From a virus: a stretch of 64,000 bases of DNA. The stretch covers positions 118,360-182,359 of IMG/VR virus record IMGVR_UViG_3300035696_000005. One strand, 5' to 3'. Made by a program: the position numbers and the translations under genes. Shown here piece after piece: positions 1 through 64,000 of this stretch. The notes under the pieces are model-generated. The model made no database searches, had not been told where the DNA came from, and saw only the letters and a program-made list of their open reading frames with translations. Positions within the stretch are counted from its first letter, which is position 1; every line of letters starts with the position of its first letter.

Positions 1-192
1 TACTCCGCAGATGATGTAGTCACCGACAGATACCTTCATTGCCCCTTCCATGGTGTGGATCTTGAGGTCTTCTCCTTCACGGTAGAGATAGGTGCCCGTG
101 CTAGGAGCGTAACTCGCCCACCCCATGGCTGCTTCCCAATCCCCCGTGTAGTGGTAGGCTTCAACTTCAACCGGCTTTTTTCTGTATAGCAT
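1..192 (-). CDS. Conserved phage hypothetical protein (YRKKPVEVEA...TMEG...GDYII type), C-terminus beyond window start
   Basis: Manual translation MLYRKKPVEVEAYHYTGDW...KIHTMEGAMKVSVGDYIICGV; ATG overlaps the TAA of 192..377. Confidence 0.75.
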   Translation of the reverse strand, partial: MLYRKKPVEVEAYHYTGDWEAAMGWASYAPSTGTYLYREGEDLKIHTMEGAMKVSVGDYIICGV

Positions 193-377
193 TAATCCTC
201 CTTAGCTTGTGCACGCTCGGCATCAGCGTGGCGTAAATTCTCAGGGCTTATTCCATATACGTGTCCATCGAAATCAACCCGCACGCGCCCATCTTTCCAA
301 AATCCGATAACCGTTCCCACTCGGTCACGACCACAGGTGAATCGACAAATTACCACGTCAAATAGTCCAAACATCAC
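192..377 (-). CDS. Hypothetical protein, 61 aa
   Basis: ORF track; coupled TAATG to the next gene; upstream AGGGGG. Confidence 0.6.
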   Translation of the reverse strand: MMFGLFDVVICRFTCGRDRVGTVIGFWKDGRVRVDFDGHVYGISPENLRHADAERAQAKED

Positions 378-408
378 TCGCCCCCTTTTGCCTGCTGGGC
401 AGTGGTGT

Positions 409-522
409 TTACCATCGGTAATTCATGTCATCGTACAGTTTTCGTTCTTCATCTTGCTGGCGCTCATACTCGGCACCGAATTTTCGCCATTCAAACCACC
501 ATTCTTTTAACTTAGCCCACAT
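409..522 (-). CDS. Small hypothetical protein (MWAKLKEWW...)
   Basis: Internal ATG of ORF 409..600 overlapping the end of the upstream gene; start uncertain. Confidence 0.4.
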   Translation of the reverse strand: MWAKLKEWWFEWRKFGAEYERQQDEERKLYDDMNYRW

Positions 523-742
523 CAACAACCTCCGGGGTTTGGCATACTGGTCCACACTCAATATCATCATCCGGCGCATCTGCGTCCGGCGGCAATTCAT
601 CGAGAAAGATTCGCACGCCTTTGACCCGCACTAGGCGCACGCCGAGAAGTCTGCTCTGTCTTGCCCGACGCTCAAAAACTTCGTCCCTAGTCTCTTCAAC
701 AACCTTATGTTTTTCTCCGCCTCTAAAAACAAACTTATCCAT
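512..742 (-). CDS. Hypothetical protein (MDKFVFRGG...)
   Basis: ORF 512..769; AAGG-type RBS before ATG at 742. Confidence 0.5.
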   Translation of the reverse strand: MDKFVFRGGEKHKVVEETRDEVFERRARQSRLLGVRLVRVKGVRIFLDELPPDADAPDDDIECGPVCQTPEVVDVG

Positions 743-986
743 CCTTGCTCCCCTTGGACTGTTGGGCATCCGTGCCGCTATCCGGTCGAGCGTAAAAGCG
801 TTTCACATCGCACATAGTTCTTACAAAGGGTGAAATGGTGAAACTATCTAGCTGGTTGATCTCGGCTAGAAAATCATAAGCATCTGCCTGTGTTCCGGTG
901 AACTGCGCAGCTTTTTTGCGCCAGCTTTCGTCAAGTTGACCGGTGGGTGCAGAAACCAACATAGCTACCATCTTTACAAAATCCAT
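735..986 (-). CDS. Hypothetical protein, 83 aa
   Basis: ORF track; AAGGAG RBS. Confidence 0.6.
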   Translation of the reverse strand: MDFVKMVAMLVSAPTGQLDESWRKKAAQFTGTQADAYDFLAEINQLDSFTISPFVRTMCDVKRFYARPDSGTDAQQSKGSKDG

Positions 987-988
987 AG

Positions 989-1210
989 TTACTCCTTCTT
1001 GACAGTGCGAACGTAGTTATGTGAGCCATCCCAATGAACCACAACGCCGCCGCCACCTGTCCCGCCGTAGTAAACCCAAGCCACCATTTCCATACCCACT
1101 CCTTCACTTAATCGTTTGTCACACAAGTAGTCGTGTCTTCTTTCTTTAGTAGGGCATCGATCTCCTTTTTGGTGCAAAAGTAGTACTGAATCAATAACCC
1201 GTCCGGACAC
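989..1210 (-). CDS. Hypothetical protein, 73 aa
   Basis: ORF track; tight packing with neighbours. Confidence 0.45.
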   Translation of the reverse strand: MSGRVIDSVLLLHQKGDRCPTKERRHDYLCDKRLSEGVGMEMVAWVYYGGTGGGGVVVHWDGSHNYVRTVKKE

Positions 1211-1247
1211 CCAAATTCGCGAAGTTCTTCGAAGGTGTAGCTATCCA

Positions 1248-2279
1248 TCAGTTATAATTCTCCCCATGTTCTTTATAGACAGCTCCCGTAAACGCCATCA
1301 CTTCTTCTCCATAGTGGTGGCAGATCAGTTTATTGCACCATTCCAGATCCGGCGTTTCGTGGAGAGTTGACTTAAGCCTAGCCTCTTCGAGTTCCACCAA
1401 TCCTTGCTCGATCTTTTCAAAGATCTCCTTGGAGTGGATCTCTTTGTTTCTGATCTTAAGCAAATATTCTGCATCAGGTCTTGGGAAAGTGATCCTTCCA
1501 GTCAATAGAAGCTCCTTAGCTTGAGAAGCAACACGGATTGCGTGCATGCAGGCTTTAAAATCAATACCCTCATTCTTTTCCGCCTGGAGAGCGCGTTCTC
1601 CGTATTCGTCCACCCACTTAGCCGCCATCGTAAGTGCAAGAGGGAGTTTCGTGCTGAAAGGAATCATCTTTCCGCAGACATCGAGGTGTTTGATCATTTG
1701 GGTAGAAGGCATTAGATCCATCTTTCGGGTCTTTTGTTCCACTTCAACGATCTTAATGAAAGTGTTTTCGAGTGCCCTTGTAGCCCAAAGTGATTCCATG
1801 TCCCCAACAGTATGTGGCGTTCCGCTGGCTGCAAGAAGGTCATCTCGAACAATACGAAACGCCGCTACCCGCGATCCTTTGATCCCGTATTTGTCCGCCT
1901 GCCCTTTGCAGTACTCAGCAAACTTAGCCGTTCCTTTGTGGATGAACTTTTGTTTGTTGAACCGAATTTCTACCCACCAGCCCGGGACATGTTGGCTGGT
2001 GTAGAATTTTGCTGGTGTGAACAGCATATCAAGCGCCATCGTATCCCCAGCCAAAAGAAGACCCATATACTTCTTAAGTGAGTAGAAGTCGCGGTCTGTA
2101 TCGTTTTTCGTGTTCTTGGCGTGCTCATCTTCCTTCGTATGGGTCCGGTAAGCATCGACTACCCTCTGAAGAAGGATGTCTTCAGCTTTGGGGATGAAAA
2201 CAGTTTTGTAATCAGTGTCGCTTTCCGTGGTATTGGTTCCGTAAACGTGGCTCCCAAACTGCATTGTGATTTCGTCCAT
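1248..2279 (-). CDS. Pol-beta superfamily nucleotidyltransferase (RlaP-like)
   Basis: N-terminal FGSHVYGTNTTESDTDYK matches the GS..YG...SD.D signature; helical C-terminus; 343 aa. Confidence 0.85.
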   Translation of the reverse strand: MDEITMQFGSHVYGTNTTESDTDYKTVFIPKAEDILLQRVVDAYRTHTKEDEHAKNTKNDTDRDFYSLKKYMGLLLAGDTMALDMLFTPAKFYTSQHVPGWWVEIRFNKQKFIHKGTAKFAEYCKGQADKYGIKGSRVAAFRIVRDDLLAASGTPHTVGDMESLWATRALENTFIKIVEVEQKTRKMDLMPSTQMIKHLDVCGKMIPFSTKLPLALTMAAKWVDEYGERALQAEKNEGIDFKACMHAIRVASQAKELLLTGRITFPRPDAEYLLKIRNKEIHSKEIFEKIEQGLVELEEARLKSTLHETPDLEWCNKLICHHYGEEVMAFTGAVYKEHGENYN

Positions 2280-2536
2280 TAATCCTCCCAGTCTTCTGCG
2301 TCTGCGTCGTAAACGTTGCCGTTACCATCATCAAGGTAGGTGAGAGCACCATGTTCATAGTGGACCTCTCCGGTGCCAATTTGTGGTTGAACGCCGTGGA
2401 GATCGCCACGCAAATTCCTATTTCCGAATTCCCTTTTCACTGGAACGCCCTCGTCATAGCCACAGCAAATCAATCTTCCATCTACCGGTTTGACTTCTTT
2501 TCCACAAGTTTTACACCCAAAGCGTGGGTTTGACAT
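2279..2536 (-). CDS. Hypothetical protein with CxxC/CC zinc-ribbon-like motif
   Basis: CKTC...ICCG; RBS AAGGAGAATCACTATG. Confidence 0.65.
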   Translation of the reverse strand: MSNPRFGCKTCGKEVKPVDGRLICCGYDEGVPVKREFGNRNLRGDLHGVQPQIGTGEVHYEHGALTYLDDGNGNVYDADAEDWED

Positions 2537-2658
2537 AGTGATTCTCCTTGAAGAAACGGCGGCTCGGAGTAGGTGTTCTTCAGTCCCCGCCGAACCGCCG
2601 CCTTTTGCTCGTGCTTTAGAAGTTTAAAGAAGCTTGTTCTTTATCCTACCGAGCAAAC

Positions 2659-2802
2659 TTAGTAATAGAATACGTGAAAGAGCCTTTTTCCCTTCCTCCG
2701 AATGTCGACGACCTTTAGGAGCTTGAAGCCCTCGTTGCGGACTCGCTCCAAAACTTCGTCGTACATATCCTCGTAAGCCACGATCATTTTGACTTGATTC
2801 AT
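2659..2802 (-). CDS. Small hypothetical protein, 47 aa
   Basis: Manual translation MNQVKMIVAYEDMYDEVLERVRNEGFKLLKVVDIRRKGKRLFHVFYY; ATGA overlap with upstream gene. Confidence 0.55.
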   Translation of the reverse strand: MNQVKMIVAYEDMYDEVLERVRNEGFKLLKVVDIRRKGKRLFHVFYY

Positions 2803-3089
2803 GATTTTATTCCTTTCAATTGTTGGTTTTCCTTCAGCAGTACTTGAATCTTTTTATCTAAATTGATCACGGTTGCAATCAGGATATTTTCAAAATCATC
2901 GGGATCAAGTAGCCCAGTATACTGGTCATCTTCCACAAGCATGTCAAAGAATTCTTCCCTGCTGAGCGGTGCTATCTCCCCGAGAAGCACTCCTTCACTC
3001 ATGAAGTCCATATCTGCAAGTGCTTGCTCTTGGCAGTCGCAAGCCTCTCCTGGTTCCAACCCGTATGCTCCACAGTTTTCACAGTTCAT
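2799..3089 (-). CDS. Hypothetical protein with CxxC N-terminus, 96 aa
   Basis: ORF track; GAGG RBS. Confidence 0.6.
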   Translation of the reverse strand: MNCENCGAYGLEPGEACDCQEQALADMDFMSEGVLLGEIAPLSREEFFDMLVEDDQYTGLLDPDDFENILIATVINLDKKIQVLLKENQQLKGIKS

Positions 3090-3092
3090 AGA

Positions 3093-3266
3093 TTATTCCT
3101 CGCAGCACAAATCATTGTCAGTGCCATGATAGTAGTGGTCCCCGTATCCGCAGCTTATGACTGAGGGGACATAGCGGCAGTAGGGTTTAGCTTTAATCTC
3201 ACCACCTCCGATCGATAAAGCGCATCCGGTAAGAGAAGTTATGCTTAATATCAGTAACAGCTTCAT
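3093..3266 (-). CDS. Small Cys-rich lipoprotein, 57 aa
   Basis: Manual translation MKLLLILSITSLTGCALSIGGG...DLCCEE; lipobox LTGC; GGAGG RBS. Confidence 0.6.
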   Translation of the reverse strand: MKLLLILSITSLTGCALSIGGGEIKAKPYCRYVPSVISCGYGDHYYHGTDNDLCCEE

Positions 3267-3310
3267 TGTGCCTCCTTGCTAAATTAGGTACATTGCCTCA
3301 AAATTTTAAG

Positions 3311-3613
3311 ATGAGGGTGTTCTTTTTATTGATGCTCCTAGCCATTTCCGCCCAGGCTTTCGATCGAGACAGCTTCTGTAAGGGCGTTTGTCACGATCGG
3401 TATCACGACGGAATGGCTACCTCTGACCAAAGTAATCTTGCTGAAAACGAGGTGCGTTGTTTCTGCGGTGATTACCGCGTTATTACTTTGGGAAGACAGC
3501 TTCCGGTTCCTCATAGGAAAAACCAAAATCCCTCTGAACCTACTGTTTATTACGGGGTCGACGAAATGCACTATGCTCCCGCCGACCCTCCTTCTGTCAA
3601 TGTTACTTTTTAG
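3311..3613 (+). CDS. Small secreted protein with Sec signal peptide
   Basis: MRVFFLLMLLAISAQA|FDRD (AxA site); CxxxC and CxC motifs; internal start of ORF 3266..3613. Confidence 0.55.
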   Translation: MRVFFLLMLLAISAQAFDRDSFCKGVCHDRYHDGMATSDQSNLAENEVRCFCGDYRVITLGRQLPVPHRKNQNPSEPTVYYGVDEMHYAPADPPSVNVTF

Positions 3614-4380
3614 ACATCCTCGGTTCTCCACCCTTCTGGATCATAATACTGCTTTGCTGCCTTAACCGTATGGTAGCTTTCCGCGCTATCATCCGCCTCA
3701 ATAACCACAGCACGTAAGTGTCCTCCATAAACACAACCTGCATCCAAAGCCCTCGCATAGGGGAAGTAGTATTGCTCACCTACGTTGTGCACATTATGTC
3801 CGAAGTAGATCGTTTCAGGACCGTGCCAGGAGTTGTACCATGGTGGACAATCATCCGAGTTATATGAGCCTTTTTTGTCGGGGCTATAAGTTCGGATCAG
3901 CCTGCAGGCAAAAGGATCTTGTTTGTAGACCGGAAATCGTGAGTCGATGCCCGCGTGCGCGACATACTTTGTATCCCGAAACCGAATGATCTGTGGCAGC
4001 TGATCGAGCCACTCAAAAAGCTCTTGTTTGTGTCTCGGCTGTTCGAGCTCCCACTTGAATTGGGTGAGTGTTGAGAGGAGCGACCCAACTTTAACGTTAT
4101 TTCCTTTGAGAAAACGCTTGAGCTTATTTTCATGGTTTCCCTCGCAGCAGTAGATGTTCTCGATAAACCTGGCAAAGTTAACGAGCCTGGCAATACCAGG
4201 ACCACGGTCAATGAGATCTCCCGTGAAGATCAGAATGTCGTTTGTCATCTTCCAATCCACGAGTTTTAGGAGTTGGTGGACTTCAGCGTCGCAACCGTGG
4301 GGATCTCCGATAATGATGACGCGCTTATCTTTACAGACCTCGCGGAGGTCTAGGATCTTTGCGTATTCCTTTGGTTTCAT
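3610..4380 (-). CDS. Metallophosphoesterase (PPP/ApaH/PrpE-like)
   Basis: GDPHG, GDLIDRG, GNHE, HAG, GH and LDAGC motifs; GGGAG RBS before ATG 4380. Confidence 0.9.
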   Translation of the reverse strand: MKPKEYAKILDLREVCKDKRVIIIGDPHGCDAEVHQLLKLVDWKMTNDILIFTGDLIDRGPGIARLVNFARFIENIYCCEGNHENKLKRFLKGNNVKVGSLLSTLTQFKWELEQPRHKQELFEWLDQLPQIIRFRDTKYVAHAGIDSRFPVYKQDPFACRLIRTYSPDKKGSYNSDDCPPWYNSWHGPETIYFGHNVHNVGEQYYFPYARALDAGCVYGGHLRAVVIEADDSAESYHTVKAAKQYYDPEGWRTEDV

Positions 4381-4735
4381 AAGACTCCCCAATGAGTTTT
4401 TTTAGCTCATAAAGCTCGTTGGTAAACTGGCAAACGTCTGCTCCAACATCGCCTTCGTGTTCCATATACCAAATGATCTCCGGAATGACCCAAAGAGCCT
4501 CTTTGAGCTTATCTAGTTTTTCCCGGGCTTCGTGCCAAAGATCGTGCTTAGCTTGCGCTTCTCTTGCAAAGCTTTCTTTGTCGCCCAGCGTAAGCCACAT
4601 TGCTTCAGCCCGATGCTTGGCCATTTCAAGTTCTTCTTTGCTGAAGGTATTGGCTGCTTCGCGTAGCTCATCTGCTTCTCTTGGCGTAAGGACATTCACA
4701 TACTTTGTACCACACTCGTCACATTCGAAAACCAT
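4331..4735 (-). CDS. Hypothetical protein with CxxC, 134 aa
   Basis: ORF track; GAGG RBS. Confidence 0.55.
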   Translation of the reverse strand: MVFECDECGTKYVNVLTPREADELREAANTFSKEELEMAKHRAEAMWLTLGDKESFAREAQAKHDLWHEAREKLDKLKEALWVIPEIIWYMEHEGDVGADVCQFTNELYELKKLIGESYETKGIRKDPRPPRGL

Positions 4736-4749
4736 AGCATCCTCAAAAT

Positions 4750-4780
4750 AAAAAAGGCGGGGCGCATAAGCACCCCGCCT
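4750..4780 (-). terminator. Intrinsic terminator after DUF932 gene
   Basis: AGGCGGGG-loop-CCCCGCCT followed by T6 on minus strand. Confidence 0.75.
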
Positions 4781-4786
4781 GATTGG

Positions 4787-5605
4787 TTAATTCACCGCCG
4801 TGTAACTTGAGATCATGATATTCAGTCGATCAAGCCTATTGAGCCTGCTTGTCTCCTGAATCCTCCGACTGGAGTTGCCGATCACATAGGTGAAGGCGTT
4901 GTAAATGTCCCAAACCGTGGTAGCAGATTGGAAGCGTACCTTCTCCTTCTCGATATCCCTTGGGCTTGCAATACCATATTCTTTGGCTGCCATCTCTGTA
5001 AGCCTTTCGATCTCATGGGGTCTAAGGGTAAGATCCGCCCATTGTTCCCAGATGCGACCCGTACGCTGGAACGCAGCAATGACCGCCTCAGGTGTAGGAA
5101 GGTTGATCTCAGGCTCTCCGTGCCCAACGTGTTTGATGTTGAGCCCGAAGATACTATCCATCGCCGTCGCACCATTCATGCAGCGAAGAACAAGACATCC
5201 CACTCGCAGGGTCAACGGAGTGGTTGTGTTGTAGGAATTGGTTCCCCAGGTACGAAGAGCAACGACGTCGCCCAGGCCCCGACCAACGCCCGGAATGTTA
5301 TGGCCTGGCATATTGAACGTGATGCTTCGGAATGTATGCTGGACGATGACTCTGGCACCGTCTTTTTCCTGGAAGAACTGGGTGTCAGGATTTACTCCGC
5401 CCAGAGCGCGAGCAAACGGCTCGAAAGCATCGATCATGCGCTCGTGTTTAATCAGCTTGTAGCGATCACTCACGATAGCCAGATGTTTTCTTGTGTCAGT
5501 TCTAGTGACACTTTTGACTCGTGGAATTTCCCGGTCAAACTCGTCGAACACAGGACGAAGGGCGACCGGGAAGTTATAAACGGAAGGGTTTGTAGTAGGA
5601 AGCAT
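4787..5605 (-). CDS. DUF932-family phage/plasmid protein
   Basis: RTDT..HLAIVSDRYKLIKHE, SYN.TTPL, RCMNG pattern typical of DUF932; 272 aa. Confidence 0.75.
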   Translation of the reverse strand: MLPTTNPSVYNFPVALRPVFDEFDREIPRVKSVTRTDTRKHLAIVSDRYKLIKHERMIDAFEPFARALGGVNPDTQFFQEKDGARVIVQHTFRSITFNMPGHNIPGVGRGLGDVVALRTWGTNSYNTTTPLTLRVGCLVLRCMNGATAMDSIFGLNIKHVGHGEPEINLPTPEAVIAAFQRTGRIWEQWADLTLRPHEIERLTEMAAKEYGIASPRDIEKEKVRFQSATTVWDIYNAFTYVIGNSSRRIQETSRLNRLDRLNIMISSYTAVN

Positions 5606-5625
5606 AGTGATTCTCCTTGATACAA

Positions 5626-5639
5626 TACTTATAACAGAG
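5626..5639 (-). promoter_or_regulatory. Recurrent -10-like promoter motif CTCTGTTATAAGTA
   Basis: Identical 14-mer at 24437..24450; GTTATAAG core also at 20070..20077 and 25998..26005, each just upstream of a gene or RNA start. Confidence 0.5.
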
Positions 5640-5649
5640 AAATAAGGCG

Positions 5650-5832
5650 CTATTCCTGGATTTTGGCTTCTTTCTTCGCTACAGCCGCAAGAAGTTGATT
5701 GAGCTGATTGATCTCGTTAAGCACAGCATGATAGCCAGGATTGTGTTCTTGGCTTATGCCACGGTATTCAAAATCTTGTAGCTCATTGTGAAGTCTAATC
5801 AATTCCCGGTCGATTGCTTCAATGATGGTCAT
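5650..5832 (-). CDS. Small coiled-coil hypothetical protein
   Basis: ORF track; AAGGAG RBS. Confidence 0.6.
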   Translation of the reverse strand: MTIIEAIDRELIRLHNELQDFEYRGISQEHNPGYHAVLNEINQLNQLLAAVAKKEAKIQE

Positions 5833-6128
5833 TGTTTCTCCTTATCTAGTTCGCTGAGCGCTTCCCTCAAATCAGACAGAGCCTCTGAGTACGAGGTGAA
5901 CGGTGCCTGCTTGATCACCCCTGACTCCATCGCTTTTCGAGCCAGATTAACAACTCTTTGGAGGGAATCACGCTCTTTTACGAGCTGACATAAACCATGC
6001 TTCTCCCAAATGGCGTGCTCCATTTCCATCTCTTCCACGCGAGCCTGGAGTCGCCTAAAGCAGTTCTTCGACGGGTAGTGAAGTGGAAGTCCCCCGCATC
6101 TGCAATCTAAAGTATCTTCGTTACTCAT
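5829..6128 (-). CDS. Hypothetical coiled-coil protein (paralog of 6409..6744)
   Basis: LQARVEE...LQRVV..AR...EAL..L.KE.K shared with 6409..6744; ATGA overlap. Confidence 0.6.
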   Translation of the reverse strand: MSNEDTLDCRCGGLPLHYPSKNCFRRLQARVEEMEMEHAIWEKHGLCQLVKERDSLQRVVNLARKAMESGVIKQAPFTSYSEALSDLREALSELDKEKQ

Positions 6129-6412
6129 TTACTAGACTCCTTTAGTGCACGAATTTCTTTCTCAATGGCTTTTTGGGCATTTTCCCAGCCTTCCATGGAG
6201 TGATCTCCGAAATAAGGGTCTTTTTCATCTTCTGGCCAGACTCCAGCGCACAGACTGGCTGCTTCCTCTAGTGCCTCGTTGCGAATTTCGCGGAGTACCC
6301 CAAGCAGATATGGACTGAAGTCAGCCGGGAGACACAAAACTCCGTCCTTGTCTGCGTAGACATTGCATAGAAACATCATCGTCACTTTGTCTGCACGTTC
6401 TTTCAGTTTCAC
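6125..6412 (-). CDS. Hypothetical protein
   Basis: GTG start overlapping TGA of the upstream gene (GTGA). Confidence 0.55.
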   Translation of the reverse strand: MKLKERADKVTMMFLCNVYADKDGVLCLPADFSPYLLGVLREIRNEALEEAASLCAGVWPEDEKDPYFGDHSMEGWENAQKAIEKEIRALKESSK

Positions 6413-6744
6413 TTGCTCTCCTTGTTCAGCTCTTGAAGAGCTTCTGTGAATTCTGGAAATTTCTTGTGGTACTGAAATCCCTTCATCCATTCAAACACGC
6501 CTCGTGCAGCATCCACCACACGCTGAAGCTTGGCGTTTTTCTTGGCAAGCTTTCGATTTGTTTCCTTTAGTTCAACTGGGAAATCTCGATTAGCCAGTGT
6601 CTTCCAATTCTGTCTATCTCGGGCAAGTTCTTCACATTCCTTTTCGAGTTCCTCCACGCGGGCTTGAAGTGAACGAATCATTTCAGATCGTTCATCTCCT
6701 GAAGTCTCTGGAAACGCCCCACCCCACGGACTGTCCCAACCCAT
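6409..6744 (-). CDS. Hypothetical coiled-coil protein (paralog of 5829..6128)
   Basis: Shared motifs as above; GGAGG RBS. Confidence 0.6.
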   Translation of the reverse strand: MGWDSPWGGAFPETSGDERSEMIRSLQARVEELEKECEELARDRQNWKTLANRDFPVELKETNRKLAKKNAKLQRVVDAARGVFEWMKGFQYHKKFPEFTEALQELNKESK

Positions 6745-6747
6745 AAG

Positions 6748-7101
6748 CTATTCCTCCATATTAAAGTTCTGTCCGCAATCCTCGCATAAGAATTGTTTCT
6801 TAAGTTTCCTCCCTTTGGAGAAATAATCGATCCGTTTCTGGATGTGTTCTTGCGGGTCTGCCTGGTCCAGGATGTTCTGACTTTTACATTCAGGACAACG
6901 CTCCTCTGGACCATTCAGTACTAGCGTCCTATCTTTTGAGGCTCGCGAGTTGGAATTGATTAGGTCCGCAATGTAACCAGCATCTTGTTCTCCTCCGCCG
7001 TCGTTGTACCAGGCAAGCCAGCAGTCTAGGTCGGAGTCTGATTCAAATACAAGAAGCAGACTTCGTTCGTTAATGGGTTGTAGGTTCTTCTTTTTTGACA
7101 T
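6748..7101 (-). CDS. Hypothetical protein with two CxxC (zinc ribbon)
   Basis: CPEC...CEDC; ORF track. Confidence 0.6.
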   Translation of the reverse strand: MSKKKNLQPINERSLLLVFESDSDLDCWLAWYNDGGGEQDAGYIADLINSNSRASKDRTLVLNGPEERCPECKSQNILDQADPQEHIQKRIDYFSKGRKLKKQFLCEDCGQNFNMEE

Positions 7102-7360
7102 CGGTCACCTCTGGTCCAAAGGGCATAACTTCTCCGAACTTCTTAAGCCACTTCATATCAGTGGGGCATTCAAGAACAAGTCTCAGATCGTTACATTCAG
7201 GATTATAGGCAAGTCCAATGATTGGGAAGTCGAGAAGGACATCATAGGCTTCGCTATTTTCATCCTTCAGATCGACTGCGATAAGGCGGGAAAGCTCGAC
7301 GTGTGCGTTATCCGGGTAGTCAGAGCTTGAGAGGGCTTCGATAAATTCTTTTTTAGTCAT
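7070..7360 (-). CDS. Hypothetical protein, 96 aa
   Basis: ORF track; AAGGAG RBS. Confidence 0.6.
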   Translation of the reverse strand: MTKKEFIEALSSSDYPDNAHVELSRLIAVDLKDENSEAYDVLLDFPIIGLAYNPECNDLRLVLECPTDMKWLKKFGEVMPFGPEVTDVKKEEPTTH

Positions 7361-7375
7361 AGTGTTTCTCCTTTA

Positions 7376-7446
7376 TGGTACCCCCGTACAGATTCGAACT
7401 GTACAGCACGAGCTTAGAAGGCTCAGTTGGTATCCAAACCGGGGGC
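7376..7446 (-). tRNA. tRNA-Arg(TCT), minimal D-loop
   Basis: GAGC-CTTCTAA-GCTC anticodon arm; TTCGAAT T-loop; encoded CCA. Confidence 0.8.
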
Positions 7447-7716
7447 ACTGATAGTTCCTTTATAGCTATCGATTTCAACACCGTTACCTTTGCGGTAGGC
7501 GTACATTTTCACGTCCCGCACTGGGAAGATTACGATCTTCTTTCGTTCAAGTACATCGTGTACAACTTCTTGGATCATAACCGTGAAGTTTGGGTCTTCT
7601 ACTGATTTAATGCCGTAGTCTTGGTATTCAACCACAAGACCGGATAGGCGCTTATGTCGCCTATTGAAGATGTAGTTGAAGAGGTCTTTGAGCTCATCGA
7701 AGAGTCTTTTTATCAT
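7423..7716 (-). CDS. Hypothetical protein; stop codon lies inside tRNA-Arg(TCT)
   Basis: ORF 7423..7743; GGAGAAAGG RBS before ATG 7716. Confidence 0.5.
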   Translation of the reverse strand: MIKRLFDELKDLFNYIFNRRHKRLSGLVVEYQDYGIKSVEDPNFTVMIQEVVHDVLERKKIVIFPVRDVKMYAYRKGNGVEIDSYKGTISAPGLDTN

Positions 7717-7882
7717 CTGACTTTCCTTTCTCCCACGGCACACCCCTGATCAATATGATAATGCACTGACCAACAGCATAGCAGAACACGAATGCAGGAA
7801 TACTTGCCTCCGGCACGATAAATTTCATGAGAGCGCCCCAGAGCGACATCCAGGCAATGTGAAAGACGAAGTAGGTTAACAT
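7694..7882 (-). CDS. Small membrane protein
   Basis: Two hydrophobic stretches; AAGGAG RBS. Confidence 0.5.
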   Translation of the reverse strand: MLTYFVFHIAWMSLWGALMKFIVPEASIPAFVFCYAVGQCIIILIRGVPWEKGKSDDKKTLR

Positions 7883-8157
7883 TATGTGTCTCCTTTTAGA
7901 ACGGTCCTGGCTTCTATTGCAACACGCCTACAAGGCCCACAGCAATTGTTTCCGTCTGTCTTTTGCAGAATCGACTTTAGGACAGTTTCGAGCTGCTCGA
8001 TCCTATCTTCGTAACGATGTCTTGTCATACTCTTTCCGCGCTTGAATGCTTCCATATCAACTCTGATCAGAGCCGCTTCAGCAAAGTCAGCTATGTCACT
8101 AGGGTGATTATGTATCCAGTCTTCGCGGATTTTTTCTGCCACCTTTCTAAGATCCAT
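7882..8157 (-). CDS. Hypothetical protein
   Basis: Internal ATG (MDLRKVAE) of ORF 7882..8214, overlapping the stop of the RF-like gene. Confidence 0.5.
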   Translation of the reverse strand: MDLRKVAEKIREDWIHNHPSDIADFAEAALIRVDMEAFKRGKSMTRHRYEDRIEQLETVLKSILQKTDGNNCCGPCRRVAIEARTVLKGDT

Positions 8158-8521
8158 CTGAGTTCTCTTCGGTAAGTCCATCAACCCACTTTCCGCTTTC
8201 ATCTCTGGTCTCAACCTTAACCGCCTTCATTTCCTGATCGACTTTCTCGTCGATCTTGGCAAGAACTCCAGTGACTCGGGCTGTCTCAGTCTTAAGCCAG
8301 GCTTGAAATGTTTTACTTTGAATGCAGCGTTCAAAGGCTCGTTTCTTGTTCACATGTTGGTCTCGCTCGTCACGAGCTTCGCCAACAGCACCTGAGGCTT
8401 CGTGAACTACACGAACACCTGAGTTGACCTTGTTTTGATTCTGCCCTCCCTTGCCGCCGGAGCGAAAAGTATCGACTCTAAAGTCTTTTTTGGTGACGCT
8501 GAAGAGGATTTCTTTAGCCAT
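8147..8521 (-). CDS. Stand-alone GGQ peptidyl-tRNA hydrolase (RF-1 domain; ArfB/PrfH-like)
   Basis: DFRVDTFRSGGKGGQNQNKVNSGVRVVH...RDQHVNKKRA; 124 aa; no stop-codon recognition domain. Confidence 0.9.
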   Translation of the reverse strand: MAKEILFSVTKKDFRVDTFRSGGKGGQNQNKVNSGVRVVHEASGAVGEARDERDQHVNKKRAFERCIQSKTFQAWLKTETARVTGVLAKIDEKVDQEMKAVKVETRDESGKWVDGLTEENSDGS

Positions 8522-8531
8522 ACATCTCCTT

Positions 8532-8606
8532 TGGTCTCCCCACTCCGAATCTCACGGAGATTTCAAATTTAGGAAATTTGCGTCCTGTATATTGAACGAT
8601 GGGGAG
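8532..8606 (-). tRNA. tRNA-Arg(CCT)
   Basis: CAAAT-TTCCTAA-ATTTG; T-loop TGAGATT; encoded CCA. Confidence 0.8.
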
Positions 8607-8609
8607 GTC

Positions 8610-8810
8610 TTAATCTTCTAGCCAATGACTGAAAGGTCCGATCTCTTCGAGTTCTCGTTCGCGTTCGATATCTTCCTTCATTGATGAGCTAATAGCCATA
8701 GAGCCCATGTCTTCAAGTTCTCGTTCGCGTTCGATATCTTCTTTCATGGATGGGCTAATTCCCATTGCTCCGAAACCATCATCCTTTTTCTTCTTTCCCG
8801 AAGACCTCAT
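8610..8810 (-). CDS. Small acidic protein with internal 22-aa repeat
   Basis: IS.SMKEDIERERELE repeated twice; start uncertain. Confidence 0.35.
   Translation of the reverse strand: MRSSGKKKKDDGFGAMGISPSMKEDIERERELEDMGSMAISSSMKEDIERERELEEIGPFSHWLED
8645..8760. repeat. Imperfect direct repeat, 66-nt period
   Basis: tcttc(g/a)agttctcgttcgcgttcgatatcttc(c/t)ttcat occurs twice. Confidence 0.85.
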
Positions 8811-8991
8811 ATTCTGTTCTCCCTTCTAGTAACTGTTCCATGTCGAACTCGTTTGGAAAGTGTTTGAGACGGTAATAGGCTTCTTTCCTGATCCATTTTG
8901 GAACACCGGGAGTTTTCTTTGGGTCAAGTAATGCCCGCAGAAACTCTCTCGTATTCCTGATTGCTCTTGTTCTTTCGTAAGGTAGCGTCAT
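8779..8991 (-). CDS. Conserved small phage protein (MTLPYERTRA...LKHFP)
   Basis: ORF track; ATGA overlap. Confidence 0.65.
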   Translation of the reverse strand: MTLPYERTRAIRNTREFLRALLDPKKTPGVPKWIRKEAYYRLKHFPNEFDMEQLLEGRTEYEVFGKEEKG

Positions 8992-9662
8992 AGATCAAAC
9001 ACAATGGGTTCGTTTTCCGGGTCGTAGCTATATGTGCAGGTACTGGCGTTCACATAGAGCGTATCTCCCACCTTCACTTCGCCGTAAGCTTCGTGAATGT
9101 GTCCAAAGATATGAGCTTTGGGCTTAATTCGCTCCACAGCTTTTGCCAAATCCCAGCACCCCACATGTCCCGGAACCAATCCGACAGGATCATACTTGGT
9201 CCGTGTCTTCCTGAAAATATCATCCTGGATCAGATAGGGCGGTCCATGAGTGATGAGCACATCCGTATCCGTCGGGATCTTATCCCACATGATCTTGAGC
9301 GCGTTTCCCCTGGGAAGGTTAAACGCCCAGTCATAGAATTCTGGTTGCCAGGGTGAGCCATAGAACTTGAGTCCTTGAACGGTGACTGAGCTATCTTGCA
9401 GGTAGTGTCCTGCAACCTTCACCATGTCTCTGGCGAGCGTGGGGTTTTCCTCAAAGAGGAAATCGTGATTGCCACAAATCCAAACGACATCCTTGTATTT
9501 TCCTTTGTTGAGAAGGGTATCAACCCAGTCAACAAAGCGTTGAACTTCATCGATGTCTCCTCGCATACTGATATCACCCGAATGGACGAGGATATCTCCA
9601 TCAGGTAGTTTTAATTTTTTGTGTAGTCCGTGAGTGTCGGAAATAGCAACGATTCGGGGCAT
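8988..9662 (-). CDS. Metallophosphoesterase (MPPED/239FB-like)
   Basis: ISDTHG, HSGD, GNHD, LITHGPP, FGHIHE; AGGAG RBS before MPRIVAIS at 9662. Confidence 0.9.
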   Translation of the reverse strand: MPRIVAISDTHGLHKKLKLPDGDILVHSGDISMRGDIDEVQRFVDWVDTLLNKGKYKDVVWICGNHDFLFEENPTLARDMVKVAGHYLQDSSVTVQGLKFYGSPWQPEFYDWAFNLPRGNALKIMWDKIPTDTDVLITHGPPYLIQDDIFRKTRTKYDPVGLVPGHVGCWDLAKAVERIKPKAHIFGHIHEAYGEVKVGDTLYVNASTCTYSYDPENEPIVFDL

Positions 9663-9706
9663 AATGATTCTCCTAGTAATAATCCTATACCCGATTTGAT
9701 TAGAAG

Positions 9707-9781
9707 TGGTAGCCCTGCTTGGAATCGCACCAAGTTCTTCGGTTTCGTAGACCGATATCCTATCTATTGAACGACAGGGCC
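9707..9781 (-). tRNA. tRNA-Arg(ACG)
   Basis: TCGGT-CTACGAA-ACCGA; T-loop TGCGATT; CCA. Confidence 0.85.
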
Positions 9782-9883
9782 ACATGAGGTAAAGTGGAAG
9801 GCGTGTGGTAACAACATCTATCTCCGAATTCAGTACTAGCAACTGAAACTGACGCCACACGTGCGTCTAAAAGGAGATAGGAT

Positions 9884-10111
9884 ATGAAGCGTTATACGAT
9901 TGTCGAGCTTTGCTCTGTTGACCACCCCAATGCCGAGAAGATCAAGAAGTACAATAAGGACCTGGGCTTCCATGTCTATAAATACCGTGGTGCCTATATG
10001 CTCATCATCGGTGATGAGTATGTGTGGAGAGCTGACGATGTCGACTACTGTTACATTGAGGGCGGAATGTACGTCTTTAATGAAAAGGGCGAACCTGTAA
10101 AGGTCGCTTAA
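9884..10111 (+). CDS. Small hypothetical protein on the opposite strand
   Basis: AAGGAG RBS; 75 aa. Confidence 0.65.
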   Translation: MKRYTIVELCSVDHPNAEKIKKYNKDLGFHVYKYRGAYMLIIGDEYVWRADDVDYCYIEGGMYVFNEKGEPVKVA

Positions 10112-10113
10112 AT

Positions 10114-10187
10114 TGGAGCCCCAACCGGGAGTTGAACCCGGGCGTCCTGACTGGCAGTCAGGCATGCTACCGTAACATCTCTGAGGC
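10114..10187 (-). tRNA. tRNA-Gly(GCC)
   Basis: CCTGA-CTGCCAG-TCAGG; TTCAACT; TCCA. Confidence 0.9.
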
Positions 10188-10210
10188 ATTGAACTTGTAT
10201 TAGGAAAATT

Positions 10211-10250
10211 CCCCTATTGAAACGCTGTTCACCCAGTGTTTCAATAGGGG
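10211..10250 (+). promoter_or_regulatory. Long hairpin covering the RBS of the protease gene
   Basis: CCCCTATTGAAAC / GTTTCAATAGGGG perfect 13-bp stem, extendable by GCTG/CAGT; ATG at 10252. Confidence 0.7.
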
Positions 10251-10251
10251 T

Positions 10252-11019
10252 ATGAAAAACAAACTTTTTGGTCGTCGTCCTCGTGGCTTTAACCATAAGA
10301 TCCCGCACATGAGCGCCATGCTGCTGGGCTCCGACAACTCTGTCTTTGTGCCGCCCAGCATCAACTATGCTCCGGACACTGTTTCGAATTTTGGAATGAT
10401 GTTGAATGATCAGCTCGGGGATTGCACTTGCGCTGCTGTCTACCACTCCATTCAAATTTGGTCCTTAAACGCACAAGGATCGATGCTGACAGAGCCGGAC
10501 AATGATGTCCTCTCTTTGTATGAGCAGGCTTGCGGGTACAGCCCAGCCGATCCTAGCACGGATCAGGGCGGGGTCGAGCAGAGCGTTCTCTCATATCTCC
10601 TCAACAACGGTGCTCCGATGAGTAGCGGAGCACCCCACAAGATCTCTGCTTTCTATGAAGTCGATCCTCGTAACACCAAGGACGTTAAGCAAACAATCTA
10701 CGAATGTGGCGTTGCTTACATCGGTATCGATGTTCCAGCCAATATCATGCCGGATGACGGCATGCCTCCGCAGCTCTGGCAGGTCGTGCCTAACCAGGAG
10801 ATTATTGGTGGGCACGCGATTGCTCTGACTGGCTATAACGCCACCGGTCCTTTTCTGATCAGCTGGGGTCAAAAATTTCAAATGACCTGGGATTTCTTTA
10901 ACCAGTATACCGACGAGGTCTACGGCATCGTAGACTCTGAGTGGATCGCCAAGACTGGCAAGACTCCTTGTGGAATGACACTTGTTCAGCTTGAACAAAT
11001 GATGCAGTCCATGAAGTAA
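10252..11019 (+). CDS. Papain-fold (C1-like) cysteine peptidase
   Basis: NDQLGDCTCAA (Cys), GGHAIALTGY (His), ISWG; 255 aa. Confidence 0.75.
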   Translation: MKNKLFGRRPRGFNHKIPHMSAMLLGSDNSVFVPPSINYAPDTVSNFGMMLNDQLGDCTCAAVYHSIQIWSLNAQGSMLTEPDNDVLSLYEQACGYSPADPSTDQGGVEQSVLSYLLNNGAPMSSGAPHKISAFYEVDPRNTKDVKQTIYECGVAYIGIDVPANIMPDDGMPPQLWQVVPNQEIIGGHAIALTGYNATGPFLISWGQKFQMTWDFFNQYTDEVYGIVDSEWIAKTGKTPCGMTLVQLEQMMQSMK

Positions 11020-11120
11020 GCCGCTGTTTATCATTCACGGAAGTGTCGGCAGTTTAACGTAACTATGTGCTTTTTCACGATTTAGTGATCTCCTTATCAG
11101 TCACGTTATCATTCAAAAAT

Positions 11121-11195
11121 TGGAGCCCCGAGCGAGAGTCGAACTCGCTTCACCAGATTGGAAGTCTGGCACATCACCACCAATGTTTTCGAGGC
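11121..11195 (-). tRNA. tRNA-Gly(TCC)
   Basis: CCAGA-CTTCCAA-TCTGG; TTCGACT; TCCA. Confidence 0.9.
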
Positions 11196-11196
11196 A

Positions 11197-11271
11197 TGGA
11201 GCCGCTACCGGTGTTCGCACCCGGATCGCTACATTACCAATGTAGAGCTCTGCTACTTAAGCTATAGCGGC
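11197..11271 (-). tRNA. tRNA-Thr(GGT)
   Basis: CTACA-TTGGTAA-TGTAG; T-loop TGCGAAC; CCA. Confidence 0.85.
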
Positions 11272-11278
11272 ATTAAAA

Positions 11279-11352
11279 TGGTACCCCAGCAAGGAATTGC
11301 ACCCTGTCGAGCTGTTTCGAAGACAGCCATGCGTCTACTACATCACTGGGGC
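11279..11352 (-). tRNA. tRNA-Arg(TCG)
   Basis: GCTGT-CTTCGAA-ACAGC; T-loop TGCAATT; CCA. Confidence 0.85.
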
Positions 11353-11392
11353 TCAGGATATTGGTGCGCGGCCACGCACCTCACTGATAGTT

Positions 11393-11418
11393 AAAAAAGC
11401 CGAGCCCGAAGGCTCGGC
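11393..11418 (-). terminator. Intrinsic terminator
   Basis: GCCGAGCC-TTCG-GGCTCGGC-T6. Confidence 0.85.
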
Positions 11419-11422
11419 GAAA

Positions 11423-11668
11423 CTAAAGCAAATGAAGTTCGTACTTGCTGTTCTGTGTTTGGAACAGGTACTTACTTTCTTCTTTGAGAAACGAGCACTC
11501 CTTGATTTCGGTTGTGAGAACAATCCTGAGATTACCCTCTTCAAGTGGTGGAGCAGTCATTAGAAAAGTCTTCCCAACTTCAGGAAGCTCCATACATTTC
11601 CCGACAATCTCGTTTGTCCTTAGGTTGTTGTGATTAGACTGAATCTTCACTAACCGTACTTCGTACAT
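11423..11668 (-). CDS. Small hypothetical protein, 81 aa
   Basis: ORF track; AGGAG RBS; followed by terminator. Confidence 0.65.
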   Translation of the reverse strand: MYEVRLVKIQSNHNNLRTNEIVGKCMELPEVGKTFLMTAPPLEEGNLRIVLTTEIKECSFLKEESKYLFQTQNSKYELHLL

Positions 11669-11675
11669 AAATCTC

Positions 11676-12416
11676 CTAGTCGATATTTTCCTGCTGGTAG
11701 ATTTCCATCTCTGGGAATCTTAGAGCAGTGAGTTTTCCGTAGTAAGGTCTCAACGGATCACCGAGAATCGTTATGCCCTTATAAGCACATCCCGTATCAA
11801 TGTTGGCATACCAGTCTTGGATATCAGGACCACTTTGCTGTGGCGTGTGTCCGTGGACGTTATACCAATTTTTGACGTTCTTCCTCGGTGGCTTGTAGCG
11901 GTTCCAGATGAAGGTCTGTCCGTCCCAGCCAAATTTTTTAACCTGATTCTCAAGATGACCCTGACCGACAGGGGCGTGAGTGATCAAAAGATGCCTTCCA
12001 TTCTTGTGCTTGAGTTCCTCGTACTCAAGATAAAGCGGAAGTGCCTTGATGTACTCTTGGTGCTTTTTCAGAACCTCGATACCTTCACAGGTGTGTGCTC
12101 TGTTGATTACTGTTTCTCCTGGATGCGGATAGAGTAGTCCATCTGGACAGCTACAGTAGCTTGCGTAAGCCTTAAGTCCTCCGTTGTAGAGCCACAAGCC
12201 TTCTTGCTTATCATCCGACATGAAATCATCGTGGTTTCCTTTGATACATGTGATCTTGTTATCGATGATGTATTGGATGAGCTCGCGGGTTCTTGGTCCA
12301 CGATCAGGGAGATCTCCTGCAACCACAAAAGGCTCGCCTGGAAATTTGGCCGTCATGTCTTCATGAAGCTTCTTGAACGTTAGAAAACATCCGTGCGGAT
12401 CTGTCGTGATAATCAT
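11676..12416 (-). CDS. Metallophosphoesterase (Ser/Thr phosphatase-like)
   Basis: TDPHG, GDLPDRG, GNHD, THAP, HGHTP, NIDTGC; AAGGAG RBS before ATG 12416. Confidence 0.9.
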   Translation of the reverse strand: MIITTDPHGCFLTFKKLHEDMTAKFPGEPFVVAGDLPDRGPRTRELIQYIIDNKITCIKGNHDDFMSDDKQEGLWLYNGGLKAYASYCSCPDGLLYPHPGETVINRAHTCEGIEVLKKHQEYIKALPLYLEYEELKHKNGRHLLITHAPVGQGHLENQVKKFGWDGQTFIWNRYKPPRKNVKNWYNVHGHTPQQSGPDIQDWYANIDTGCAYKGITILGDPLRPYYGKLTALRFPEMEIYQQENID

Positions 12417-12454
12417 ATAGATCTCCTTGGAAGTCTCATACCAGCATTTTAAAG

Positions 12455-12531
12455 TGGTAGGGATGGTGAGAATCGAACTCACTTGATGTCTTGCTCCCAA
12501 AGCAAGCGGCTAGCCTTTGGCCCACATCCCT
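12455..12531 (-). tRNA. tRNA-Pro(TGG)
   Basis: CTTGC-TTTGGGA-GCAAG; TTCGATT; ACCA. Confidence 0.85.
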
Positions 12532-12630
12532 ACATTAAAATTGCATTCCGATGCCCGGTCACCCTAACTCACAACTTCGCATGTGACGCATATTCCAGCA
12601 ACCGGCCTCTTTGACCTGGCTGATGAAAAT

Positions 12631-12697
12631 TGGAGCGGGCTGTTGGCTTCTAACCGAAAGAGCTTATGCTGCAGCAACTTCTCTTTCCAGACCCCGC
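12631..12697 (-). ncRNA. tRNA-like element ending in CCA (non-cloverleaf)
   Basis: GCGGG/CCCGC terminal stem + TCCA; GAAAGAG/CTCTTTC stem; small GG-TTAGAAG-CC arm; no D-arm. Confidence 0.4.
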
Positions 12698-12704
12698 ATA
12701 GTAA

Positions 12705-12944
12705 CTAATTGGCCGCAATAGATCCACGGCGTTTAAATTCGATAGCCTCTCTGGCTTTTTCCAGCGCCTCTTGCATAGGGAGACGCATGCTGCTTGCTGA
12801 CAGTACTGTCCATAAACGAAGTGGTTCGTCACTATCTTTCAGCGTTACCTGATAACCTACTTTTGCACCACGCTCAGGAATCCAGGCGACGGTTTCGAAA
12901 TTCTCGCTTTTCAGTACGCACTGCCTAAAGAAGTCATCTTTCAT
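12705..12944 (-). CDS. Hypothetical protein, 79 aa
   Basis: ORF track; AGGAG RBS. Confidence 0.65.
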   Translation of the reverse strand: MKDDFFRQCVLKSENFETVAWIPERGAKVGYQVTLKDSDEPLRLWTVLSASSMRLPMQEALEKAREAIEFKRRGSIAAN

Positions 12945-12958
12945 ATAGTCTCCTAAAA

Positions 12959-13037
12959 TGGTGCCCCCAGCCAGCTCCGCCCTGGCACATTCACCGAGTC
13001 TCAGTCGATGCTCTCTACTAATCTGGAGTATAGGGGC
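12959..13037 (-). tRNA. tRNA-Leu(GAG), short variable loop
   Basis: ATCGA-CTGAGAC-TCGGT; T-loop GGCGGAG; ACCA. Confidence 0.7.
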
Positions 13038-13041
13038 ATAA

Positions 13042-13221
13042 TCAGTTGGCTGAAATTTTCGGATCTCTCCAGACTAAGGAGTCTGTGAGTACGTCAATGT
13101 AGTAAAGAATGCGTCCTCTTTCGTCTCGCTCTTTCTTCACCTTAAGTCCACCAACCTGTTCGTTGATGCGAATGACTTCTTTGATTCCTTCGTCGAATTC
13201 TGAGCCAATGATGACCTTCAT
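13042..13221 (-). CDS. Small hypothetical protein, 59 aa
   Basis: Manual translation MKVIIGSEFDEGIKEVIRINEQVGGLKVKKERDERGRILYYIDV...; GGAGG RBS; TAATG overlap. Confidence 0.6.
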   Translation of the reverse strand: MKVIIGSEFDEGIKEVIRINEQVGGLKVKKERDERGRILYYIDVLTDSLVWRDPKISAN

Positions 13222-13478
13222 TAGTATCCTCCCCTTTTCCTGATAACCTTACTTTCTTTGAAGCAGTAGTCTAGGTTCACCTTATCAGCGTCTGCTTTGT
13301 TTTGACCCCCAGCATGGCTGTTGGCAAGGTAGTATTGCTCCACGCCGTCTATGCAACCGTACTCGTACCAGTTGGAACCCGTCATTCGCACGTAAGCGTA
13401 GGCAGCGAAGTATGCTGTCGGAATAAACAGCAGCATAACAAGCACCAGAGCAGCGAGCGACATGGCGATATATTTCAC
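13221..13478 (-). CDS. Small membrane-anchored protein
   Basis: N-terminal hydrophobic helix; AAGGA RBS. Confidence 0.55.
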   Translation of the reverse strand: MKYIAMSLAALVLVMLLFIPTAYFAAYAYVRMTGSNWYEYGCIDGVEQYYLANSHAGGQNKADADKVNLDYCFKESKVIRKRGGY

Positions 13479-13492
13479 TGACTATCCTTTAA

Positions 13493-13575
13493 TGGTGACC
13501 CTGGAGGGACTTGCACCCCCACGCCGAAGCATAAGTTCCTAAGACTTACGTGTCTGCTAATTCCACCACAGGGCC
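13493..13575 (-). tRNA. tRNA-Leu(TAG), long variable arm
   Basis: TAAGT-CTTAGGA-ACTTA; T-loop TGCAAGT; ACCA. Confidence 0.9.
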
Positions 13576-13581
13576 ACATCC

Positions 13582-14118
13582 CTACAAAAAGTCCTTGAGA
13601 TAAGACTCCCACACAGCCGGATCATTTGGCAAGTACTGGATTGTCATCGCAGGCTCCCATGAAGGTTTGAATGGCTCCCTAAGGAGTTTCATTTTAGCTT
13701 CTTGAGGTGTCCTGTTTCTCTTCTTCTGGTTGCAAGGTTTGCAAGCAGTCACGATGTTAGTCCAAGACTTGTAAGAGTCTGGCGTTCGATTACTCTTAGG
13801 AATTACGTGGTCAAGCGTGAGCTTGGCTGCTGGAAATTTCTTACAGCAGTATTGGCAGATGTAGCCATCTCGCCAGAACACGTTGGGCCTGGAGAATTTT
13901 ACGAAACGCCTCTTATAGTGTCCCGCTCCATTAAGCATCATTACGCAAGGAAGATTGAGAGTAAGGCGCTGAGAGCGTATGGGAATATCAGCGTATTCTT
14001 CTAAAACATCCGCCTTACCCTCGTAAAGCTTTTCAATGGCTTTCCTACCATTGATTACATCGATAGGCTGCATGCCTTGATCAAGAAGTAACACACGGAC
14101 TTTTTCTAAGTTTGCCAT
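13582..14118 (-). CDS. HNH endonuclease (McrA-like)
   Basis: RDGYICQYC, LTLDHVIPKS, NIVTACKPCNQKK. Confidence 0.9.
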   Translation of the reverse strand: MANLEKVRVLLLDQGMQPIDVINGRKAIEKLYEGKADVLEEYADIPIRSQRLTLNLPCVMMLNGAGHYKRRFVKFSRPNVFWRDGYICQYCCKKFPAAKLTLDHVIPKSNRTPDSYKSWTNIVTACKPCNQKKRNRTPQEAKMKLLREPFKPSWEPAMTIQYLPNDPAVWESYLKDFL

Positions 14119-14145
14119 ACAGCCTCCTCTCTGGGTTTACGTTAA

Positions 14146-14224
14146 TGGTGCCGGTGATCGGACTTGCACCGATAAGCAGTAAGGTTTGAGCTTACTAGGT
14201 ATGCTAGATTCCCTTCACACCGGC
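14146..14224 (-). tRNA. tRNA-Leu(CAA), short variable loop
   Basis: GTAAG-CTCAAAC-CTTAC; T-loop TGCAAGT; ACCA. Confidence 0.8.
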
Positions 14225-14656
14225 TCGTTTCCAATTAAACTGTTTTGCGGTCCTACGCCTATGGCAGTTTGCACAGCGGACTTCGCATTTACTGATTTCC
14301 TCTTCAATGGCTTTCCAGCTGTAGGCACCGCGAACAAGCAGTGTCACAGCACTGATCTTAAGGTCACGGTCAACGTGATCAAAGTCAAGGACAACCAGAT
14401 CGTCTTCGCCGCAGTCCACACACGGATGCTCAAGCAAATACTTGAAAAGTTTTTCGTAATTCTCTGCCCTAATGTCCTTGTTGCGCTTGCGAGCCTTTTT
14501 CTTGTAATAGCCTTTATTATTCTGATAGTGATCGCGAAGCCTGGCTCTACGGCACTCAGTACAATAAGACCTGCGCGTGCCGGTCTTTGGATTCTTGATG
14601 TCAAACTCTTCGATGGACTTCTCAAGCTTACACGGACCAGTGCAGCGTTTAGTCAT
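14204..14656 (-). CDS. HNH-family endonuclease; stop inside tRNA-Leu(CAA)
   Basis: CVDCGE..VLDFDH...CEVRCANCH; N-terminal Cys motifs. Confidence 0.8.
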   Translation of the reverse strand: MTKRCTGPCKLEKSIEEFDIKNPKTGTRRSYCTECRRARLRDHYQNNKGYYKKKARKRNKDIRAENYEKLFKYLLEHPCVDCGEDDLVVLDFDHVDRDLKISAVTLLVRGAYSWKAIEEEISKCEVRCANCHRRRTAKQFNWKRAGVKGI

Positions 14657-14695
14657 TAAACAGAGTGTAGGTAATAATTTCCGCTATGTCAAATC

Positions 14696-14771
14696 TGGTG
14701 CCCGTGATGGGTACTGCCCCCAAAAGACGGCGGATTTTAAGTCCACCCGATATACTATTCTCTACACAGGC
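14696..14771 (-). tRNA. tRNA-Leu(TAA), short variable loop
   Basis: GTGGA-CTTAAAA-TCCGC; T-loop GGCAGTA; ACCA. Confidence 0.75.
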
Positions 14772-14775
14772 AAAC

Positions 14776-14849
14776 TGGCGTCGCTTAAGGGAGTTGAACC
14801 CTTCTTGTCCGACTGAGAATCGGAAGTCCTACCGATAGACGAAAGCGAC
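14776..14849 (-). tRNA. tRNA-Glu(CTC)
   Basis: TCCGA-TTCTCAG-TCGGA; TTCAACT; GCCA. Confidence 0.9.
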
Positions 14850-14850
14850 A

Positions 14851-15138
14851 TCAAAGCTTAATCTTATCCCGATACTTCTTCATGGCCCGCTCGACTGTGC
14901 CTACGAGCTTTCCTTCGTCCTCGGCTAAGGCAGCGTGTTCTAGAGCCTCGTGTTTGAGGTCATCGCCCCAATCAAGAAGCCTGCAACGCTCTTTAGGATC
15001 AGATTCTTTTGCAGCCAGAATAAAGACAGCCATTGCGCGAGATGCCCACTTTGACGCAGTCTCGCGCTCGATCTGTTTTTCGCTTTTAGTCTGAACTTCC
15101 TTCATGGCTTCGGCGATATCGAATCCGATTTTGAACAT
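14851..15138 (-). CDS. Hypothetical helical protein, 95 aa
   Basis: ORF track; TGATATAAT (extended -10-like) just upstream. Confidence 0.6.
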   Translation of the reverse strand: MFKIGFDIAEAMKEVQTKSEKQIERETASKWASRAMAVFILAAKESDPKERCRLLDWGDDLKHEALEHAALAEDEGKLVGTVERAMKKYRDKIKL

Positions 15139-15153
15139 TTGTCTATTATATCA

Positions 15154-15229
15154 TGGTGGACTACATGGGAATCGAACCCATCAAAAACTGATTGCAAATC
15201 AGCCTACTTCCCCAGCTGTTTCGTAGCCC
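15154..15229 (-). tRNA. tRNA-Ala(TGC)
   Basis: GCTGA-TTTGCAA-TCAGT; G3:U70 pair; TTCGATT; ACCA. Confidence 0.9.
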
Positions 15230-15238
15230 ATTGAAATT

Positions 15239-15285
15239 TGGCATTGGGGAGAGCCCGGCAACTAGGCCGTATGACTCTCCCCAAT
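15239..15285 (-). ncRNA. Minihelix-like hairpin ending in GCCA
   Basis: ATTGGGGAGAG/CTCTCCCCAAT 11-bp stem, apical CGGC/GCCG hairpin, 3' GCCA overhang. Confidence 0.4.
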
Positions 15286-15288
15286 CTT

Positions 15289-15471
15289 TTAGCCGAACAG
15301 AATTCGGCGCGCTTGAGTCAGCGTCTGAGCCGACATGAATTCGGCTTCCACTTTTTTCTCTTGCGCACGCTTCTTGTGAAGCGCTTTGTAGTTGGTCAGA
15401 CTACGAAATGGGCTTAACACCCATCTTTCCTTCCCGTCCTGGGTAAGGAACTTCCTCTTGATCTGGTTCAT
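15289..15471 (-). CDS. Small basic hypothetical protein, 60 aa
   Basis: ORF track; GAAGGAGG RBS located in a hairpin. Confidence 0.55.
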   Translation of the reverse strand: MNQIKRKFLTQDGKERWVLSPFRSLTNYKALHKKRAQEKKVEAEFMSAQTLTQARRILFG

Positions 15472-15573
15472 AACAGACCCTCCTTCAGCTTTTGAGCGAA
15501 GAAGAGGTCTAGAAAGGATCTTCCGTAGTCATAGGCAGATGATGCCTGATGATGTTTTCAAAATCAAATTAAA

Positions 15574-15648
15574 TGGCAGGGGATGAAGGTAGTGCGCCCT
15601 CTTCTGCTGGTTTGGAATCAGCCGTGTTACTTTTATCACTAATCCCCT
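15574..15648 (-). tRNA. tRNA-Trp(CCA)
   Basis: GCTGA-TTCCAAA-CCAGC; AGGGG acceptor; T-loop CGCACTA; GCCA. Confidence 0.8.
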
Positions 15649-15659
15649 ACTGGAAAAAC

Positions 15660-15734
15660 TGGGGTCGCGTACGGGTTCTGCCCCCGCCTGTTCACCTTGA
15701 AAGGATGATGACCTCACTAGAAGTCGAACGCGAC
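15660..15734 (-). tRNA. tRNA-Glu(TTC)
   Basis: TCATC-CTTTCAA-GGTGA; GTCGC acceptor like Glu(CTC); T-loop GGCAGAA. Confidence 0.8.
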
Positions 15735-15739
15735 AAACT

Positions 15740-15816
15740 TGGGGTGATCGACGGGAGTTGCACCCGCTTACCCTGCTTCACAGGCAGGTACCTCAGCTAC
15801 TTCGGTTTCAACCACC
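15740..15816 (-). tRNA. tRNA-His(GTG)
   Basis: CCTGC-CTGTGAA-GCAGG; encoded G-1 and C73. Confidence 0.85.
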
Positions 15817-15825
15817 ACTGGAACT

Positions 15826-15900
15826 TGGTCGCTACGGGGGCACTTGCATCCCCTTCAGCAGGATATGAATCTGCAGCTTTACTTTATAAGCTACGTAGCG
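15826..15900 (-). tRNA. tRNA with CAT anticodon (elongator Met or Ile2)
   Basis: GCAGA-TTCATAT-CCTGC; paired C1:G72; T-loop TGCAAGT. Confidence 0.75.
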
Positions 15901-15953
15901 AAATGAGCAATCATCAGCCGCCTTCTGCAGTTCGGCTGTATCTTCGCTGATGA

Positions 15954-16307
15954 TTACCACTTGGCTGCTTGTTCAGCAGCATGAAACTTTCGATGACAAT
16001 TTGCGCACAAGATGTCGCATTTTTTTAATTCAATTAGTATGCGTTCTTTGCTCGCGTGATGAGCCAGTAACTTTGACATTTCTGAATCTTTTTCTGATGG
16101 ATCTCGATGATGAAAATCCAGGCAAGCTCTGTCTGTCTCTCCGCATTTTTTGCATTTGATATTCGGCGTAATCTCAACGAACCACTGCCTAATTTCTCTT
16201 CTTCGTGCCTGATTTCTTGAGTGATAGGCTTCTTTGTTTTTGAGGTAATGTTTGCGCTGAGCTGTTCTTTGTTTTTTTGTATCTGAGTAAGGCATGGTTC
16301 GTATCAT
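15954..16307 (-). CDS. HNH-family endonuclease (paralog of 14204..14656 and 25180..25554)
   Basis: CKKCGE...LDFHH.DP..K...KCDILCANCH. Confidence 0.8.
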   Translation of the reverse strand: MIRTMPYSDTKKQRTAQRKHYLKNKEAYHSRNQARRREIRQWFVEITPNIKCKKCGETDRACLDFHHRDPSEKDSEMSKLLAHHASKERILIELKKCDILCANCHRKFHAAEQAAKW

Positions 16308-16342
16308 ACGCTATAGATATGAACTTTGTAAATTTAAAGGAA

Positions 16343-16407
16343 TCGGGGGAGGTGATTCGATACACCATCTCCGGCTTTCGCCGGGCTCTAACTTAAGCTA
16401 TCCCCCG
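16343..16407 (-). ncRNA. Anticodon-less tRNA mimic (GAAA tetraloop)
   Basis: Acceptor CGGGGGA/TCCCCCG, D-arm GCTT..GAGC, CCGGC-GAAA-GCCGG arm, GGTG-TATCGAAT-CACC arm; no encoded CCA. Confidence 0.65.
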
Positions 16408-16410
16408 TCA

Positions 16411-16482
16411 TGGATGCAGGTCCTAGGGATGCCCTAGGGTCTTCTGGTTATGAGCCAGACATGGTCTCTCCACTAACCTGCA
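16411..16482 (-). tRNA. tRNA with CAT anticodon (Met or Ile2)
   Basis: TCTGG-CTCATAA-CCAGA; TGCAGGT/ACCTGCA acceptor; T-loop GGCATCC. Confidence 0.7.
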
Positions 16483-16518
16483 AAATCTACTATGGCAAAT
16501 CTTGCCGCCTTTGTCAAA

Positions 16519-16591
16519 TGGTCCGCGCTCCGGTTCCGCCCCGGTCCCTAACTCTTATAAGGAGTTTGTTGTTCTACTCAACTAAACGCGG
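16519..16591 (-). tRNA. tRNA-Ile(TAT)
   Basis: AACTC-CTTATAA-GAGTT; T-loop GGCGGAA; ACCA. Confidence 0.75.
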
Positions 16592-16623
16592 ATGTATACT
16601 GAAAAAGACCATCTTGGAGATAT

Positions 16624-17565
16624 ATGAAAACAGAAAACTTCTATGTCATCGCAGTGATCAGCAACCCCATTCGTTTCAAAAGCCGCTACGCCCTCTATCA
16701 AAAATTTGAAGCAGAAGTCAAGGCCGCAGGAGCACAACTTCTGACTGTGGAGTGCGCGCTTGGAGACAGACCACACATGGTTACGGAGTCGAATAATCCG
16801 TGGCATCTTCAGCTCAGAACCTGGGACGAAATTTGGCATAAAGAAAACATGATCAATCTTGGGCTAGCACGCCTTCCTTCCAATTGGGAATACGTCGCTT
16901 GGATTGATGCCGATGTTTCTTTCATCCGAAAAGATTGGGTTCTTGAAACCATCCATCAACTTCAGCACTACATGGTTGTTCAAATGTGGGAGACCGCTAT
17001 TGATCTAGGACCAACCGGTAGCGCTCTTGCGACTCATCATTCGTTCATTTCTCAGTACATCAAGGGTAAACCTTATTGCTACGGGCGACCTGGCGGCTAC
17101 TACTATGAACAATGGCATCCAGGCTATGCTTGGGCAGCCAGGCGCGAAGCAATTGATCATCTGGGTGGCATGATTGATACCGCAATCTTGGGTGCTGGCG
17201 ATAACCATATGGCACACGCCCTGATCGGTATGCTCGATGGATCGATCGCAAAAGGTCTTCACCCAAACTACATCAAGCACCTGACGACGTGGCAAGCTCG
17301 TGCTGAACGACATGTTCGTAGAGATGTTGGCTTTGTTCCTGGAACGATCTGTCATTCGTGGCACGGTAAAAAAGTGGACCGTAAATATCATGATCGCTGG
17401 AAGATTCTTGTGAATCACCAGTATGATCCGGATCTTGATCTTAAGCGCGACTCTCAGGGTCTTTATCAGCTCGTGGATCACGGGACACTCAGAAGTTCTC
17501 GTTTTCGCGATGATCTTCGTAGATACTTCCGCGCAAGAAACGAAGACTCCATCGATCTAGAATAA
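16624..17565 (+). CDS. GT-A fold glycosyltransferase-like protein
   Basis: WHKENMINLG...YVAWIDADVSF (DxD), PGYAWAARRE, GAGD; 313 aa; antisense to the tRNA cluster. Confidence 0.65.
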   Translation: MKTENFYVIAVISNPIRFKSRYALYQKFEAEVKAAGAQLLTVECALGDRPHMVTESNNPWHLQLRTWDEIWHKENMINLGLARLPSNWEYVAWIDADVSFIRKDWVLETIHQLQHYMVVQMWETAIDLGPTGSALATHHSFISQYIKGKPYCYGRPGGYYYEQWHPGYAWAARREAIDHLGGMIDTAILGAGDNHMAHALIGMLDGSIAKGLHPNYIKHLTTWQARAERHVRRDVGFVPGTICHSWHGKKVDRKYHDRWKILVNHQYDPDLDLKRDSQGLYQLVDHGTLRSSRFRDDLRRYFRARNEDSIDLE

Positions 17566-17566
17566 A

Positions 17567-17641
17567 TGGTGCATCCCCACGGTACTGCCCCGTGTGCACT
17601 GCCGTGTAAAAGCAGCCGCTCACTTTTTGCTGTTGAGATGC
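17567..17641 (-). tRNA. tRNA-Val(TAC)
   Basis: CTGCT-TTTACAC-GGCAG; T-loop GGCAGTA; ACCA. Confidence 0.75.
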
Positions 17642-17642
17642 A

Positions 17643-17716
17643 TGGTAGCCCTACCAGGAATCGGACCTGGGTTTCTTCCATGTCACGGAAGCGCTCTTCC
17701 ATTGAGTTATAGGGCT
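17643..17716 (-). tRNA. tRNA-Val(GAC)
   Basis: CTTCC-GTGACAT-GGAAG; T-loop TCCGATT; ACCA. Confidence 0.8.
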
Positions 17717-17725
17717 ATAGGAAAC

Positions 17726-17799
17726 TGGTTGGCCTTCCCGGTACCGCCCCGAGTTCTTGCGCCTATCAAGCGCAGGCATCACTTTAATGCTTAAGGCCA
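17726..17799 (-). tRNA. tRNA-Ile(GAT)
   Basis: TGCGC-TTGATAG-GCGCA; T-loop GGCGGTA; ACCA. Confidence 0.8.
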
Positions 17800-17807
17800 G
17801 TCTTTTA

Positions 17808-17882
17808 TGGTGGGCCGCCCGAGGCTCGAACTCGGTTCTACGGATTAAGAGTCCGCTGTGTCACCCGGTACACTTGCGACCC
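17808..17882 (-). tRNA. tRNA-Lys(CTT)
   Basis: GCGGA-CTCTTAA-TCCGT; TTCGAGC; ACCA. Confidence 0.9.
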
Positions 17883-17905
17883 ACAAAAAATGGTATATGG
17901 TTTAG

Positions 17906-17979
17906 TGGTAGGCCCGAACGGTACTGCCCCGTTTTCCTTAGGTTAAAAGCCTAATGTATCACTTTAATACTTCGAGCCC
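17906..17979 (-). tRNA. tRNA-Lys(TTT)
   Basis: TTAGG-CTTTTAA-CCTAA; T-loop GGCAGTA; ACCA. Confidence 0.85.
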
Positions 17980-17981
17980 AC

Positions 17982-18056
17982 TGGAGCCTCCGGTGTGAAT
18001 TGCACACACGCTTTCTCTTTTGCAGAGAGATATCTCCCTAATTCGATCACGGAGGC
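17982..18056 (-). tRNA. tRNA-Cys(GCA)
   Basis: TCTCT-CTGCAAA-AGAGA; T-loop TGCAATT; TCCA. Confidence 0.85.
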
Positions 18057-18065
18057 ATAGAAAAT

Positions 18066-18141
18066 TGGAGCCAGCTCCGGCGTTCGCATCCGGTTTACCT
18101 GCTTACAAGACAGGAGTTTTACTACATAGAACTAAGCTGGC
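18066..18141 (-). tRNA. tRNA-Thr(TGT)
   Basis: CCTGT-CTTGTAA-GCAGG; T-loop TGCGAAC. Confidence 0.85.
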
Positions 18142-18142
18142 A

Positions 18143-18217
18143 TGGAGCCTCCACACGGACTTGCGCCGAGCTATCAGCTTTACGAAAGCTGCACATCGCT
18201 ATCTATGTTTTGAAGGC
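18143..18217 (-). tRNA. tRNA-Thr(CGT)
   Basis: CAGCT-TTCGTAA-AGCTG; T-loop CGCAAGT. Confidence 0.8.
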
Positions 18218-18226
18218 ATTGAAAAA

Positions 18227-18301
18227 TGGCGGAGCTAAGGGGAATTGAACCCCTGTTTTCCGATCGACAGTCGGATGTAATTGCCACTATACGATAGCTC
18301 C
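18227..18301 (-). tRNA. tRNA-Asp(GTC), first tRNA of cluster B
   Basis: TCCGA-CTGTCGA-TCGGA; TTCAATT; GCCA. Confidence 0.9.
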
Positions 18302-18327
18302 GTGGTAAATATGTTCATGCTCATGTT

Positions 18328-18401
18328 TGAAGTCACCGCTCAGGCGTCACCCTGACTTGGTTCTGAATATCCTGTAGGTTTCCCCACAGGGTCCAACTTC
18401 A
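18328..18401 (-). ncRNA. Candidate three-way-junction RNA
   Basis: TGAAGTT..ACC/GGTGACTTCA closing stem; CCTGTGGG-GAAA-CCTACAGG and TCAGG-GTGACG-CCTGA hairpins. Confidence 0.45.
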
Positions 18402-18428
18402 TCTACAAGCACTGCTTTTCAAATAGCT

Positions 18429-18469
18429 AAAAAACAAAGAGCCAGCCCTGGTTTCCCGGGGCTGGCTCT
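18429..18469 (-). terminator. Attenuator terminator B
   Basis: AGAGCCAGCCC..GGGCTGGCTCT-TTGTTTTTT; 5' arm complementary to the end of leader ORF B. Confidence 0.85.
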
Positions 18470-18496
18470 ATCAGTTCAAACTTTTTAGTTATCCCT

Positions 18497-18613
18497 TTAG
18501 ATCCAGCCCCTCTTAGTACCCGGTTCAATACCGGTGACCAAATGAGCGCACATATCCAGTCCACGCTTTGTGGCTGGTTTTGCTGCTCTGAGGTTGGACC
18601 ATAGGTTAAACAT
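18497..18613 (-). CDS. Leader peptide B, 38 aa (MFNLWSNLRAAKPATKRGLDMCAHLVTGIEPGTKRGWI)
   Basis: Manual translation; ATG 7 nt after a -10 box; last codons AGG GGC TGG ATC complementary to terminator 5' arm. Confidence 0.75.
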   Translation of the reverse strand: MFNLWSNLRAAKPATKRGLDMCAHLVTGIEPGTKRGWI

Positions 18614-18620
18614 AAGTTTA

Positions 18621-18649
18621 AGAATAATGGGGTTAGGAAGAAGTTGCAA
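18621..18649 (-). promoter_or_regulatory. Sigma70-like promoter of leader B / tRNA cluster B
   Basis: TTGCAA-17 nt-TATTCT-7 nt-ATG. Confidence 0.75.
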
Positions 18650-18668
18650 CATTTATTTTTGAATAGCT

Positions 18669-18705
18669 AAAAAAAGACCTGCTCTCCAGAAGAGCAGGTC
18701 TTTTT
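18669..18705 (-). terminator. Intrinsic terminator after AIPR-like gene
   Basis: AGACCTGCTCT..AGAGCAGGTCT with T-tracts. Confidence 0.85.
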
Positions 18706-18711
18706 ATTAGT

Positions 18712-20051
18712 TTAGGAGTTGGGCGACGACCGCACTTCGGAACGAATATTGTGCGTTACCGCGCCGTATTCATTAGTTTGCGTTACTCCTTTCTTATTCT
18801 TAACGCTTACCCGAACCTTGGTAATTTCTTCAGTTCGTGGAACGGATTTTTCAACCATGTCGTACAGTTTGTTCCAGATAGATTCTGTCCTGCCGAAAGC
18901 GTAAGTGTTCTGCTTACCCGTGATTTTTAGCAGAGCATAATCTAAGAGGCTTTGCAGAGTTTTATCCACAAACTCTTTAACGTCTTCGAACGGCATGATG
19001 AATTCTAGATCCTGCCCGTTTTCACCCAACCTAACCAACTGCCTGTATGCAGACAAGATAGGCATGCGAATCGAATACATCAAAAGATAATCGATTTCTC
19101 CATTAAGGAAGACAAGCTGTTTATACTTGGCCTTCTTTCCAGTAGTTTTATGGGCATATGTTCTAATCTGAGAAACCTCTCCATCGAATCTCTTACTGAG
19201 GTATCTGGAAGATAGTAACAGCACATAATCCATTAGAGCCGCAAACTGCGGTCTAATCTTTTCTCTGGCCCTCACCGCTTCCGGATCAGATTTAAACCTG
19301 TCGATAACAAGGTCATCTCCGCAAACGTTGATAAAAATTGGAGCCCTCCTCTTTCCAAGGTAGGTATGCCCATCCAATGCCAAATCGAGTTTAGCTAAAT
19401 CAACGCAAGACCAGGTTGTGTCTGGCTGGTTCTCTTTTCTTTCAATCTTATCTCTGGACGGGTGATTCTCGAAACTAACTTCAAAAGTATCGAATACGCC
19501 GCCAAGATAGGCAAAAGAAGACGATTTAACCTTGTTGCTTGAGTTAAGCCGAAAAGATGTCGACAAAAGATCTTCTCTAGTTTCAGTAAAGCCCTCAATC
19601 AACCAGATACTCTGTTCGACATTGAACGGTTATCTTTGGCATCCATCAGAGTTTTGTAAAGATTTTGACCGTTAACAATTCCTCCGATAGCCATTTCCCC
19701 CAAATTGCAGTCGAATGTGACAGTATCCCCGTCACTATCCAACTCTCCAATGAGGACATGGATGGCATTATTGCTTACCAGATGTGTACCCGCTTCTTTT
19801 GGAATATGTAGGGATTTTTCGATTCCTCGGATGACCTTGTTGCTTTCTGGGACAGGATATCTGGCATTAGAATCGTTTCTAACCACTTGGGCGTTTTTCA
19901 GATCCTTCAAGGTAGTTACGATCCATGTCACTCTCCTCACCCTATCCCACTCACTTTCCGGAAAAAATTCTAGAAGCTTCGTATCAGTATTCCGGATCGT
20001 TGATTCGTAAGTACTGCGATGCTTAACTTTGAGGGTAACGATAGTATTCAT
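18712..20051 (-). pseudogene. AIPR-like gene split by a -1 frameshift near 19599..19629
   Basis: ORF 19599..20051 has SNNAIHVL..GGIVNGQ; the overlapping frame is open from 19629 (PFNVEQSIWLIEG..RLNSSNKVK) and continues the AIPR-like pattern into 18712..19602. Confidence 0.55.
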
Positions 20052-20103
20052 AAATTTCTCCTTTAGCTTCTTATAACCATTTTTGTGGTATTTTTACTCT
20101 GGT

Positions 20104-20128
20104 AAAAAGACCCCCTCCATAGGGTCTT
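20104..20128 (-). terminator. Intrinsic terminator
   Basis: AGACCC..GGGTCT-T5. Confidence 0.55.
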
Positions 20129-20135
20129 TATCGAA

Positions 20136-20681
20136 CTAGATGTTCAAGTGCCCGTTGAAGTGCTTCTTCAGGTCTTTGATGGTGTACCTGATATGTTCCA
20201 TCGGCGGCTGATAACCAGGGCTGATCCAGTACTCGCTGATCGTAATTTCTTTACCGGTATACTTATTGAAGGTCCCGGAATCCCTACGATAGACAAGCCA
20301 GTACTTCTCAGTCCTGAGCGAAATCCTCCACCGAACCAAACCACCAACGAACTTCAGTTGAAGCTCATTGGCCTGATCTAGATTTCGCCCCGTAAGCATG
20401 TGGGTAGAGAAAGTCATTTCAGCTGTATCCCAAATGTGGTTTACATCCACGTGAGGGACAGCGCTTTTATGACCAACGAGGAAGCCAGCCTTAGTGAAAA
20501 TTAGTTTTCCGGCCATAGTTCCGTTACTGACCAGATCATCGAGTGCGACATCGAGGATGTCACAATCTTTCCCGAATCTACGAGCGCCAACTTCTGTCTT
20601 GGCTTTTTGAAGGATGTCGTAGCTTTCTGCATCCTTGGGATTAACCCAATAGTCTTTGTGAGTCACATCGAACAAGTACAT
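20136..20681 (-). CDS. Hypothetical protein, 181 aa
   Basis: ORF track; GGAGG RBS. Confidence 0.7.
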   Translation of the reverse strand: MYLFDVTHKDYWVNPKDAESYDILQKAKTEVGARRFGKDCDILDVALDDLVSNGTMAGKLIFTKAGFLVGHKSAVPHVDVNHIWDTAEMTFSTHMLTGRNLDQANELQLKFVGGLVRWRISLRTEKYWLVYRRDSGTFNKYTGKEITISEYWISPGYQPPMEHIRYTIKDLKKHFNGHLNI

Positions 20682-20761
20682 AATTACCTCCTATGTTCTT
20701 GCGAGAGTATTCGAACGACCTAGACCATCCAGGTTCCTTCGAAGCACTTCTCATTGTGTTG

Positions 20762-21001
20762 TTAATACGTTCTAGAGTAGTTCCCAAACCTCAAACGAGC
20801 TTTGGCTTCTCCAGCATCCCCGTAGTAATCGCTTTCGCGGCTATACGGACCACAGTCACAGAGAGTTCCGATGTAGTAACCATTACCGCATCCGATCACT
20901 GTGATCTCTGGAATTTTTTTGCAACAGCCGCATACTTTAGGTGCGCCCGTTGCCATAGTTGTGTTAACTTGCGTTTCCATACTTACTTTTCCAGCCACCA
21001 C
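20762..21001 (-). CDS. Small Cys-rich hypothetical protein
   Basis: CGCC, CGNG, CDCG motifs; start uncertain. Confidence 0.5.
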   Translation of the reverse strand: MVAGKVSMETQVNTTMATGAPKVCGCCKKIPEITVIGCGNGYYIGTLCDCGPYSRESDYYGDAGEAKARLRFGNYSRTY

Positions 21002-21238
21002 TTATTCCTATTCATACGTCCTCCTCAACGGCACCTAAGCCATGCCGTAACAAACATTATTCCCATTCCGACGGACACAGCCACCGACGTAAGCAGTATG
21101 TCCTTCCCGACTAGTATTACGATATTCATCTGACACCTTCCCGATAGTTAAAGAAAAAGCCATAAGCCTAGTTGCGAGGCTAAACTTATTTCTTTTCCTC
21201 ATTATTCTTATACCCGGATCATGAGTAATTTTGCCCGC

Positions 21239-21267
21239 TTGACGGCAGGCTTTTCCTAGGATAGATT
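21239..21267 (+). promoter_or_regulatory. Sigma70-like promoter for 21331 gene
   Basis: TTGACG-17 nt-TAGATT. Confidence 0.65.
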
Positions 21268-21330
21268 TGTCCTTGTCCCTAGCTCTTAAACCCGAGGAGT
21301 CGAGCTACCCTCATAACAAGGAGATCCCTC

Positions 21331-22305
21331 ATGATGGCCTACGAGTCGAATTTCGTCGTATCAATCGTTCACAACAACAAACCCCTCCGAGAATTCAATG
21401 AATGCGGTACCCGTGTTTGCCGAGTTCCGTTCAACTCAGAATATAAGATCAGACTGAAGAGCAAGACCTGGAAACGGGCTCTCGCTGTAATCACTATCGA
21501 CGGAACGGATGTTCTTTCGGGCGGTAAGGCTGTTCTTCTTTCCCCGTATCAAACGGTGGATCTTGAGCGCTTTGTCGACGACTTGGATGCTGGTCGTAAG
21601 TTCAAGTTCGTCTCTGTGGAAAAGGGTGCTATGACGGGTGAAGTTCAAGATCCGACTTCAGCAGAGAATGGCTGGATTCAGGTGGATGTCTATCCTGAGG
21701 TGGATGCGCCGAAAGTGTATCCCACTTCAGACACTGGAATTCCTATCTGCTCCACCAAAGACATGGGCAGTGTTTGTCGTAGTCGTGGCATGTCCACTAG
21801 TTTCTCTGTCGCTGCCGACAACGGAATCAATCTCAGCGGCGCTACGATGGATTTCATGAGCTGCTCAAATGAGTCTTTTGCTACCAATACTGTAGCTAAC
21901 ACTTTTTATACATCAGGGGCAGTCCCTACCCCCTGCTCTATAAGTGGTGGTGTATCTGAGGAGCGATATCGAGCCATTTCTGACAAAGGCGCTACTGCCG
22001 AAGGAACTCATTCCGGTCAACAGTTTAGACTGGAAACGAAGAGCTTCGAGGTGGAGGAAAAGCCTGTGTCGATCAAGATCCTTCTTAAGGGTCCTAAGAG
22101 TGATCTGCAACAAGGAGTGCCAGCTACCGTGCCCAACACGAAGCCGGTCATTGTCTCCTTCCGTGATGGCAAGTACTACGTCTACTTGAACGGTAAGCTT
22201 GTTGATGGAATCACTAGCTGCCAAATCACAGACGGGATGGTCCACATTACAGGACGTAACGGACTATCTATTCAGACGGCAGATTATATGTTGGATTCGC
22301 AATAA
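21331..22305 (+). CDS. Conserved large-phage hypothetical protein, 324 aa
   Basis: KPLREF..VPFNSEYKIRLK..ITIDGTDVL..LERF..KFKF; AAGGAG RBS; function unknown. Confidence 0.75.
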   Translation: MMAYESNFVVSIVHNNKPLREFNECGTRVCRVPFNSEYKIRLKSKTWKRALAVITIDGTDVLSGGKAVLLSPYQTVDLERFVDDLDAGRKFKFVSVEKGAMTGEVQDPTSAENGWIQVDVYPEVDAPKVYPTSDTGIPICSTKDMGSVCRSRGMSTSFSVAADNGINLSGATMDFMSCSNESFATNTVANTFYTSGAVPTPCSISGGVSEERYRAISDKGATAEGTHSGQQFRLETKSFEVEEKPVSIKILLKGPKSDLQQGVPATVPNTKPVIVSFRDGKYYVYLNGKLVDGITSCQITDGMVHITGRNGLSIQTADYMLDSQ

Positions 22306-22307
22306 TT

Positions 22308-22337
22308 AAAAAAGAGGGGCACCATTTGGTGCCCCTC
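22308..22337 (-). terminator. Terminator between convergent 21331 gene and Ro60
   Basis: GAGGGGCACCA..TGGTGCCCCTC-T6. Confidence 0.85.
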
Positions 22338-22341
22338 AATC

Positions 22342-23976
22342 TTACAACTCAACCGAATTAACAACTGATTCGACATCCATTCCAAGCGTACCTACAGCTC
22401 CGAATAAGGCTGGAGTGAGCGTGTTATACACAATCATGGAATCACAGTTTGGAACTGCCGACCAAGGATTTGAAGCTTGGTTGATCAGAATCAGCTTTGA
22501 ACGTGAATTGACATTCTTTTGATACTTCAAGAATGCCTGATCCAGCGGTGTTCCCTGATTTTGGGCTTCATCGGTGATGATGATGAACTTATCCACATGC
22601 TTATCTTCAGCCAACGCTTTTTCGATAATCATGGCCGGGTTGGTATAGCCAGCAGCATAAGGATATTCAAGTACCATCTTCATGTCGGTCTTACGGTTTC
22701 CAGTCCAGCGAGGAAATGCTGCAGCACCACGAGATGCCCCAACGGAGCTTCCTTCGAAATGAAGCCTGCTATTTTCAAACCAGCTAAACCGAACGTCTCT
22801 AGCTTTACCATAGAATGCGTAAGCAAAAACGTTAGCAACTAGATACGACCATTGGTCAGAGTTTCCAAGACCACCGCGCATTGAGCCTGAGCTGTCAACA
22901 CTGACTTCAATAACGTCATCAGCGATCCCATCGATTGGAGTGTCGAAAGAAGAAGCTAAAGCTTCAGCCTGGATTCCCTTGATCTGTGGATGACTCGTAT
23001 GAACGTAGCTCTTGACGATGTCCAGCGGATTCATCCTTCCGCGCACAATAGCTTCAGGAGAAAGCATCTCACGATACTTCTCGATCGCACCGGTGAGCTC
23101 GAATACGCCGTGCTCGATGAATGAACGAGTATTCAAAAGAAGACCTTGAGTACCGCAGCTCATCATCAATGCAAACCACCAGCGTGGGTTGCTGCAAGGG
23201 ACTGGCTTAAGCGTATCAAACGGAAGCTTATTCTCCAGGATGATTCGACCCACAGCATCCAAATCGAAGTTCGGACGCTGCGCCATCGAGAGCACCTGCT
23301 CGTATGCCTTCTGCTGTGTTCCGTAAGGAACACCCTTACGGGTTCCTTCCTGCCCAGGGAACACGTAATCAAGCAGCGGGTTATTCCAGTCCGGGTGAGT
23401 CAAGCGAAGGAGGATTCGCATGTCATCCTTGTACTGGATCGTATAGCGCTCAAGCTTCTCAGGGCTCCAGCTCTTCATGACCTTACCGACCCAGCCTTGC
23501 TGGCGGTAGCCGAGACCCTTCGTGTACTTCTTTTGCATCTCGACATATTCCCGAAGCTGCTTCGGGTGATAAGTCGAAAGAAGATCCACAATGACGTCCC
23601 TGTAGTCAGCACAGAAGTCCTTGTTTGCGGACAGCGCAATAACGCCAAGCTTAGGCGACATCTTGATATTGCTTCGACGAGCAAGCACAAGCGCCTTAAG
23701 CAGAAACAGAGGGTTGGTCTGTGCTGCTTCAGAGAACCTCTTTAGCATCTCGGAGGCTTGCTTATCTGCATCGCTGTAATACGTATTTCCAATCACACCG
23801 CACTGAGACATACGGAAAATATCACGAGCAAACGAAGGAGTGAATGCCGCGTATCCATGAGGATTGGTTGTGGTCGGAGTTTTTCCGCTTGCGTGCTTTT
23901 CCATAAGCTTTCCGCCACGGCTTGAAGCAGGCTTTGGTTCCCGGGTATTTCGAAATGCGTCGACGTTGTTTGCCAT
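22342..23976 (-). CDS. rsr: Ro60/Rsr: TROVE + vWA RNA-binding protein
   Basis: TROVE-type N-terminus (IGNTYY..NPLFLLKALVLARR), vWA MIDAS VDSSGSM, FIIITDE; AGGGAG RBS before ATG 23976; Y-like RNAs adjacent. Confidence 0.85.
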   Translation of the reverse strand: MANNVDAFRNTREPKPASSRGGKLMEKHASGKTPTTTNPHGYAAFTPSFARDIFRMSQCGVIGNTYYSDADKQASEMLKRFSEAAQTNPLFLLKALVLARRSNIKMSPKLGVIALSANKDFCADYRDVIVDLLSTYHPKQLREYVEMQKKYTKGLGYRQQGWVGKVMKSWSPEKLERYTIQYKDDMRILLRLTHPDWNNPLLDYVFPGQEGTRKGVPYGTQQKAYEQVLSMAQRPNFDLDAVGRIILENKLPFDTLKPVPCSNPRWWFALMMSCGTQGLLLNTRSFIEHGVFELTGAIEKYREMLSPEAIVRGRMNPLDIVKSYVHTSHPQIKGIQAEALASSFDTPIDGIADDVIEVSVDSSGSMRGGLGNSDQWSYLVANVFAYAFYGKARDVRFSWFENSRLHFEGSSVGASRGAAAFPRWTGNRKTDMKMVLEYPYAAGYTNPAMIIEKALAEDKHVDKFIIITDEAQNQGTPLDQAFLKYQKNVNSRSKLILINQASNPWSAVPNCDSMIVYNTLTPALFGAVGTLGMDVESVVNSVEL

Positions 23977-23990
23977 AAATCTCCCTACAT

Positions 23991-24038
23991 AAAAAAAGAG
24001 AGGGACATAGCTTGCACAATGCAAGGTGGCCCCTCTCT
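23991..24038 (-). terminator. Terminator between Y-like RNAs and Ro60 CDS
   Basis: AGAGAGGGGC..GTCCCTCTCT-T6 with inner TTGCA/TGCAA hairpin. Confidence 0.7.
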
Positions 24039-24049
24039 GAGTTGAAAGA

Positions 24050-24112
24050 GCCACTGTGAATTGTAGAACCGGTTTTTCGTTTCAAGTGATGAACGGTTCC
24101 ACGAAGAGTGGC
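24050..24112 (-). ncRNA. Y-like RNA 4
   Basis: GCCACT/AGTGGC outer stem; AACCGTTCATC..AAACCGGTT core. Confidence 0.65.
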
Positions 24113-24135
24113 GAACTTGGTACTTCAATTGTTTT

Positions 24136-24262
24136 ACTACTATAAACGGATCAACCGGTTTTTAGCGTCCTAGCCATTAGACGACCTAGACCAAGGTCTT
24201 GGGTGAGATTCGAACTCACATTTCCATCTTGTGTAGATGAACGGTTAATTAACCAGAGTAGT
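24136..24262 (-). ncRNA. yrlA: YrlA-like Y RNA 3 with circularly permuted tRNA module
   Basis: Same core; insert 24166..24219 = T-arm GTGAG-TTCGAAT-CTCAC, loop-closed acceptor CCAAGAC/GTCTAGG, D-arm GTCT-AATGGCT-AGGAC. Confidence 0.75.
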
Positions 24263-24280
24263 AAATTTTCAAACAACAAA

Positions 24281-24340
24281 GCTACTGTGAATCGGACAAC
24301 CGGTGTTCAGTGTATAGATGAACGGTTATCCAAGAGTAGC
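24281..24340 (-). ncRNA. Y-like RNA 2
   Basis: GCTACT/AGTAGC stem; AACCGTTCATC..CACCGGTT core. Confidence 0.65.
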
Positions 24341-24361
24341 GAACTTCAAAAACTTTTTGTG

Positions 24362-24430
24362 GGGAGCTACTGTGTTTTGATCAACCGGTTTTCATTTTTG
24401 CCGATGAACGGTTAATCGAGAGTAGCTCCC
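24362..24430 (-). ncRNA. Y-like RNA 1
   Basis: GGGAGCTACT/AGTAGCTCCC stem; AACCGTTCATC..AAACCGGTT core. Confidence 0.65.
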
Positions 24431-24436
24431 TCAACT

Positions 24437-24450
24437 TACTTATAACAGAG
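24437..24450 (-). promoter_or_regulatory. Promoter motif upstream of Y-like RNA 1
   Basis: CTCTGTTATAAGTA, identical to 5626..5639; TTGACT further upstream. Confidence 0.5.
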
Positions 24451-24486
24451 TACCGGAAGATTGTTCCTAGTCAACTCTTTTTTAAA

Positions 24487-24579
24487 TGGCGGAGAAAGCT
24501 GGACTCGAACCAGATCCGGTCAAAGCCGGACTCAGAGTTTAGCAAACTCGCTATGCCGCCCGAGCATAGTTCATTCTCC
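24487..24579 (-). tRNA. tRNA-Ser(GCT)
   Basis: GAGT-TTGCTAA-ACTC; long variable arm; GCCA. Confidence 0.9.
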
Positions 24580-24584
24580 AAATA

Positions 24585-24674
24585 TGGCGGAGGGTTACGG
24601 AGTCGAACCGTCACGCTTTCGCGTGTGGTGCCTGTTTTCAAGACAGGTAGTCGTCCACACAACACAAACCCTCC
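24585..24674 (-). tRNA. tRNA-Ser(TGA)
   Basis: CCTGT-CTTGAAA-ACAGG; long variable arm; GCCA. Confidence 0.9.
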
Positions 24675-24681
24675 AAACTTT

Positions 24682-24755
24682 TGGTTGGGCTACTCTGGAT
24701 CGAACAGAGGTTAACACCTTCAGAGAGTGCAGTCTTGCCACTAGACGATAGCCCA
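24682..24755 (-). tRNA. tRNA-Gln(CTG)
   Basis: GCACT-CTCTGAA-GGTGT; TGGGCTA acceptor; TTCGATC. Confidence 0.85.
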
Positions 24756-24763
24756 ACATAAAC

Positions 24764-24837
24764 TGGTAGGGGATACCCGTGCTGCCCGGGTGCGACAACT
24801 TTCAAAGAGTTGCAGGCTACTGTTACCTCAATCCCCA
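24764..24837 (-). tRNA. tRNA-Gln(TTG)
   Basis: CAACT-CTTTGAA-AGTTG; unpaired 1:72; T-loop GGCAGCA. Confidence 0.8.
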
Positions 24838-24849
24838 ACATCAAAACTA

Positions 24850-24925
24850 TGGTGCCGCGAATCCGGATCGAACGGATACCTCTTGCTCTTCAGGCGAGCG
24901 TGCAGACCAACTACACCATCCCGGC
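24850..24925 (-). tRNA. tRNA-Phe(GAA)
   Basis: CTCGC-CTGAAGA-GCAAG; TTCGATC; ACCA. Confidence 0.85.
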
Positions 24926-24937
24926 ACATTAAAATTT

Positions 24938-25024
24938 TGGTGCCCGCATAAGGAGTCGAACCTTATTGCCCCGAAGAGAACGCGTTTACAGCGCGCCGAG
25001 TTCACCGGAACTCTCACTGCAGGC
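24938..25024 (-). tRNA. tRNA-Tyr(GTA)
   Basis: CGCG-CTGTAAA-CGCG; long variable arm; ACCA. Confidence 0.9.
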
Positions 25025-25034
25025 ACATTAAACT

Positions 25035-25110
25035 TGGCGCATGGGTTGAGACTCGAACTCAACTTTCCCGAGTTAACAGCTCGGTTCCATCACCCGATGG
25101 ATACCCATGC
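25035..25110 (-). tRNA. tRNA-Asn(GTT) copy 1
   Basis: CCGAG-CTGTTAA-CTCGG; GCCA. Confidence 0.9.
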
Positions 25111-25111
25111 A

Positions 25112-25189
25112 TGGCTGCGGGAGCTGGGATCGAACCAGCCTCATTTCGCATTAACAGTGCGACGCACTCACCCTGAACGCTATCCCGCA
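25112..25189 (-). tRNA. tRNA-Asn(GTT) copy 2, first tRNA of cluster A
   Basis: TCGCA-CTGTTAA-TGCGA; GCCA. Confidence 0.85.
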
Positions 25190-25554
25190 ACATCTAACTT
25201 TTCATGCTCCTCTGCGTGACAATTCAAACACAGTAGGACACATTTCTTTGCTTCAGCCAACACAGCCTTGTAAGAGCGCGTAATTCCTTTATTCGATACT
25301 CCGAAATCTTTCTTACTAGGGTCCGTATGGTGAAAACTTAGTGCTCCGTTACATTTGTTATAACCACACTTAGTACATTTACCTCCAAACTCATTAAGAA
25401 GCATTTCTTTTACACGCCTTCGTCGTCGTGCAACTGCTTCTGACCTGCATCTTACGCAGCGGTAATGCTGCTCACACTTAACGAAAATAAAGCTAGTTTT
25501 TCCATGCTTGCTGCAAACTCGATCAATATACTTTGTGGGCATGTTGGTTATCAT
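25180..25554 (-). CDS. HNH-family endonuclease; stop inside tRNA-Asn
   Basis: GGKCTKCGY..ALSFHH.DP..KDF...KCVLLCLNCH; start region in GTTGGTTA/TAACCAAC hairpin. Confidence 0.8.
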   Translation of the reverse strand: MITNMPTKYIDRVCSKHGKTSFIFVKCEQHYRCVRCRSEAVARRRRRVKEMLLNEFGGKCTKCGYNKCNGALSFHHTDPSKKDFGVSNKGITRSYKAVLAEAKKCVLLCLNCHAEEHEKLDVAG

Positions 25555-25579
25555 AACACGTTAACCAACCTCCATAGCT

Positions 25580-25620
25580 AAAAACAAAAACCCCGGCTAA
25601 CTTTCGCTAGCCGGGGTTTT
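25580..25620 (-). terminator. Attenuator terminator A
   Basis: CCCCGGCTAGC-GAAA-GTTAGCCGGGG-TTTTTGTTTTT. Confidence 0.9.
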
Positions 25621-25643
25621 GAGTTCTTGTCTATTCGTAATCT

Positions 25644-25715
25644 TTAGACGCGAACGCTCCCCGACCAGCTTTGCTGGTTACTATTAAAATAGCTTGAGGA
25701 GAAGTTCTTAGTCAT
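25644..25715 (-). CDS. Leader peptide A, 23 aa (MTKNFSSSYFNSNQQSWSGSVRV)
   Basis: C-terminal part of ORF 25644..25865; ATG 7 nt after -10 box; GCTGGTCGGGG pairs with terminator 5' arm. Confidence 0.8.
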   Translation of the reverse strand: MTKNFSSSYFNSNQQSWSGSVRV

Positions 25716-25722
25716 AAATACG

Positions 25723-25751
25723 ATCCTAAGCGGGATTTTCCGTTTGTGCAA
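25723..25751 (-). promoter_or_regulatory. Sigma70-like promoter of leader A / tRNA cluster A
   Basis: TTGCAC-17 nt-TAGGAT-7 nt-ATG; same geometry as promoter B. Confidence 0.7.
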
Positions 25752-25980
25752 CAACTTTCTTTTGTGTGGGTCTAGGCTTCTTTTTCGGAGGCAAATACCC
25801 AAACCCATAAGCCGTATTACCGATACCGATGACCACCCAAGGACCCGGAGTTTCGCCGTAGTCAAGGAAGAGCTGCGCCTTGTGCGGGTTCGGAATGTTT
25901 TTCACCGCAACCTGAAATTGCGGTGCTCTTTTGTTTGTGAGCGCTTTCTCTGTGTTGATCGTAACGAGTTCTTTAGCCAT
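25726..25980 (-). CDS. Hypothetical protein (MAKELV...)
   Basis: GGAGG RBS before ATG 25980. Confidence 0.6.
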   Translation of the reverse strand: MAKELVTINTEKALTNKRAPQFQVAVKNIPNPHKAQLFLDYGETPGPWVVIGIGNTAYGFGYLPPKKKPRPTQKKVVAQTENPA

Positions 25981-26005
25981 GTGAATCCTCCACAAGGCTT
26001 ATAAC

Positions 26006-26197
26006 TTATTTTCGAGTTTTCTTGGGTGGCGGGTAATCTCGGGCTAGCGAGTATTTGTTGATCCAGTTTCTGAGAGTTCTGACACTGATACCGAGAAGCT
26101 CTGCCGCCTCTGTCCTATTTCCTTTGGTCTGTGTGAGTGCAGCTTCTGCAAGTTTCTTAAGTTGCTTATCGACGTTGAATGCGTTGTTGTTTGCCAT
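26006..26197 (-). CDS. Fis-family helix-turn-helix protein
   Basis: AALTQTKGNRTEAAELLGISVRTLRNWINKY. Confidence 0.85.
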   Translation of the reverse strand: MANNNAFNVDKQLKKLAEAALTQTKGNRTEAAELLGISVRTLRNWINKYSLARDYPPPKKTRK

Positions 26198-26487
26198 TAG
26201 TCCAAGTACCTCACTTCGGTACGCCCATCATGGCTGTGGAGCTTTTCAAGCTGCGCAACGCTGTGACAGAACTCCATGCTCTTTTCGACCGAGAGCCACT
26301 CAACGATTACGAAGCCACTCGGGAAGATAAGACCAGTTGCAATGTAGCCGCAACCGCTGTTTCCTGAAACGTCTTCTTTTCTGTAGAGGGCTATCTTTCG
26401 TGTAAGAGGGACTTCTTTTTCTGGGTTATGAAGGGAGCTAGCAATCTTACCTTTGGTTTTTGCCATAAGCCCAATATACCTCGGCAA
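26197..26487 (-). CDS. Conserved phage hypothetical protein (R..DVSG.SG.G..A.G..F..G...W..S..HSH.G.T)
   Basis: Motif recognised from widespread phage proteins; start uncertain. Confidence 0.65.
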   Translation of the reverse strand: MPRYIGLMAKTKGKIASSLHNPEKEVPLTRKIALYRKEDVSGNSGCGYIATGLIFPSGFVIVEWLSVEKSMEFCHSVAQLEKLHSHDGRTEVRYLD

Positions 26488-26507
26488 AACTTGCCTGTCA
26501 AAAGAGC

Positions 26508-26539
26508 TAAAAAAAGAGGGAGCCCCGAAGGGCTCCCTC
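26508..26539 (-). terminator. Intrinsic terminator
   Basis: GAGGGAGCCC-TTCG-GGGCTCCCTC-T7. Confidence 0.9.
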
Positions 26540-26753
26540 AGAAGGTGAATGTCACCTTTGTCCTCACCTCAGTCTCTTTGGCACCTTTGAAAAGCTTCTG
26601 CAACCTGTAGCCGTGTTGCTGCAGCATCTCAAGTCTAGTAATCACATCTTTCTTAGAGGCGATAGTCTCATAGTTAAGACTACCGTTCTCAACAGAATAG
26701 ATGAGCACATAGACGCCCGCATCTCGGGTAGTGTCGTTTGACTGAGTTTCCAT
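26538..26753 (-). CDS. Hypothetical protein, 71 aa
   Basis: RBS AAGGAGAATCACTATG. Confidence 0.7.
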   Translation of the reverse strand: METQSNDTTRDAGVYVLIYSVENGSLNYETIASKKDVITRLEMLQQHGYRLQKLFKGAKETEVRTKVTFTF

Positions 26754-26775
26754 AGTGATTCTCCTTACCCTTAGA

Positions 26776-29700
26776 TTACTCGTTCACGGCAATTTTTGCC
26801 ACAATATTTTGTGGCACTACCTCAAGCGAGGTTGTCGTGAGTTCTTTGGGGGAGATCTTGCTTGGAGTAAACCCAAGTGACTCAAGCTTAATTGCCCAGC
26901 AATAGTGCCTGTTTCCTTGGGGTGTGGTCACATACTTCGTATTGGAAGTGCTCTTGGGGTCGTGCATACCAGGAGGAATATGCCCATCCTCAAGAAGCTG
27001 TCTTCCAATATGATGCTTACTCTGTGACCAGCTCTTGGATTTGTTGAGATGGGTCTCGACTTCTCCGTGAGCGGTGCCCGGGTAGATATAAACTACATCA
27101 GGCGTTTTCTCACGATAAAAGCCAAGTGCCTTTGAGCTCTTGTGCTCCGAAGGATCGTGCTCGCCCCAATTGATAATATGGTAGCGGGCAGGATCTTGAA
27201 GAAGCTCTTTAATTGAGTCCAAGAAAAGAGCTGCGGCACGCTGAGAGCCTGCGTTAGAGATGATTGTCTCACGACAGATCTCAAGGTTCTTTAGATGCCT
27301 CGCACAGAATTCATCCTTTCGTTTGTCTGGAATTACTCCCTTATCAACGAGAAGATCCATGATGAGTCTAAAGCCCGTCATATTGAATGCCAGGTTCTCG
27401 GAGATGCGGTAGCTGTTCTCTTTGACACCGGCTTCTTTATTTCTTTGTTCGAAGTAGGCAAGATACTCGTTGTAGATTCTCCTGACTTCTTCTTCGGTCA
27501 TGTTGTACACGAACTGAATGAAGTAAGGGGTAAATCCGCAATAGTCAATTCGTCTGTCCCGAACTTTGTTTCCCTTCTCAACGTTCATGCAGTTTTTCCC
27601 TGCATCAACCATGATCATGCGAGAAACAACGCTTGCTTCTTCAAGGGGACAGTCTTCTCCGGTAGTAGCCACAAGGCTTCTCACCCGAGTCGTCTTGTCC
27701 CTAAGCTCCCCATGCCTCTGAAGCGCCTGCCGACCAGAACGATCGTAGGCATTCTGAATAAACTCCATCATCTGTTTGGTGTTGTGTTCATTCAAAGACT
27801 TCTTGAAGTCATCCATCACGAAGAATGCATCTCTGAATTTATGCGCAATCTGAAGCTTGGCTAGTCCAGTGCTCTTCATGCCAGTCAGGCTTGAGAAGTT
27901 ACCGTAAAAGCATTGCGCCATTTCAGCGATGAAGCTTTTTCCGTTTCCGAAGGAGCCCCCAATCCAAAGAACAGGGCTTTTCGTAAGCGGAATGTGAGAC
28001 ATGATGGAAGCAGCCATGGCGTGAGCAAAGAGCGCCATAGTTGCAATAGAAGAGTTACACTCGAAGTAATCCGTGATGATGTGAAGGGAAAGATCCTTGA
28101 ATTGGCTTTCGTCAATGATCTTGAAGTCAAGAGACTTGCAAGTATCGTCGCTGAACTCCAGCTCAAACTCATCGTTTGGACGAATATAGTCTTTGGTAAT
28201 AATCACCGAAGGAGAGATGTAAGCGTGCTCTCCTTTGATCATGTAGTGACCAAAGTCTTCGACCTTTTTGCGGATGACTTTCAAGTCCTTGCTGAATGTT
28301 CCGATACAGTTACGAATCGCGTTGAAGTCTTGCGTTTCGTACTGAACTTCTGTTCCAGCACGGTTCATGATGAACGTGAAAAATGCTTCCGAGCTTCTAA
28401 GCCATTCATCTGAGGCGGTCTTGAAAGTGTAGTGCTTTGTTCCAACATGAATAATGCCCTTGACCCACCTATGTTCGATGGTCTGTTCTTCTTTGGGATC
28501 ATCGAGATCTTTAGGCTTAATCAGCGTAATTTCCTCTTTGATCTCAATTGTGAAGTTGGTGATTGGAAGCGTCGACGGACTTCCATCCAGAGCTCTTGAA
28601 ATCTGAACGTATCCTCCGTCTTTTTGCATGTAATCTTTGCCGTGGAAAGAGAAGTGCGGGTGGGTCTTTTTATCGATCTTTACCGCCTCTTCTTTAATCT
28701 CTTTGGCAACGATCTTCCTAAGCTGCTTTGCCTCTTTCTCCGGCATGTACTTCTTTACGGCAACGTAGCTATGGAAAGCACCGCCATCTTCTGGATCGAG
28801 CTTGCCAGCTGATGCGTAGATTTCTTTCACTCGAACAGCCAGATCTTCTGGCTCCGGTTCTTTCTTTTCTCTAAAAGAAAACAAAGCATCCAAAGCCTTA
28901 GTGAGCTGATCAAGAGTCATGTATCCGCTGGCAAAGCGAACCGGACTAGGATCTTTCCACTCACTCTCCGGAAGATTATCTGGATTAACCACATACTGGT
29001 TATTCCGCATCTCTCCCGGCGGTATCTTCTTCATGCAGTGGTCCCGCTTAACCGGATGGGTACCGATTCGGCAAAGTCCTGATTCCTGCATTGCCTTACA
29101 AGTCCATGGATGTTGAGTTGATTCTAAGGCGTAATCGATCTCAGCCTCAATGCTGATGGATTTCCAGCGGTCTCTGACGATCTCAAGGCCGTTTTCCGTT
29201 GCAGCAGCAAAGGCAATAGATGCAGTCCGGTGATTGTGGTCGCCTTTAGCATCTGGTCCAATCTTGTACCTACCCGCTTCATCCTTTTCCCAGAACTGCT
29301 TTAGAGCTGGGCACCTCTCGACCACTTTCCAAAAGTCACCGCGTGGTGGAATGGGCTCTCGATTTTCCTTATCTGTTCCTGCGTTTGCAGCAGCCCTTCG
29401 ACTTCTGCTCACCGGAACATTCAGAACTTCGATTTTTTGCTCAGCAATCACCTTCTCCAATTGCTCAAGAGTGATCTCTTTGCAGTTCGTAAAGTAGGAC
29501 CACTGCTCATCTGTAGGGATTGGCTTTGCATCGTCGTCCACCCAACAGTTGAACCCCTCCTTAATCTTAGGCTCAATCATTGGGATCTTGATACCATTAC
29601 CAGGTTTTGCAGGATCGTAGTTCACCTGTTTCGGGAAAGTCTCAGGAATTTTCATCTCGATGTTTTCTTGATACCGAGCAGTGAATCCGACTTTCTCGTA

Positions 29701-30222
29701 AATGTGGTGAATTAAGCTTGTAAAAAGATGGGCTGGAACCGGAGTCGCAAAGAACCAATAAAGATGGTAGCCCTTCTTACTGGATCTTGCGATATAACTT
29801 GGCAACCCATACTTCATGCTCTCATCCCGAACTGCTTTGGCATCTTCGAAGTGAGTTCCGTAATCAAAGTCGCAAGCGCCGAACTTGATTCCTTCTCTCT
29901 GGAGTAGGTGAAGGACCAGTTCTTTTTCTCCTGAGATGTGTTTCCAGATCCACTCGTCTGTGAGCGGCTGATACCGTTTGTGATCACATGTCGTGCATCC
30001 GCCTTTGTTTTGCGTGATTAGGCAAAGCTTCTGATTGCCATAATTCATGCATTGCGGAGAGAAGGTCGAGACTTCTTCAACACGTGGATTCAGTTTTTCA
30101 ATATCGTCTGGATCATAGACTGTCTTTTGAAATGTCTGGCGAACAGTGAAAACGTCTTCTCTGGAGCCGAATCTTTTTCGGAATAGATCAACTTTCTGCT
30201 TCCATACTTCTTGTTGAGTCAT
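26776..30222 (-). CDS. AEP primase (TOTE-type N-terminus) fused to Cys-rich domain and P-loop ATPase (primase-helicase)
   Basis: ACDFD, RSSKKGYHLYWFF, ETFPKQ, GNGIKIP; RCPAL..HPWTC..GLC; GGSFGNGKS, FFVMDDFK; 1148 aa. Confidence 0.8.
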   Translation of the reverse strand: MTQQEVWKQKVDLFRKRFGSREDVFTVRQTFQKTVYDPDDIEKLNPRVEEVSTFSPQCMNYGNQKLCLITQNKGGCTTCDHKRYQPLTDEWIWKHISGEKELVLHLLQREGIKFGACDFDYGTHFEDAKAVRDESMKYGLPSYIARSSKKGYHLYWFFATPVPAHLFTSLIHHIYEKVGFTARYQENIEMKIPETFPKQVNYDPAKPGNGIKIPMIEPKIKEGFNCWVDDDAKPIPTDEQWSYFTNCKEITLEQLEKVIAEQKIEVLNVPVSRSRRAAANAGTDKENREPIPPRGDFWKVVERCPALKQFWEKDEAGRYKIGPDAKGDHNHRTASIAFAAATENGLEIVRDRWKSISIEAEIDYALESTQHPWTCKAMQESGLCRIGTHPVKRDHCMKKIPPGEMRNNQYVVNPDNLPESEWKDPSPVRFASGYMTLDQLTKALDALFSFREKKEPEPEDLAVRVKEIYASAGKLDPEDGGAFHSYVAVKKYMPEKEAKQLRKIVAKEIKEEAVKIDKKTHPHFSFHGKDYMQKDGGYVQISRALDGSPSTLPITNFTIEIKEEITLIKPKDLDDPKEEQTIEHRWVKGIIHVGTKHYTFKTASDEWLRSSEAFFTFIMNRAGTEVQYETQDFNAIRNCIGTFSKDLKVIRKKVEDFGHYMIKGEHAYISPSVIITKDYIRPNDEFELEFSDDTCKSLDFKIIDESQFKDLSLHIITDYFECNSSIATMALFAHAMAASIMSHIPLTKSPVLWIGGSFGNGKSFIAEMAQCFYGNFSSLTGMKSTGLAKLQIAHKFRDAFFVMDDFKKSLNEHNTKQMMEFIQNAYDRSGRQALQRHGELRDKTTRVRSLVATTGEDCPLEEASVVSRMIMVDAGKNCMNVEKGNKVRDRRIDYCGFTPYFIQFVYNMTEEEVRRIYNEYLAYFEQRNKEAGVKENSYRISENLAFNMTGFRLIMDLLVDKGVIPDKRKDEFCARHLKNLEICRETIISNAGSQRAAALFLDSIKELLQDPARYHIINWGEHDPSEHKSSKALGFYREKTPDVVYIYPGTAHGEVETHLNKSKSWSQSKHHIGRQLLEDGHIPPGMHDPKSTSNTKYVTTPQGNRHYCWAIKLESLGFTPSKISPKELTTTSLEVVPQNIVAKIAVNE

Positions 30223-30302
30223 TTGTATCCCCGGATAGTGGTGTTAGAGTAAATGCTTCTCACTAGGACCCGGAGCATTTCCGGGTCCTATTCCTTATTC
30301 CA

Positions 30303-30563
30303 TTATCTGGAAGGATTGAGAGAAGGCTTCTCTCCATTCTCACCAGCTGGAGTAACTTCGCAATGGAAAACTACTTTTTTGCCGTGTGTCGGCGTCCGAC
30401 ACAAGTACTTCGGAATTTCTTCGATCTCGTCTTGTTCTGCAGGCAAGGTCCATAGAATCACAAGCAATTCCGCAGGACCCTCCACCAAGGATCTCTTTAG
30501 ATAAACGAGATCGCCCGATTCATATTCTTTTATATCTTGACTAGTTGCTTTCCAATTATCCAT
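30303..30563 (-). CDS. Hypothetical protein, 86 aa
   Basis: ORF track; overlaps helicase stop. Confidence 0.6.
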   Translation of the reverse strand: MDNWKATSQDIKEYESGDLVYLKRSLVEGPAELLVILWTLPAEQDEIEEIPKYLCRTPTHGKKVVFHCEVTPAGENGEKPSLNPSR

Positions 30564-32619
30564 TTCTGTTTCTCACTCGTTGGATTAGTTTTTTTGTTAG
30601 ATGTTCCGCAATCTCTTCAACAGAGCTTTGGCTGGATGGATTGAAAAGAGCGTTACGGTCACTGTTCTTTGTTACCATGACATCCATCAAGTCCCAGTCA
30701 ATAGTTTCTGTTCCGTCTCTATACTTGGCCAGAATGTGACCTACGAAAATAGGCCACCTTTGCCCGAGCCTCTCGATTCGTTTGGCTGTTTGATAGTAAT
30801 ACTCGAAGTTGTAATCAAGCGACGCAAATACGAGATGATTCGCCGCTGTAAGCGTAATCCCGTGGGCAGCTGCTGCAGGCTGGAGAATAACAATTCGGCA
30901 TGTGGGATTTTCTTGGAAGTCCCTGATGATTCGAGCTCTCTCCGGAACAGCAACGTCTCCGTTGATAGCTTTTGCGCCAATTCCTGAGTATCGTCGCACA
31001 AGGCAACTAATCTCTTCACGGAACTGGGCTGCGATGACAATCTTTTTATCACCAAGCTCTTCAATGTAGTCATCTAGGTCCTCCCATTTTGGGTTAGATG
31101 TTAGGTGAGCGACTTCCCCGTCTTTACCGAGGAGAAAGCCACTTGTGATTTGGCGAAGTTTCATGATCTTGGATAGGACATTGACGGCTTCCGCGCCGAC
31201 ACGTCTCCCGTCCTGACTCGTGAGTTCTGCGATGAGGTCACGCTCCATTCGATCATAAGCCTCCTCCTGTTCAGCTGTCATATAAGCCACTCGCCTGGTA
31301 TCGGTACGCGGCGGTAGATCAATACAGTCCCGTTGCTCAAAAAATGAACTTGCATTCCGCACTCTAGTGATAAGTGCTTCTTTTTCTTTTTCTCCCCTGA
31401 TTTCGTATTTGATTGCTTCTTTATTTCCTCCCGGCGTTTTGACGTACCCGACTCGAATTGGCTTGAAGTACTCATTTAAAAAATCCTTATACGATGGCTC
31501 TAAAGTAAGCCCACGATCCAAGAAATAGAACTGCTGGAAGAGATCTAAAAAACCGTTCGGATTAGGCGTCCCACTTAAAATAGATCTTCTTTTACATCTC
31601 CAGCTTATATTCACGTGTGCACGTGCAACTTTAGATCTGGGGCTTTTTATTTTGGTGCTCTCATCAATAATCAGCCAGTCAAGATCAAATTCTTTGAATA
31701 TACCTTCGTAAATCCTTACGGAATCGTGGTTAGTAAGATAGACGTCAACATCTGTACGGGCTAGCTCGGATCGGATGAAGGCTTCTCTGGTCTTTTCGGT
31801 GCTTGCAGTGCGTGCTCTAATTGGTCCGAAAGGAGTTTCGCATCCTTCGAGATCGATGGCGACTTTATAATTGGCAAGATGCTTGACCCAGTCATTGCCG
31901 TCGAGTGACGTAGGTCTTTCAAGAACCCTTCCGCTACTTGTTTGAACGTAGCAGACACCTGTTTTTGTCTTTGTCGTGATCGTACCTTCTGGCTTTTCCC
32001 CGTAGTTGCCGATGATCTTTTTTTCTTCGCCGAGGATCGTTTTGTTCGAGAGCGGGGTCCAGAGGATACTGGCTTTAAGCGAAGTAAACTTACCAAGATC
32101 GTCGAACCAGGAAGTGTGCAAAATACTGAGAGGGGCAGATACGAGTATACGCCCCTTTCGTACTTCACCATTCGCAAGACATAATTCGATTGCTCTTCCG
32201 TAGGAACCAGTTTTTCCCAAACCACAGTCAGCGAAGGTTGCTGTGTATGGGTTATTGAGGATAGCTCCGACAATTTTCGTCTGATGCGAGTACGGGATGA
32301 ATTTGCCATTGGGCGGTACCGGATACCTTTCCTGTGAGGCGATTTGTTGAGTTGTTTCTTTTGCAGCTTTATATCGGCTAAGTCTGTCTTTTAGACTATC
32401 TAAATACTGCTGACCTCCGGTTACAACCGGCTTCCTAGGTCCAGTAAGCCATTTAGCAATACGCTGCATATTCTGAGTCGACAATGCATATTCAAACACG
32501 CCGGGCGCTATGTCCTCCACCTTGCCGGTCAGCTTGCTAGCAAAAAGCCAGTCGGCTGGATCTGATAGTTTTAGAATGATCTTAGAGTACGTGAATTTAA
32601 TTTCGTTACTCACATCCAC
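30556..32619 (-). CDS. SNF2-family (SF2) helicase
   Basis: ADCGLGKT, IIDES, LSGTPNPN, ILSKIMKLRQITSG, QPAAAAHGITL, RIERLGQ. Confidence 0.9.
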   Translation of the reverse strand: MDVSNEIKFTYSKIILKLSDPADWLFASKLTGKVEDIAPGVFEYALSTQNMQRIAKWLTGPRKPVVTGGQQYLDSLKDRLSRYKAAKETTQQIASQERYPVPPNGKFIPYSHQTKIVGAILNNPYTATFADCGLGKTGSYGRAIELCLANGEVRKGRILVSAPLSILHTSWFDDLGKFTSLKASILWTPLSNKTILGEEKKIIGNYGEKPEGTITTKTKTGVCYVQTSSGRVLERPTSLDGNDWVKHLANYKVAIDLEGCETPFGPIRARTASTEKTREAFIRSELARTDVDVYLTNHDSVRIYEGIFKEFDLDWLIIDESTKIKSPRSKVARAHVNISWRCKRRSILSGTPNPNGFLDLFQQFYFLDRGLTLEPSYKDFLNEYFKPIRVGYVKTPGGNKEAIKYEIRGEKEKEALITRVRNASSFFEQRDCIDLPPRTDTRRVAYMTAEQEEAYDRMERDLIAELTSQDGRRVGAEAVNVLSKIMKLRQITSGFLLGKDGEVAHLTSNPKWEDLDDYIEELGDKKIVIAAQFREEISCLVRRYSGIGAKAINGDVAVPERARIIRDFQENPTCRIVILQPAAAAHGITLTAANHLVFASLDYNFEYYYQTAKRIERLGQRWPIFVGHILAKYRDGTETIDWDLMDVMVTKNSDRNALFNPSSQSSVEEIAEHLTKKLIQRVRNRNG

Positions 32620-33085
32620 CTCTACGCAGGTATTTAATTGCCGCTTTCAGTAAAGAGATATCATCGCCGAACAGACCTAAGGCATTATTACATGATTTAC
32701 ACAGAAGACCCCTGACTTTGCCTGTTTTGTGGTCGTGATCTATGTGCATGTGTTTAGTACGTACATCACCGCTAGTCCTTCTCATGCAGATAGCACACCG
32801 TCTATTTTGTTTTACAAAAAGATTTACATAATCTAGTTCTGTAAGTCCTCGCCTACTTAAAACCATCTGTCGATTATATTTTTTTCTCTTCTCTGGATTA
32901 GCTTTTCTGTATGCTGTAACTCTGGCATGAAATAGCTGTGGGTTAGCAAGATAACGTTTTCTTGCTCTTTTGCTGGAACATTTTTTACAGAGTCTGACAA
33001 ACTTACCTTTTCCGTCAACGTAACTGTAATGTTTCCTACTACCACATTTCCTACATCTATAAGCCTTCCTTGGCTTCTTTTTCAT
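32606..33085 (-). CDS. Endonuclease VII-family free-standing nuclease
   Basis: QNRRCAIC..IDHDHKTGKVRGLLCKSCNNALG.F.DD..LL..AI.YL. Confidence 0.9.
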   Translation of the reverse strand: MKKKPRKAYRCRKCGSRKHYSYVDGKGKFVRLCKKCSSKRARKRYLANPQLFHARVTAYRKANPEKRKKYNRQMVLSRRGLTELDYVNLFVKQNRRCAICMRRTSGDVRTKHMHIDHDHKTGKVRGLLCKSCNNALGLFGDDISLLKAAIKYLRRGGCE

Positions 33086-33094
33086 AATCTCTCC

Positions 33095-33811
33095 TTAAAG
33101 ACTGCTATACCTTTCTTTTGGATTCGTCGCTTGCTCTAACCTCGAAAGCGTCGGAGACACAAACGGATTAGGCGGACGAGTTGTCGTAGTGGACGTAAGA
33201 CTCTTAGTCGGCTCATTAGGAACCTCCTTCGCTCTATGAAACTCATTCCAATAAGCGCAAGTCTGAAGTTTGCAATCTTCGCAGGTCGCTCTCTTACTTG
33301 TATCCCTGATCTTGGGATCAGTGTTGTAGAGTCTGCAGCGGTTGCAATAAGTCCTCACATGCTCTTTACCGCCACTCCACTCTGTGACGTTAGCGCTGCA
33401 ATAGCCCATAGGAACGAGTACACCACAGTCGTCACAAGCAGCGTGATTAGGACGATCCATGATTTCAATCATCCCGTGAGGTACGACATTCTTGTTGTCA
33501 TAGAGCCACACTTGAAGAAGCTCAAGCTTCTTGTAATCAAGGTGACCTTCCTCCATACCGAAGTAGCCTTCTTTGTAATAGGTCTTGAGGTAACTCGCTG
33601 GCTCAGCCTTAAAGGTATCGCGGAGAAGCTTATATAAGATTCTATGCCCGTCTGACCGCTTAGAGAGATACCCAAAGACGATCTGAGTGATAAAGGTGAT
33701 ATCATCCACCGAAAGATTGATGCCGCACTGATGAAGAAGCTTACGAGCCTCCTCCACCATAGGTGGGTGGGACGGGGGGAGCGAACGCGACCACTGGATT
33801 CTGGGATTCAT
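33095..33811 (-). CDS. Hypothetical protein with several CxxC motifs
   Basis: CDDC, CNRC, CEDC; GGAGG RBS before ATG 33811. Confidence 0.65.
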   Translation of the reverse strand: MNPRIQWSRSLPPSHPPMVEEARKLLHQCGINLSVDDITFITQIVFGYLSKRSDGHRILYKLLRDTFKAEPASYLKTYYKEGYFGMEEGHLDYKKLELLQVWLYDNKNVVPHGMIEIMDRPNHAACDDCGVLVPMGYCSANVTEWSGGKEHVRTYCNRCRLYNTDPKIRDTSKRATCEDCKLQTCAYWNEFHRAKEVPNEPTKSLTSTTTTRPPNPFVSPTLSRLEQATNPKERYSSL

Positions 33812-34259
33812 GTTGAACCTCCTGCATAATGATAGGTTGTTGCTGCTGTTGTTTGGTTTGTTCTTCTGTTTTGATGAAATGCGTTGGGTGGTGTTTACCA
33901 CCTGCTTCTAAAAACTGTTCGTATGCTTTAGCGATTTCTCCTATGCGAATTCCTAGCTTCACTAGTATTCTTATATCCTCTACGCGTGTTCTTTTGCCCG
34001 CCAAGTTCTCAAAAATAATGAGAGTATCGTTTGCGATGTTGTTGGCTTTATCAATCGGCATGACTGCCAGCACGTCGATCAGTTTTTCTGAGTTAATGTA
34101 TTTGAGATGTTGTTCTGAGAGAGTATAGGGTAGCGTATAGGCTTCTAGTGCCTGCTTTCCCAGAGGTAGCCCGCAACTGGGGCAGCTCGTGGTTGTTTCG
34201 ATTGAGCTGATGCCCTCTTCACAGCGTGGGCACAGGAAGACTCTTTTGATAACGGCCAT
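33741..34259 (-). CDS. Hypothetical protein with N-terminal zinc ribbon
   Basis: CPRC..CPSC; 172 aa. Confidence 0.65.
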   Translation of the reverse strand: MAVIKRVFLCPRCEEGISSIETTTSCPSCGLPLGKQALEAYTLPYTLSEQHLKYINSEKLIDVLAVMPIDKANNIANDTLIIFENLAGKRTRVEDIRILVKLGIRIGEIAKAYEQFLEAGGKHHPTHFIKTEEQTKQQQQQPIIMQEVQHESQNPVVAFAPPVPPTYGGGGS

Positions 34260-34272
34260 TTTTTCCTACCTC

Positions 34273-34302
34273 TTGACTTTATCCTAACTGACCGGATACA
34301 GT
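34273..34302 (+). promoter_or_regulatory. Sigma70-like promoter at the start of the tail module
   Basis: TTGACT-18 nt-TACAGT at the strand switch. Confidence 0.45.
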
Positions 34303-34331
34303 ATGAAAAGGTTCTTTAAGGAGATACCACG

Positions 34332-35027
34332 ATGGAAGGCAGCTTCAAGGCACAAGGTTCGTTCGGAATTCCGGAACACGTCAAAAGGGAAATGGAAGCA
34401 GTCCGAAAGAGAGTCCCCGCTGCCGAAGCAGAAGCAAAGGCGACGCAGCCCCATCATCCACGTGCCCCAGCACCTGAAAAAGTAAACGAGCCGGAACCCA
34501 CCCCCACACAAGAACTCAGCAAAGAACTCGCTCCCGAAGAAGCTAAACAAAAGACTGCCGAAGAAACCGAATACGAAGAACTCGTTAAAAGGAAAAACTA
34601 CTGGGAAAAGCAGCTTGAGATCGAGATTACTGGTGAAGATCTCCAAGACTACTTGTTCAAGGGGCGCATCATCAAAGATGGAATCTATCTGACCTCCTAT
34701 AAAGTTAAAGGCGCTGAGAAAGATTTCAGGGTGAAGCTTCAATCACTTAACCCGAATGACTCAACAGAGATTGACGAAAAGATGGCTGCATTCCGCGACA
34801 AGGGAAAGTACACAGCAGCGGGTATCGATAATGAGCAAGCTCTTGTGACGCTCTCTTATGGGTTGCTAGCAGCCGACGGAAGGCCGCTTGGAAAAACACC
34901 AGACGAGCGGTACAAGAATATCTGCCAATTCGGTGGACTCACCGTCAACATGCTCGCTAGTGCATGGAAGGGCTTCAACTACCTCCTTGACTACGCCCTA
35001 CAGGAAAAAAAACTCTTAAAAAAGTAG
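34332..35027 (+). CDS. Tail assembly chaperone (G-like)
   Basis: Upstream of tape measure gene; ends in slippery A AAA AAG; AAGGAG RBS. Confidence 0.65.
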   Translation: MEGSFKAQGSFGIPEHVKREMEAVRKRVPAAEAEAKATQPHHPRAPAPEKVNEPEPTPTQELSKELAPEEAKQKTAEETEYEELVKRKNYWEKQLEIEITGEDLQDYLFKGRIIKDGIYLTSYKVKGAEKDFRVKLQSLNPNDSTEIDEKMAAFRDKGKYTAAGIDNEQALVTLSYGLLAADGRPLGKTPDERYKNICQFGGLTVNMLASAWKGFNYLLDYALQEKKLLKK

Positions 35028-35401
35028 TAAACTCCGCCGAAGTAAAAAGTCTGCTTGATTTGAGGCTTGCGGGCTTTAATTTCAGTGAGCTTAATCCCTT
35101 GGAACGAGATCTCTTGCTCAATCGTTTAGCCGAAGTGAAGCAAGTCACCTACTTTCAAATGATGACCATAGTTTATGCAATCATGGAAGGCGCTAAGATG
35201 GTTGCAAGCGGTGAAGGTAGCTTTAATAAAACCTCAGACATGCTGAAGTACGTTCGAGATATTATGTTCCCTGAAGTGGCTGAACAGACTGAGAAAAAAG
35301 CAGAAAGAACCAAGGCCCTCATCGAGAAAGAAATGAGCCGTGGACCAATCAAATTTCAGACCCGCGACTACGGGAAACAAAAGAGGAAAAAGAAGCGTTA
35401 A
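35018..35401 (+). CDS. -1 frame extension of chaperone (GT-like)
   Basis: A AAA AAG at 35018..35024; -1 frame is open (KKVVNSAEVKSLLDLRLAGF..) into ORF 35060..35401. Confidence 0.65.
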   Translation, partial: KKVVNSAEVKSLLDLRLAGFNFSELNPLERDLLLNRLAEVKQVTYFQMMTIVYAIMEGAKMVASGEGSFNKTSDMLKYVRDIMFPEVAEQTEKKAERTKALIEKEMSRGPIKFQTRDYGKQKRKKKR

Positions 35402-35435
35402 GTACCTTTTGCCACTATGTTAAACTGAGTGGTGT

Positions 35436-38400
35436 ATGGCCTTTGACCAGAACATAACGTATCGCGTCAACGTAGACGATTCGAATTTCCAGGCCAAGCT
35501 CTCGCAGATGAGAGCAAGCATGGACATGACGATGGGGGGCATGGGCGGCTTCGGCGGCATGATGCCCACGGGTGCTGCCTTCGGCGCGATGATGGCTCCT
35601 TTTGGTGGCGGCTATACGGGCGGCGTAATGAGCGGACTCGCCGACTTCGGTGCCCAAATTAGACCCGTCACTTACACCCCTCCCGCCATTGCGATGCAGC
35701 CTCATTTTGGAATGATTGCGCTCCAGCAAACAACCGGACAAGCCATGATGGGTGCAATGGGTCCTTTGGGTATCGGTCTTCAAGGTGCCGGGCACTTCTT
35801 AAGACACCCCTTCAGTGCTCAACCAGATGTCATTCCTCAACAGATCTCGGCTGCTGAGTACATGACTCTTTCATCAAGAGCATTTGCCACACGTGCAGGA
35901 GATGCGGCAGCTACTGGCGCTTACGTGGCTTCTAGCGTTGCTGCAAGCCTCGTAGGTGGCACCATTGGTGGTATTGCAGGTACAGCTCTTGGCGGACCAG
36001 TTGGTGGCTTTATTGGAAGCGTGCTGGGTAGCCAAGCCACAGATATGGTGATGGGTCCTGTTGGCACAATGATGACCGCTAACAGAGCTGTTCAAACTCA
36101 GCTTGAGGCTGGATCATTTCGCTTTATCTCTGGTGGCCCTGATGTCGATCCACTGACAGGTCGTGGCTTTGGTCGTAGAGCTCGTGCTGAGGTAGCGGAT
36201 TTCATTCAATCTCAAGAACTCAGAGATCCCCGCTTTGGCATGGGTGAGATGAGACAAGTTCTTGAGGGTGGCATGCAGATGGACCTCTTTTCAGGAACGA
36301 GAGATGTCCAGCAGTTCAAGGAAAGATTCTCAGGGCTTGTCAGCACTTTGAAAACCGTCACTGCAACACTTCACACAAGCCTTCAAGAAGGAATGGAAGT
36401 CGTTCGCGGGATGCGAGACATTGGCATTACCGATCCAGGTCAGGTAGTTGGAATGACCATGAAAGCCGAGACGATGGGACGCATGGCAGGCCGTACTGGT
36501 TCTGAGATGCTTGCTATCGGACAAGCAGGCGCTGAAATCTTTCGCGGTACTGGCATTCGAATGGGTCTTGGTTTTGAAGCTAATATGCAGAACGCTACGA
36601 TGGTTCGCCAGATGCTTAACCAGGGCGTAATCACCCGGGAGAATATCGCACAAGCAGGCGGCGAAAACGCCATGGCTCAACAGATGACTGCAAGCGCCCT
36701 TGCTTCAACCCAAACAGCGATGGGTCGCGGCATCTTGATGGCAAATTTCAATCCAGCTACCGGTGCGCTTGATCCCAATATGGCTACCAACATGGCTAAT
36801 CGTGGAGTATTTGGGCTATTAGGTCGTGCAGCTGCCATGTCCCCTCAAGCCATCATGAGTTTTCAGGCAAGGCAAGAAGACGTCATCAGTCAGATGAATC
36901 CGATGCAGCTTCAGCTCTTTGGAATCCAGTCCGATATGATGCAGGCTCGTATGGTGACTGATTCGATCTCAGGCACACGCCGTGGAACTCCTGAGTATCA
37001 ACAAGCTCTGGAAGATAACTTCATCAATGCGGAAAAACGCCGTGGTGTCCCAATCGATATCATCAAAGCCAACATGGGCATGATGAAAGCCGATCCGGAT
37101 AAACTCAAGCAGGACCAGGAAGCAGCGATGGCTACCATGGGTCAGCAGGCTGCTATGGAAGATATCAGGAATACCTATAGTTTAAAGCGTGTTACCAACG
37201 CTCTGAGCAGAACTTTTGTTCAGCCGCTTCAAAGAGAATTTACAGCTATCAGTACTGCAGTTGGGCTTGGTGTCGAGAGAGCTACGATGAGCCTCATGGG
37301 TGGTACTACGGTTGACTCTCTTTTTCTCGGACCAAGAACAATGTCTATGGCCCAAAACTTGGCTCAGCATCCTCTCGTTGCTGCTCCTACTGAAAAAGCA
37401 GGCGAAGTGCTGGACCTTCGTGGGAGCCTCTACCAAAGAGCGGTTGGTGGACAGACCTCTGGCGCTTTGGCTGCAGATATCTTTAAGTTCGGTACTCAGG
37501 GTGCTGCGGCAAACGAAGTCAACTTTATGGGCGGCACTGCCCTGAAGTTCAAATCCGAAGCAGACGTGAAGGCATATGCCGAAAGAGAGCACGTTGCTAT
37601 GAGAATCCTTGGCGAGAAGAATGGGGAGATTCTCGCAGTTTCTTCTACGCAGGAAGAGAAGATGCTTAAAAGGAGAGATCAGCTTATTCCAACAGCCAAA
37701 GACAAAGAGGCTGCTGAGAAGTTCAAAACCTCATCTGAAACAGACCAAGCGCTTCAAGATATGGCTATCCGAGAAGAACAGACGGGAGTTGCTACCGGAG
37801 TTAAAGACATCTCCGCTGTTCTCATGAAAGAGAAAGGCTTTCAAAAGCTCAGTGTTGCTGCTCAAGGCGAAGTTTTGGCTAGAGTCTCTAGGCAAGCAGG
37901 TTTCACTAAGGCGGGTGAGCAAATTGAGGCTGTTCGTGGCAAAGCTCTTGCTAACGCTGGCATGGCAACGACGGCTCAGGAAATCCAAGCTGGCGTGAAG
38001 GCTGGTAGGGCGGTTCAAGCACAGTTTTCGGATATCGCTGGCGGCGGAGCCCTTAAAGGTGCCTTGCTTGGGACGGCGGGCGTATTCGGAATCCACACCG
38101 CTGCTGATGATGCAAGCCGGGCCATTGGTAAGATGAACATGGATCAGTTCAATCAACTCGCCATTGTTGCGACTGACCCAACCTCCACAGAAGGCAAATC
38201 CGCTGCTGCAGCCCTGGAGGCTGAAGGTGTTTCTGCAAGCGTGATTAAAGTCGCCAGAGAAGACATCCATAAGAGGCTTATGGAGAAAGGTCAGATCTCT
38301 GATGTAAAAGCGCAGATCGCAGAATCCCAACGTGCTATTCGAGCAGGCGCTGCTACCGCAGAAGCAACTGGAGCGGCTGTTACTGGTGCTGGTGTTGGAG

Positions 38401-38516
38401 AAATATCAAAAGATACTTTGGCTTCAATGCGTACGATGTCTGATCAACTTGTTAAGAATATGGAGATGCTCATCGCCCTTCAGAAGCAATTTAATCAACT
38501 TCAAGGAAGCAGGTAA
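35436..38516 (+). CDS. Tape measure protein
   Basis: 1026 aa, Ala/Gly/Met-rich helical, follows the G/GT pair. Confidence 0.75.
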   Translation: MAFDQNITYRVNVDDSNFQAKLSQMRASMDMTMGGMGGFGGMMPTGAAFGAMMAPFGGGYTGGVMSGLADFGAQIRPVTYTPPAIAMQPHFGMIALQQTTGQAMMGAMGPLGIGLQGAGHFLRHPFSAQPDVIPQQISAAEYMTLSSRAFATRAGDAAATGAYVASSVAASLVGGTIGGIAGTALGGPVGGFIGSVLGSQATDMVMGPVGTMMTANRAVQTQLEAGSFRFISGGPDVDPLTGRGFGRRARAEVADFIQSQELRDPRFGMGEMRQVLEGGMQMDLFSGTRDVQQFKERFSGLVSTLKTVTATLHTSLQEGMEVVRGMRDIGITDPGQVVGMTMKAETMGRMAGRTGSEMLAIGQAGAEIFRGTGIRMGLGFEANMQNATMVRQMLNQGVITRENIAQAGGENAMAQQMTASALASTQTAMGRGILMANFNPATGALDPNMATNMANRGVFGLLGRAAAMSPQAIMSFQARQEDVISQMNPMQLQLFGIQSDMMQARMVTDSISGTRRGTPEYQQALEDNFINAEKRRGVPIDIIKANMGMMKADPDKLKQDQEAAMATMGQQAAMEDIRNTYSLKRVTNALSRTFVQPLQREFTAISTAVGLGVERATMSLMGGTTVDSLFLGPRTMSMAQNLAQHPLVAAPTEKAGEVLDLRGSLYQRAVGGQTSGALAADIFKFGTQGAAANEVNFMGGTALKFKSEADVKAYAEREHVAMRILGEKNGEILAVSSTQEEKMLKRRDQLIPTAKDKEAAEKFKTSSETDQALQDMAIREEQTGVATGVKDISAVLMKEKGFQKLSVAAQGEVLARVSRQAGFTKAGEQIEAVRGKALANAGMATTAQEIQAGVKAGRAVQAQFSDIAGGGALKGALLGTAGVFGIHTAADDASRAIGKMNMDQFNQLAIVATDPTSTEGKSAAAALEAEGVSASVIKVAREDIHKRLMEKGQISDVKAQIAESQRAIRAGAATAEATGAAVTGAGVGEISKDTLASMRTMSDQLVKNMEMLIALQKQFNQLQGSR

Positions 38517-38572
38517 GCCTGCTATAATGAGCCAAACCACACCTCAGAAGATGAGCGTAGCTGGGAGGAACC

Positions 38573-38803
38573 ATGGGCCAGGTTGTTAGTAGTACAGTTG
38601 GTATCGCAGACACGGGAATTGGACCCGTCTCAGTCACGGTGTCAATCATGAACAACTTTGATATCGATGACTTCGTTCATTCAGTCGTTCGGGCTCAGTG
38701 TATCCAACTCCAGCTGATCAACGCTATTCAGACAGCGGACCCTAGCCTGGCAACGAATCGTCCCCCACTCAACATTAACGGCAATGTTATTGGTGGGTAT
38801 TAA
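38573..38803 (+). CDS. Hypothetical protein, 76 aa
   Basis: GGGAGG RBS; TAATG coupling. Confidence 0.6.
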   Translation: MGQVVSSTVGIADTGIGPVSVTVSIMNNFDIDDFVHSVVRAQCIQLQLINAIQTADPSLATNRPPLNINGNVIGGY

Positions 38804-39882
38804 TGGCACAAAGTGTTCTTAGCTCTGGTCAGAGCCCCGCAAGCCTACTAAATACCAACTCCACGGGCACTGGAAACTATGCCCTTCTTACGGGGAAACT
38901 TACCGATTCCTCTGCGATTTCAGGAACGAATGTCGGACCCATTGGATCATCGCTCGCAGTTCCGGCTGCTCCACAGACTATCCAGCAAATGCTAACCCCT
39001 GGTGGTGGGTCGGTAAATCAAACGGAAGTTTTGCAGATGCAGTCGCAGCCCGCAACAACGCCCGACTCTAATGCGACTTCAACGAGCATCAACTTCAGTA
39101 ACGACGCTTATCGTAATACACCAGGACTCGGAATTACTTCCAGCGTAAGCGGAGACACGGTTACTACACCGCGAGAGCTTGGTGACTCGGCAGATAACGT
39201 TGCTTCAATCAGCCTTTCAAGCCAACTGATTGGGCCGAATTCGAACGCTACACCAACAAGCAACACAATCTTGAGTGCTTACTCGCGGTTCTTTTTGCAA
39301 TCGATTAATGAATCTCAGGTTGAGAAGTACCAGGTGGTAGAAACATTCACAGCCTATTATACTTTCTTCTACGGAAAGAGACCCCCTGTCTACAATTTCC
39401 GTGGTGCTTTGCTTAACGACGAGAACCACAAGTGGACCAACGATCTGATGTTCTTCTACGAGAACTTCTTAAGAGGCACACAAACTGTCAGCCTGGGTGC
39501 ACAAGCTATCATCAGCTATGACGGTCGTTTGATCAGTGGCTTTCTCCTCAATCTGAATATCAATCAAACAGCCGACCTGAACAAGGGCGCTGCGTTCTCT
39601 TTCGATGTGCTTGTCACAGATCACGTGCAAACTTATTTCAGTGCGGATATCAGTAGCCTTATTTCTAACGCAAGAGCTCTGCTAGCAGCAAGGCAGCAAC
39701 AGATTGAGCAGCAGATCAGCCAGATTACTTCTTCGGTCGCTCCTGGGAAAGCAGCACTGAATTCTCTTCTTGTTACCAATGGGCAGCAAAAGGCAAACTC
39801 TGTGTTAGCATCCGGTGTGACCCCCACCGTAACACCGGTAAGCGTTCAGGCGCCGACATTCGTTTCTACAGCGAACTTTTAA
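38803..39882 (+). CDS. Tail-associated structural protein (tube initiator-like)
   Basis: Position after tape measure; ESQVEKYQVVETF..FFYGKRPPVYNFRG.L beta-rich domain. Confidence 0.5.
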   Translation: MAQSVLSSGQSPASLLNTNSTGTGNYALLTGKLTDSSAISGTNVGPIGSSLAVPAAPQTIQQMLTPGGGSVNQTEVLQMQSQPATTPDSNATSTSINFSNDAYRNTPGLGITSSVSGDTVTTPRELGDSADNVASISLSSQLIGPNSNATPTSNTILSAYSRFFLQSINESQVEKYQVVETFTAYYTFFYGKRPPVYNFRGALLNDENHKWTNDLMFFYENFLRGTQTVSLGAQAIISYDGRLISGFLLNLNINQTADLNKGAAFSFDVLVTDHVQTYFSADISSLISNARALLAARQQQIEQQISQITSSVAPGKAALNSLLVTNGQQKANSVLASGVTPTVTPVSVQAPTFVSTANF

Positions 39883-39893
39883 GGATAATCACG

Positions 39894-42086
39894 ATGGCTA
39901 AAGGCATAACTCAGAAATGTAGACTTTTACTGGAAGGGCGTGAAGTTCCCTTTGTTGCAGCTACTCTTGTTTGCAATATCGGTGAACCGATGACTGCTGT
40001 CATCGAGCTTGTTCCACTTCAGGTCATTAAGTTCATTAAGCCGAAAACACAAGTTCAGATCTTTGTTCAGGATACCTACAACTTCGGTGACACTAATTTC
40101 TATTGTGCATTCGAAGGCGAAACTACCGGGCGTATGATGAGAAAGACGGATGGTTCCCGCTCTTTTCAAATCACAGCCGTAGATTACACCGGATACTGGG
40201 ATGAAGCTAAAGCCTATTACTACAACCCAAACTTTCTTGTGGGTAAAATCGAGGATGTTGTTGAAGGTGGGCAATCACCTTCTGCAGAAGCAAAACAAGC
40301 TGGCGCTACAACACTCACGACAAGTTCGACAGTCAACAGCATCATGATCAACATCATTACTACTGCCCTTCATGGGTCTAGTACGGATCTAATCGATGGT
40401 GTTGTGAACGTGGTTAAAGCTCTGAAGAAGATCAACCTCTTCTACAAAGCAGCGTTCAACCGCCTGCGGATTACTGACCGAATTCAAGTCCTCTCTAGCG
40501 GAAACATCAAAGCATTCCTTAAAGACCTGAACATGGATGACTTCCTGCTCAGCTACACGGGTAAACAGGGTGGAATGACTTCACTCAGGGAAATGCTTCT
40601 CAATGTGATGGGACTTATCTTTCACGATTTCGTAAGCGTTCCGTTTGCGTCGCTGGTTCCGTCCGTTCAGGGTGGCACTAACCTTGGGAACACGATCGCA
40701 AACTTCCTTTTTGTTCCTGACGGCTATCCCTTTCCCCCACCCCAGTGTAATGTCATTTTTCCGAACTACGTGCAGTCATTTGAATTTCGTGATGACTTCC
40801 AATCTAGCCTGACGAGGTTTTCTTATCGTGCAAGTTTCCCAGGATTTGCTGCGGATATTGGTGGTGTGAAGACATATCCAATGCAGTTCTATCCAGATAG
40901 CTTTAAAGACTATATGTTTAACACAGCTACTGAAACAGATGCTGAATACTATAGTTTACTTGGTACGTCTACGATCCTTGTAGATCCAGCAACTGGTAAA
41001 ACCTATGGAGATCTTGCAGAAAGCGGATTTCATTACGGATCTGCCGCAGGAACAAATAGCGCAAACGCTATTGGAAAAACGTCTGTGTCCCCGGTTCTCA
41101 GGGAAGCTGACTTTTTAACTAACGAAGAATCGATTAAGGGCATCATCCTGGATACTGAAACTTTCATGCCCGGAATGACCACACTAGCGTCTCACAGCTC
41201 GGCTGGCTCCATTCGTGGCTTTACTCAGTCAGTCGGCGCTTACATGTTTTACAAGAAAAGATTCTCATCTAGAAACGCACAAGCACAACTGATGTTTCAC
41301 CCATTTCTCGTTCCTGGATTCAACTGCATTATTGTCGACGACAGCGATGCCGGACAAAGCTTCATTGCCAAGATTCAAGGACTGACTCACAATCTCACTC
41401 ACCAGGGATGCTCAACTACTGTTCAGCTTGGCTATGCCCGTGACTTCGATGAGGTCGATGCTTTGACGGGCGGTTCCTCTGAACCTCCTCTTCCGCCCTG
41501 GTTTGATTCAACCAAGTTTGGAAGTGTTGCTACGAATGGCACATTGTTTAACCAGGAAACTGTATATCTCATCAACCAGAACATGTTAGGTCCTCAGTCC
41601 TTTGACCCCACTAACGGGACGCAAGAGCTAATCAATAGGCAAAAGATCTCAACTCAGCCAATTACGATCTACAATCACATGTGCGCCTTCTATCAGCAGC
41701 TCTTAGGTTGCGACTCAGTAACTACTGTCGATTCAGTGGACGATCCAACTGGCTTAGTCACGATGCGCGGTGCTGCTTACTGGCTTACAGAAAAGTTTAA
41801 GCAGCTCCGAAATGATCCGGATGCAAGAGATCGGTTTGTTGTTGATTACATTCAAAGAGAAATCCCAACCATGGCAACGACAATGTATTTTCTGGGAGCT
41901 ATTCCTCTTGGAACGACAGGTATTATCCCTGATGAGTTCGCCGAATTTGTTGCCGTAAGTACTGGGCCTCAAGCTGGTGTTTTTGATGGGACCAACCAAC
42001 CCGACGCACAGGTTCTGCAGATTCGAAGACAAGTTATCGACACTTATGTAGAACTTCTCAAAACTCAACGAGGCTTCAATGGATAA
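39894..42086 (+). CDS. Baseplate hub-like protein
   Basis: 730 aa; N-terminal RLLLEGREVPF..IELVP pattern; context. Confidence 0.5.
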   Translation: MAKGITQKCRLLLEGREVPFVAATLVCNIGEPMTAVIELVPLQVIKFIKPKTQVQIFVQDTYNFGDTNFYCAFEGETTGRMMRKTDGSRSFQITAVDYTGYWDEAKAYYYNPNFLVGKIEDVVEGGQSPSAEAKQAGATTLTTSSTVNSIMINIITTALHGSSTDLIDGVVNVVKALKKINLFYKAAFNRLRITDRIQVLSSGNIKAFLKDLNMDDFLLSYTGKQGGMTSLREMLLNVMGLIFHDFVSVPFASLVPSVQGGTNLGNTIANFLFVPDGYPFPPPQCNVIFPNYVQSFEFRDDFQSSLTRFSYRASFPGFAADIGGVKTYPMQFYPDSFKDYMFNTATETDAEYYSLLGTSTILVDPATGKTYGDLAESGFHYGSAAGTNSANAIGKTSVSPVLREADFLTNEESIKGIILDTETFMPGMTTLASHSSAGSIRGFTQSVGAYMFYKKRFSSRNAQAQLMFHPFLVPGFNCIIVDDSDAGQSFIAKIQGLTHNLTHQGCSTTVQLGYARDFDEVDALTGGSSEPPLPPWFDSTKFGSVATNGTLFNQETVYLINQNMLGPQSFDPTNGTQELINRQKISTQPITIYNHMCAFYQQLLGCDSVTTVDSVDDPTGLVTMRGAAYWLTEKFKQLRNDPDARDRFVVDYIQREIPTMATTMYFLGAIPLGTTGIIPDEFAEFVAVSTGPQAGVFDGTNQPDAQVLQIRRQVIDTYVELLKTQRGFNG

Positions 42087-42933
42087 GGAAAAGCTATTAG
42101 AACTCGAAGCTTATGCAATGGACAAGGTAGGTGCTCCACAGGACGATATCGTGAAAAAGCGCGAGGAAGACATCCGTCTTTTGAACGCGTTTAAGAAAGA
42201 CCCAACCAAAGAAACTTTCACGCCACTTTATCAGTCGTTTAAGCCACTCATCTTTAAGGCGTCACGTCCAAATACTTTCGGCAGTCCTCTTCCTCCTAGC
42301 GCCCATTGGGCTTATGCAACGCAAAGCTTCTTAGATGCGATTAGAACGCACGATCCAAAGCTCGCTCCTTTTCACATTCATGCCTACACAACGATTCTAA
42401 ACAAAGGGAAGCGTTTAAATCTCAAGTATCAAAACATTGGCTACATTCCTGAAGCTCGTGCAACGAAGTATCAACTCTATAACAATACGGTTACGCTTCT
42501 AAGAGAGCAGCTTGGACGAGAGCCCTCTACACTTGAGATAGCAGATGAGATTAAATGGTCTCCCAAGATGGTTGAGACCATGCGCAAGGAAGTACGTACT
42601 GCTTATTTGATGGACGAGGGCAAGTCTGAGATTCATGGAATCGTTAAAAGCGATAAGGCCAAACAAGCTTTGCAGGATATTCAATACAGCCTCATTCCTG
42701 CGCACCAGCTTGTACTTGAGCATGCTGTGGGACTTAATGGAAAGCTTCCTCTTCTAAAGCCTAGTGGCGGACCCGATCTTCAAGCGATCTCTAAGGTGAC
42801 TAAGCTTTCCGTCCCTAAAATCAGAAGCGCGCTAAAGACGATCACTCGTAAATACAAACAGTATCAGGGACAGGTTCTTGGTCCTGAAGAGGTTGATGAG
42901 ATGGAAATTGAAAAAGGGGACGTAGAGGTCTAA
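42079..42933 (+). CDS. Phage sigma70-family factor
   Basis: Region-3-like LREQLGREPSTLEIADEIKWS; region-2-like DAIRTHDP; C-terminal HTH-like segment. Confidence 0.7.
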   Translation: MDKEKLLELEAYAMDKVGAPQDDIVKKREEDIRLLNAFKKDPTKETFTPLYQSFKPLIFKASRPNTFGSPLPPSAHWAYATQSFLDAIRTHDPKLAPFHIHAYTTILNKGKRLNLKYQNIGYIPEARATKYQLYNNTVTLLREQLGREPSTLEIADEIKWSPKMVETMRKEVRTAYLMDEGKSEIHGIVKSDKAKQALQDIQYSLIPAHQLVLEHAVGLNGKLPLLKPSGGPDLQAISKVTKLSVPKIRSALKTITRKYKQYQGQVLGPEEVDEMEIEKGDVEV

Positions 42934-42934
42934 C

Positions 42935-45010
42935 GTGGCAAGTCTACCGGGGCTAGGAACAATCACTGGATCAGGAGCGACTACCGCAGTTACGGGGGCA
43001 TCGCTAGGCGTTTCTGTCATTACCGATTTCATGAAACAAAATCAGACGCAAAACAATGCGTCTATTGCTGCTGCGGAAAATAGAGACAAGACGAATCCAA
43101 ACTCGGTTCTTACAAGCACCACCCAAAATAACGTTGCGGCGAGTACGCAAGCCTCTCTTGCAAACAATCCTATTATCGCGTCAAGTGTTGACTCGATTAA
43201 TAAGGTTGTAACGACAACCACCCAAGGACTTGCTGCTGGACTTACTAGGACAATTACGGGCGCTCTTAAGCCACTTCAATCAGCGTCGGACGCTTACTTC
43301 ACGACTCTTGCCCTTGTATCTACTGCGAGTGTTGAGATTGCCATGGAGCTGGCTCGTGGTAACGCTTCGCTTATTGTTTCTAGAATTGCTCAAAAAGAAA
43401 CTATTATTACTCAGCTTAAAACCGAGGCTACAGCGCTCTATAACGCCGTATCGACTATTCTGCAAAGTCAGCCCTTTCTAACTCCTTACGTGGCTCAACT
43501 TCTTGCTGCTTACAATGATATCGTTACCGCTGACCAGGATTTGAAAAGCGTAGTTGCTGCCCTTGAAACCTCCGCACCTTACTATAACGATACGCTGTTT
43601 AACGCCGCACTTAGTCTTCTGACTACGGCGCAGGCTTTGATTCTTCCCGGATCGGTTTCTGATACAAGCCAAGTCCGCACAGGAACTCCAAACACAGCGA
43701 ATAACACCCCAACTGGACCTAAGCAAGCTGTAGCCACAGCTCTTGTTATTCCTGGAATCAGCGAGCAAATTGCTAAGCTCATGGTTCAATATGCGGTCAT
43801 CACAGAGGAGATCAATCTTCTGATCTCTCTTTATCTTGTCGCTTTGAGTTCGTTCATCAGCACCTATAAGAGAAACCCAAACGTCGATCTTGCGACAATC
43901 AACCATATTAACTCAGCAACCAGTCAGCTCGATTCGCTTTTAGCGAGCATGAAGGTTTATCTCTTTCCTACAGACGCACAGAAGGCAAATCCACTGTTTC
44001 CTGTTCAATTGACCTCAAACGCCACGACTTGGGGACTTAAGCTCGCCGCAATTATTCAGTGGCTTAAGGTCAACCCTGGCGCAGCCTCCCAATCACTCAA
44101 CGTCACAGGTCAGAGCGTGACTCTGTACAACAAGTCAATTGCTAATTTAAACGCCCAGGGAAACATTACGTACAATACTGCCACTCTTCTTGTGACTGCT
44201 GCTCAAGAAAACGTACTCAACACAGGTGAGCAAGTTGCACGATTTCTTTTTGATGCCAATACGGTACTTGCTACTCGACAAAACCCAAGAAACGTCCTTG
44301 CGGAAATGCAGCAATTCTTAGATCTGATGAGTGCGTCCCACGAACTTGACCAAAACATCATCTCTTACCTAACACCTTTCATCAACACACCAAATGAACT
44401 TATCGCTGGAGCCAAGAGCGTGGTAAGCAATCTCAGCGGTGCGGCTAAAAGTTTGGGGTTTGATCGAGTAGGTGATCTAATTGCAAAAGGTGATATCTCA
44501 AACCTATTCGCAACTAATGCAGCTACAGCTACTTACGTGGGCGCAGCGCTTGTGGGTGTTCGTGGGATTATTTCAACTGTGAGCTCAAATCCGAACGCCA
44601 CTGATCAGGACATGGCAAAGCTTAACGCTGTAAGCACGGATCTCAGCAGTCAAAACGCCGTGAAGCAAGTCGATGCGAGCCGTAGCGCGACAGACACCAC
44701 GGCAACATATGCTGCCCAAACCAGCGCTCAGACAGCTGCCACCAATCAGGATGGAAACTCTGCTATTCAGGTCGCTCAAAAGTACACGCCATCAGCATCA
44801 AGCAGCACACCTTCCTCGGTTTCTCTTAACAGCATCTTTAAGAACATCACTGGTAATTCGTTTGGCTTGCTTCCAACAAACCCGAGTTCACCCGCATCTA
44901 CTAAGAATACTTCATCAGCTACTGCAGCCATTACGGGTGGTGTTGGAACTCCAAATACTTCAACTAACCTTGGAACGCCCTCTCCTGCAGGAGTGGGTGG
45001 TGTCGGCTAA
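42935..45010 (+). CDS. Hypothetical virion protein, 691 aa
   Basis: Long ORF in the tail module; Ala/Thr/Ser-rich. Confidence 0.65.
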   Translation: MASLPGLGTITGSGATTAVTGASLGVSVITDFMKQNQTQNNASIAAAENRDKTNPNSVLTSTTQNNVAASTQASLANNPIIASSVDSINKVVTTTTQGLAAGLTRTITGALKPLQSASDAYFTTLALVSTASVEIAMELARGNASLIVSRIAQKETIITQLKTEATALYNAVSTILQSQPFLTPYVAQLLAAYNDIVTADQDLKSVVAALETSAPYYNDTLFNAALSLLTTAQALILPGSVSDTSQVRTGTPNTANNTPTGPKQAVATALVIPGISEQIAKLMVQYAVITEEINLLISLYLVALSSFISTYKRNPNVDLATINHINSATSQLDSLLASMKVYLFPTDAQKANPLFPVQLTSNATTWGLKLAAIIQWLKVNPGAASQSLNVTGQSVTLYNKSIANLNAQGNITYNTATLLVTAAQENVLNTGEQVARFLFDANTVLATRQNPRNVLAEMQQFLDLMSASHELDQNIISYLTPFINTPNELIAGAKSVVSNLSGAAKSLGFDRVGDLIAKGDISNLFATNAATATYVGAALVGVRGIISTVSSNPNATDQDMAKLNAVSTDLSSQNAVKQVDASRSATDTTATYAAQTSAQTAATNQDGNSAIQVAQKYTPSASSSTPSSVSLNSIFKNITGNSFGLLPTNPSSPASTKNTSSATAAITGGVGTPNTSTNLGTPSPAGVGGVG

Positions 45011-45024
45011 ACAAGGAGGACCTC

Positions 45025-45441
45025 GTGCCCGATATTCAGATTTTTCAAATTGATCCAACCACTGGCTTGGGAACTCTTGAGCTTGGTAATGCCCCTAAGG
45101 AACTTGCGGGCATTCAGCTTCTTGCTCAAATCGTCGCTCTTTCATTTCTTAGAGACCCGGGTCAAGACGTGATTGATCCAACTGAAGGCGCTGGTGTTCG
45201 CCAAGACATCGGAAATCTTTCTGTCACCTCAGAGGATGAAGCCAATCTTCTTATAATGCAACGCACCAAGGTTGTGGAGACAGAAGTACTCAGCAGGCAG
45301 ACCGTTGGGATTGGAGATCCGAGCGAGAAGCTTCTAAGTCTCACTGTTCTTGATGTCGCCTCAAATCTTTCTGAAGCGCAGATCATGACTCGCATCAAAG
45401 TAACGAGCGAGACTGGTCAGTCAACTGAGATCCTTGTATGA
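45025..45441 (+). CDS. Baseplate wedge, gp25-like
   Basis: 138 aa; FLRDPGQD..PTEGAG; precedes a J-like gene; GGAGG RBS. Confidence 0.55.
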   Translation: MPDIQIFQIDPTTGLGTLELGNAPKELAGIQLLAQIVALSFLRDPGQDVIDPTEGAGVRQDIGNLSVTSEDEANLLIMQRTKVVETEVLSRQTVGIGDPSEKLLSLTVLDVASNLSEAQIMTRIKVTSETGQSTEILV

Positions 45442-45457
45442 TTAGGATGGGATAACC

Positions 45458-47959
45458 ATGGCTGATTTACCAGTTCTAACATTCATTCAAGAGCGTATTA
45501 GCGAAGCAGATTCAACCCTTGAGCTTAGGAAGGGTACGGCTTTCTACGATCTCTTTGTAAAGCCACAAGAATTTATGCTCCAGCCGTTGATTACGGCAAT
45601 GGAAACAGTACTTACTGCACAGAGCGTAAGCCGCATCCTAGCGCTATCTAATCCAGATCAGTTTGATACGAGCCTTGTTGATGATCTTGTTTCTAACGTC
45701 TATGTCACAAGAAACCAAGGTGCTTTAGCAACGACAACTGTTCGGGTATTTTATCAGACACCACTGGATAAGGAATACGCGGCTCTTACAGCTGAGTTTG
45801 ATTCTGATAGTCTCTCGTTCTTCAACAGCGTGGATGTTGTCATTACGGCAACCGAAATGCAGCTTCAGATCCAGGGAAACTTCTACTACTTAGACTTTCC
45901 TGTTCAGGCACAAGCTACTGGGTCAGCCTACAATCTGGATGTCACCCAGGGCGTAACTTTCATCAACGATACGGATGCAGTAAGTGCTATTTTCCTAGCC
46001 CCCGCAGTGGGCGGATTGGCGGCAGAAACAAACACCCAGGTGCTCAATCGTGCTGCTAACTCAATTGGTGTCAGGGATCTTGAAACGATCAAAGGCATCA
46101 ATGGCATCATTCAGCAGAACTTCCCTTACGTTACCGAGATTCAGGCTATTGGCATGGGTGATCCAGAGATGCAAAGGGACATTATCTACAACGCCCACGT
46201 TGGTGGTAACACGGACATTTACTTGAAGACACCGGTTTACCAAACGGTTACCAATAACTTCATTGGTGTCGAATACGACTTTACTCGCAATCTTCCCTAC
46301 AGCGTCAATCTTCAACTTACGGCTACATCCTTTAGTGATCCTGCGTCTTACCTCAATACACCAGAAATCGTAAGCCAGACGGTAAATGTCACGAGTAATA
46401 CGATCCCCACCGCAGGATTTTGTGTCACCGCCCATATTCCCGCAGGTGTTGGAATTAACCTAAGTGCTGGCCAGTGGATTAAACTTCAGGTGGATAACGG
46501 AGTACCGGTCAATATCAAGGTTGCAGGAGCTAATCCTGCCTCAACCCAACGCTTTGAGGTCATCAACGCAATTAATGCGGCTGTCGGACTTACGGTAGCA
46601 AGCGAGTACGCAACCGACCAAGTTCTAATTCAAAGCTTGACGGTAGGGGCTGGCTCTCAGCTTATCTTCTATCAGCCAGATTCTCCTCGATCAGACGGCA
46701 CACTTCTTCTGGTTCCTTCTATCGCAACTGTACCGCCAGCTACTGTTGCCTATTCTCCTCCGACACCCGGTTCCTTCGTAGGCATTGCTCCGATTGTTTA
46801 CATTGAAAACGTCGATTATCAGATCGACTACACCACTGGCCAGATTATCAATCTTCTTGGATCTATTCTGAGTGGAAGAATCATAGCGGAACACCCAGGT
46901 ATTCCCGATGCGGGCGCAGGTATTATCACCACGGGAAGTAACATTATTTCAACAGCGACTGTGGGAGCTTTCTCTCTTGTTCAGCCTGGGGATCAATTCA
47001 TTGTTGATGTCTCGACTGGCGTTACTCCTGGCACTTATGTTGTGAGTCAAAAGATCAATAACCAAACCCTGAAACTTCAAAACTTTAATCCAACGTCAAA
47101 CGACTCTGCCGTCCAATACCATGTGATTAGTAGTCAGGTCGTTGTAGTAACTTACCAGTACAATCCGATAAGCATCGACATCGGACCTAACGTTATTCTT
47201 GCTGATGGAGTCAGTCGTGGCATTCGCCCAGGACGAGAAGATTACACCATTACTGATGTAGCCTTTATCGACATCATCTCTATCCAAGAGATCGATCCCA
47301 TTACCCAGCAAGGACTTGGAATTTTCTTGAATGGTCCTGGTGGCTTTGGTTCCGGTGGGTTTGGTCTTGGACCTTTCGGTATTGGGTCTGCGGGTGATTA
47401 CCAGTTCATTGTAAATGTCCCACCCGCCAGATTCTCTGCTTGGGAAGATGCGCTGATTGCTTTTAATCCTTCTTTCTTTGGACAGAGTTTTGCGATTACT
47501 TATTATGCAGCCGATGAAATCGCATCGATCCATTCTTTTTGCACAAACGATGGGGAACGTGTTACAGGTGCATCGGTACTTGCAAAAGCATTCATTCCAG
47601 CTCTTGTTGATATGACGATCACGGTTAGACCTAACCCAGCTAACATCAATACGCCCACAAACGCGGCGCTTGTCACGTTAGTGTCCAATTACATCAACAC
47701 TGTGACTACGGTTCCGGGGCCTAATCCTATTCAGCAATCCGTCATCGAACAAACAATTATCGATTCTGGCATCGCCTCCGTGCAAACGCCGTTTACGATG
47801 ACTGCTACTATTCTGAATCCGGACGGAAGCACTACGATTCTTACAAGTACGGATGAGATGATCTTGCCATCTGTTACTCTGCCTAGCGAAACCTCTAACT
47901 ACACGACTCCGAGGATCACACACTGGTATCCTAGGAACATTGTGATTAACGGAGTATAA
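45458..47959 (+). CDS. Baseplate wedge protein (gp6/J-like)
   Basis: GTAFYDLFVKP, R..GALATTTVRV.., AVGG..AETN pattern; 833 aa. Confidence 0.7.
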   Translation: MADLPVLTFIQERISEADSTLELRKGTAFYDLFVKPQEFMLQPLITAMETVLTAQSVSRILALSNPDQFDTSLVDDLVSNVYVTRNQGALATTTVRVFYQTPLDKEYAALTAEFDSDSLSFFNSVDVVITATEMQLQIQGNFYYLDFPVQAQATGSAYNLDVTQGVTFINDTDAVSAIFLAPAVGGLAAETNTQVLNRAANSIGVRDLETIKGINGIIQQNFPYVTEIQAIGMGDPEMQRDIIYNAHVGGNTDIYLKTPVYQTVTNNFIGVEYDFTRNLPYSVNLQLTATSFSDPASYLNTPEIVSQTVNVTSNTIPTAGFCVTAHIPAGVGINLSAGQWIKLQVDNGVPVNIKVAGANPASTQRFEVINAINAAVGLTVASEYATDQVLIQSLTVGAGSQLIFYQPDSPRSDGTLLLVPSIATVPPATVAYSPPTPGSFVGIAPIVYIENVDYQIDYTTGQIINLLGSILSGRIIAEHPGIPDAGAGIITTGSNIISTATVGAFSLVQPGDQFIVDVSTGVTPGTYVVSQKINNQTLKLQNFNPTSNDSAVQYHVISSQVVVVTYQYNPISIDIGPNVILADGVSRGIRPGREDYTITDVAFIDIISIQEIDPITQQGLGIFLNGPGGFGSGGFGLGPFGIGSAGDYQFIVNVPPARFSAWEDALIAFNPSFFGQSFAITYYAADEIASIHSFCTNDGERVTGASVLAKAFIPALVDMTITVRPNPANINTPTNAALVTLVSNYINTVTTVPGPNPIQQSVIEQTIIDSGIASVQTPFTMTATILNPDGSTTILTSTDEMILPSVTLPSETSNYTTPRITHWYPRNIVINGV

Positions 47960-47960
47960 G

Positions 47961-48368
47961 ATGCCATTCGTATCACAAGCACAAAGAGGTCTTTTTTATC
48001 ACAAGAAAGAAACCGGCGAGTTCTCCCCGGAGATGGTAAAGCACTGGGAGGAGGCTACCCCAAAAGGAAAGAAGCTTCCAGCAAGACTTCATCCCAAGGC
48101 TAAGCATGGTCACAGCAAGCACGCTTTCGTAGAAGGCTTCAAAAAAGTCGCCATCATTGATCTTCCAGACGAAGCTCGATATGGTGCTATTGTTCCAATG
48201 CAAGATTATGTGCCCGGCAGAATCGGAAAGCAGCTTGATACCGAAACGGGTCAGCGAAGGAAAACCAACTTCAGAACTGATAACGTAAGAAACGAAGACC
48301 GCGAATTCAACCAAGCGATCAAGCATGATGTAGCAAACGCAAGGAGACCTAAGACATGGCGTTCATAA
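47961..48368 (+). CDS. Hypothetical protein (MPFVSQAQ-type N-terminus)
   Basis: ORF track; F..GF.K.A motif shared with the next gene. Confidence 0.65.
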   Translation: MPFVSQAQRGLFYHKKETGEFSPEMVKHWEEATPKGKKLPARLHPKAKHGHSKHAFVEGFKKVAIIDLPDEARYGAIVPMQDYVPGRIGKQLDTETGQRRKTNFRTDNVRNEDREFNQAIKHDVANARRPKTWRS

Positions 48369-48574
48369 AGGGTTTTGAAAAGAAGGCAGCCAAGTCACAG
48401 GGACTTTCCCCCACTACGCTTGAGCACGCTGGGCTTGGACTTCTTTATCCTGCTGCAGCTTTGCATACCTATAAGGCGATAAAAGAAAAGAACAAAGGTG
48501 AGGCCGCTACGGGCGCTGCAGAGTTGGGAGGACTCGGTCTTCTCTCTAGAGCCGTAGCCAAAGGCCACAAGTAA
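48356..48574 (+). CDS. Small hypothetical protein
   Basis: MAFIKGFEKKAA; AAGGAG RBS. Confidence 0.6.
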   Translation: MAFIKGFEKKAAKSQGLSPTTLEHAGLGLLYPAAALHTYKAIKEKNKGEAATGAAELGGLGLLSRAVAKGHK

Positions 48575-48576
48575 CG

Positions 48577-50346
48577 ATGGCAACAGCTGATACAGATCTA
48601 TTTGGCTTTATCAACGATCTCTACAACCTTCTTCCCGAGATTGATCGGATTAGGTTTGGGGAGCTTTGGACTGCTTACGAACAAACCTACGGAGATGTTT
48701 GGACAAGACTTCTTCAGAGCCAGCTCTCGTCGGTCATCTCGACTTTGCCCCTCTACAACATCCAACGTTGGCTTCAACACGAATTTGACACCACGACCCA
48801 GGTTAATCTCCGGGCTACTTATACTACAAATCAAGATGTAAGCCAGGGGCTCAACTTTTTAAACAGATATTTGATTCGTTTCAGTGTGGATGGCGGACCA
48901 CAAATTGAAGTGAACCTAACCGGGGCTAATCCGGCCAGTACGACAAGTGCTGAGATCATCTCTAAGATTAACACGGCTGCGGGGTTCACATTTGCAACGC
49001 TGGTTGTTGACAATGCCTTGATTCAATTTAGTAGCCCTACTAGCGGACCTACGAGCTCAATCACTTTTTACCCGGCATCTGTTCCAACTGCTGATGCAAG
49101 TGGCATCGTTCTTGGACTTGACCCGGCGGATCTTCCGGAGACCTTCCCAGAATTTCCTTACGCCTATGCGCTAGTGGACTCAGACATTGCAAGCATTCCT
49201 ACGCTTCAAGATAAGATCCGCGTTGAGAGCGTTACTGTCACCCTTACGCAGAACGTGGATTATGCCGTAAGCTCTGGCATTATTATGTTTGCAGAGCAGC
49301 CTGCGATCACAATGAATCTACCCGTTGCAGCAGGACCCGGAACGGTCACAGCTGTAGGCAATTCACAGATTGTTATCACCTACACGAGTATGATCGTAGA
49401 GACCTATACGATCCCATCAAACTCTTCCTCTCTTGTTTCCGTAGGGCAGACAGTCATAGAAAACCAGCCACTTGTTGCAATCTACATGTGGGCTCAGAAT
49501 ACGCTCTATAACTTCGAGACCCCTTACAATAATTACGGCTACCTGATGAACTATTACGCTCCGAATAGTTCTCAGTATCTTAAGGCTGTCCAAGGACTTT
49601 GGTTCGCCTATTGGACTGGACCTAGCCCAAAGAACATCGAGAACTCCTTATATCTGCTCTTTGGACTTCCCACCGCAAGCTATGCTGGGGTTGTATCCTC
49701 CGTTACGCCAACTACTATCACCCTGGCTTACAACAACGGTCTAACCGAATCTTTTACGATTCCACCAAACCTACTTGCTCTGGTTGGTCCTGGTGATCCA
49801 GTAAATCAATACCAGCCCCTCGTTACTGGCATCACAGTTCTAGACAAGGTGAACTCACCCGGGTTTTTGGCTAGGGAGGTGGGACGCACAGGCATCCAGC
49901 AGTTCCTAACTCAGTACGCCACCCGTGGAACAGGTCCAAATACGGATGAAACTAAAGCCCTTAAAACTGTTGAACAGAATACTTATCTGCCTCAGATCGA
50001 TGTAAATGCCTTCATTACAACAAACATCAACCTTGGGAACGTAAGAACTTTCTTAACGAACATGCAACCCAAGAGCAGAACATTCTTGTTCCAGGTGCTT
50101 GTAGGCACATTTGATGATCAACTGATAATGGAAGAGGTGCTTGCTCAGAACATCAGCTTTGACGTTACGCCAAACGTGGATTACAACCCCAACACCTACG
50201 CTCAGCAATCTGACCTAACTGATGCCGAAACAGACCCAAACACAGGGATCATCTTGGATAGCGAAGCCTTTACTTTGGTGGATTATCTTAGTATCGATAT
50301 TTATAACCACGCGGTCTTTATCGAGACTTTGCATGTCGAGGGGTAA
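48577..50346 (+). CDS. Baseplate wedge-associated protein
   Basis: 589 aa; YLKAVQGLWFAYWTGPS..NIE..L; context. Confidence 0.5.
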   Translation: MATADTDLFGFINDLYNLLPEIDRIRFGELWTAYEQTYGDVWTRLLQSQLSSVISTLPLYNIQRWLQHEFDTTTQVNLRATYTTNQDVSQGLNFLNRYLIRFSVDGGPQIEVNLTGANPASTTSAEIISKINTAAGFTFATLVVDNALIQFSSPTSGPTSSITFYPASVPTADASGIVLGLDPADLPETFPEFPYAYALVDSDIASIPTLQDKIRVESVTVTLTQNVDYAVSSGIIMFAEQPAITMNLPVAAGPGTVTAVGNSQIVITYTSMIVETYTIPSNSSSLVSVGQTVIENQPLVAIYMWAQNTLYNFETPYNNYGYLMNYYAPNSSQYLKAVQGLWFAYWTGPSPKNIENSLYLLFGLPTASYAGVVSSVTPTTITLAYNNGLTESFTIPPNLLALVGPGDPVNQYQPLVTGITVLDKVNSPGFLAREVGRTGIQQFLTQYATRGTGPNTDETKALKTVEQNTYLPQIDVNAFITTNINLGNVRTFLTNMQPKSRTFLFQVLVGTFDDQLIMEEVLAQNISFDVTPNVDYNPNTYAQQSDLTDAETDPNTGIILDSEAFTLVDYLSIDIYNHAVFIETLHVEG

Positions 50347-50354
50347 CGTGTAAA

Positions 50355-51218
50355 ATGAGGACTATGAAGCAAGGCGGAAAAACCCTCCTACAGTCATCCA
50401 GCAACCCGCGCTCATGTAGCGATGGCCTCAAAATGAAGGGGGTTGTTGAATACCTCGTCTATCACCACGGCAAGCTTGTGGATAGACAAGTGCTTGAAAA
50501 CATTATTTTTTATCAGGGAAACGGGGCGATTATCAGGTCGCTTGCAACGATCTCTCCATCAACTCTTCCGGCAATTATTAATCGCATGGCGGTTGGAGAC
50601 CAAGGAACGATTCCTTCTAGTTCGATTACTCCAAAGGTTCCGACAAAAGATCTTCCTCAAGTTTTGGCTACAAACGGTCTTTACCACGAGGTTTACCGCA
50701 AGGACATTGACTCAAGCGTAATCACAACAAATAACGGCGCGACGTTCACGCCAACCTGCACTATCGTCGCCGGAAGTACTGTTGTCACTACGACAGATAC
50801 TTCAAGTCTCGCGGCGGGTATGTCTGTTTCCGGAACTTATATTCCGGTTGGCGACGTGATTGGAGCCATTCTCAGCTCAACTCAGTTTACGATTGGACCC
50901 GGCACTCCAACTCAGAGCACTGTTGAAGTTCTAACTATCTCTGGGGCTGCTAACCAAGTTCAGTTCTCGGCTCAGTTCAATGCTCCTGATATTGCGCTCT
51001 CGGCTTACACGAACCCAAGTAACCCGGTACTCAATGAAGTGGGGCTTGTTTTGATCAATCCCGCAGCGCCGTCAGGCATCACTCGCTCTCCTGTTACTGC
51101 ACCGACAGCCCCGCCGTCGGATGAGGTAATCATGTCGATCAGGACTTTTCCAAGTATTCCGTTCACGATTGCAAACGATGTGTCGGTTACGATCCGATAC
51201 ACAATCTATATGGTGTAA
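50355..51218 (+). CDS. Baseplate / fibre-attachment protein
   Basis: VLENIIF..G, MAVGD, LNEVGL, FP.IP motifs typical of distal baseplate proteins. Confidence 0.5.
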   Translation: MRTMKQGGKTLLQSSSNPRSCSDGLKMKGVVEYLVYHHGKLVDRQVLENIIFYQGNGAIIRSLATISPSTLPAIINRMAVGDQGTIPSSSITPKVPTKDLPQVLATNGLYHEVYRKDIDSSVITTNNGATFTPTCTIVAGSTVVTTTDTSSLAAGMSVSGTYIPVGDVIGAILSSTQFTIGPGTPTQSTVEVLTISGAANQVQFSAQFNAPDIALSAYTNPSNPVLNEVGLVLINPAAPSGITRSPVTAPTAPPSDEVIMSIRTFPSIPFTIANDVSVTIRYTIYMV

Positions 51219-51224
51219 CTGACT

Positions 51225-52496
51225 ATGGCAACCCAAACCCCGAATCTAGGTCTTGTTCAACCTGCGCGTGGCGAGTTCACTGGAACTTGGGACATCCCAA
51301 TCAACGGTAACTCCTCAATCATTGACACCGCTGTCGGTGAGCTTCAAACCGATATTACAGACGCACAGGGATCAGCATCAAGTCTAGCTGCACGACTTTC
51401 AATCTCCCTTGATCCTCTTGGAAATCCACTTCCTTCACCGGAAATTCTGGCAGCCAGGGTCAGCACTATTTACGGAACACAAACAAGTCTCGACGCACGC
51501 ATCGAGGCTGTTGATACAGAAGTTTTCACCGCCCGTCAGAGCCTCCCTATGCTTCGAGATGCGATGGCTTGGGGACTTAGCAATCATACAAGCGATAGCG
51601 TCGTCAGCGCACCTCCTGGGTTTCTTTCCTACACAGGTGCTAATGTCTATGTTAACGGATCAGTGACTCCGGTTGTCAGTGACATCAATGGTTATCGCCA
51701 GGTGGTCAGCACTCAGATATCAACAACGATTTCTGGTATTGCTGGAACGTACTATATCTATCTCCAAAGAAATCCGGCTGGTCAGATCGTCTTGGACCGC
51801 ACCGGAGCAGGACAGAATACTGGAACCGTTACCACAGACTTGTCTAGTAATCTGACGGTGCTGAATGACACAACTCAAAACTTCATTAGCGAAGACATTG
51901 AGCCTGGGCAGCTTCTTCAAATCACTTCCGTTGGATCTCAGAACCTAGGCACTTACGTGATCGCAGCCGTGGGATATAATTCAAACCCGAATAATCTTCA
52001 GATTATCGGAAACTTTGTTTCTGCCCAAGCTGGTTTGAATTACAAAATCATTGACCCAGTTGCCCCGACTGTTGGTTTTACTGCTACTGCGCCAGCAGGT
52101 CGGTTCGCTCCGGTTTCCAATCAGATTTTCATTGGACAAGCTGTGTTTGACGGAACGAACGTGACCAGCATTATTACGTATGCGCTTCAGGGTCACTATG
52201 AAGGATTCACGGGTGTTACGCTGATCGGTGGATATTATAATCTTACGATCCCTCATAACATCGGTTATGTACCTACTGGTCTTAAGGTTTATGCAAGCCA
52301 GGCTAGTGACTTCTCTCAAGTTCTTGAGAGGTTGTCGGATGGAGATATGACGACAAGCACCCTCTTGAGGAGTGTAATTACCGCTCAAGATGATCTCAAC
52401 ATTTACATCAAGAATCCTACAAACGGCGTATTTTATAAGAGCTTTGCCGGTATTACTCAGACAGCTGGTTTTCTTTTCGTGGTTGTGGATCGATAA
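51225..52496 (+). CDS. Tail fibre-associated structural protein
   Basis: N-terminal TPNLGLVQP..W..N...ID motif; 423 aa. Confidence 0.55.
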   Translation: MATQTPNLGLVQPARGEFTGTWDIPINGNSSIIDTAVGELQTDITDAQGSASSLAARLSISLDPLGNPLPSPEILAARVSTIYGTQTSLDARIEAVDTEVFTARQSLPMLRDAMAWGLSNHTSDSVVSAPPGFLSYTGANVYVNGSVTPVVSDINGYRQVVSTQISTTISGIAGTYYIYLQRNPAGQIVLDRTGAGQNTGTVTTDLSSNLTVLNDTTQNFISEDIEPGQLLQITSVGSQNLGTYVIAAVGYNSNPNNLQIIGNFVSAQAGLNYKIIDPVAPTVGFTATAPAGRFAPVSNQIFIGQAVFDGTNVTSIITYALQGHYEGFTGVTLIGGYYNLTIPHNIGYVPTGLKVYASQASDFSQVLERLSDGDMTTSTLLRSVITAQDDLNIYIKNPTNGVFYKSFAGITQTAGFLFVVVDR

Positions 52497-52509
52497 GCGA
52501 GGTTAATTC

Positions 52510-55500
52510 GTGGCTATTACTAAGTCCATTCGATTTGCAGCGCCCTATACATCAGGAACCTTCAATAACGAAGAGCTGCTGAACATTGGAAGAAACGGAG
52601 TTGTGACCGGATGTTCCGTTAGCACGTCTGGTACTGTTGTCACAGTTCAGCCCGGCAGCTTCATTCAGCAAGGTCTTATTGTTTCATTCAGTGTCCCGCT
52701 CTCCACGGTTCTTCCTTCTAATCTGGTTGCGCCTTACTCAGTTGTAGTAACTACCTCATCTTCAGTTCAAAACCCTGCAGAAGTTATCACACCTACCTTC
52801 GCTCAAAGACCTGAGGATCTTTCTCTAAACTCAGTTGTTTTGGCGGACTGGGACGGACAAGAGTGGGTTGCGCGTCAGCATCTTCAGATTAACGATATCC
52901 TTCTTGCAGCTCAAAACAAGGATGTTGAGCAAGGTTTTACCGGCGTTGCACAAGGTTTCGAAGTTACAAGCGCAGCTGGTAACCTCGTCACGACCCCAGG
53001 CTCATTAATTGATCAGCAAGGCTCTTACTTTGCTAAAACACTTTCTCAAAGCTTCCCTGAGGTTGCTTCAGATATTGACGGTCTTCTTCGCGTCGACGAG
53101 CTGGTTTATCGCAGACCAAGTGATGATCCAAACCGTCCTGGAAGCCTTCAATATGTAGTGGGTCCTACTTTCAATGCGGCAAGCAGCGTTGAGGTTCTAC
53201 ACACGACTGAAATCGGAAATACCTCGGTAGTGAATACTGCAGGGAAGATTCTGAATGTTGCTTCAACCAATGAAAGCATCTTCCTCTACATTGCTGACTA
53301 TGGAGCACGTGCTCAGCTGATGCTGAGATCCTCTCCGGACCTAATGACGTCGGTAAGCTCTGCGTCCAGCATTACTACTGGACTTAGCGGCTTTGATGCG
53401 GCTTTCAGCCTTTCTGGAAACATCGATCTCATTTATACTCGCGGCAATAATCTTTACTACCAGCAGGTAACCACTGCAGGTGCTCCAGTTGTCGCTGAAA
53501 TTCAGATCGCGTCTCACGCGGTTCCGCTTGCCAATCCAAAGCTTGCTTCGATCGTTACTGGGACTATCTACTACATGCACATCGTGTATGAGGTTGTCCT
53601 CTCGAACGCCGTTCACCAGCTCTTTTATGTTCGTCTTTCAAGCTCCGCAACAGTAGAAACTCCGCAGCAACTACTAGTTGATTTAAGTGCGGTTGTTACC
53701 AATCCATCTGTTGCTAATGATGACACGGACGACGTACTACTTCTTGCTTACGAAAACGCAACAACTGGCAAAGTCTATTACCGAGAGTATGACGCTTCAA
53801 CAGCCACAGCCGTCGCTCCTCCGACTCAATTAGGAACGACTCTTGAGCTTGAGGATGACACGCTTGTTATTAGCTCTGACACGGTTCTTCCTGCAAATGG
53901 AGCTCAGCAGCCCATCATTAAGATTGCCGAAAACAAAGAAGTTTATGTCTTCTGGCTGCAAAATAAAGGTTCAGGAAACTACGGCGTTGGCATCTACAAC
54001 GAAGCCTACATCACCGATTTTGGACATAAGTCGGTTATCCAAGATTTGATTGTTTCTGGCGAGAACATCGGACTCTTTGATGTTCAGCTCGACGGGCTTA
54101 GCAATGCGCACTTTCTTTTAGGACGCGGCACCCACACCTACAAAGCCTCGTTGCAACTTGAGTCGGCGGATGTTCTTGGAGCGACGACAGCGATTGATTC
54201 TACACTTCCTTCGGCTGTTGCTACGAACTTCAACGCTAAAGGTTCTTTGGTTCAGATGTGGTCTTACCCAAGCACCGGGACCACGCCAAACAATAGCACC
54301 CTTCCAGTTCAGTTTATCGGCCCAGGTTTATTCCCCGTTTCATCGTCGGTTGCGGCAAATGAATTTGTCATGCTGCAGTCTGATTACAACAGTCTGCCAA
54401 CAGTCCCAACTGTGGGTGATACGCTTACAATCGCGAGTGCAGGATCAGACAATGGAACGTTCCAATTCCTTAGTGCTCGCACCTACGTAGAGGCATCTGT
54501 CACTTATGTGGCGGTTGCCACAAGTGCAACCTTCACGATGCATGCTTCTGGACCTACGGTTCAGTTTCTTCTCCAGGCAGGAACTGATATCGATGTCGCA
54601 AAAACAACGGCGGGTGTCTTTACTAATCTTCGAAGTTTCAGCCCAATCCACACTGATGTTATTCTTGCCCATTACCGCACGCCTGACGGAGTGGTGGCTG
54701 TTCAAAGTGAAGCTCTTGATGCGCGAACGGATATCTCAAGACTTTACGAGTTTCTTAATGTCTCTGAGGCATCGGGTGTCGTCGACTGGCAGGTCCTTGG
54801 AACAAGCATTCTATCTTTCGTAAATAACATCACGTTCAATTTCTTGAACCGGGTATCGACCTACACTGTTAACGCACTTCCTGGCGGTATTACTATTCCT
54901 CCTGGAAGCGCTGCTTATGTTCAAATCCCAGATACAGACGAAGACGCAACGCTCACTCTTGAGGTCGCTGCATTTGGTAGCGGAATCCTAGATAGGAACA
55001 GTAGAAATACATATGTTCTGTTTTGGAACGTGGGTGGAACGCTTTACTCGAAATTTGCTTCGATGTCAGCGAGCAATCACCAGAACATTATTTATGTCAG
55101 TCTTTCTGGTAGCGATGCAAGTGGTAACGGTTCTTACAACAATCCTTTTAGAACGTGGGTAAAAGCAAACGACGCGGTACTTGCCGCTTCCCCAGCACCT
55201 TCGATCAGCAACATCTACACTATTTGGGGTGATCCTGGCTTTTATCAAGAAACCTCTTCTTTTACATTCTTAGACTTCTGTGTTTATTACATGCCTGTTG
55301 GAGCAGTTGGGGCTGGTGGTGTTTGTGTTCCAGATCCTCTACACCTAGGCCAGTATCTGAATATCACCGTTAACCAAGCCTCGGGCTCTCAAATCTTTCT
55401 TTACGGCGTTTCGACCACGAGTGATTACACTGGCGCAACAGGAAGCGGTATCGTCATTAACGATGACGGTACTCCTCACGATGGACACTACGAAGTGTTC

Positions 55501-58062
55501 GGAATGTCCCTTGCTTCTATCCCAGGACCGACCACGTTCAATGGTTTGGGGGCTTCAAGATCCATCATCGTATGCGATACTGACACAATCCTCTCTAATT
55601 TCCCAGGCGCTGGAACTATTGTAAATAACGCCCAATTGCAACTGTCCAAGGCTTATGCGCGTAACACGATCACGCTTAATCAAACGACCCCTCCTGGAGA
55701 TGGAGGCTGTGTTCTTTACGGTGAACACGCGGTTATCGCTGATCTGGTTACGATCAATGGTGGTTCAGGAGATCCGGCTTATGCCGCTCTTTTAAGCTGC
55801 GATTCAAGAGTTGCAAGCTTTGCCGTCAACGGAACCAACGCTTCATTGAGGGCAGATAGTGTCAGTCTTCCAAGTGATTCTTCCAACATTACCTATAGCG
55901 GCGGAGCTTCAGCTGCAAGCAATCTTATCCTTTACACGGAAGCCTACGCTCTTGGCTATAGCCCTTCTGTTGCGACTCAATGGCCATATTCTGAGCCAAA
56001 TGATGCGCACGACGGGCTTGAGACAGCCACAGACTCTGCACGAGCCTTGCTGTTTCCATTTAAGACTGATGTCAACTTGGCCAATACTTATAGGGTCATT
56101 ATTAACCCAGTCGATGTTACGATGCTCGATGGAACAATCGCAAGCAGGCTCCAAAAGCAAAATATCATGGAGTTCGCTGGAGCTCAGGTCGACTTCTCCA
56201 ACGGAAATATTTATGACATTACGGGTGTAACCGTCACACAGACCTTCACTTTGTCTGCTGTCCCAACAGGTGATTGGCTCTGGTATGCGATCTCTCTGAC
56301 CACAGAGACCATCGGTACCGACAATAGAGCTATCGCACAGGTGAGTGTAAGCCCAGCCACTGGGTACGCCTCTGGTGCTGACCCGTATGTCTCTGGCGCA
56401 CCAAGAGCCACGTTTATTTCCGGAACCCCTGTCTCACAAGTCGCTATCCAATCGACCGGAGCAACTGCTGGACAAATTGAGCCTCTTACTCAAACAAATG
56501 TCGTTCAGACCTTCGCTGGGAACGGAAGCGGAAGCGGTTCATCAAGTGGGGTACCAGCATCCCCCGCTGACGGCTTCCAGTTTTTGGTTGCTGAGAATCC
56601 TTTCTCTGCTCCCGCAGGAAGTCCTGGCTCGGATATCGATCCAGCAAACACCACTGGAACGTTCAATGGTGGCGAACTTCTTTACCAAATGCTGTGTGAT
56701 AAAACCAAGACGATCACTACAGTTGGAACAGCATACACTCTTTCCGGCGATCCAAGCTTTACCGTAACTCCTGGATGTATTATCTGGGTCAACTCGCTTG
56801 CTACATGGGCAAGAATTGCGACTGTTACGACGCAATCAACCGGTACTTTGGATGCTGCATTCTCTAGCAACCAGAGTGGCGCAGCAGGCATGGTCTCTCA
56901 GGCAGTCACAACACTTGATCTGACTGCGATTGGACTTGCCTCCCATCACCAGCGTGGTATCGATATTTTCCCAGGCGAAACGGTTAACCAGATCAACATC
57001 GCTTACACCGATTCTCTTGCTATCGCAGATGGGATCTTTGACCCAGTTGTTACCGCTGAAATAGTTGTTTCAGGATCGAACTCAGGTCTTCAAGGGGCTT
57101 CTGGAACTCCTCTTTCATCAACCTACACTTCGATCTTTACGAGACCCTCTGAAGTTCCCGTGGATGGACAACTCCCAACCTGGCCAAACTACCCGCTGAC
57201 GTTGAACACGAATTCTCAGCGGTTGTTCTTAGTGTTCTTTCCGAACCCAAATAACGGATCTGTCACGGCTCAGTCAAATCTTCTGAGCTATAGTGCTTCG
57301 ATGTATCCAGCCCAAGTCCTTAACAATGGCGGATATTTGAACTCAGCTTTCTGCATGACGGACGGCTCTGGGACTCCTGTTGATTCCAGCGTTGCTGTAG
57401 TGGGAGGGTACACGCAGGTTACCCTAACATGGAGCTATGTTCCTGGGCTCAATCCAGGACTTCCAGATGGTGACCTTGAAGTCATCATTGAAGGCGCAGT
57501 TATTCCTCGTTACTTCACGGGTGTTGTCGGTCAGTATTACACGGAATTAAACCCTTATCTCATTCAGCTATCGGCGGATTATTCAGGGTTCTCATATTCC
57601 GTTCAGGTTCGTCGTCGCCAGGGCTCGATTGATACAGCTGATCAAAATGCTCTGACCCTTGGAAACCTAGCTGCAGCAACTGTCGGTACTTCGGCTCAAG
57701 TAGCGGCAGGCCAAGCAGGCTACACAACTTTGACTTCAGCACTCGCTGCGGTTGGAGCCGGAGCAAGAATTCAAATTCTTCCAGGAGTTACCACAACTGA
57801 ACCAGGTGGATCGGTTACGATCTCTCAGGCAGTTATGCTCTTTGGAAACGGGCTAAGCTCTGTGATTGGTGCAAATCTTGTGGTTGGATCAACAACAGGC
57901 TCTTCAACACCTACTGACGGCTCGGTGTTGAAATGGTTCAAAGTAACTGGCACGATTACATTGAACGCGAACTACATGTTCTATCAAGAAGCTTGGCAAA
58001 CGCTTGGTCAAACGTTTACCGATAACGGGATCGAGAATACTGTTCAAATAAGGACGTTGTAA
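52510..58062 (+). CDS. Large tail fibre/spike-like protein
   Basis: 1850 aa, beta-rich; IIYVSLSGSDASGNGSYNNPFRT beta-helix lead-in motif. Confidence 0.6.
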   Translation: MAITKSIRFAAPYTSGTFNNEELLNIGRNGVVTGCSVSTSGTVVTVQPGSFIQQGLIVSFSVPLSTVLPSNLVAPYSVVVTTSSSVQNPAEVITPTFAQRPEDLSLNSVVLADWDGQEWVARQHLQINDILLAAQNKDVEQGFTGVAQGFEVTSAAGNLVTTPGSLIDQQGSYFAKTLSQSFPEVASDIDGLLRVDELVYRRPSDDPNRPGSLQYVVGPTFNAASSVEVLHTTEIGNTSVVNTAGKILNVASTNESIFLYIADYGARAQLMLRSSPDLMTSVSSASSITTGLSGFDAAFSLSGNIDLIYTRGNNLYYQQVTTAGAPVVAEIQIASHAVPLANPKLASIVTGTIYYMHIVYEVVLSNAVHQLFYVRLSSSATVETPQQLLVDLSAVVTNPSVANDDTDDVLLLAYENATTGKVYYREYDASTATAVAPPTQLGTTLELEDDTLVISSDTVLPANGAQQPIIKIAENKEVYVFWLQNKGSGNYGVGIYNEAYITDFGHKSVIQDLIVSGENIGLFDVQLDGLSNAHFLLGRGTHTYKASLQLESADVLGATTAIDSTLPSAVATNFNAKGSLVQMWSYPSTGTTPNNSTLPVQFIGPGLFPVSSSVAANEFVMLQSDYNSLPTVPTVGDTLTIASAGSDNGTFQFLSARTYVEASVTYVAVATSATFTMHASGPTVQFLLQAGTDIDVAKTTAGVFTNLRSFSPIHTDVILAHYRTPDGVVAVQSEALDARTDISRLYEFLNVSEASGVVDWQVLGTSILSFVNNITFNFLNRVSTYTVNALPGGITIPPGSAAYVQIPDTDEDATLTLEVAAFGSGILDRNSRNTYVLFWNVGGTLYSKFASMSASNHQNIIYVSLSGSDASGNGSYNNPFRTWVKANDAVLAASPAPSISNIYTIWGDPGFYQETSSFTFLDFCVYYMPVGAVGAGGVCVPDPLHLGQYLNITVNQASGSQIFLYGVSTTSDYTGATGSGIVINDDGTPHDGHYEVFGMSLASIPGPTTFNGLGASRSIIVCDTDTILSNFPGAGTIVNNAQLQLSKAYARNTITLNQTTPPGDGGCVLYGEHAVIADLVTINGGSGDPAYAALLSCDSRVASFAVNGTNASLRADSVSLPSDSSNITYSGGASAASNLILYTEAYALGYSPSVATQWPYSEPNDAHDGLETATDSARALLFPFKTDVNLANTYRVIINPVDVTMLDGTIASRLQKQNIMEFAGAQVDFSNGNIYDITGVTVTQTFTLSAVPTGDWLWYAISLTTETIGTDNRAIAQVSVSPATGYASGADPYVSGAPRATFISGTPVSQVAIQSTGATAGQIEPLTQTNVVQTFAGNGSGSGSSSGVPASPADGFQFLVAENPFSAPAGSPGSDIDPANTTGTFNGGELLYQMLCDKTKTITTVGTAYTLSGDPSFTVTPGCIIWVNSLATWARIATVTTQSTGTLDAAFSSNQSGAAGMVSQAVTTLDLTAIGLASHHQRGIDIFPGETVNQINIAYTDSLAIADGIFDPVVTAEIVVSGSNSGLQGASGTPLSSTYTSIFTRPSEVPVDGQLPTWPNYPLTLNTNSQRLFLVFFPNPNNGSVTAQSNLLSYSASMYPAQVLNNGGYLNSAFCMTDGSGTPVDSSVAVVGGYTQVTLTWSYVPGLNPGLPDGDLEVIIEGAVIPRYFTGVVGQYYTELNPYLIQLSADYSGFSYSVQVRRRQGSIDTADQNALTLGNLAAATVGTSAQVAAGQAGYTTLTSALAAVGAGARIQILPGVTTTEPGGSVTISQAVMLFGNGLSSVIGANLVVGSTTGSSTPTDGSVLKWFKVTGTITLNANYMFYQEAWQTLGQTFTDNGIENTVQIRTL

Positions 58063-58581
58063 ATGGGTTTGATTTCTTACGACATACCAGCAGGAACAAT
58101 GCAATCCTTTGGGGGACCGATTAGCAATATCCCGAGCGGATGGCTCTATTGCAATGGAGCAAGCGTGCTTCGTGCGGATTACCCAGAGCTGTTCGCCGCA
58201 ATCGGAACTGCATGGGGAGCCGCTGACGGCTTGCATTTTAACTTGCCATACACCCCCGGGCTATTTCTGAGAGGTCAGGCTGACGGCTCTGGATTTGACC
58301 CAGATCGTGGAACTCGCAGTGCCATCCAGGGCGGAGGAAATACCGGAGATAGTGTTGGCTCGTATCAGGGCACACAAATCCAAAGCCACTTCCACTGGGG
58401 AATTACAGAAGACCCGGCAGAAAGCGCAAATACATGGGGAAATGGTTTCGCTACGTCACCAGGAAATACGCAGACAGGAGCTGGCACTAGTGGTCCAAAC
58501 CACGTGACAGGAACATCATCTACTGGCGGAAACCAAACAAACCCGTATAACGTTTACGTAAACTATATGATTAAATATTAA
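58063..58581 (+). CDS. Tail collar domain protein 1
   Basis: IPAGTMQSFGG..PSGWLYCNG..YPELFAAIG..FNLP..GLFLRG. Confidence 0.85.
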   Translation: MGLISYDIPAGTMQSFGGPISNIPSGWLYCNGASVLRADYPELFAAIGTAWGAADGLHFNLPYTPGLFLRGQADGSGFDPDRGTRSAIQGGGNTGDSVGSYQGTQIQSHFHWGITEDPAESANTWGNGFATSPGNTQTGAGTSGPNHVTGTSSTGGNQTNPYNVYVNYMIKY

Positions 58582-58590
58582 GGAATAGAA

Positions 58591-59169
58591 ATGCCAAATA
58601 GTACACAACTAGGAACAGGAGTCGTTCTTTCATCGCCACAGCAGGGTCCGCCAATTACTTTGCCTCAGCAGAGTGTCGATACCGTTAACCTTACTCCTGC
58701 CGTCCAACAACAACTTGTCCCTCCAGGGACAGTTATTGACTTTGCTGGTCCGACAGCTCCCACAGGCTATTTGATTTGTGATGGCAGTGCTATTAGTCAA
58801 ACTGTGTATGCTAATCTTTACGCAGCAATCGGTACCTACTGGGGCGCGCCTGGCGGCGGGAATTTCAGTCTTCCGGATATGCGCGGATTTTTTACTCGTA
58901 TGGTGGATACTACGGCTGGTGCACGAGACCCCGACTATTTATCTAGAACACCTTTCGGAACTGGGACAAGCGATCAAGTTGGATCGTACCAATGGCACCA
59001 GTTTTATAGTCACGATCACCCAAACTGGGCACCCACAGTAGAGACAGGAAACGGATCTTTTCCTGTCATATCGCTCGTAATTAATTCTCAGACCTCCTCT
59101 ACTGGATATGCAGGTGGCAATGAAACTCGTCCTATCAACGTTTACGTGGTTAAGTGTATTAAGTACTAA
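58591..59169 (+). CDS. Tail collar domain protein 2
   Basis: PPGTVIDFAG..PTGYLICDG..YANLYAAIG..FSLPDMRG..GGNETRP. Confidence 0.85.
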   Translation: MPNSTQLGTGVVLSSPQQGPPITLPQQSVDTVNLTPAVQQQLVPPGTVIDFAGPTAPTGYLICDGSAISQTVYANLYAAIGTYWGAPGGGNFSLPDMRGFFTRMVDTTAGARDPDYLSRTPFGTGTSDQVGSYQWHQFYSHDHPNWAPTVETGNGSFPVISLVINSQTSSTGYAGGNETRPINVYVVKCIKY

Positions 59170-59179
59170 GGAGAAACAG

Positions 59180-59632
59180 ATGCAAGCTTATCAATGCAAT
59201 ATGAATGGAATTTTTATCGGCATGACAAATTGTCAGCCATCTCCTTTGCAGCCTGGTATGTTTTTAGTTCCGGGTGGTGCTACGACGATAGCGCCCCCTT
59301 CGTTTAACTCCGCAACACAGGCAGCGCAATTTAACTTTGCTAATCAAACTTGGAGTATCATTCCGCTTCCTCCTGCTGGTCTTTCTTATGGCTCTCAAGA
59401 GCTTAGCCTAACTGTTGGAACAGCAATGTCTCCGCTAGCTCCCAGCATCAGTGGCGGTGCGGTGGCTTCGTATTCAGTAAGTCCTGCACTTCCCGCAGGA
59501 CTGTCACTTGATCCGGTAGCAGGGACTATTTCTGGTGCACCAACGACTGCGTCAACAACTCTGTGTGTAATCCAAGCGTCGAATTCAAGTGGTAGCTGCT
59601 CTGCTACTCTCTCGATTATTGTGGGGTCTTAA
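59180..59632 (+). CDS. Tail fibre assembly-like domain fused to putative Ig (He_PIG-like) domain
   Basis: SPLQPGMFLVPGGATTIAPP..W; SYSVSPALPAGLSLDP..GTISGAPT; AAGGAG RBS before 59180. Confidence 0.7.
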   Translation: MQAYQCNMNGIFIGMTNCQPSPLQPGMFLVPGGATTIAPPSFNSATQAAQFNFANQTWSIIPLPPAGLSYGSQELSLTVGTAMSPLAPSISGGAVASYSVSPALPAGLSLDPVAGTISGAPTTASTTLCVIQASNSSGSCSATLSIIVGS

Positions 59633-60139
59633 ATGCCAAGAATTGCTGGGATCGATAAATCAGGTACTCCGGTAGGGATAGTCTCTTCCATCGCGTATGA
59701 TTCTGCGCTTCCTGCAGGAACTCTTCTGTGCGATGGCTCTTCCGTTAGTCAAACTGCATACCCTATTCTTTATGCCGCAATTGGCACTAAATGGGGCACG
59801 GCTGGGGCCGGTTTTTTTAATTTACCCGACTTAAGGGGAAAATTTATTCGCGGACGAGATCACGGTGCTGGGAATGACCCTGATGTTGGTTCGCGAACAG
59901 CACAAGATTCGGGTGGTGAAACTGGGGATAACGTCGGATCGGTGCAGGGACATCAGCTTGTCAGCCATACCCACAACACCGGAACTCTTTGTCCGGCTGC
60001 GTGGACCTCGGCTGCCGACCTTGCCGCCTTTCCGAATAACGTGACCACGCCCCTCAAGACTGTTGACATCGGCTATACTGGCGGCAACGAAACCCGCCCC
60101 ATCAATGCTTATTGTAACTATGTAATCGCTTACCTTTAA
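59633..60139 (+). CDS. Tail collar domain protein 3
   Basis: PVGIV..LPAGTLLCDG..YPILYAAIG..FNLPDLRGKFIRG..GGNETRP. Confidence 0.85.
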   Translation: MPRIAGIDKSGTPVGIVSSIAYDSALPAGTLLCDGSSVSQTAYPILYAAIGTKWGTAGAGFFNLPDLRGKFIRGRDHGAGNDPDVGSRTAQDSGGETGDNVGSVQGHQLVSHTHNTGTLCPAAWTSAADLAAFPNNVTTPLKTVDIGYTGGNETRPINAYCNYVIAYL

Positions 60140-60165
60140 TATAGGGCTATAATGACTGGAGATTT

Positions 60166-61074
60166 ATGAAAAAATATTTGATTCCTCTAATCCTCCTCGT
60201 GATGGCTCCAGTCGCCTTTGCCCTCTATCCTATCGATAAGCAGGTGGACAGACTTGGAAATACCATCGGCGGGCCTCTCATGTATATCCCTGCTGTAGGA
60301 ACTCAGTTTCTTTCTGATACGAACGCCGTGACTGTTACCGGTAAAAACATGTCCGGTTTAACTAACACCTTCACGAATATTCCTTCCACAGCTCTTCCGA
60401 CATTTAATGGCACTCAAGCCGGTATCGTTCCACCGGATTCAACTATCCAAGGATACTTCCTAAGAGACGACGGAACCTGGGTGCACGTTACGGGCGGTGG
60501 AGGTGGTAGCCCAGGTGGGTCTAGCACGGCTGTTCAGATCAACGAGTTCTCTGCGTTTGGTGGCAATGCAGCTTACATCGGCACTTCCACGGACTTTAAA
60601 AGGCTCCTTCTAGGCGGTGCAACAGACGACAGCACATCATGGCTTCAAGCGAATGGAAACATCGCAGTTAGCGGTACTACAATCACATCCACTCTTAAGG
60701 TTACGACAAGTCCAACGAGCGGCTACGTTCTTACCTCAGATTCATCCGGAAACGCCACATGGCAAGCACCCTCTGGTGGTGGATCTTCAAGAACTACAAA
60801 CACTGTCTCGTCTATGTTCACAATTCCAACTCTTACAAAAGATTATCTTTTAAATGTAGATACGTCGCTTGGTGCAATACCTATCACGCTGCCAGATGCC
60901 ACTGCGAGTAGCGGCTGGTGTGTGGATATCAAGAATATCGGTTCGCCTACAAATAACCTGACAGTAGGGACTCAAATGTCACAGACGATTGATGCTGCGG
61001 CAACTGCCACAATTAATGGTACAATGGATTCCAGGCATTTGTGTGCCAACGGTGGGAATTGGTTCAATTATTAA
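60166..61074 (+). CDS. Signal-peptide-bearing fibre-like protein 1
   Basis: MKKYLIPLILLVMAPVAFA|LY; TSPTSGYVLTSDSSGNATW module. Confidence 0.7.
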   Translation: MKKYLIPLILLVMAPVAFALYPIDKQVDRLGNTIGGPLMYIPAVGTQFLSDTNAVTVTGKNMSGLTNTFTNIPSTALPTFNGTQAGIVPPDSTIQGYFLRDDGTWVHVTGGGGGSPGGSSTAVQINEFSAFGGNAAYIGTSTDFKRLLLGGATDDSTSWLQANGNIAVSGTTITSTLKVTTSPTSGYVLTSDSSGNATWQAPSGGGSSRTTNTVSSMFTIPTLTKDYLLNVDTSLGAIPITLPDATASSGWCVDIKNIGSPTNNLTVGTQMSQTIDAAATATINGTMDSRHLCANGGNWFNY

Positions 61075-61092
61075 GCTAAGAGGATAGAAATA

Positions 61093-62247
61093 ATGAAGAA
61101 TTTTATCGTAGCATTCACAATGCTATTCTCGTTGTCAGTATACGCTGATTACGTACAGGACTTAACTGTCCCAAGAGGTGGTACTGGGCAGACATCATTT
61201 ACGAGCGGCACGCCTTTGATCGGTAACGGAGGCAGCGCGATTTCCCAAGGTACCGTCTCTGGTAACACGACCGAGTTCGTGACGACCACGGGTACTTTGA
61301 CCAGCGGTCACTGCGTTGACATCGACTCGCACGGAAACTTTATTGACTCGGGTGCAGCCTGTAGCGCGGGTGGATCTGGCACTGTAAATAGCGGTACTGC
61401 AGGTCAGATGGCTTATTATGCAACTTCAACGAACGCGGTTAGCGGTGATGCTGACGCCACCATTTCGGCTGGCGCACTGACTCTCGGTGTGAACACAACA
61501 GCGACGGGGTCTTTGCTACTTGCGAACGGGGCAGCTGGTGGTGCAGCTACCACGATTCAACCCTCTTCCTCTACACTCTCGGCGTGGTCGCTGACCCTGC
61601 CGTCATCTGGAGGCTCTAACGGCTACCTTCTCTCGACTAACGGTAGCGGAGTAACGAGCTGGGTAGCACCTGGAGCAAATACCGCTCTCAGTAACTTGGC
61701 ATCGGTTGCGATCAATACATCGCTTCTACCTGCTACAGCCGGAAGCGCTAACATTGGTAGCGCGGCTTTGCCTTTTGGAACTGACTATGAGCAAGAATTA
61801 GACCTGATCGGTTCTACATCTGGAAACGTCCAAGTTAAAGCAGCCGCTGTTACCACGCCATGGACCATTACGCTGCCTGCTGCAGTTTGCAGTAGCGGTC
61901 AATATTGGGCTGATAACGGATCAGGTGTTTATAGCTGTACTACACTTACGACTCCGAACGTAACAGTGACGAACGGTGGAGATACTGCTTACGCAATTCT
62001 ATCTACAGATCAGCACATTCGCAGCGGTACAACGCTGACTGCGCCGAGAACGTATACACTGCCAGCTTGTACGTCTTTAACAATCGGGAAGAAGTTCGAG
62101 ATCAAGAACCTGCCTAGCCAAACATTCAATCTCACTGTTGCGACGAGCGGAAGCGATATGATTGACGGAAGCTCAACCTGGGTATTGGAGCCAGGGGATT
62201 CCGTTCCTGTTGTTTGCGCAGTGGCTACTGCATGGGATGTTGAATAA
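61093..62247 (+). CDS. Signal-peptide-bearing fibre-like protein 2
   Basis: MKNFIVAFTMLFSLSVYA|DY; GYLLSTNGSGVTSW and ANTALSNLASVAIN modules. Confidence 0.7.
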   Translation: MKNFIVAFTMLFSLSVYADYVQDLTVPRGGTGQTSFTSGTPLIGNGGSAISQGTVSGNTTEFVTTTGTLTSGHCVDIDSHGNFIDSGAACSAGGSGTVNSGTAGQMAYYATSTNAVSGDADATISAGALTLGVNTTATGSLLLANGAAGGAATTIQPSSSTLSAWSLTLPSSGGSNGYLLSTNGSGVTSWVAPGANTALSNLASVAINTSLLPATAGSANIGSAALPFGTDYEQELDLIGSTSGNVQVKAAAVTTPWTITLPAAVCSSGQYWADNGSGVYSCTTLTTPNVTVTNGGDTAYAILSTDQHIRSGTTLTAPRTYTLPACTSLTIGKKFEIKNLPSQTFNLTVATSGSDMIDGSSTWVLEPGDSVPVVCAVATAWDVE

Positions 62248-62291
62248 TTGATGGATTTGACAGAGGCGAAGGCGTAAAAGGAAATTTAGAT

Positions 62292-64000
62292 ATGAAAATC
62301 TTAAGCACGCTTGTTCTTTTATTCTCCTTGAATGCCTTCGCCGATGTTGATGCCCATCTGAGTCACCTGATCGCCCCAACAGCGGTCGATCAAAATCTGC
62401 TGCCACAAACGACTACGACGTATAACCTCGGGTCATCATCGTTTCAGTGGAATGATGCTTATATTGACTCGCTGATCACCGGCAATTTTAAGCTGACGAC
62501 ATCGCCGACGTCTGGATACGTGTTGACCTCTGACGGCTCCGGTAATGGAACATGGCAGCCAGCTGGTGCAAGTAGTTCAACAACCGGGTATCTGATTGAT
62601 AATACGACACCATTTGGGTCGTTTCCGATTAACTCAGGTGGAGACGATGGATGGGCAAGTCCGTTCACTGTAAGCGCGACTGAGACGGCGATTAGTCTGA
62701 TTCTGCCGATCAACACGTTGTCTGGGACACCTGCTGGTAATATCGATGTGACGATTTCTGCTGACAGTAGTGGTCAACCAGGAGCAGCTGCTTGGAGCGG
62801 GACGATTTTGGCAAGCTCGATCCCGACTGGATCGCCAGGGTCGTATTATGCGACAGTGTCGATCAATCAGTCGATCAGTGCTGGAAGTTACTGGGTGACT
62901 GTGACTGGAGATTCGACATTTCTGGCAAGCGGAGCAGTTGATCAGGTGTATGGATCGACGAATGAGCCTGGACCAGCTTCTGTGTGGAACGGATCGATTT
63001 GGGCGACGGCACCAGGGCAGCCGCAAGTTGCAGCACAGATTACGTATTCAGATGGACCAGCAGCGAGCATTTATCTGAGTAACTTAGATCCGAACACAGC
63101 AGTGAACCAGAGCATGATCCCACAGTACGATGGGACGGTTGATCTGGGAAATTACACGAACGGATGGAATCACATTTATCTGTCGCCATCCGGGTTGAGT
63201 AGTATTGGTCAGTACAATGGGTACATCGCGCAGTGGAATGCTACGCTACTGCACACTTATGGAGATTCGAGCAGCCACACGAACGTGTTCCTGGGGTATA
63301 GCGCTGGCAACTACTCGATGTCAGACGGAACGGCTAGGAATAACACTGGCGTTGGAATTGAGACGTTGCAAGGGTTAACAATAGGCGTAGACAACGTGGC
63401 AGTAGGTGCGAACGCTGCTACAGGAGATAATAGCGGTAGTGAGAATATTGCGATTGGTTCCTCAGCTTTGTACGCAAACAGTTCTGGATCGTACAACATA
63501 GCGATTGGAACGCTTGCGCTTGCTGCGACAACAAGTGATAGCGGAAACGTAGCGATCGGTTTTGGAGCCTCACAGGAGAACAGTGGTGGATCTAGCAATA
63601 CTGCAGTTGGATATTCTGCTTTAAATGCGAATACTACAGGAGATCAAAATACCGCAGTAGGCTATAACTCTCTGACAGCTGATACCGTTGGGTATGGCAA
63701 CACAGCGATGGGTTATTTTTCACTAGAATCAGAGACGACTGGATTCTATAACACCGCAGTAGGACAGGGTGCGATGGTTAACGCTAGTAGTGGAAATTCT
63801 TATCTGACCGCTGTCGGTAATAACGCTTTAGCGAATGCGGTCGGTCTATCGTCGTCAACTGCTATGGGAACTTCCGCGTTGAATAATGATACTACAGGAG
63901 ATCAAAATACCGCAGTAGGCTATAACTCTCTGACAGCTGATACCGTTGGGTATGGCAACACAGCGATGGGTTATTTTTCACTAAAATCAGAGACGACTGG
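62292..64000 (+). CDS. Signal-peptide-bearing fibre/adhesin-like protein 3 (partial, at least 569 aa)
   Basis: Manual translation MKILSTLVLLFSLNAFA|DV..; 14-aa N.A.G..AL beta-roll repeats; open to window end. Confidence 0.75.
   Translation, partial: MKILSTLVLLFSLNAFADVDAHLSHLIAPTAVDQNLLPQTTTTYNLGSSSFQWNDAYIDSLITGNFKLTTSPTSGYVLTSDGSGNGTWQPAGASSSTTGYLIDNTTPFGSFPINSGGDDGWASPFTVSATETAISLILPINTLSGTPAGNIDVTISADSSGQPGAAAWSGTILASSIPTGSPGSYYATVSINQSISAGSYWVTVTGDSTFLASGAVDQVYGSTNEPGPASVWNGSIWATAPGQPQVAAQITYSDGPAASIYLSNLDPNTAVNQSMIPQYDGTVDLGNYTNGWNHIYLSPSGLSSIGQYNGYIAQWNATLLHTYGDSSSHTNVFLGYSAGNYSMSDGTARNNTGVGIETLQGLTIGVDNVAVGANAATGDNSGSENIAIGSSALYANSSGSYNIAIGTLALAATTSDSGNVAIGFGASQENSGGSSNTAVGYSALNANTTGDQNTAVGYNSLTADTVGYGNTAMGYFSLESETTGFYNTAVGQGAMVNASSGNSYLTAVGNNALANAVGLSSSTAMGTSALNNDTTGDQNTAVGYNSLTADTVGYGNTAMGYFSLKSETT
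63631..64000 (+). repeat. 112-nt near-identical in-frame direct repeat
   Basis: 63631..63742 vs 63889..64000, one mismatch (G/A), 258-nt spacing; second copy reaches window end. Confidence 0.9.

Follow-up and report, generated by a model that had tools for sequence, protein, structure and literature searches.

The leader-peptide attenuators of enterobacteria (trpL, hisL, pheL, leuL, thrL and ilvL) share a short ORF rich in regulatory codons, a set of mutually exclusive anti-antiterminator, antiterminator and terminator structures, and a stop codon placed so that the terminating ribosome blocks the antiterminator. Some of them read more than one amino acid: thrL senses Thr and Ile, and ilvL senses Ile, Leu and Val. 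In the pheST operon of E. coli, a Phe-rich leader (pheM) places phenylalanyl-tRNA synthetase under attenuation by the supply of charged tRNA. In T-box RNAs no translation is involved: a specifier codon and the T-box sequence contact the uncharged tRNA directly. Leaderless attenuators are described in mycobacteria, where polycysteine short ORFs at the very start of AUG-first mRNAs are reported to control the downstream operon (bioRxiv 10.1101/834739).

Here we describe a phage locus, cassette A, located on the minus strand of the terminal 64 kb (64,000 nt, hereafter the window) of a 182,359-bp virus record rated complete (IMGVR_UViG_3300035696_000005). All defining features of classical leader-peptide attenuators that can be tested on sequence were found in it: a short ORF with a usable start directly 5' of the putatively regulated genes, an enrichment in this ORF of codons for the amino acids of those genes, an intrinsic terminator between leader and genes, an antiterminator that excludes the terminator and is maintained by compensatory change, and, in 6/6 phages, an anti-antiterminator within the leader ORF together with a stop codon placed to mask the 5' strand of the antiterminator. 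Like thrL and ilvL, cassette A would read several amino acids at once. Whereas the enterobacterial leaders regulate biosynthetic enzymes, it stands before tRNA genes, and it further differs from them in covering five amino acids and seven isoacceptors with 13 consecutive codons, in being phage-borne and in being probably leaderless. With pheST it would share the attenuation of a component of the decoding apparatus, but the target in pheST is a synthetase for one amino acid and here tRNA genes for five. As in T-boxes, the choice between terminator and antiterminator would be tied to tRNA charging; unlike in T-boxes, the reader would be a ribosome on an ORF. The mycobacterial polycysteine ORFs, as reported, have in common with cassette A a leaderless AUG start and consecutive regulatory codons, and differ from this phage-borne locus in using Cys only, in controlling cysteine-related protein genes and in being host-borne (bioRxiv 10.1101/834739).

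We searched the locus with Rfam models at E ≤ 1, which gave no match to any family at 25575-25760 (Trp_leader, His_leader, Leu_leader and Thr_leader included) and no match to the T-box model at 9000-27000; cassette A has no sequence relationship with the Rfam leader families. The full-text literature that we searched, with most subscription journals outside its coverage, held no description of attenuator control of tRNA genes, and a search on phage T5 tRNA genes and attenuation returned nothing relevant among titles and abstracts.

Cassette A in related phages

A BLAST search against cultured phages, using the DNA and the primase protein as queries, returned no relative. Cassette A neighbours a gene encoding this 1,148-aa primase, and contigs of related uncultured phages were reached through the homologues of the protein. 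Cassette A was found in five of these phages, with a primase identity of 54-65% (L003, 15358-15435; L004, 15048-15119; L005, 15584-15661; L134, 6947-7021; L150, 15074-15148). The six instances form a single lineage, and the match between leader codons and tRNAs accordingly counts as one evolutionary event, or two when cassette B (described below) is included.

Single-protein scans of IMG/VR, using the 84-aa protein encoded next to the cassette or the primase, found no close relatives, and DNA pattern scans of IMG/VR with the leader core as a query yielded chance matches or none. Profile scans of IMG/VR and of metagenomes added one new carrier of the cassette only, L134; the remoter relatives that they retrieved have no tRNAs near the primase. 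Two further relatives, L149 and L151, have reduced sets of Asn(/Ser) tRNAs and lack the leader, and are therefore unusable for assessing covariation between leader and tRNA content.

The leader ORF and its putative regulatory codons

The leader ORF (25715-25644, minus strand; ATG at 25715, TAA at 25646-25644) comprises 23 codons followed by TAA and encodes MTKNFSSSYFNSNQQSWSGSVRV. An earlier reading of the window from sequence only had proposed that codons 4-16 belong without exception to Asn, Phe, Ser, Tyr or Gln and are placed ahead of the matching tRNAs, and re-reading the minus strand at this site confirmed it: the 13-codon run (25668-25706) encodes N F S S S Y F N S N Q Q S. The codon usage reported for it also proved correct, with both Asn codons (AAC/AAT), both Phe codons (TTC/TTT) and both Gln codons (CAG/CAA) in the run, and five of the six Ser codons in the leader as a whole, TCT being the one absent. 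Tyr is represented in the run by one codon only, TAT.

Among the N/F/S/Y/Q runs found by six-frame translation of the genome (364,714 codons), it alone has at least 10 residues, the second-longest reaching 9 residues, and the number of runs of at least 13 residues expected by chance is 0.0027 per genome. The amino-acid set of the run is that of the next tRNA cluster, for 13 of the 13 codons, and the leader contains a cognate codon for each of the seven anticodons present in this cluster.

In all six phages, the leader starts with ATG, its frame stays open over 23-25 codons through several indels, and it terminates in an identical GUC-UAA-AG context. Asn, Phe, Ser, Tyr and Gln are all present in each of the six leaders. 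Up to the Gln pair, which is CAG then CAA in 6/6 and thus provides one codon per Gln isoacceptor, 11-13 of the 12-14 residues of the relatives' leaders belong to the N/F/S/Y/Q set; the remaining one or two residues (H, R, K or T) have no matching tRNA in the cluster. We also performed a crude scan for leaders, requiring a run of at least 5 residues drawn from the downstream tRNA set, which found cassette A only; cassette B escapes this criterion and needs a different one.

Putative promoter and transcript start

Immediately upstream of the leader ORF, on the minus strand, we identified a -35-like hexamer (TTGCAC, 25746-25751), preceded by an A-rich stretch, and a -10-like hexamer (TAGGAT, 25723-25728), which lies 7 nt 5' of the ATG and shares nucleotides with the stop codon that ends the 84-aa gene upstream. 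The same geometry (TTGnnn-17-TAnnnT-6/7-ATG with an A-rich upstream stretch) is found in 6/6 A cassettes and 2/2 B cassettes, and there is no conserved Shine-Dalgarno sequence across A and B cassettes. In the 182-kb genome, it occurs at 5 sites, against 0.7 expected from shuffled sequences, and all five sites start ORFs. This geometry, together with the lack of a conserved Shine-Dalgarno sequence, points to a leaderless transcript: judging from the sequence, transcription of leader A probably starts at the AUG.

Outside leaders A and B, the pattern TTG[AC][AC]N-17-TANNNT-6/7-ATG has three sites (window 26466 and 14656 (-), genome 41124 (-)), which open real-looking ORFs of 89, 150 or 192 aa; this suggests that the phage may have a small set of leaderless transcripts.

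Predicted mutually exclusive RNA structures

Downstream of the leader ORF lies a strong terminator (25616-25580, minus strand), whose G+C-rich stem of 11 bp is formed by segment 3, the 5' arm (25606-25616), and segment 4, the 3' arm (25601-25591), and is followed by a U5GU5 tract (25590-25580). With its GAAA loop, it is the capped terminator with U-tract that had been proposed for this site. The proposed antiterminator was likewise recovered: segment 2, its 5' strand (25659-25669), pairs as GCTGGTCGGGG (25669-25659) with segment 3, CCCCGGCTAGC (25616-25606), over 11 bp including two G-U pairs, so that the 5' arm of the terminator is wholly sequestered in the antiterminator form.

The third proposed helix, the hairpin ACCAGC-AAA-GCUGGU (25678-25664), is also present, but segment 2 is predicted to be held by a larger structure than this hairpin, namely a closed three-way junction. 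Its main stem, P1, pairs CUCCUC (25701-25696), the 5' strand of the anti-antiterminator, with GGGGAG (25662-25657), the GGGG of segment 2 (25662-25659) doubling as the start of the P1 3' strand. The two hairpins of the junction are P1a (25680-25693), located within the leader ORF and carrying compensatory changes in L004 and L150, and P1b (25664-25678), which is the ACCAGC hairpin. The closed junction is predicted in 6/6 phages, in each case with an outer stem between the 5' end and the stop region, the CUCCUC:GGGGAG stem and two internal hairpins. Run on a plain MAFFT alignment, RNAalifold recovered the junction helices and the terminator, with compensatory changes at 9 pairs, and the predicted fold of the region is far more stable than those of shuffled sequences (z = -5.05).

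The duplex between the leader and the terminator 5' arm has a predicted energy of -22.1 kcal/mol, better than 500/500 dinucleotide shuffles, and in each of the six phages the corresponding energy is better than that of 495-500 of 500 shuffles. To obtain the antiterminator fold, the RNA that a stalled ribosome would hold was masked and the transcript was folded up to the terminator loop. In these masked folds, segment 2 (GCUGG..GGGG) takes up 9-11 of the 9-11 nt of the terminator 5' arm in 6/6 phages, even though the arm has five different sequences among them. The arm variants are mainly transitions that keep a Watson-Crick or G-U pair to segment 2. All three strands covary at one position, the fifth when counted from the stem base: segments 2, 3 and 4 carry C, G and C respectively in the window, and U, A and U in L004, L005, L134 and L150, as would be expected of two helices that exclude each other. 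MAFFT misplaced a 1-nt indel in segment 2 and misaligned the terminator of L150, and antiterminator pairs were therefore taken from constrained folds of each sequence and not from alignment counts.

The GGGG of segment 2 is located 10-12 nt 5' of the stop codon in all six phages (12 nt in the window), where a ribosome at the stop codon would cover it. For partial transcripts, folding predicts an antiterminator that exceeds the closed form in stability, and in L150 (15074-15213) an antiterminator of 22 bp and about -48 kcal/mol has the lowest energy of all folds even when the leader is complete. It follows that termination must rely on folding kinetics or on the terminating ribosome, and according to these predictions termination in L150 must rely on them wholly. 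The codons of the run are made of the same nucleotides as the P1, P1a and P1b helices, so that part of their conservation is structural, and coding and structural constraints are not fully separable.

Every strong terminator of this phage family ends with a U-tract followed by AGCUAU, often then by UUUGAAAA; in the window, ends of the AGCUAU type are found at 25580-25575, 18435-18425, 18671-18660 and 26516-26507 (minus strand), and they occur in the relatives too. In some cassettes, a GCUUGUAGAU motif stands after the terminator tail and before the first tRNA.

The downstream tRNA cluster and the HNH gene

About 31 tRNA genes are encoded on the minus strand of the window, between positions ~7,400 (7376) and ~25,190 (25189). 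ARAGORN with default parameters detected 18 of them, and the others were found with Rfam and with relaxed ARAGORN parameters; the 13 genes missed by default include His, Trp, Ala, Cys, Ile, Thr, Lys(UUU), Gln(UUG) and Ser(GCU). Unusual (non-canonical) T loops are common among the tRNAs outside the ARAGORN defaults.

Cluster A (24491-25189, minus strand) consists of Asn(GUU) twice, Tyr(GUA), Phe(GAA), Gln(UUG), Gln(CUG), Ser(UGA) and Ser(GCU). All eight tRNAs that the sequence-only reading had listed behind the leader (two Asn, Tyr, Phe, two Gln and two Ser) are thus present, of which ARAGORN finds six. The two that it misses by default, Gln(UUG) (24760-24845, minus strand) and Ser(GCU) (24491-24579, minus strand), were recovered by relaxed ARAGORN, cloverleaf folding and homology with the Gln(UUG) genes of the relatives.

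Behind cassette A, the relatives carry a cluster of the same kind (Asn, Tyr, Phe, Gln, Gln, Ser), and while the gene 5' of the cassette varies among phages, the tRNA cluster 3' of it is constant. Only 6-31 nt separate the end of the U-tract from tRNA-Asn in L003, L004, L005 and L150. This proximity assigns the cassette to the tRNA cluster rather than to the upstream gene. No space for a σ70-type promoter was seen between the terminator and tRNA-Asn in these four relatives, a separate tRNA promoter was rejected for them on this ground, and their tRNAs would therefore depend on readthrough, the polymerase probably having to pass the terminator to reach them. To place a strong terminator between genes and the promoter that serves them is sensible only when the terminator is regulated.

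In the window, an HNH homing-endonuclease ORF of 124 aa (25554-25180, minus strand, 375 nt; PHROG 2255, E 1.6e-25), which the sequence-only reading had left unmentioned, sits between terminator A and the first tRNA-Asn. It is present at the junction of attenuator and tRNAs in L134 and absent from it in L003, L004, L005 and L150, and the gene is therefore an insertion. The HNH gene of L134 (7136-7480) has a strong promoter of its own (TTGACA-18-CATAAT), from which transcription would circumvent the switch; at the start of the HNH gene of the window there is a weak promoter-like site. Further HNH genes interrupt the tRNA array, for example at 13582-14118.

A second cassette of complementary composition

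Cassette B (18613-18429, minus strand; noted within the span 18429-18649), which is conserved in L004 (19571-19760) with covariation in the antiterminator, has a leader of 38 codons and the promoter-ATG geometry of cassette A. It also comprises a terminator, an antiterminator and a closed fold of the multibranch type. The last 31 residues of leader B contain none of N, F, S, Y and Q and all of the 15 other amino acids, a composition that is unique among 364,528 six-frame windows, and the tRNAs located 3' of cassette B carry exactly those 15 amino acids. In L004, the cassette B tRNAs form a single unbroken array. That the two leaders have complementary compositions and each stand before the matching tRNAs argues strongly against the composition being a by-product of structure.

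Five amino acids for cassette A and 15 for cassette B make up all 20. Chances seem to us about even that two complementary leaderless attenuators run the whole tRNA arsenal of this phage on demand, each switching on its own array at slow codons, and that together they sense the depletion of host tRNAs, caused for example by anticodon nucleases or by decay upon infection, and hence act as a regulated counter-defence.

Weak matches to the Rfam Thr_leader model were obtained at 18649-18771 (30-32 bits against a threshold of 55, E 0.01-0.035), on the terminator preceding cassette B, and probably reflect mere terminator-like sequence.

Proposed mechanism

From the sequence elements described above, the alternative pairings, and the conservation and covariation observed in them, we infer a transcription start, leader translation, ribosome stalling and a physiological trigger, which would act as follows. 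The sigma-70-type promoter would start the RNA at or beside the AUG, producing a leaderless leader mRNA, and the nascent leader would fold into the closed three-way junction, in which CUCCUC:GGGGAG and ACCAGC/GCUGGU lock segment 2. When translation is smooth, the ribosome would open the junction, reach the UAA and cover the GGGG located 12 nt upstream; with the GGGG covered, the terminator would form and transcription would end after ~135 nt. A ribosome stalled in the 13-codon run would instead hold the 5' half of the junction and leave segment 2 free to pair with the entire terminator 5' arm, in which case no terminator would form and the polymerase would go on to transcribe the HNH gene, followed by the eight tRNA genes whose amino acids are the five encoded in the run. 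This would amount to a feedback whereby the tRNA set is made when the charged tRNAs reading the run codons are scarce. Candidate triggers are host tRNA decay, cleavage by tRNA-targeting defences and a poor match to the host tRNA pool.

Relative to the A-site codon, a ribosome covers roughly 15 nt on its trailing side and 12-13 nt on its leading side. With this footprint, CUCCUC would be held and segment 2 entirely free during a stall at codons 4-12, and a stall at codons 13-16 would cover the GCUGGU portion of segment 2, with CGGGG still free to invade the base of the terminator stem. The sequence-only reading had proposed that stalling covers segment 1, frees segment 2 and allows readthrough. 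At the level of sequence features, which are conserved with compensatory changes in five relatives, this proposal stands; what changes is segment 1, which corresponds to the 5' half of the three-way junction and not to ACCAGC alone.

We are highly confident that cassette A is a ribosome-read terminator/antiterminator switch controlling the tRNA cluster, and we consider it probable, at a clearly lower level of confidence, that it is in full a leader-peptide attenuator that would respond to the supply of the five cognate aminoacyl-tRNAs.

Alternative explanations

The switch might be real and read by ribosomes and yet report general translation status, such as ribosome availability or the coupling of transcription and translation, the N/F/S/Y/Q content being a by-product of A/U-rich sequence and of the CUCC and CCAGC helices. 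Such a reading would account for run codons that coincide with the nucleotides of P1, P1a and P1b, for an antiterminator that is favoured in partial transcripts without a stalled ribosome (and in L150 at full length), and for the tolerance of the relatives to residues outside the set. However, any sequence can build helices, and yet the run, unique in the genome, spells exactly the five amino acids of the next cluster; these five are kept in 6/6 leaders, and cassette B, complementary in composition, stands before the complementary tRNAs. We therefore regard a sensor of general status as unlikely. A free-standing small gene, giving rise to a small RNA of ~135 nt, a 23-aa peptide or both, with an independent function, is less likely still. 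Promoter, ORF and terminator do make up a complete unit with a very stable fold (z = -5.05), and terminated attenuator RNAs and leader peptides are reported to be able to act in trans (PMC6614838, PMC7298713). The tRNAs would then be expressed by leak-through or from an unseen promoter, while four relatives show no visible room for a σ70-type promoter before their tRNAs, and both the pairing of the leader with the entire terminator arm (six phages, five arm sequences) and the constant distance between GGGG and stop codon would be left unexplained. A role in trans could exist in addition to attenuation.

The cassette lies at the end of an upstream operon (26466-25726, minus strand) that includes the 84-aa gene, and its hairpin could in principle be the ordinary terminator of this operon followed by a chance ORF, or a switch serving the HNH gene. 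The hairpin is indeed the first terminator after the 84-aa gene, and the HNH ORF is the first gene behind it in the window. Among the phages, however, the upstream gene varies while cassette and tRNA cluster stay together, and the HNH gene is absent from this place in four relatives; a chance ORF is moreover hard to reconcile with a run expected 0.0027 times per genome and with a frame kept across indels. These comparative data largely refute both versions, to which we give very little credence.

Implications and neighbouring genes

The usual view of phage tRNA genes is that of constitutive cargo, serving to correct codon bias or to make up for tRNAs that host defences have destroyed. If cassette A operates as proposed, the phage would gauge decoding speed and make tRNAs only at need, so that phage gene regulation would be connected, directly and in a testable way, to tRNA-targeting immunity (or host tRNA decay). 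Classical attenuation would thereby be widened from biosynthetic genes to the tRNAs themselves, and the cassette would constitute a compact natural sensor of several aminoacyl-tRNAs simultaneously. Very short ORFs adjoining phage tRNA clusters merit annotation.

Two further observations concern the surroundings of the tRNA genes. A tRNA with a CUA anticodon (amber suppressor-like) is encoded just beyond the window, at genome positions 114918-114995. Just 3' of cluster A, a 570-aa protein with a Ro60 vWA domain (PF25045, E 5e-7) is encoded at 22342-24054 (-), and the corresponding neighbourhood contains RtcB in L003 and an RNA ligase in L151, which makes this region rich in RNA-repair functions.
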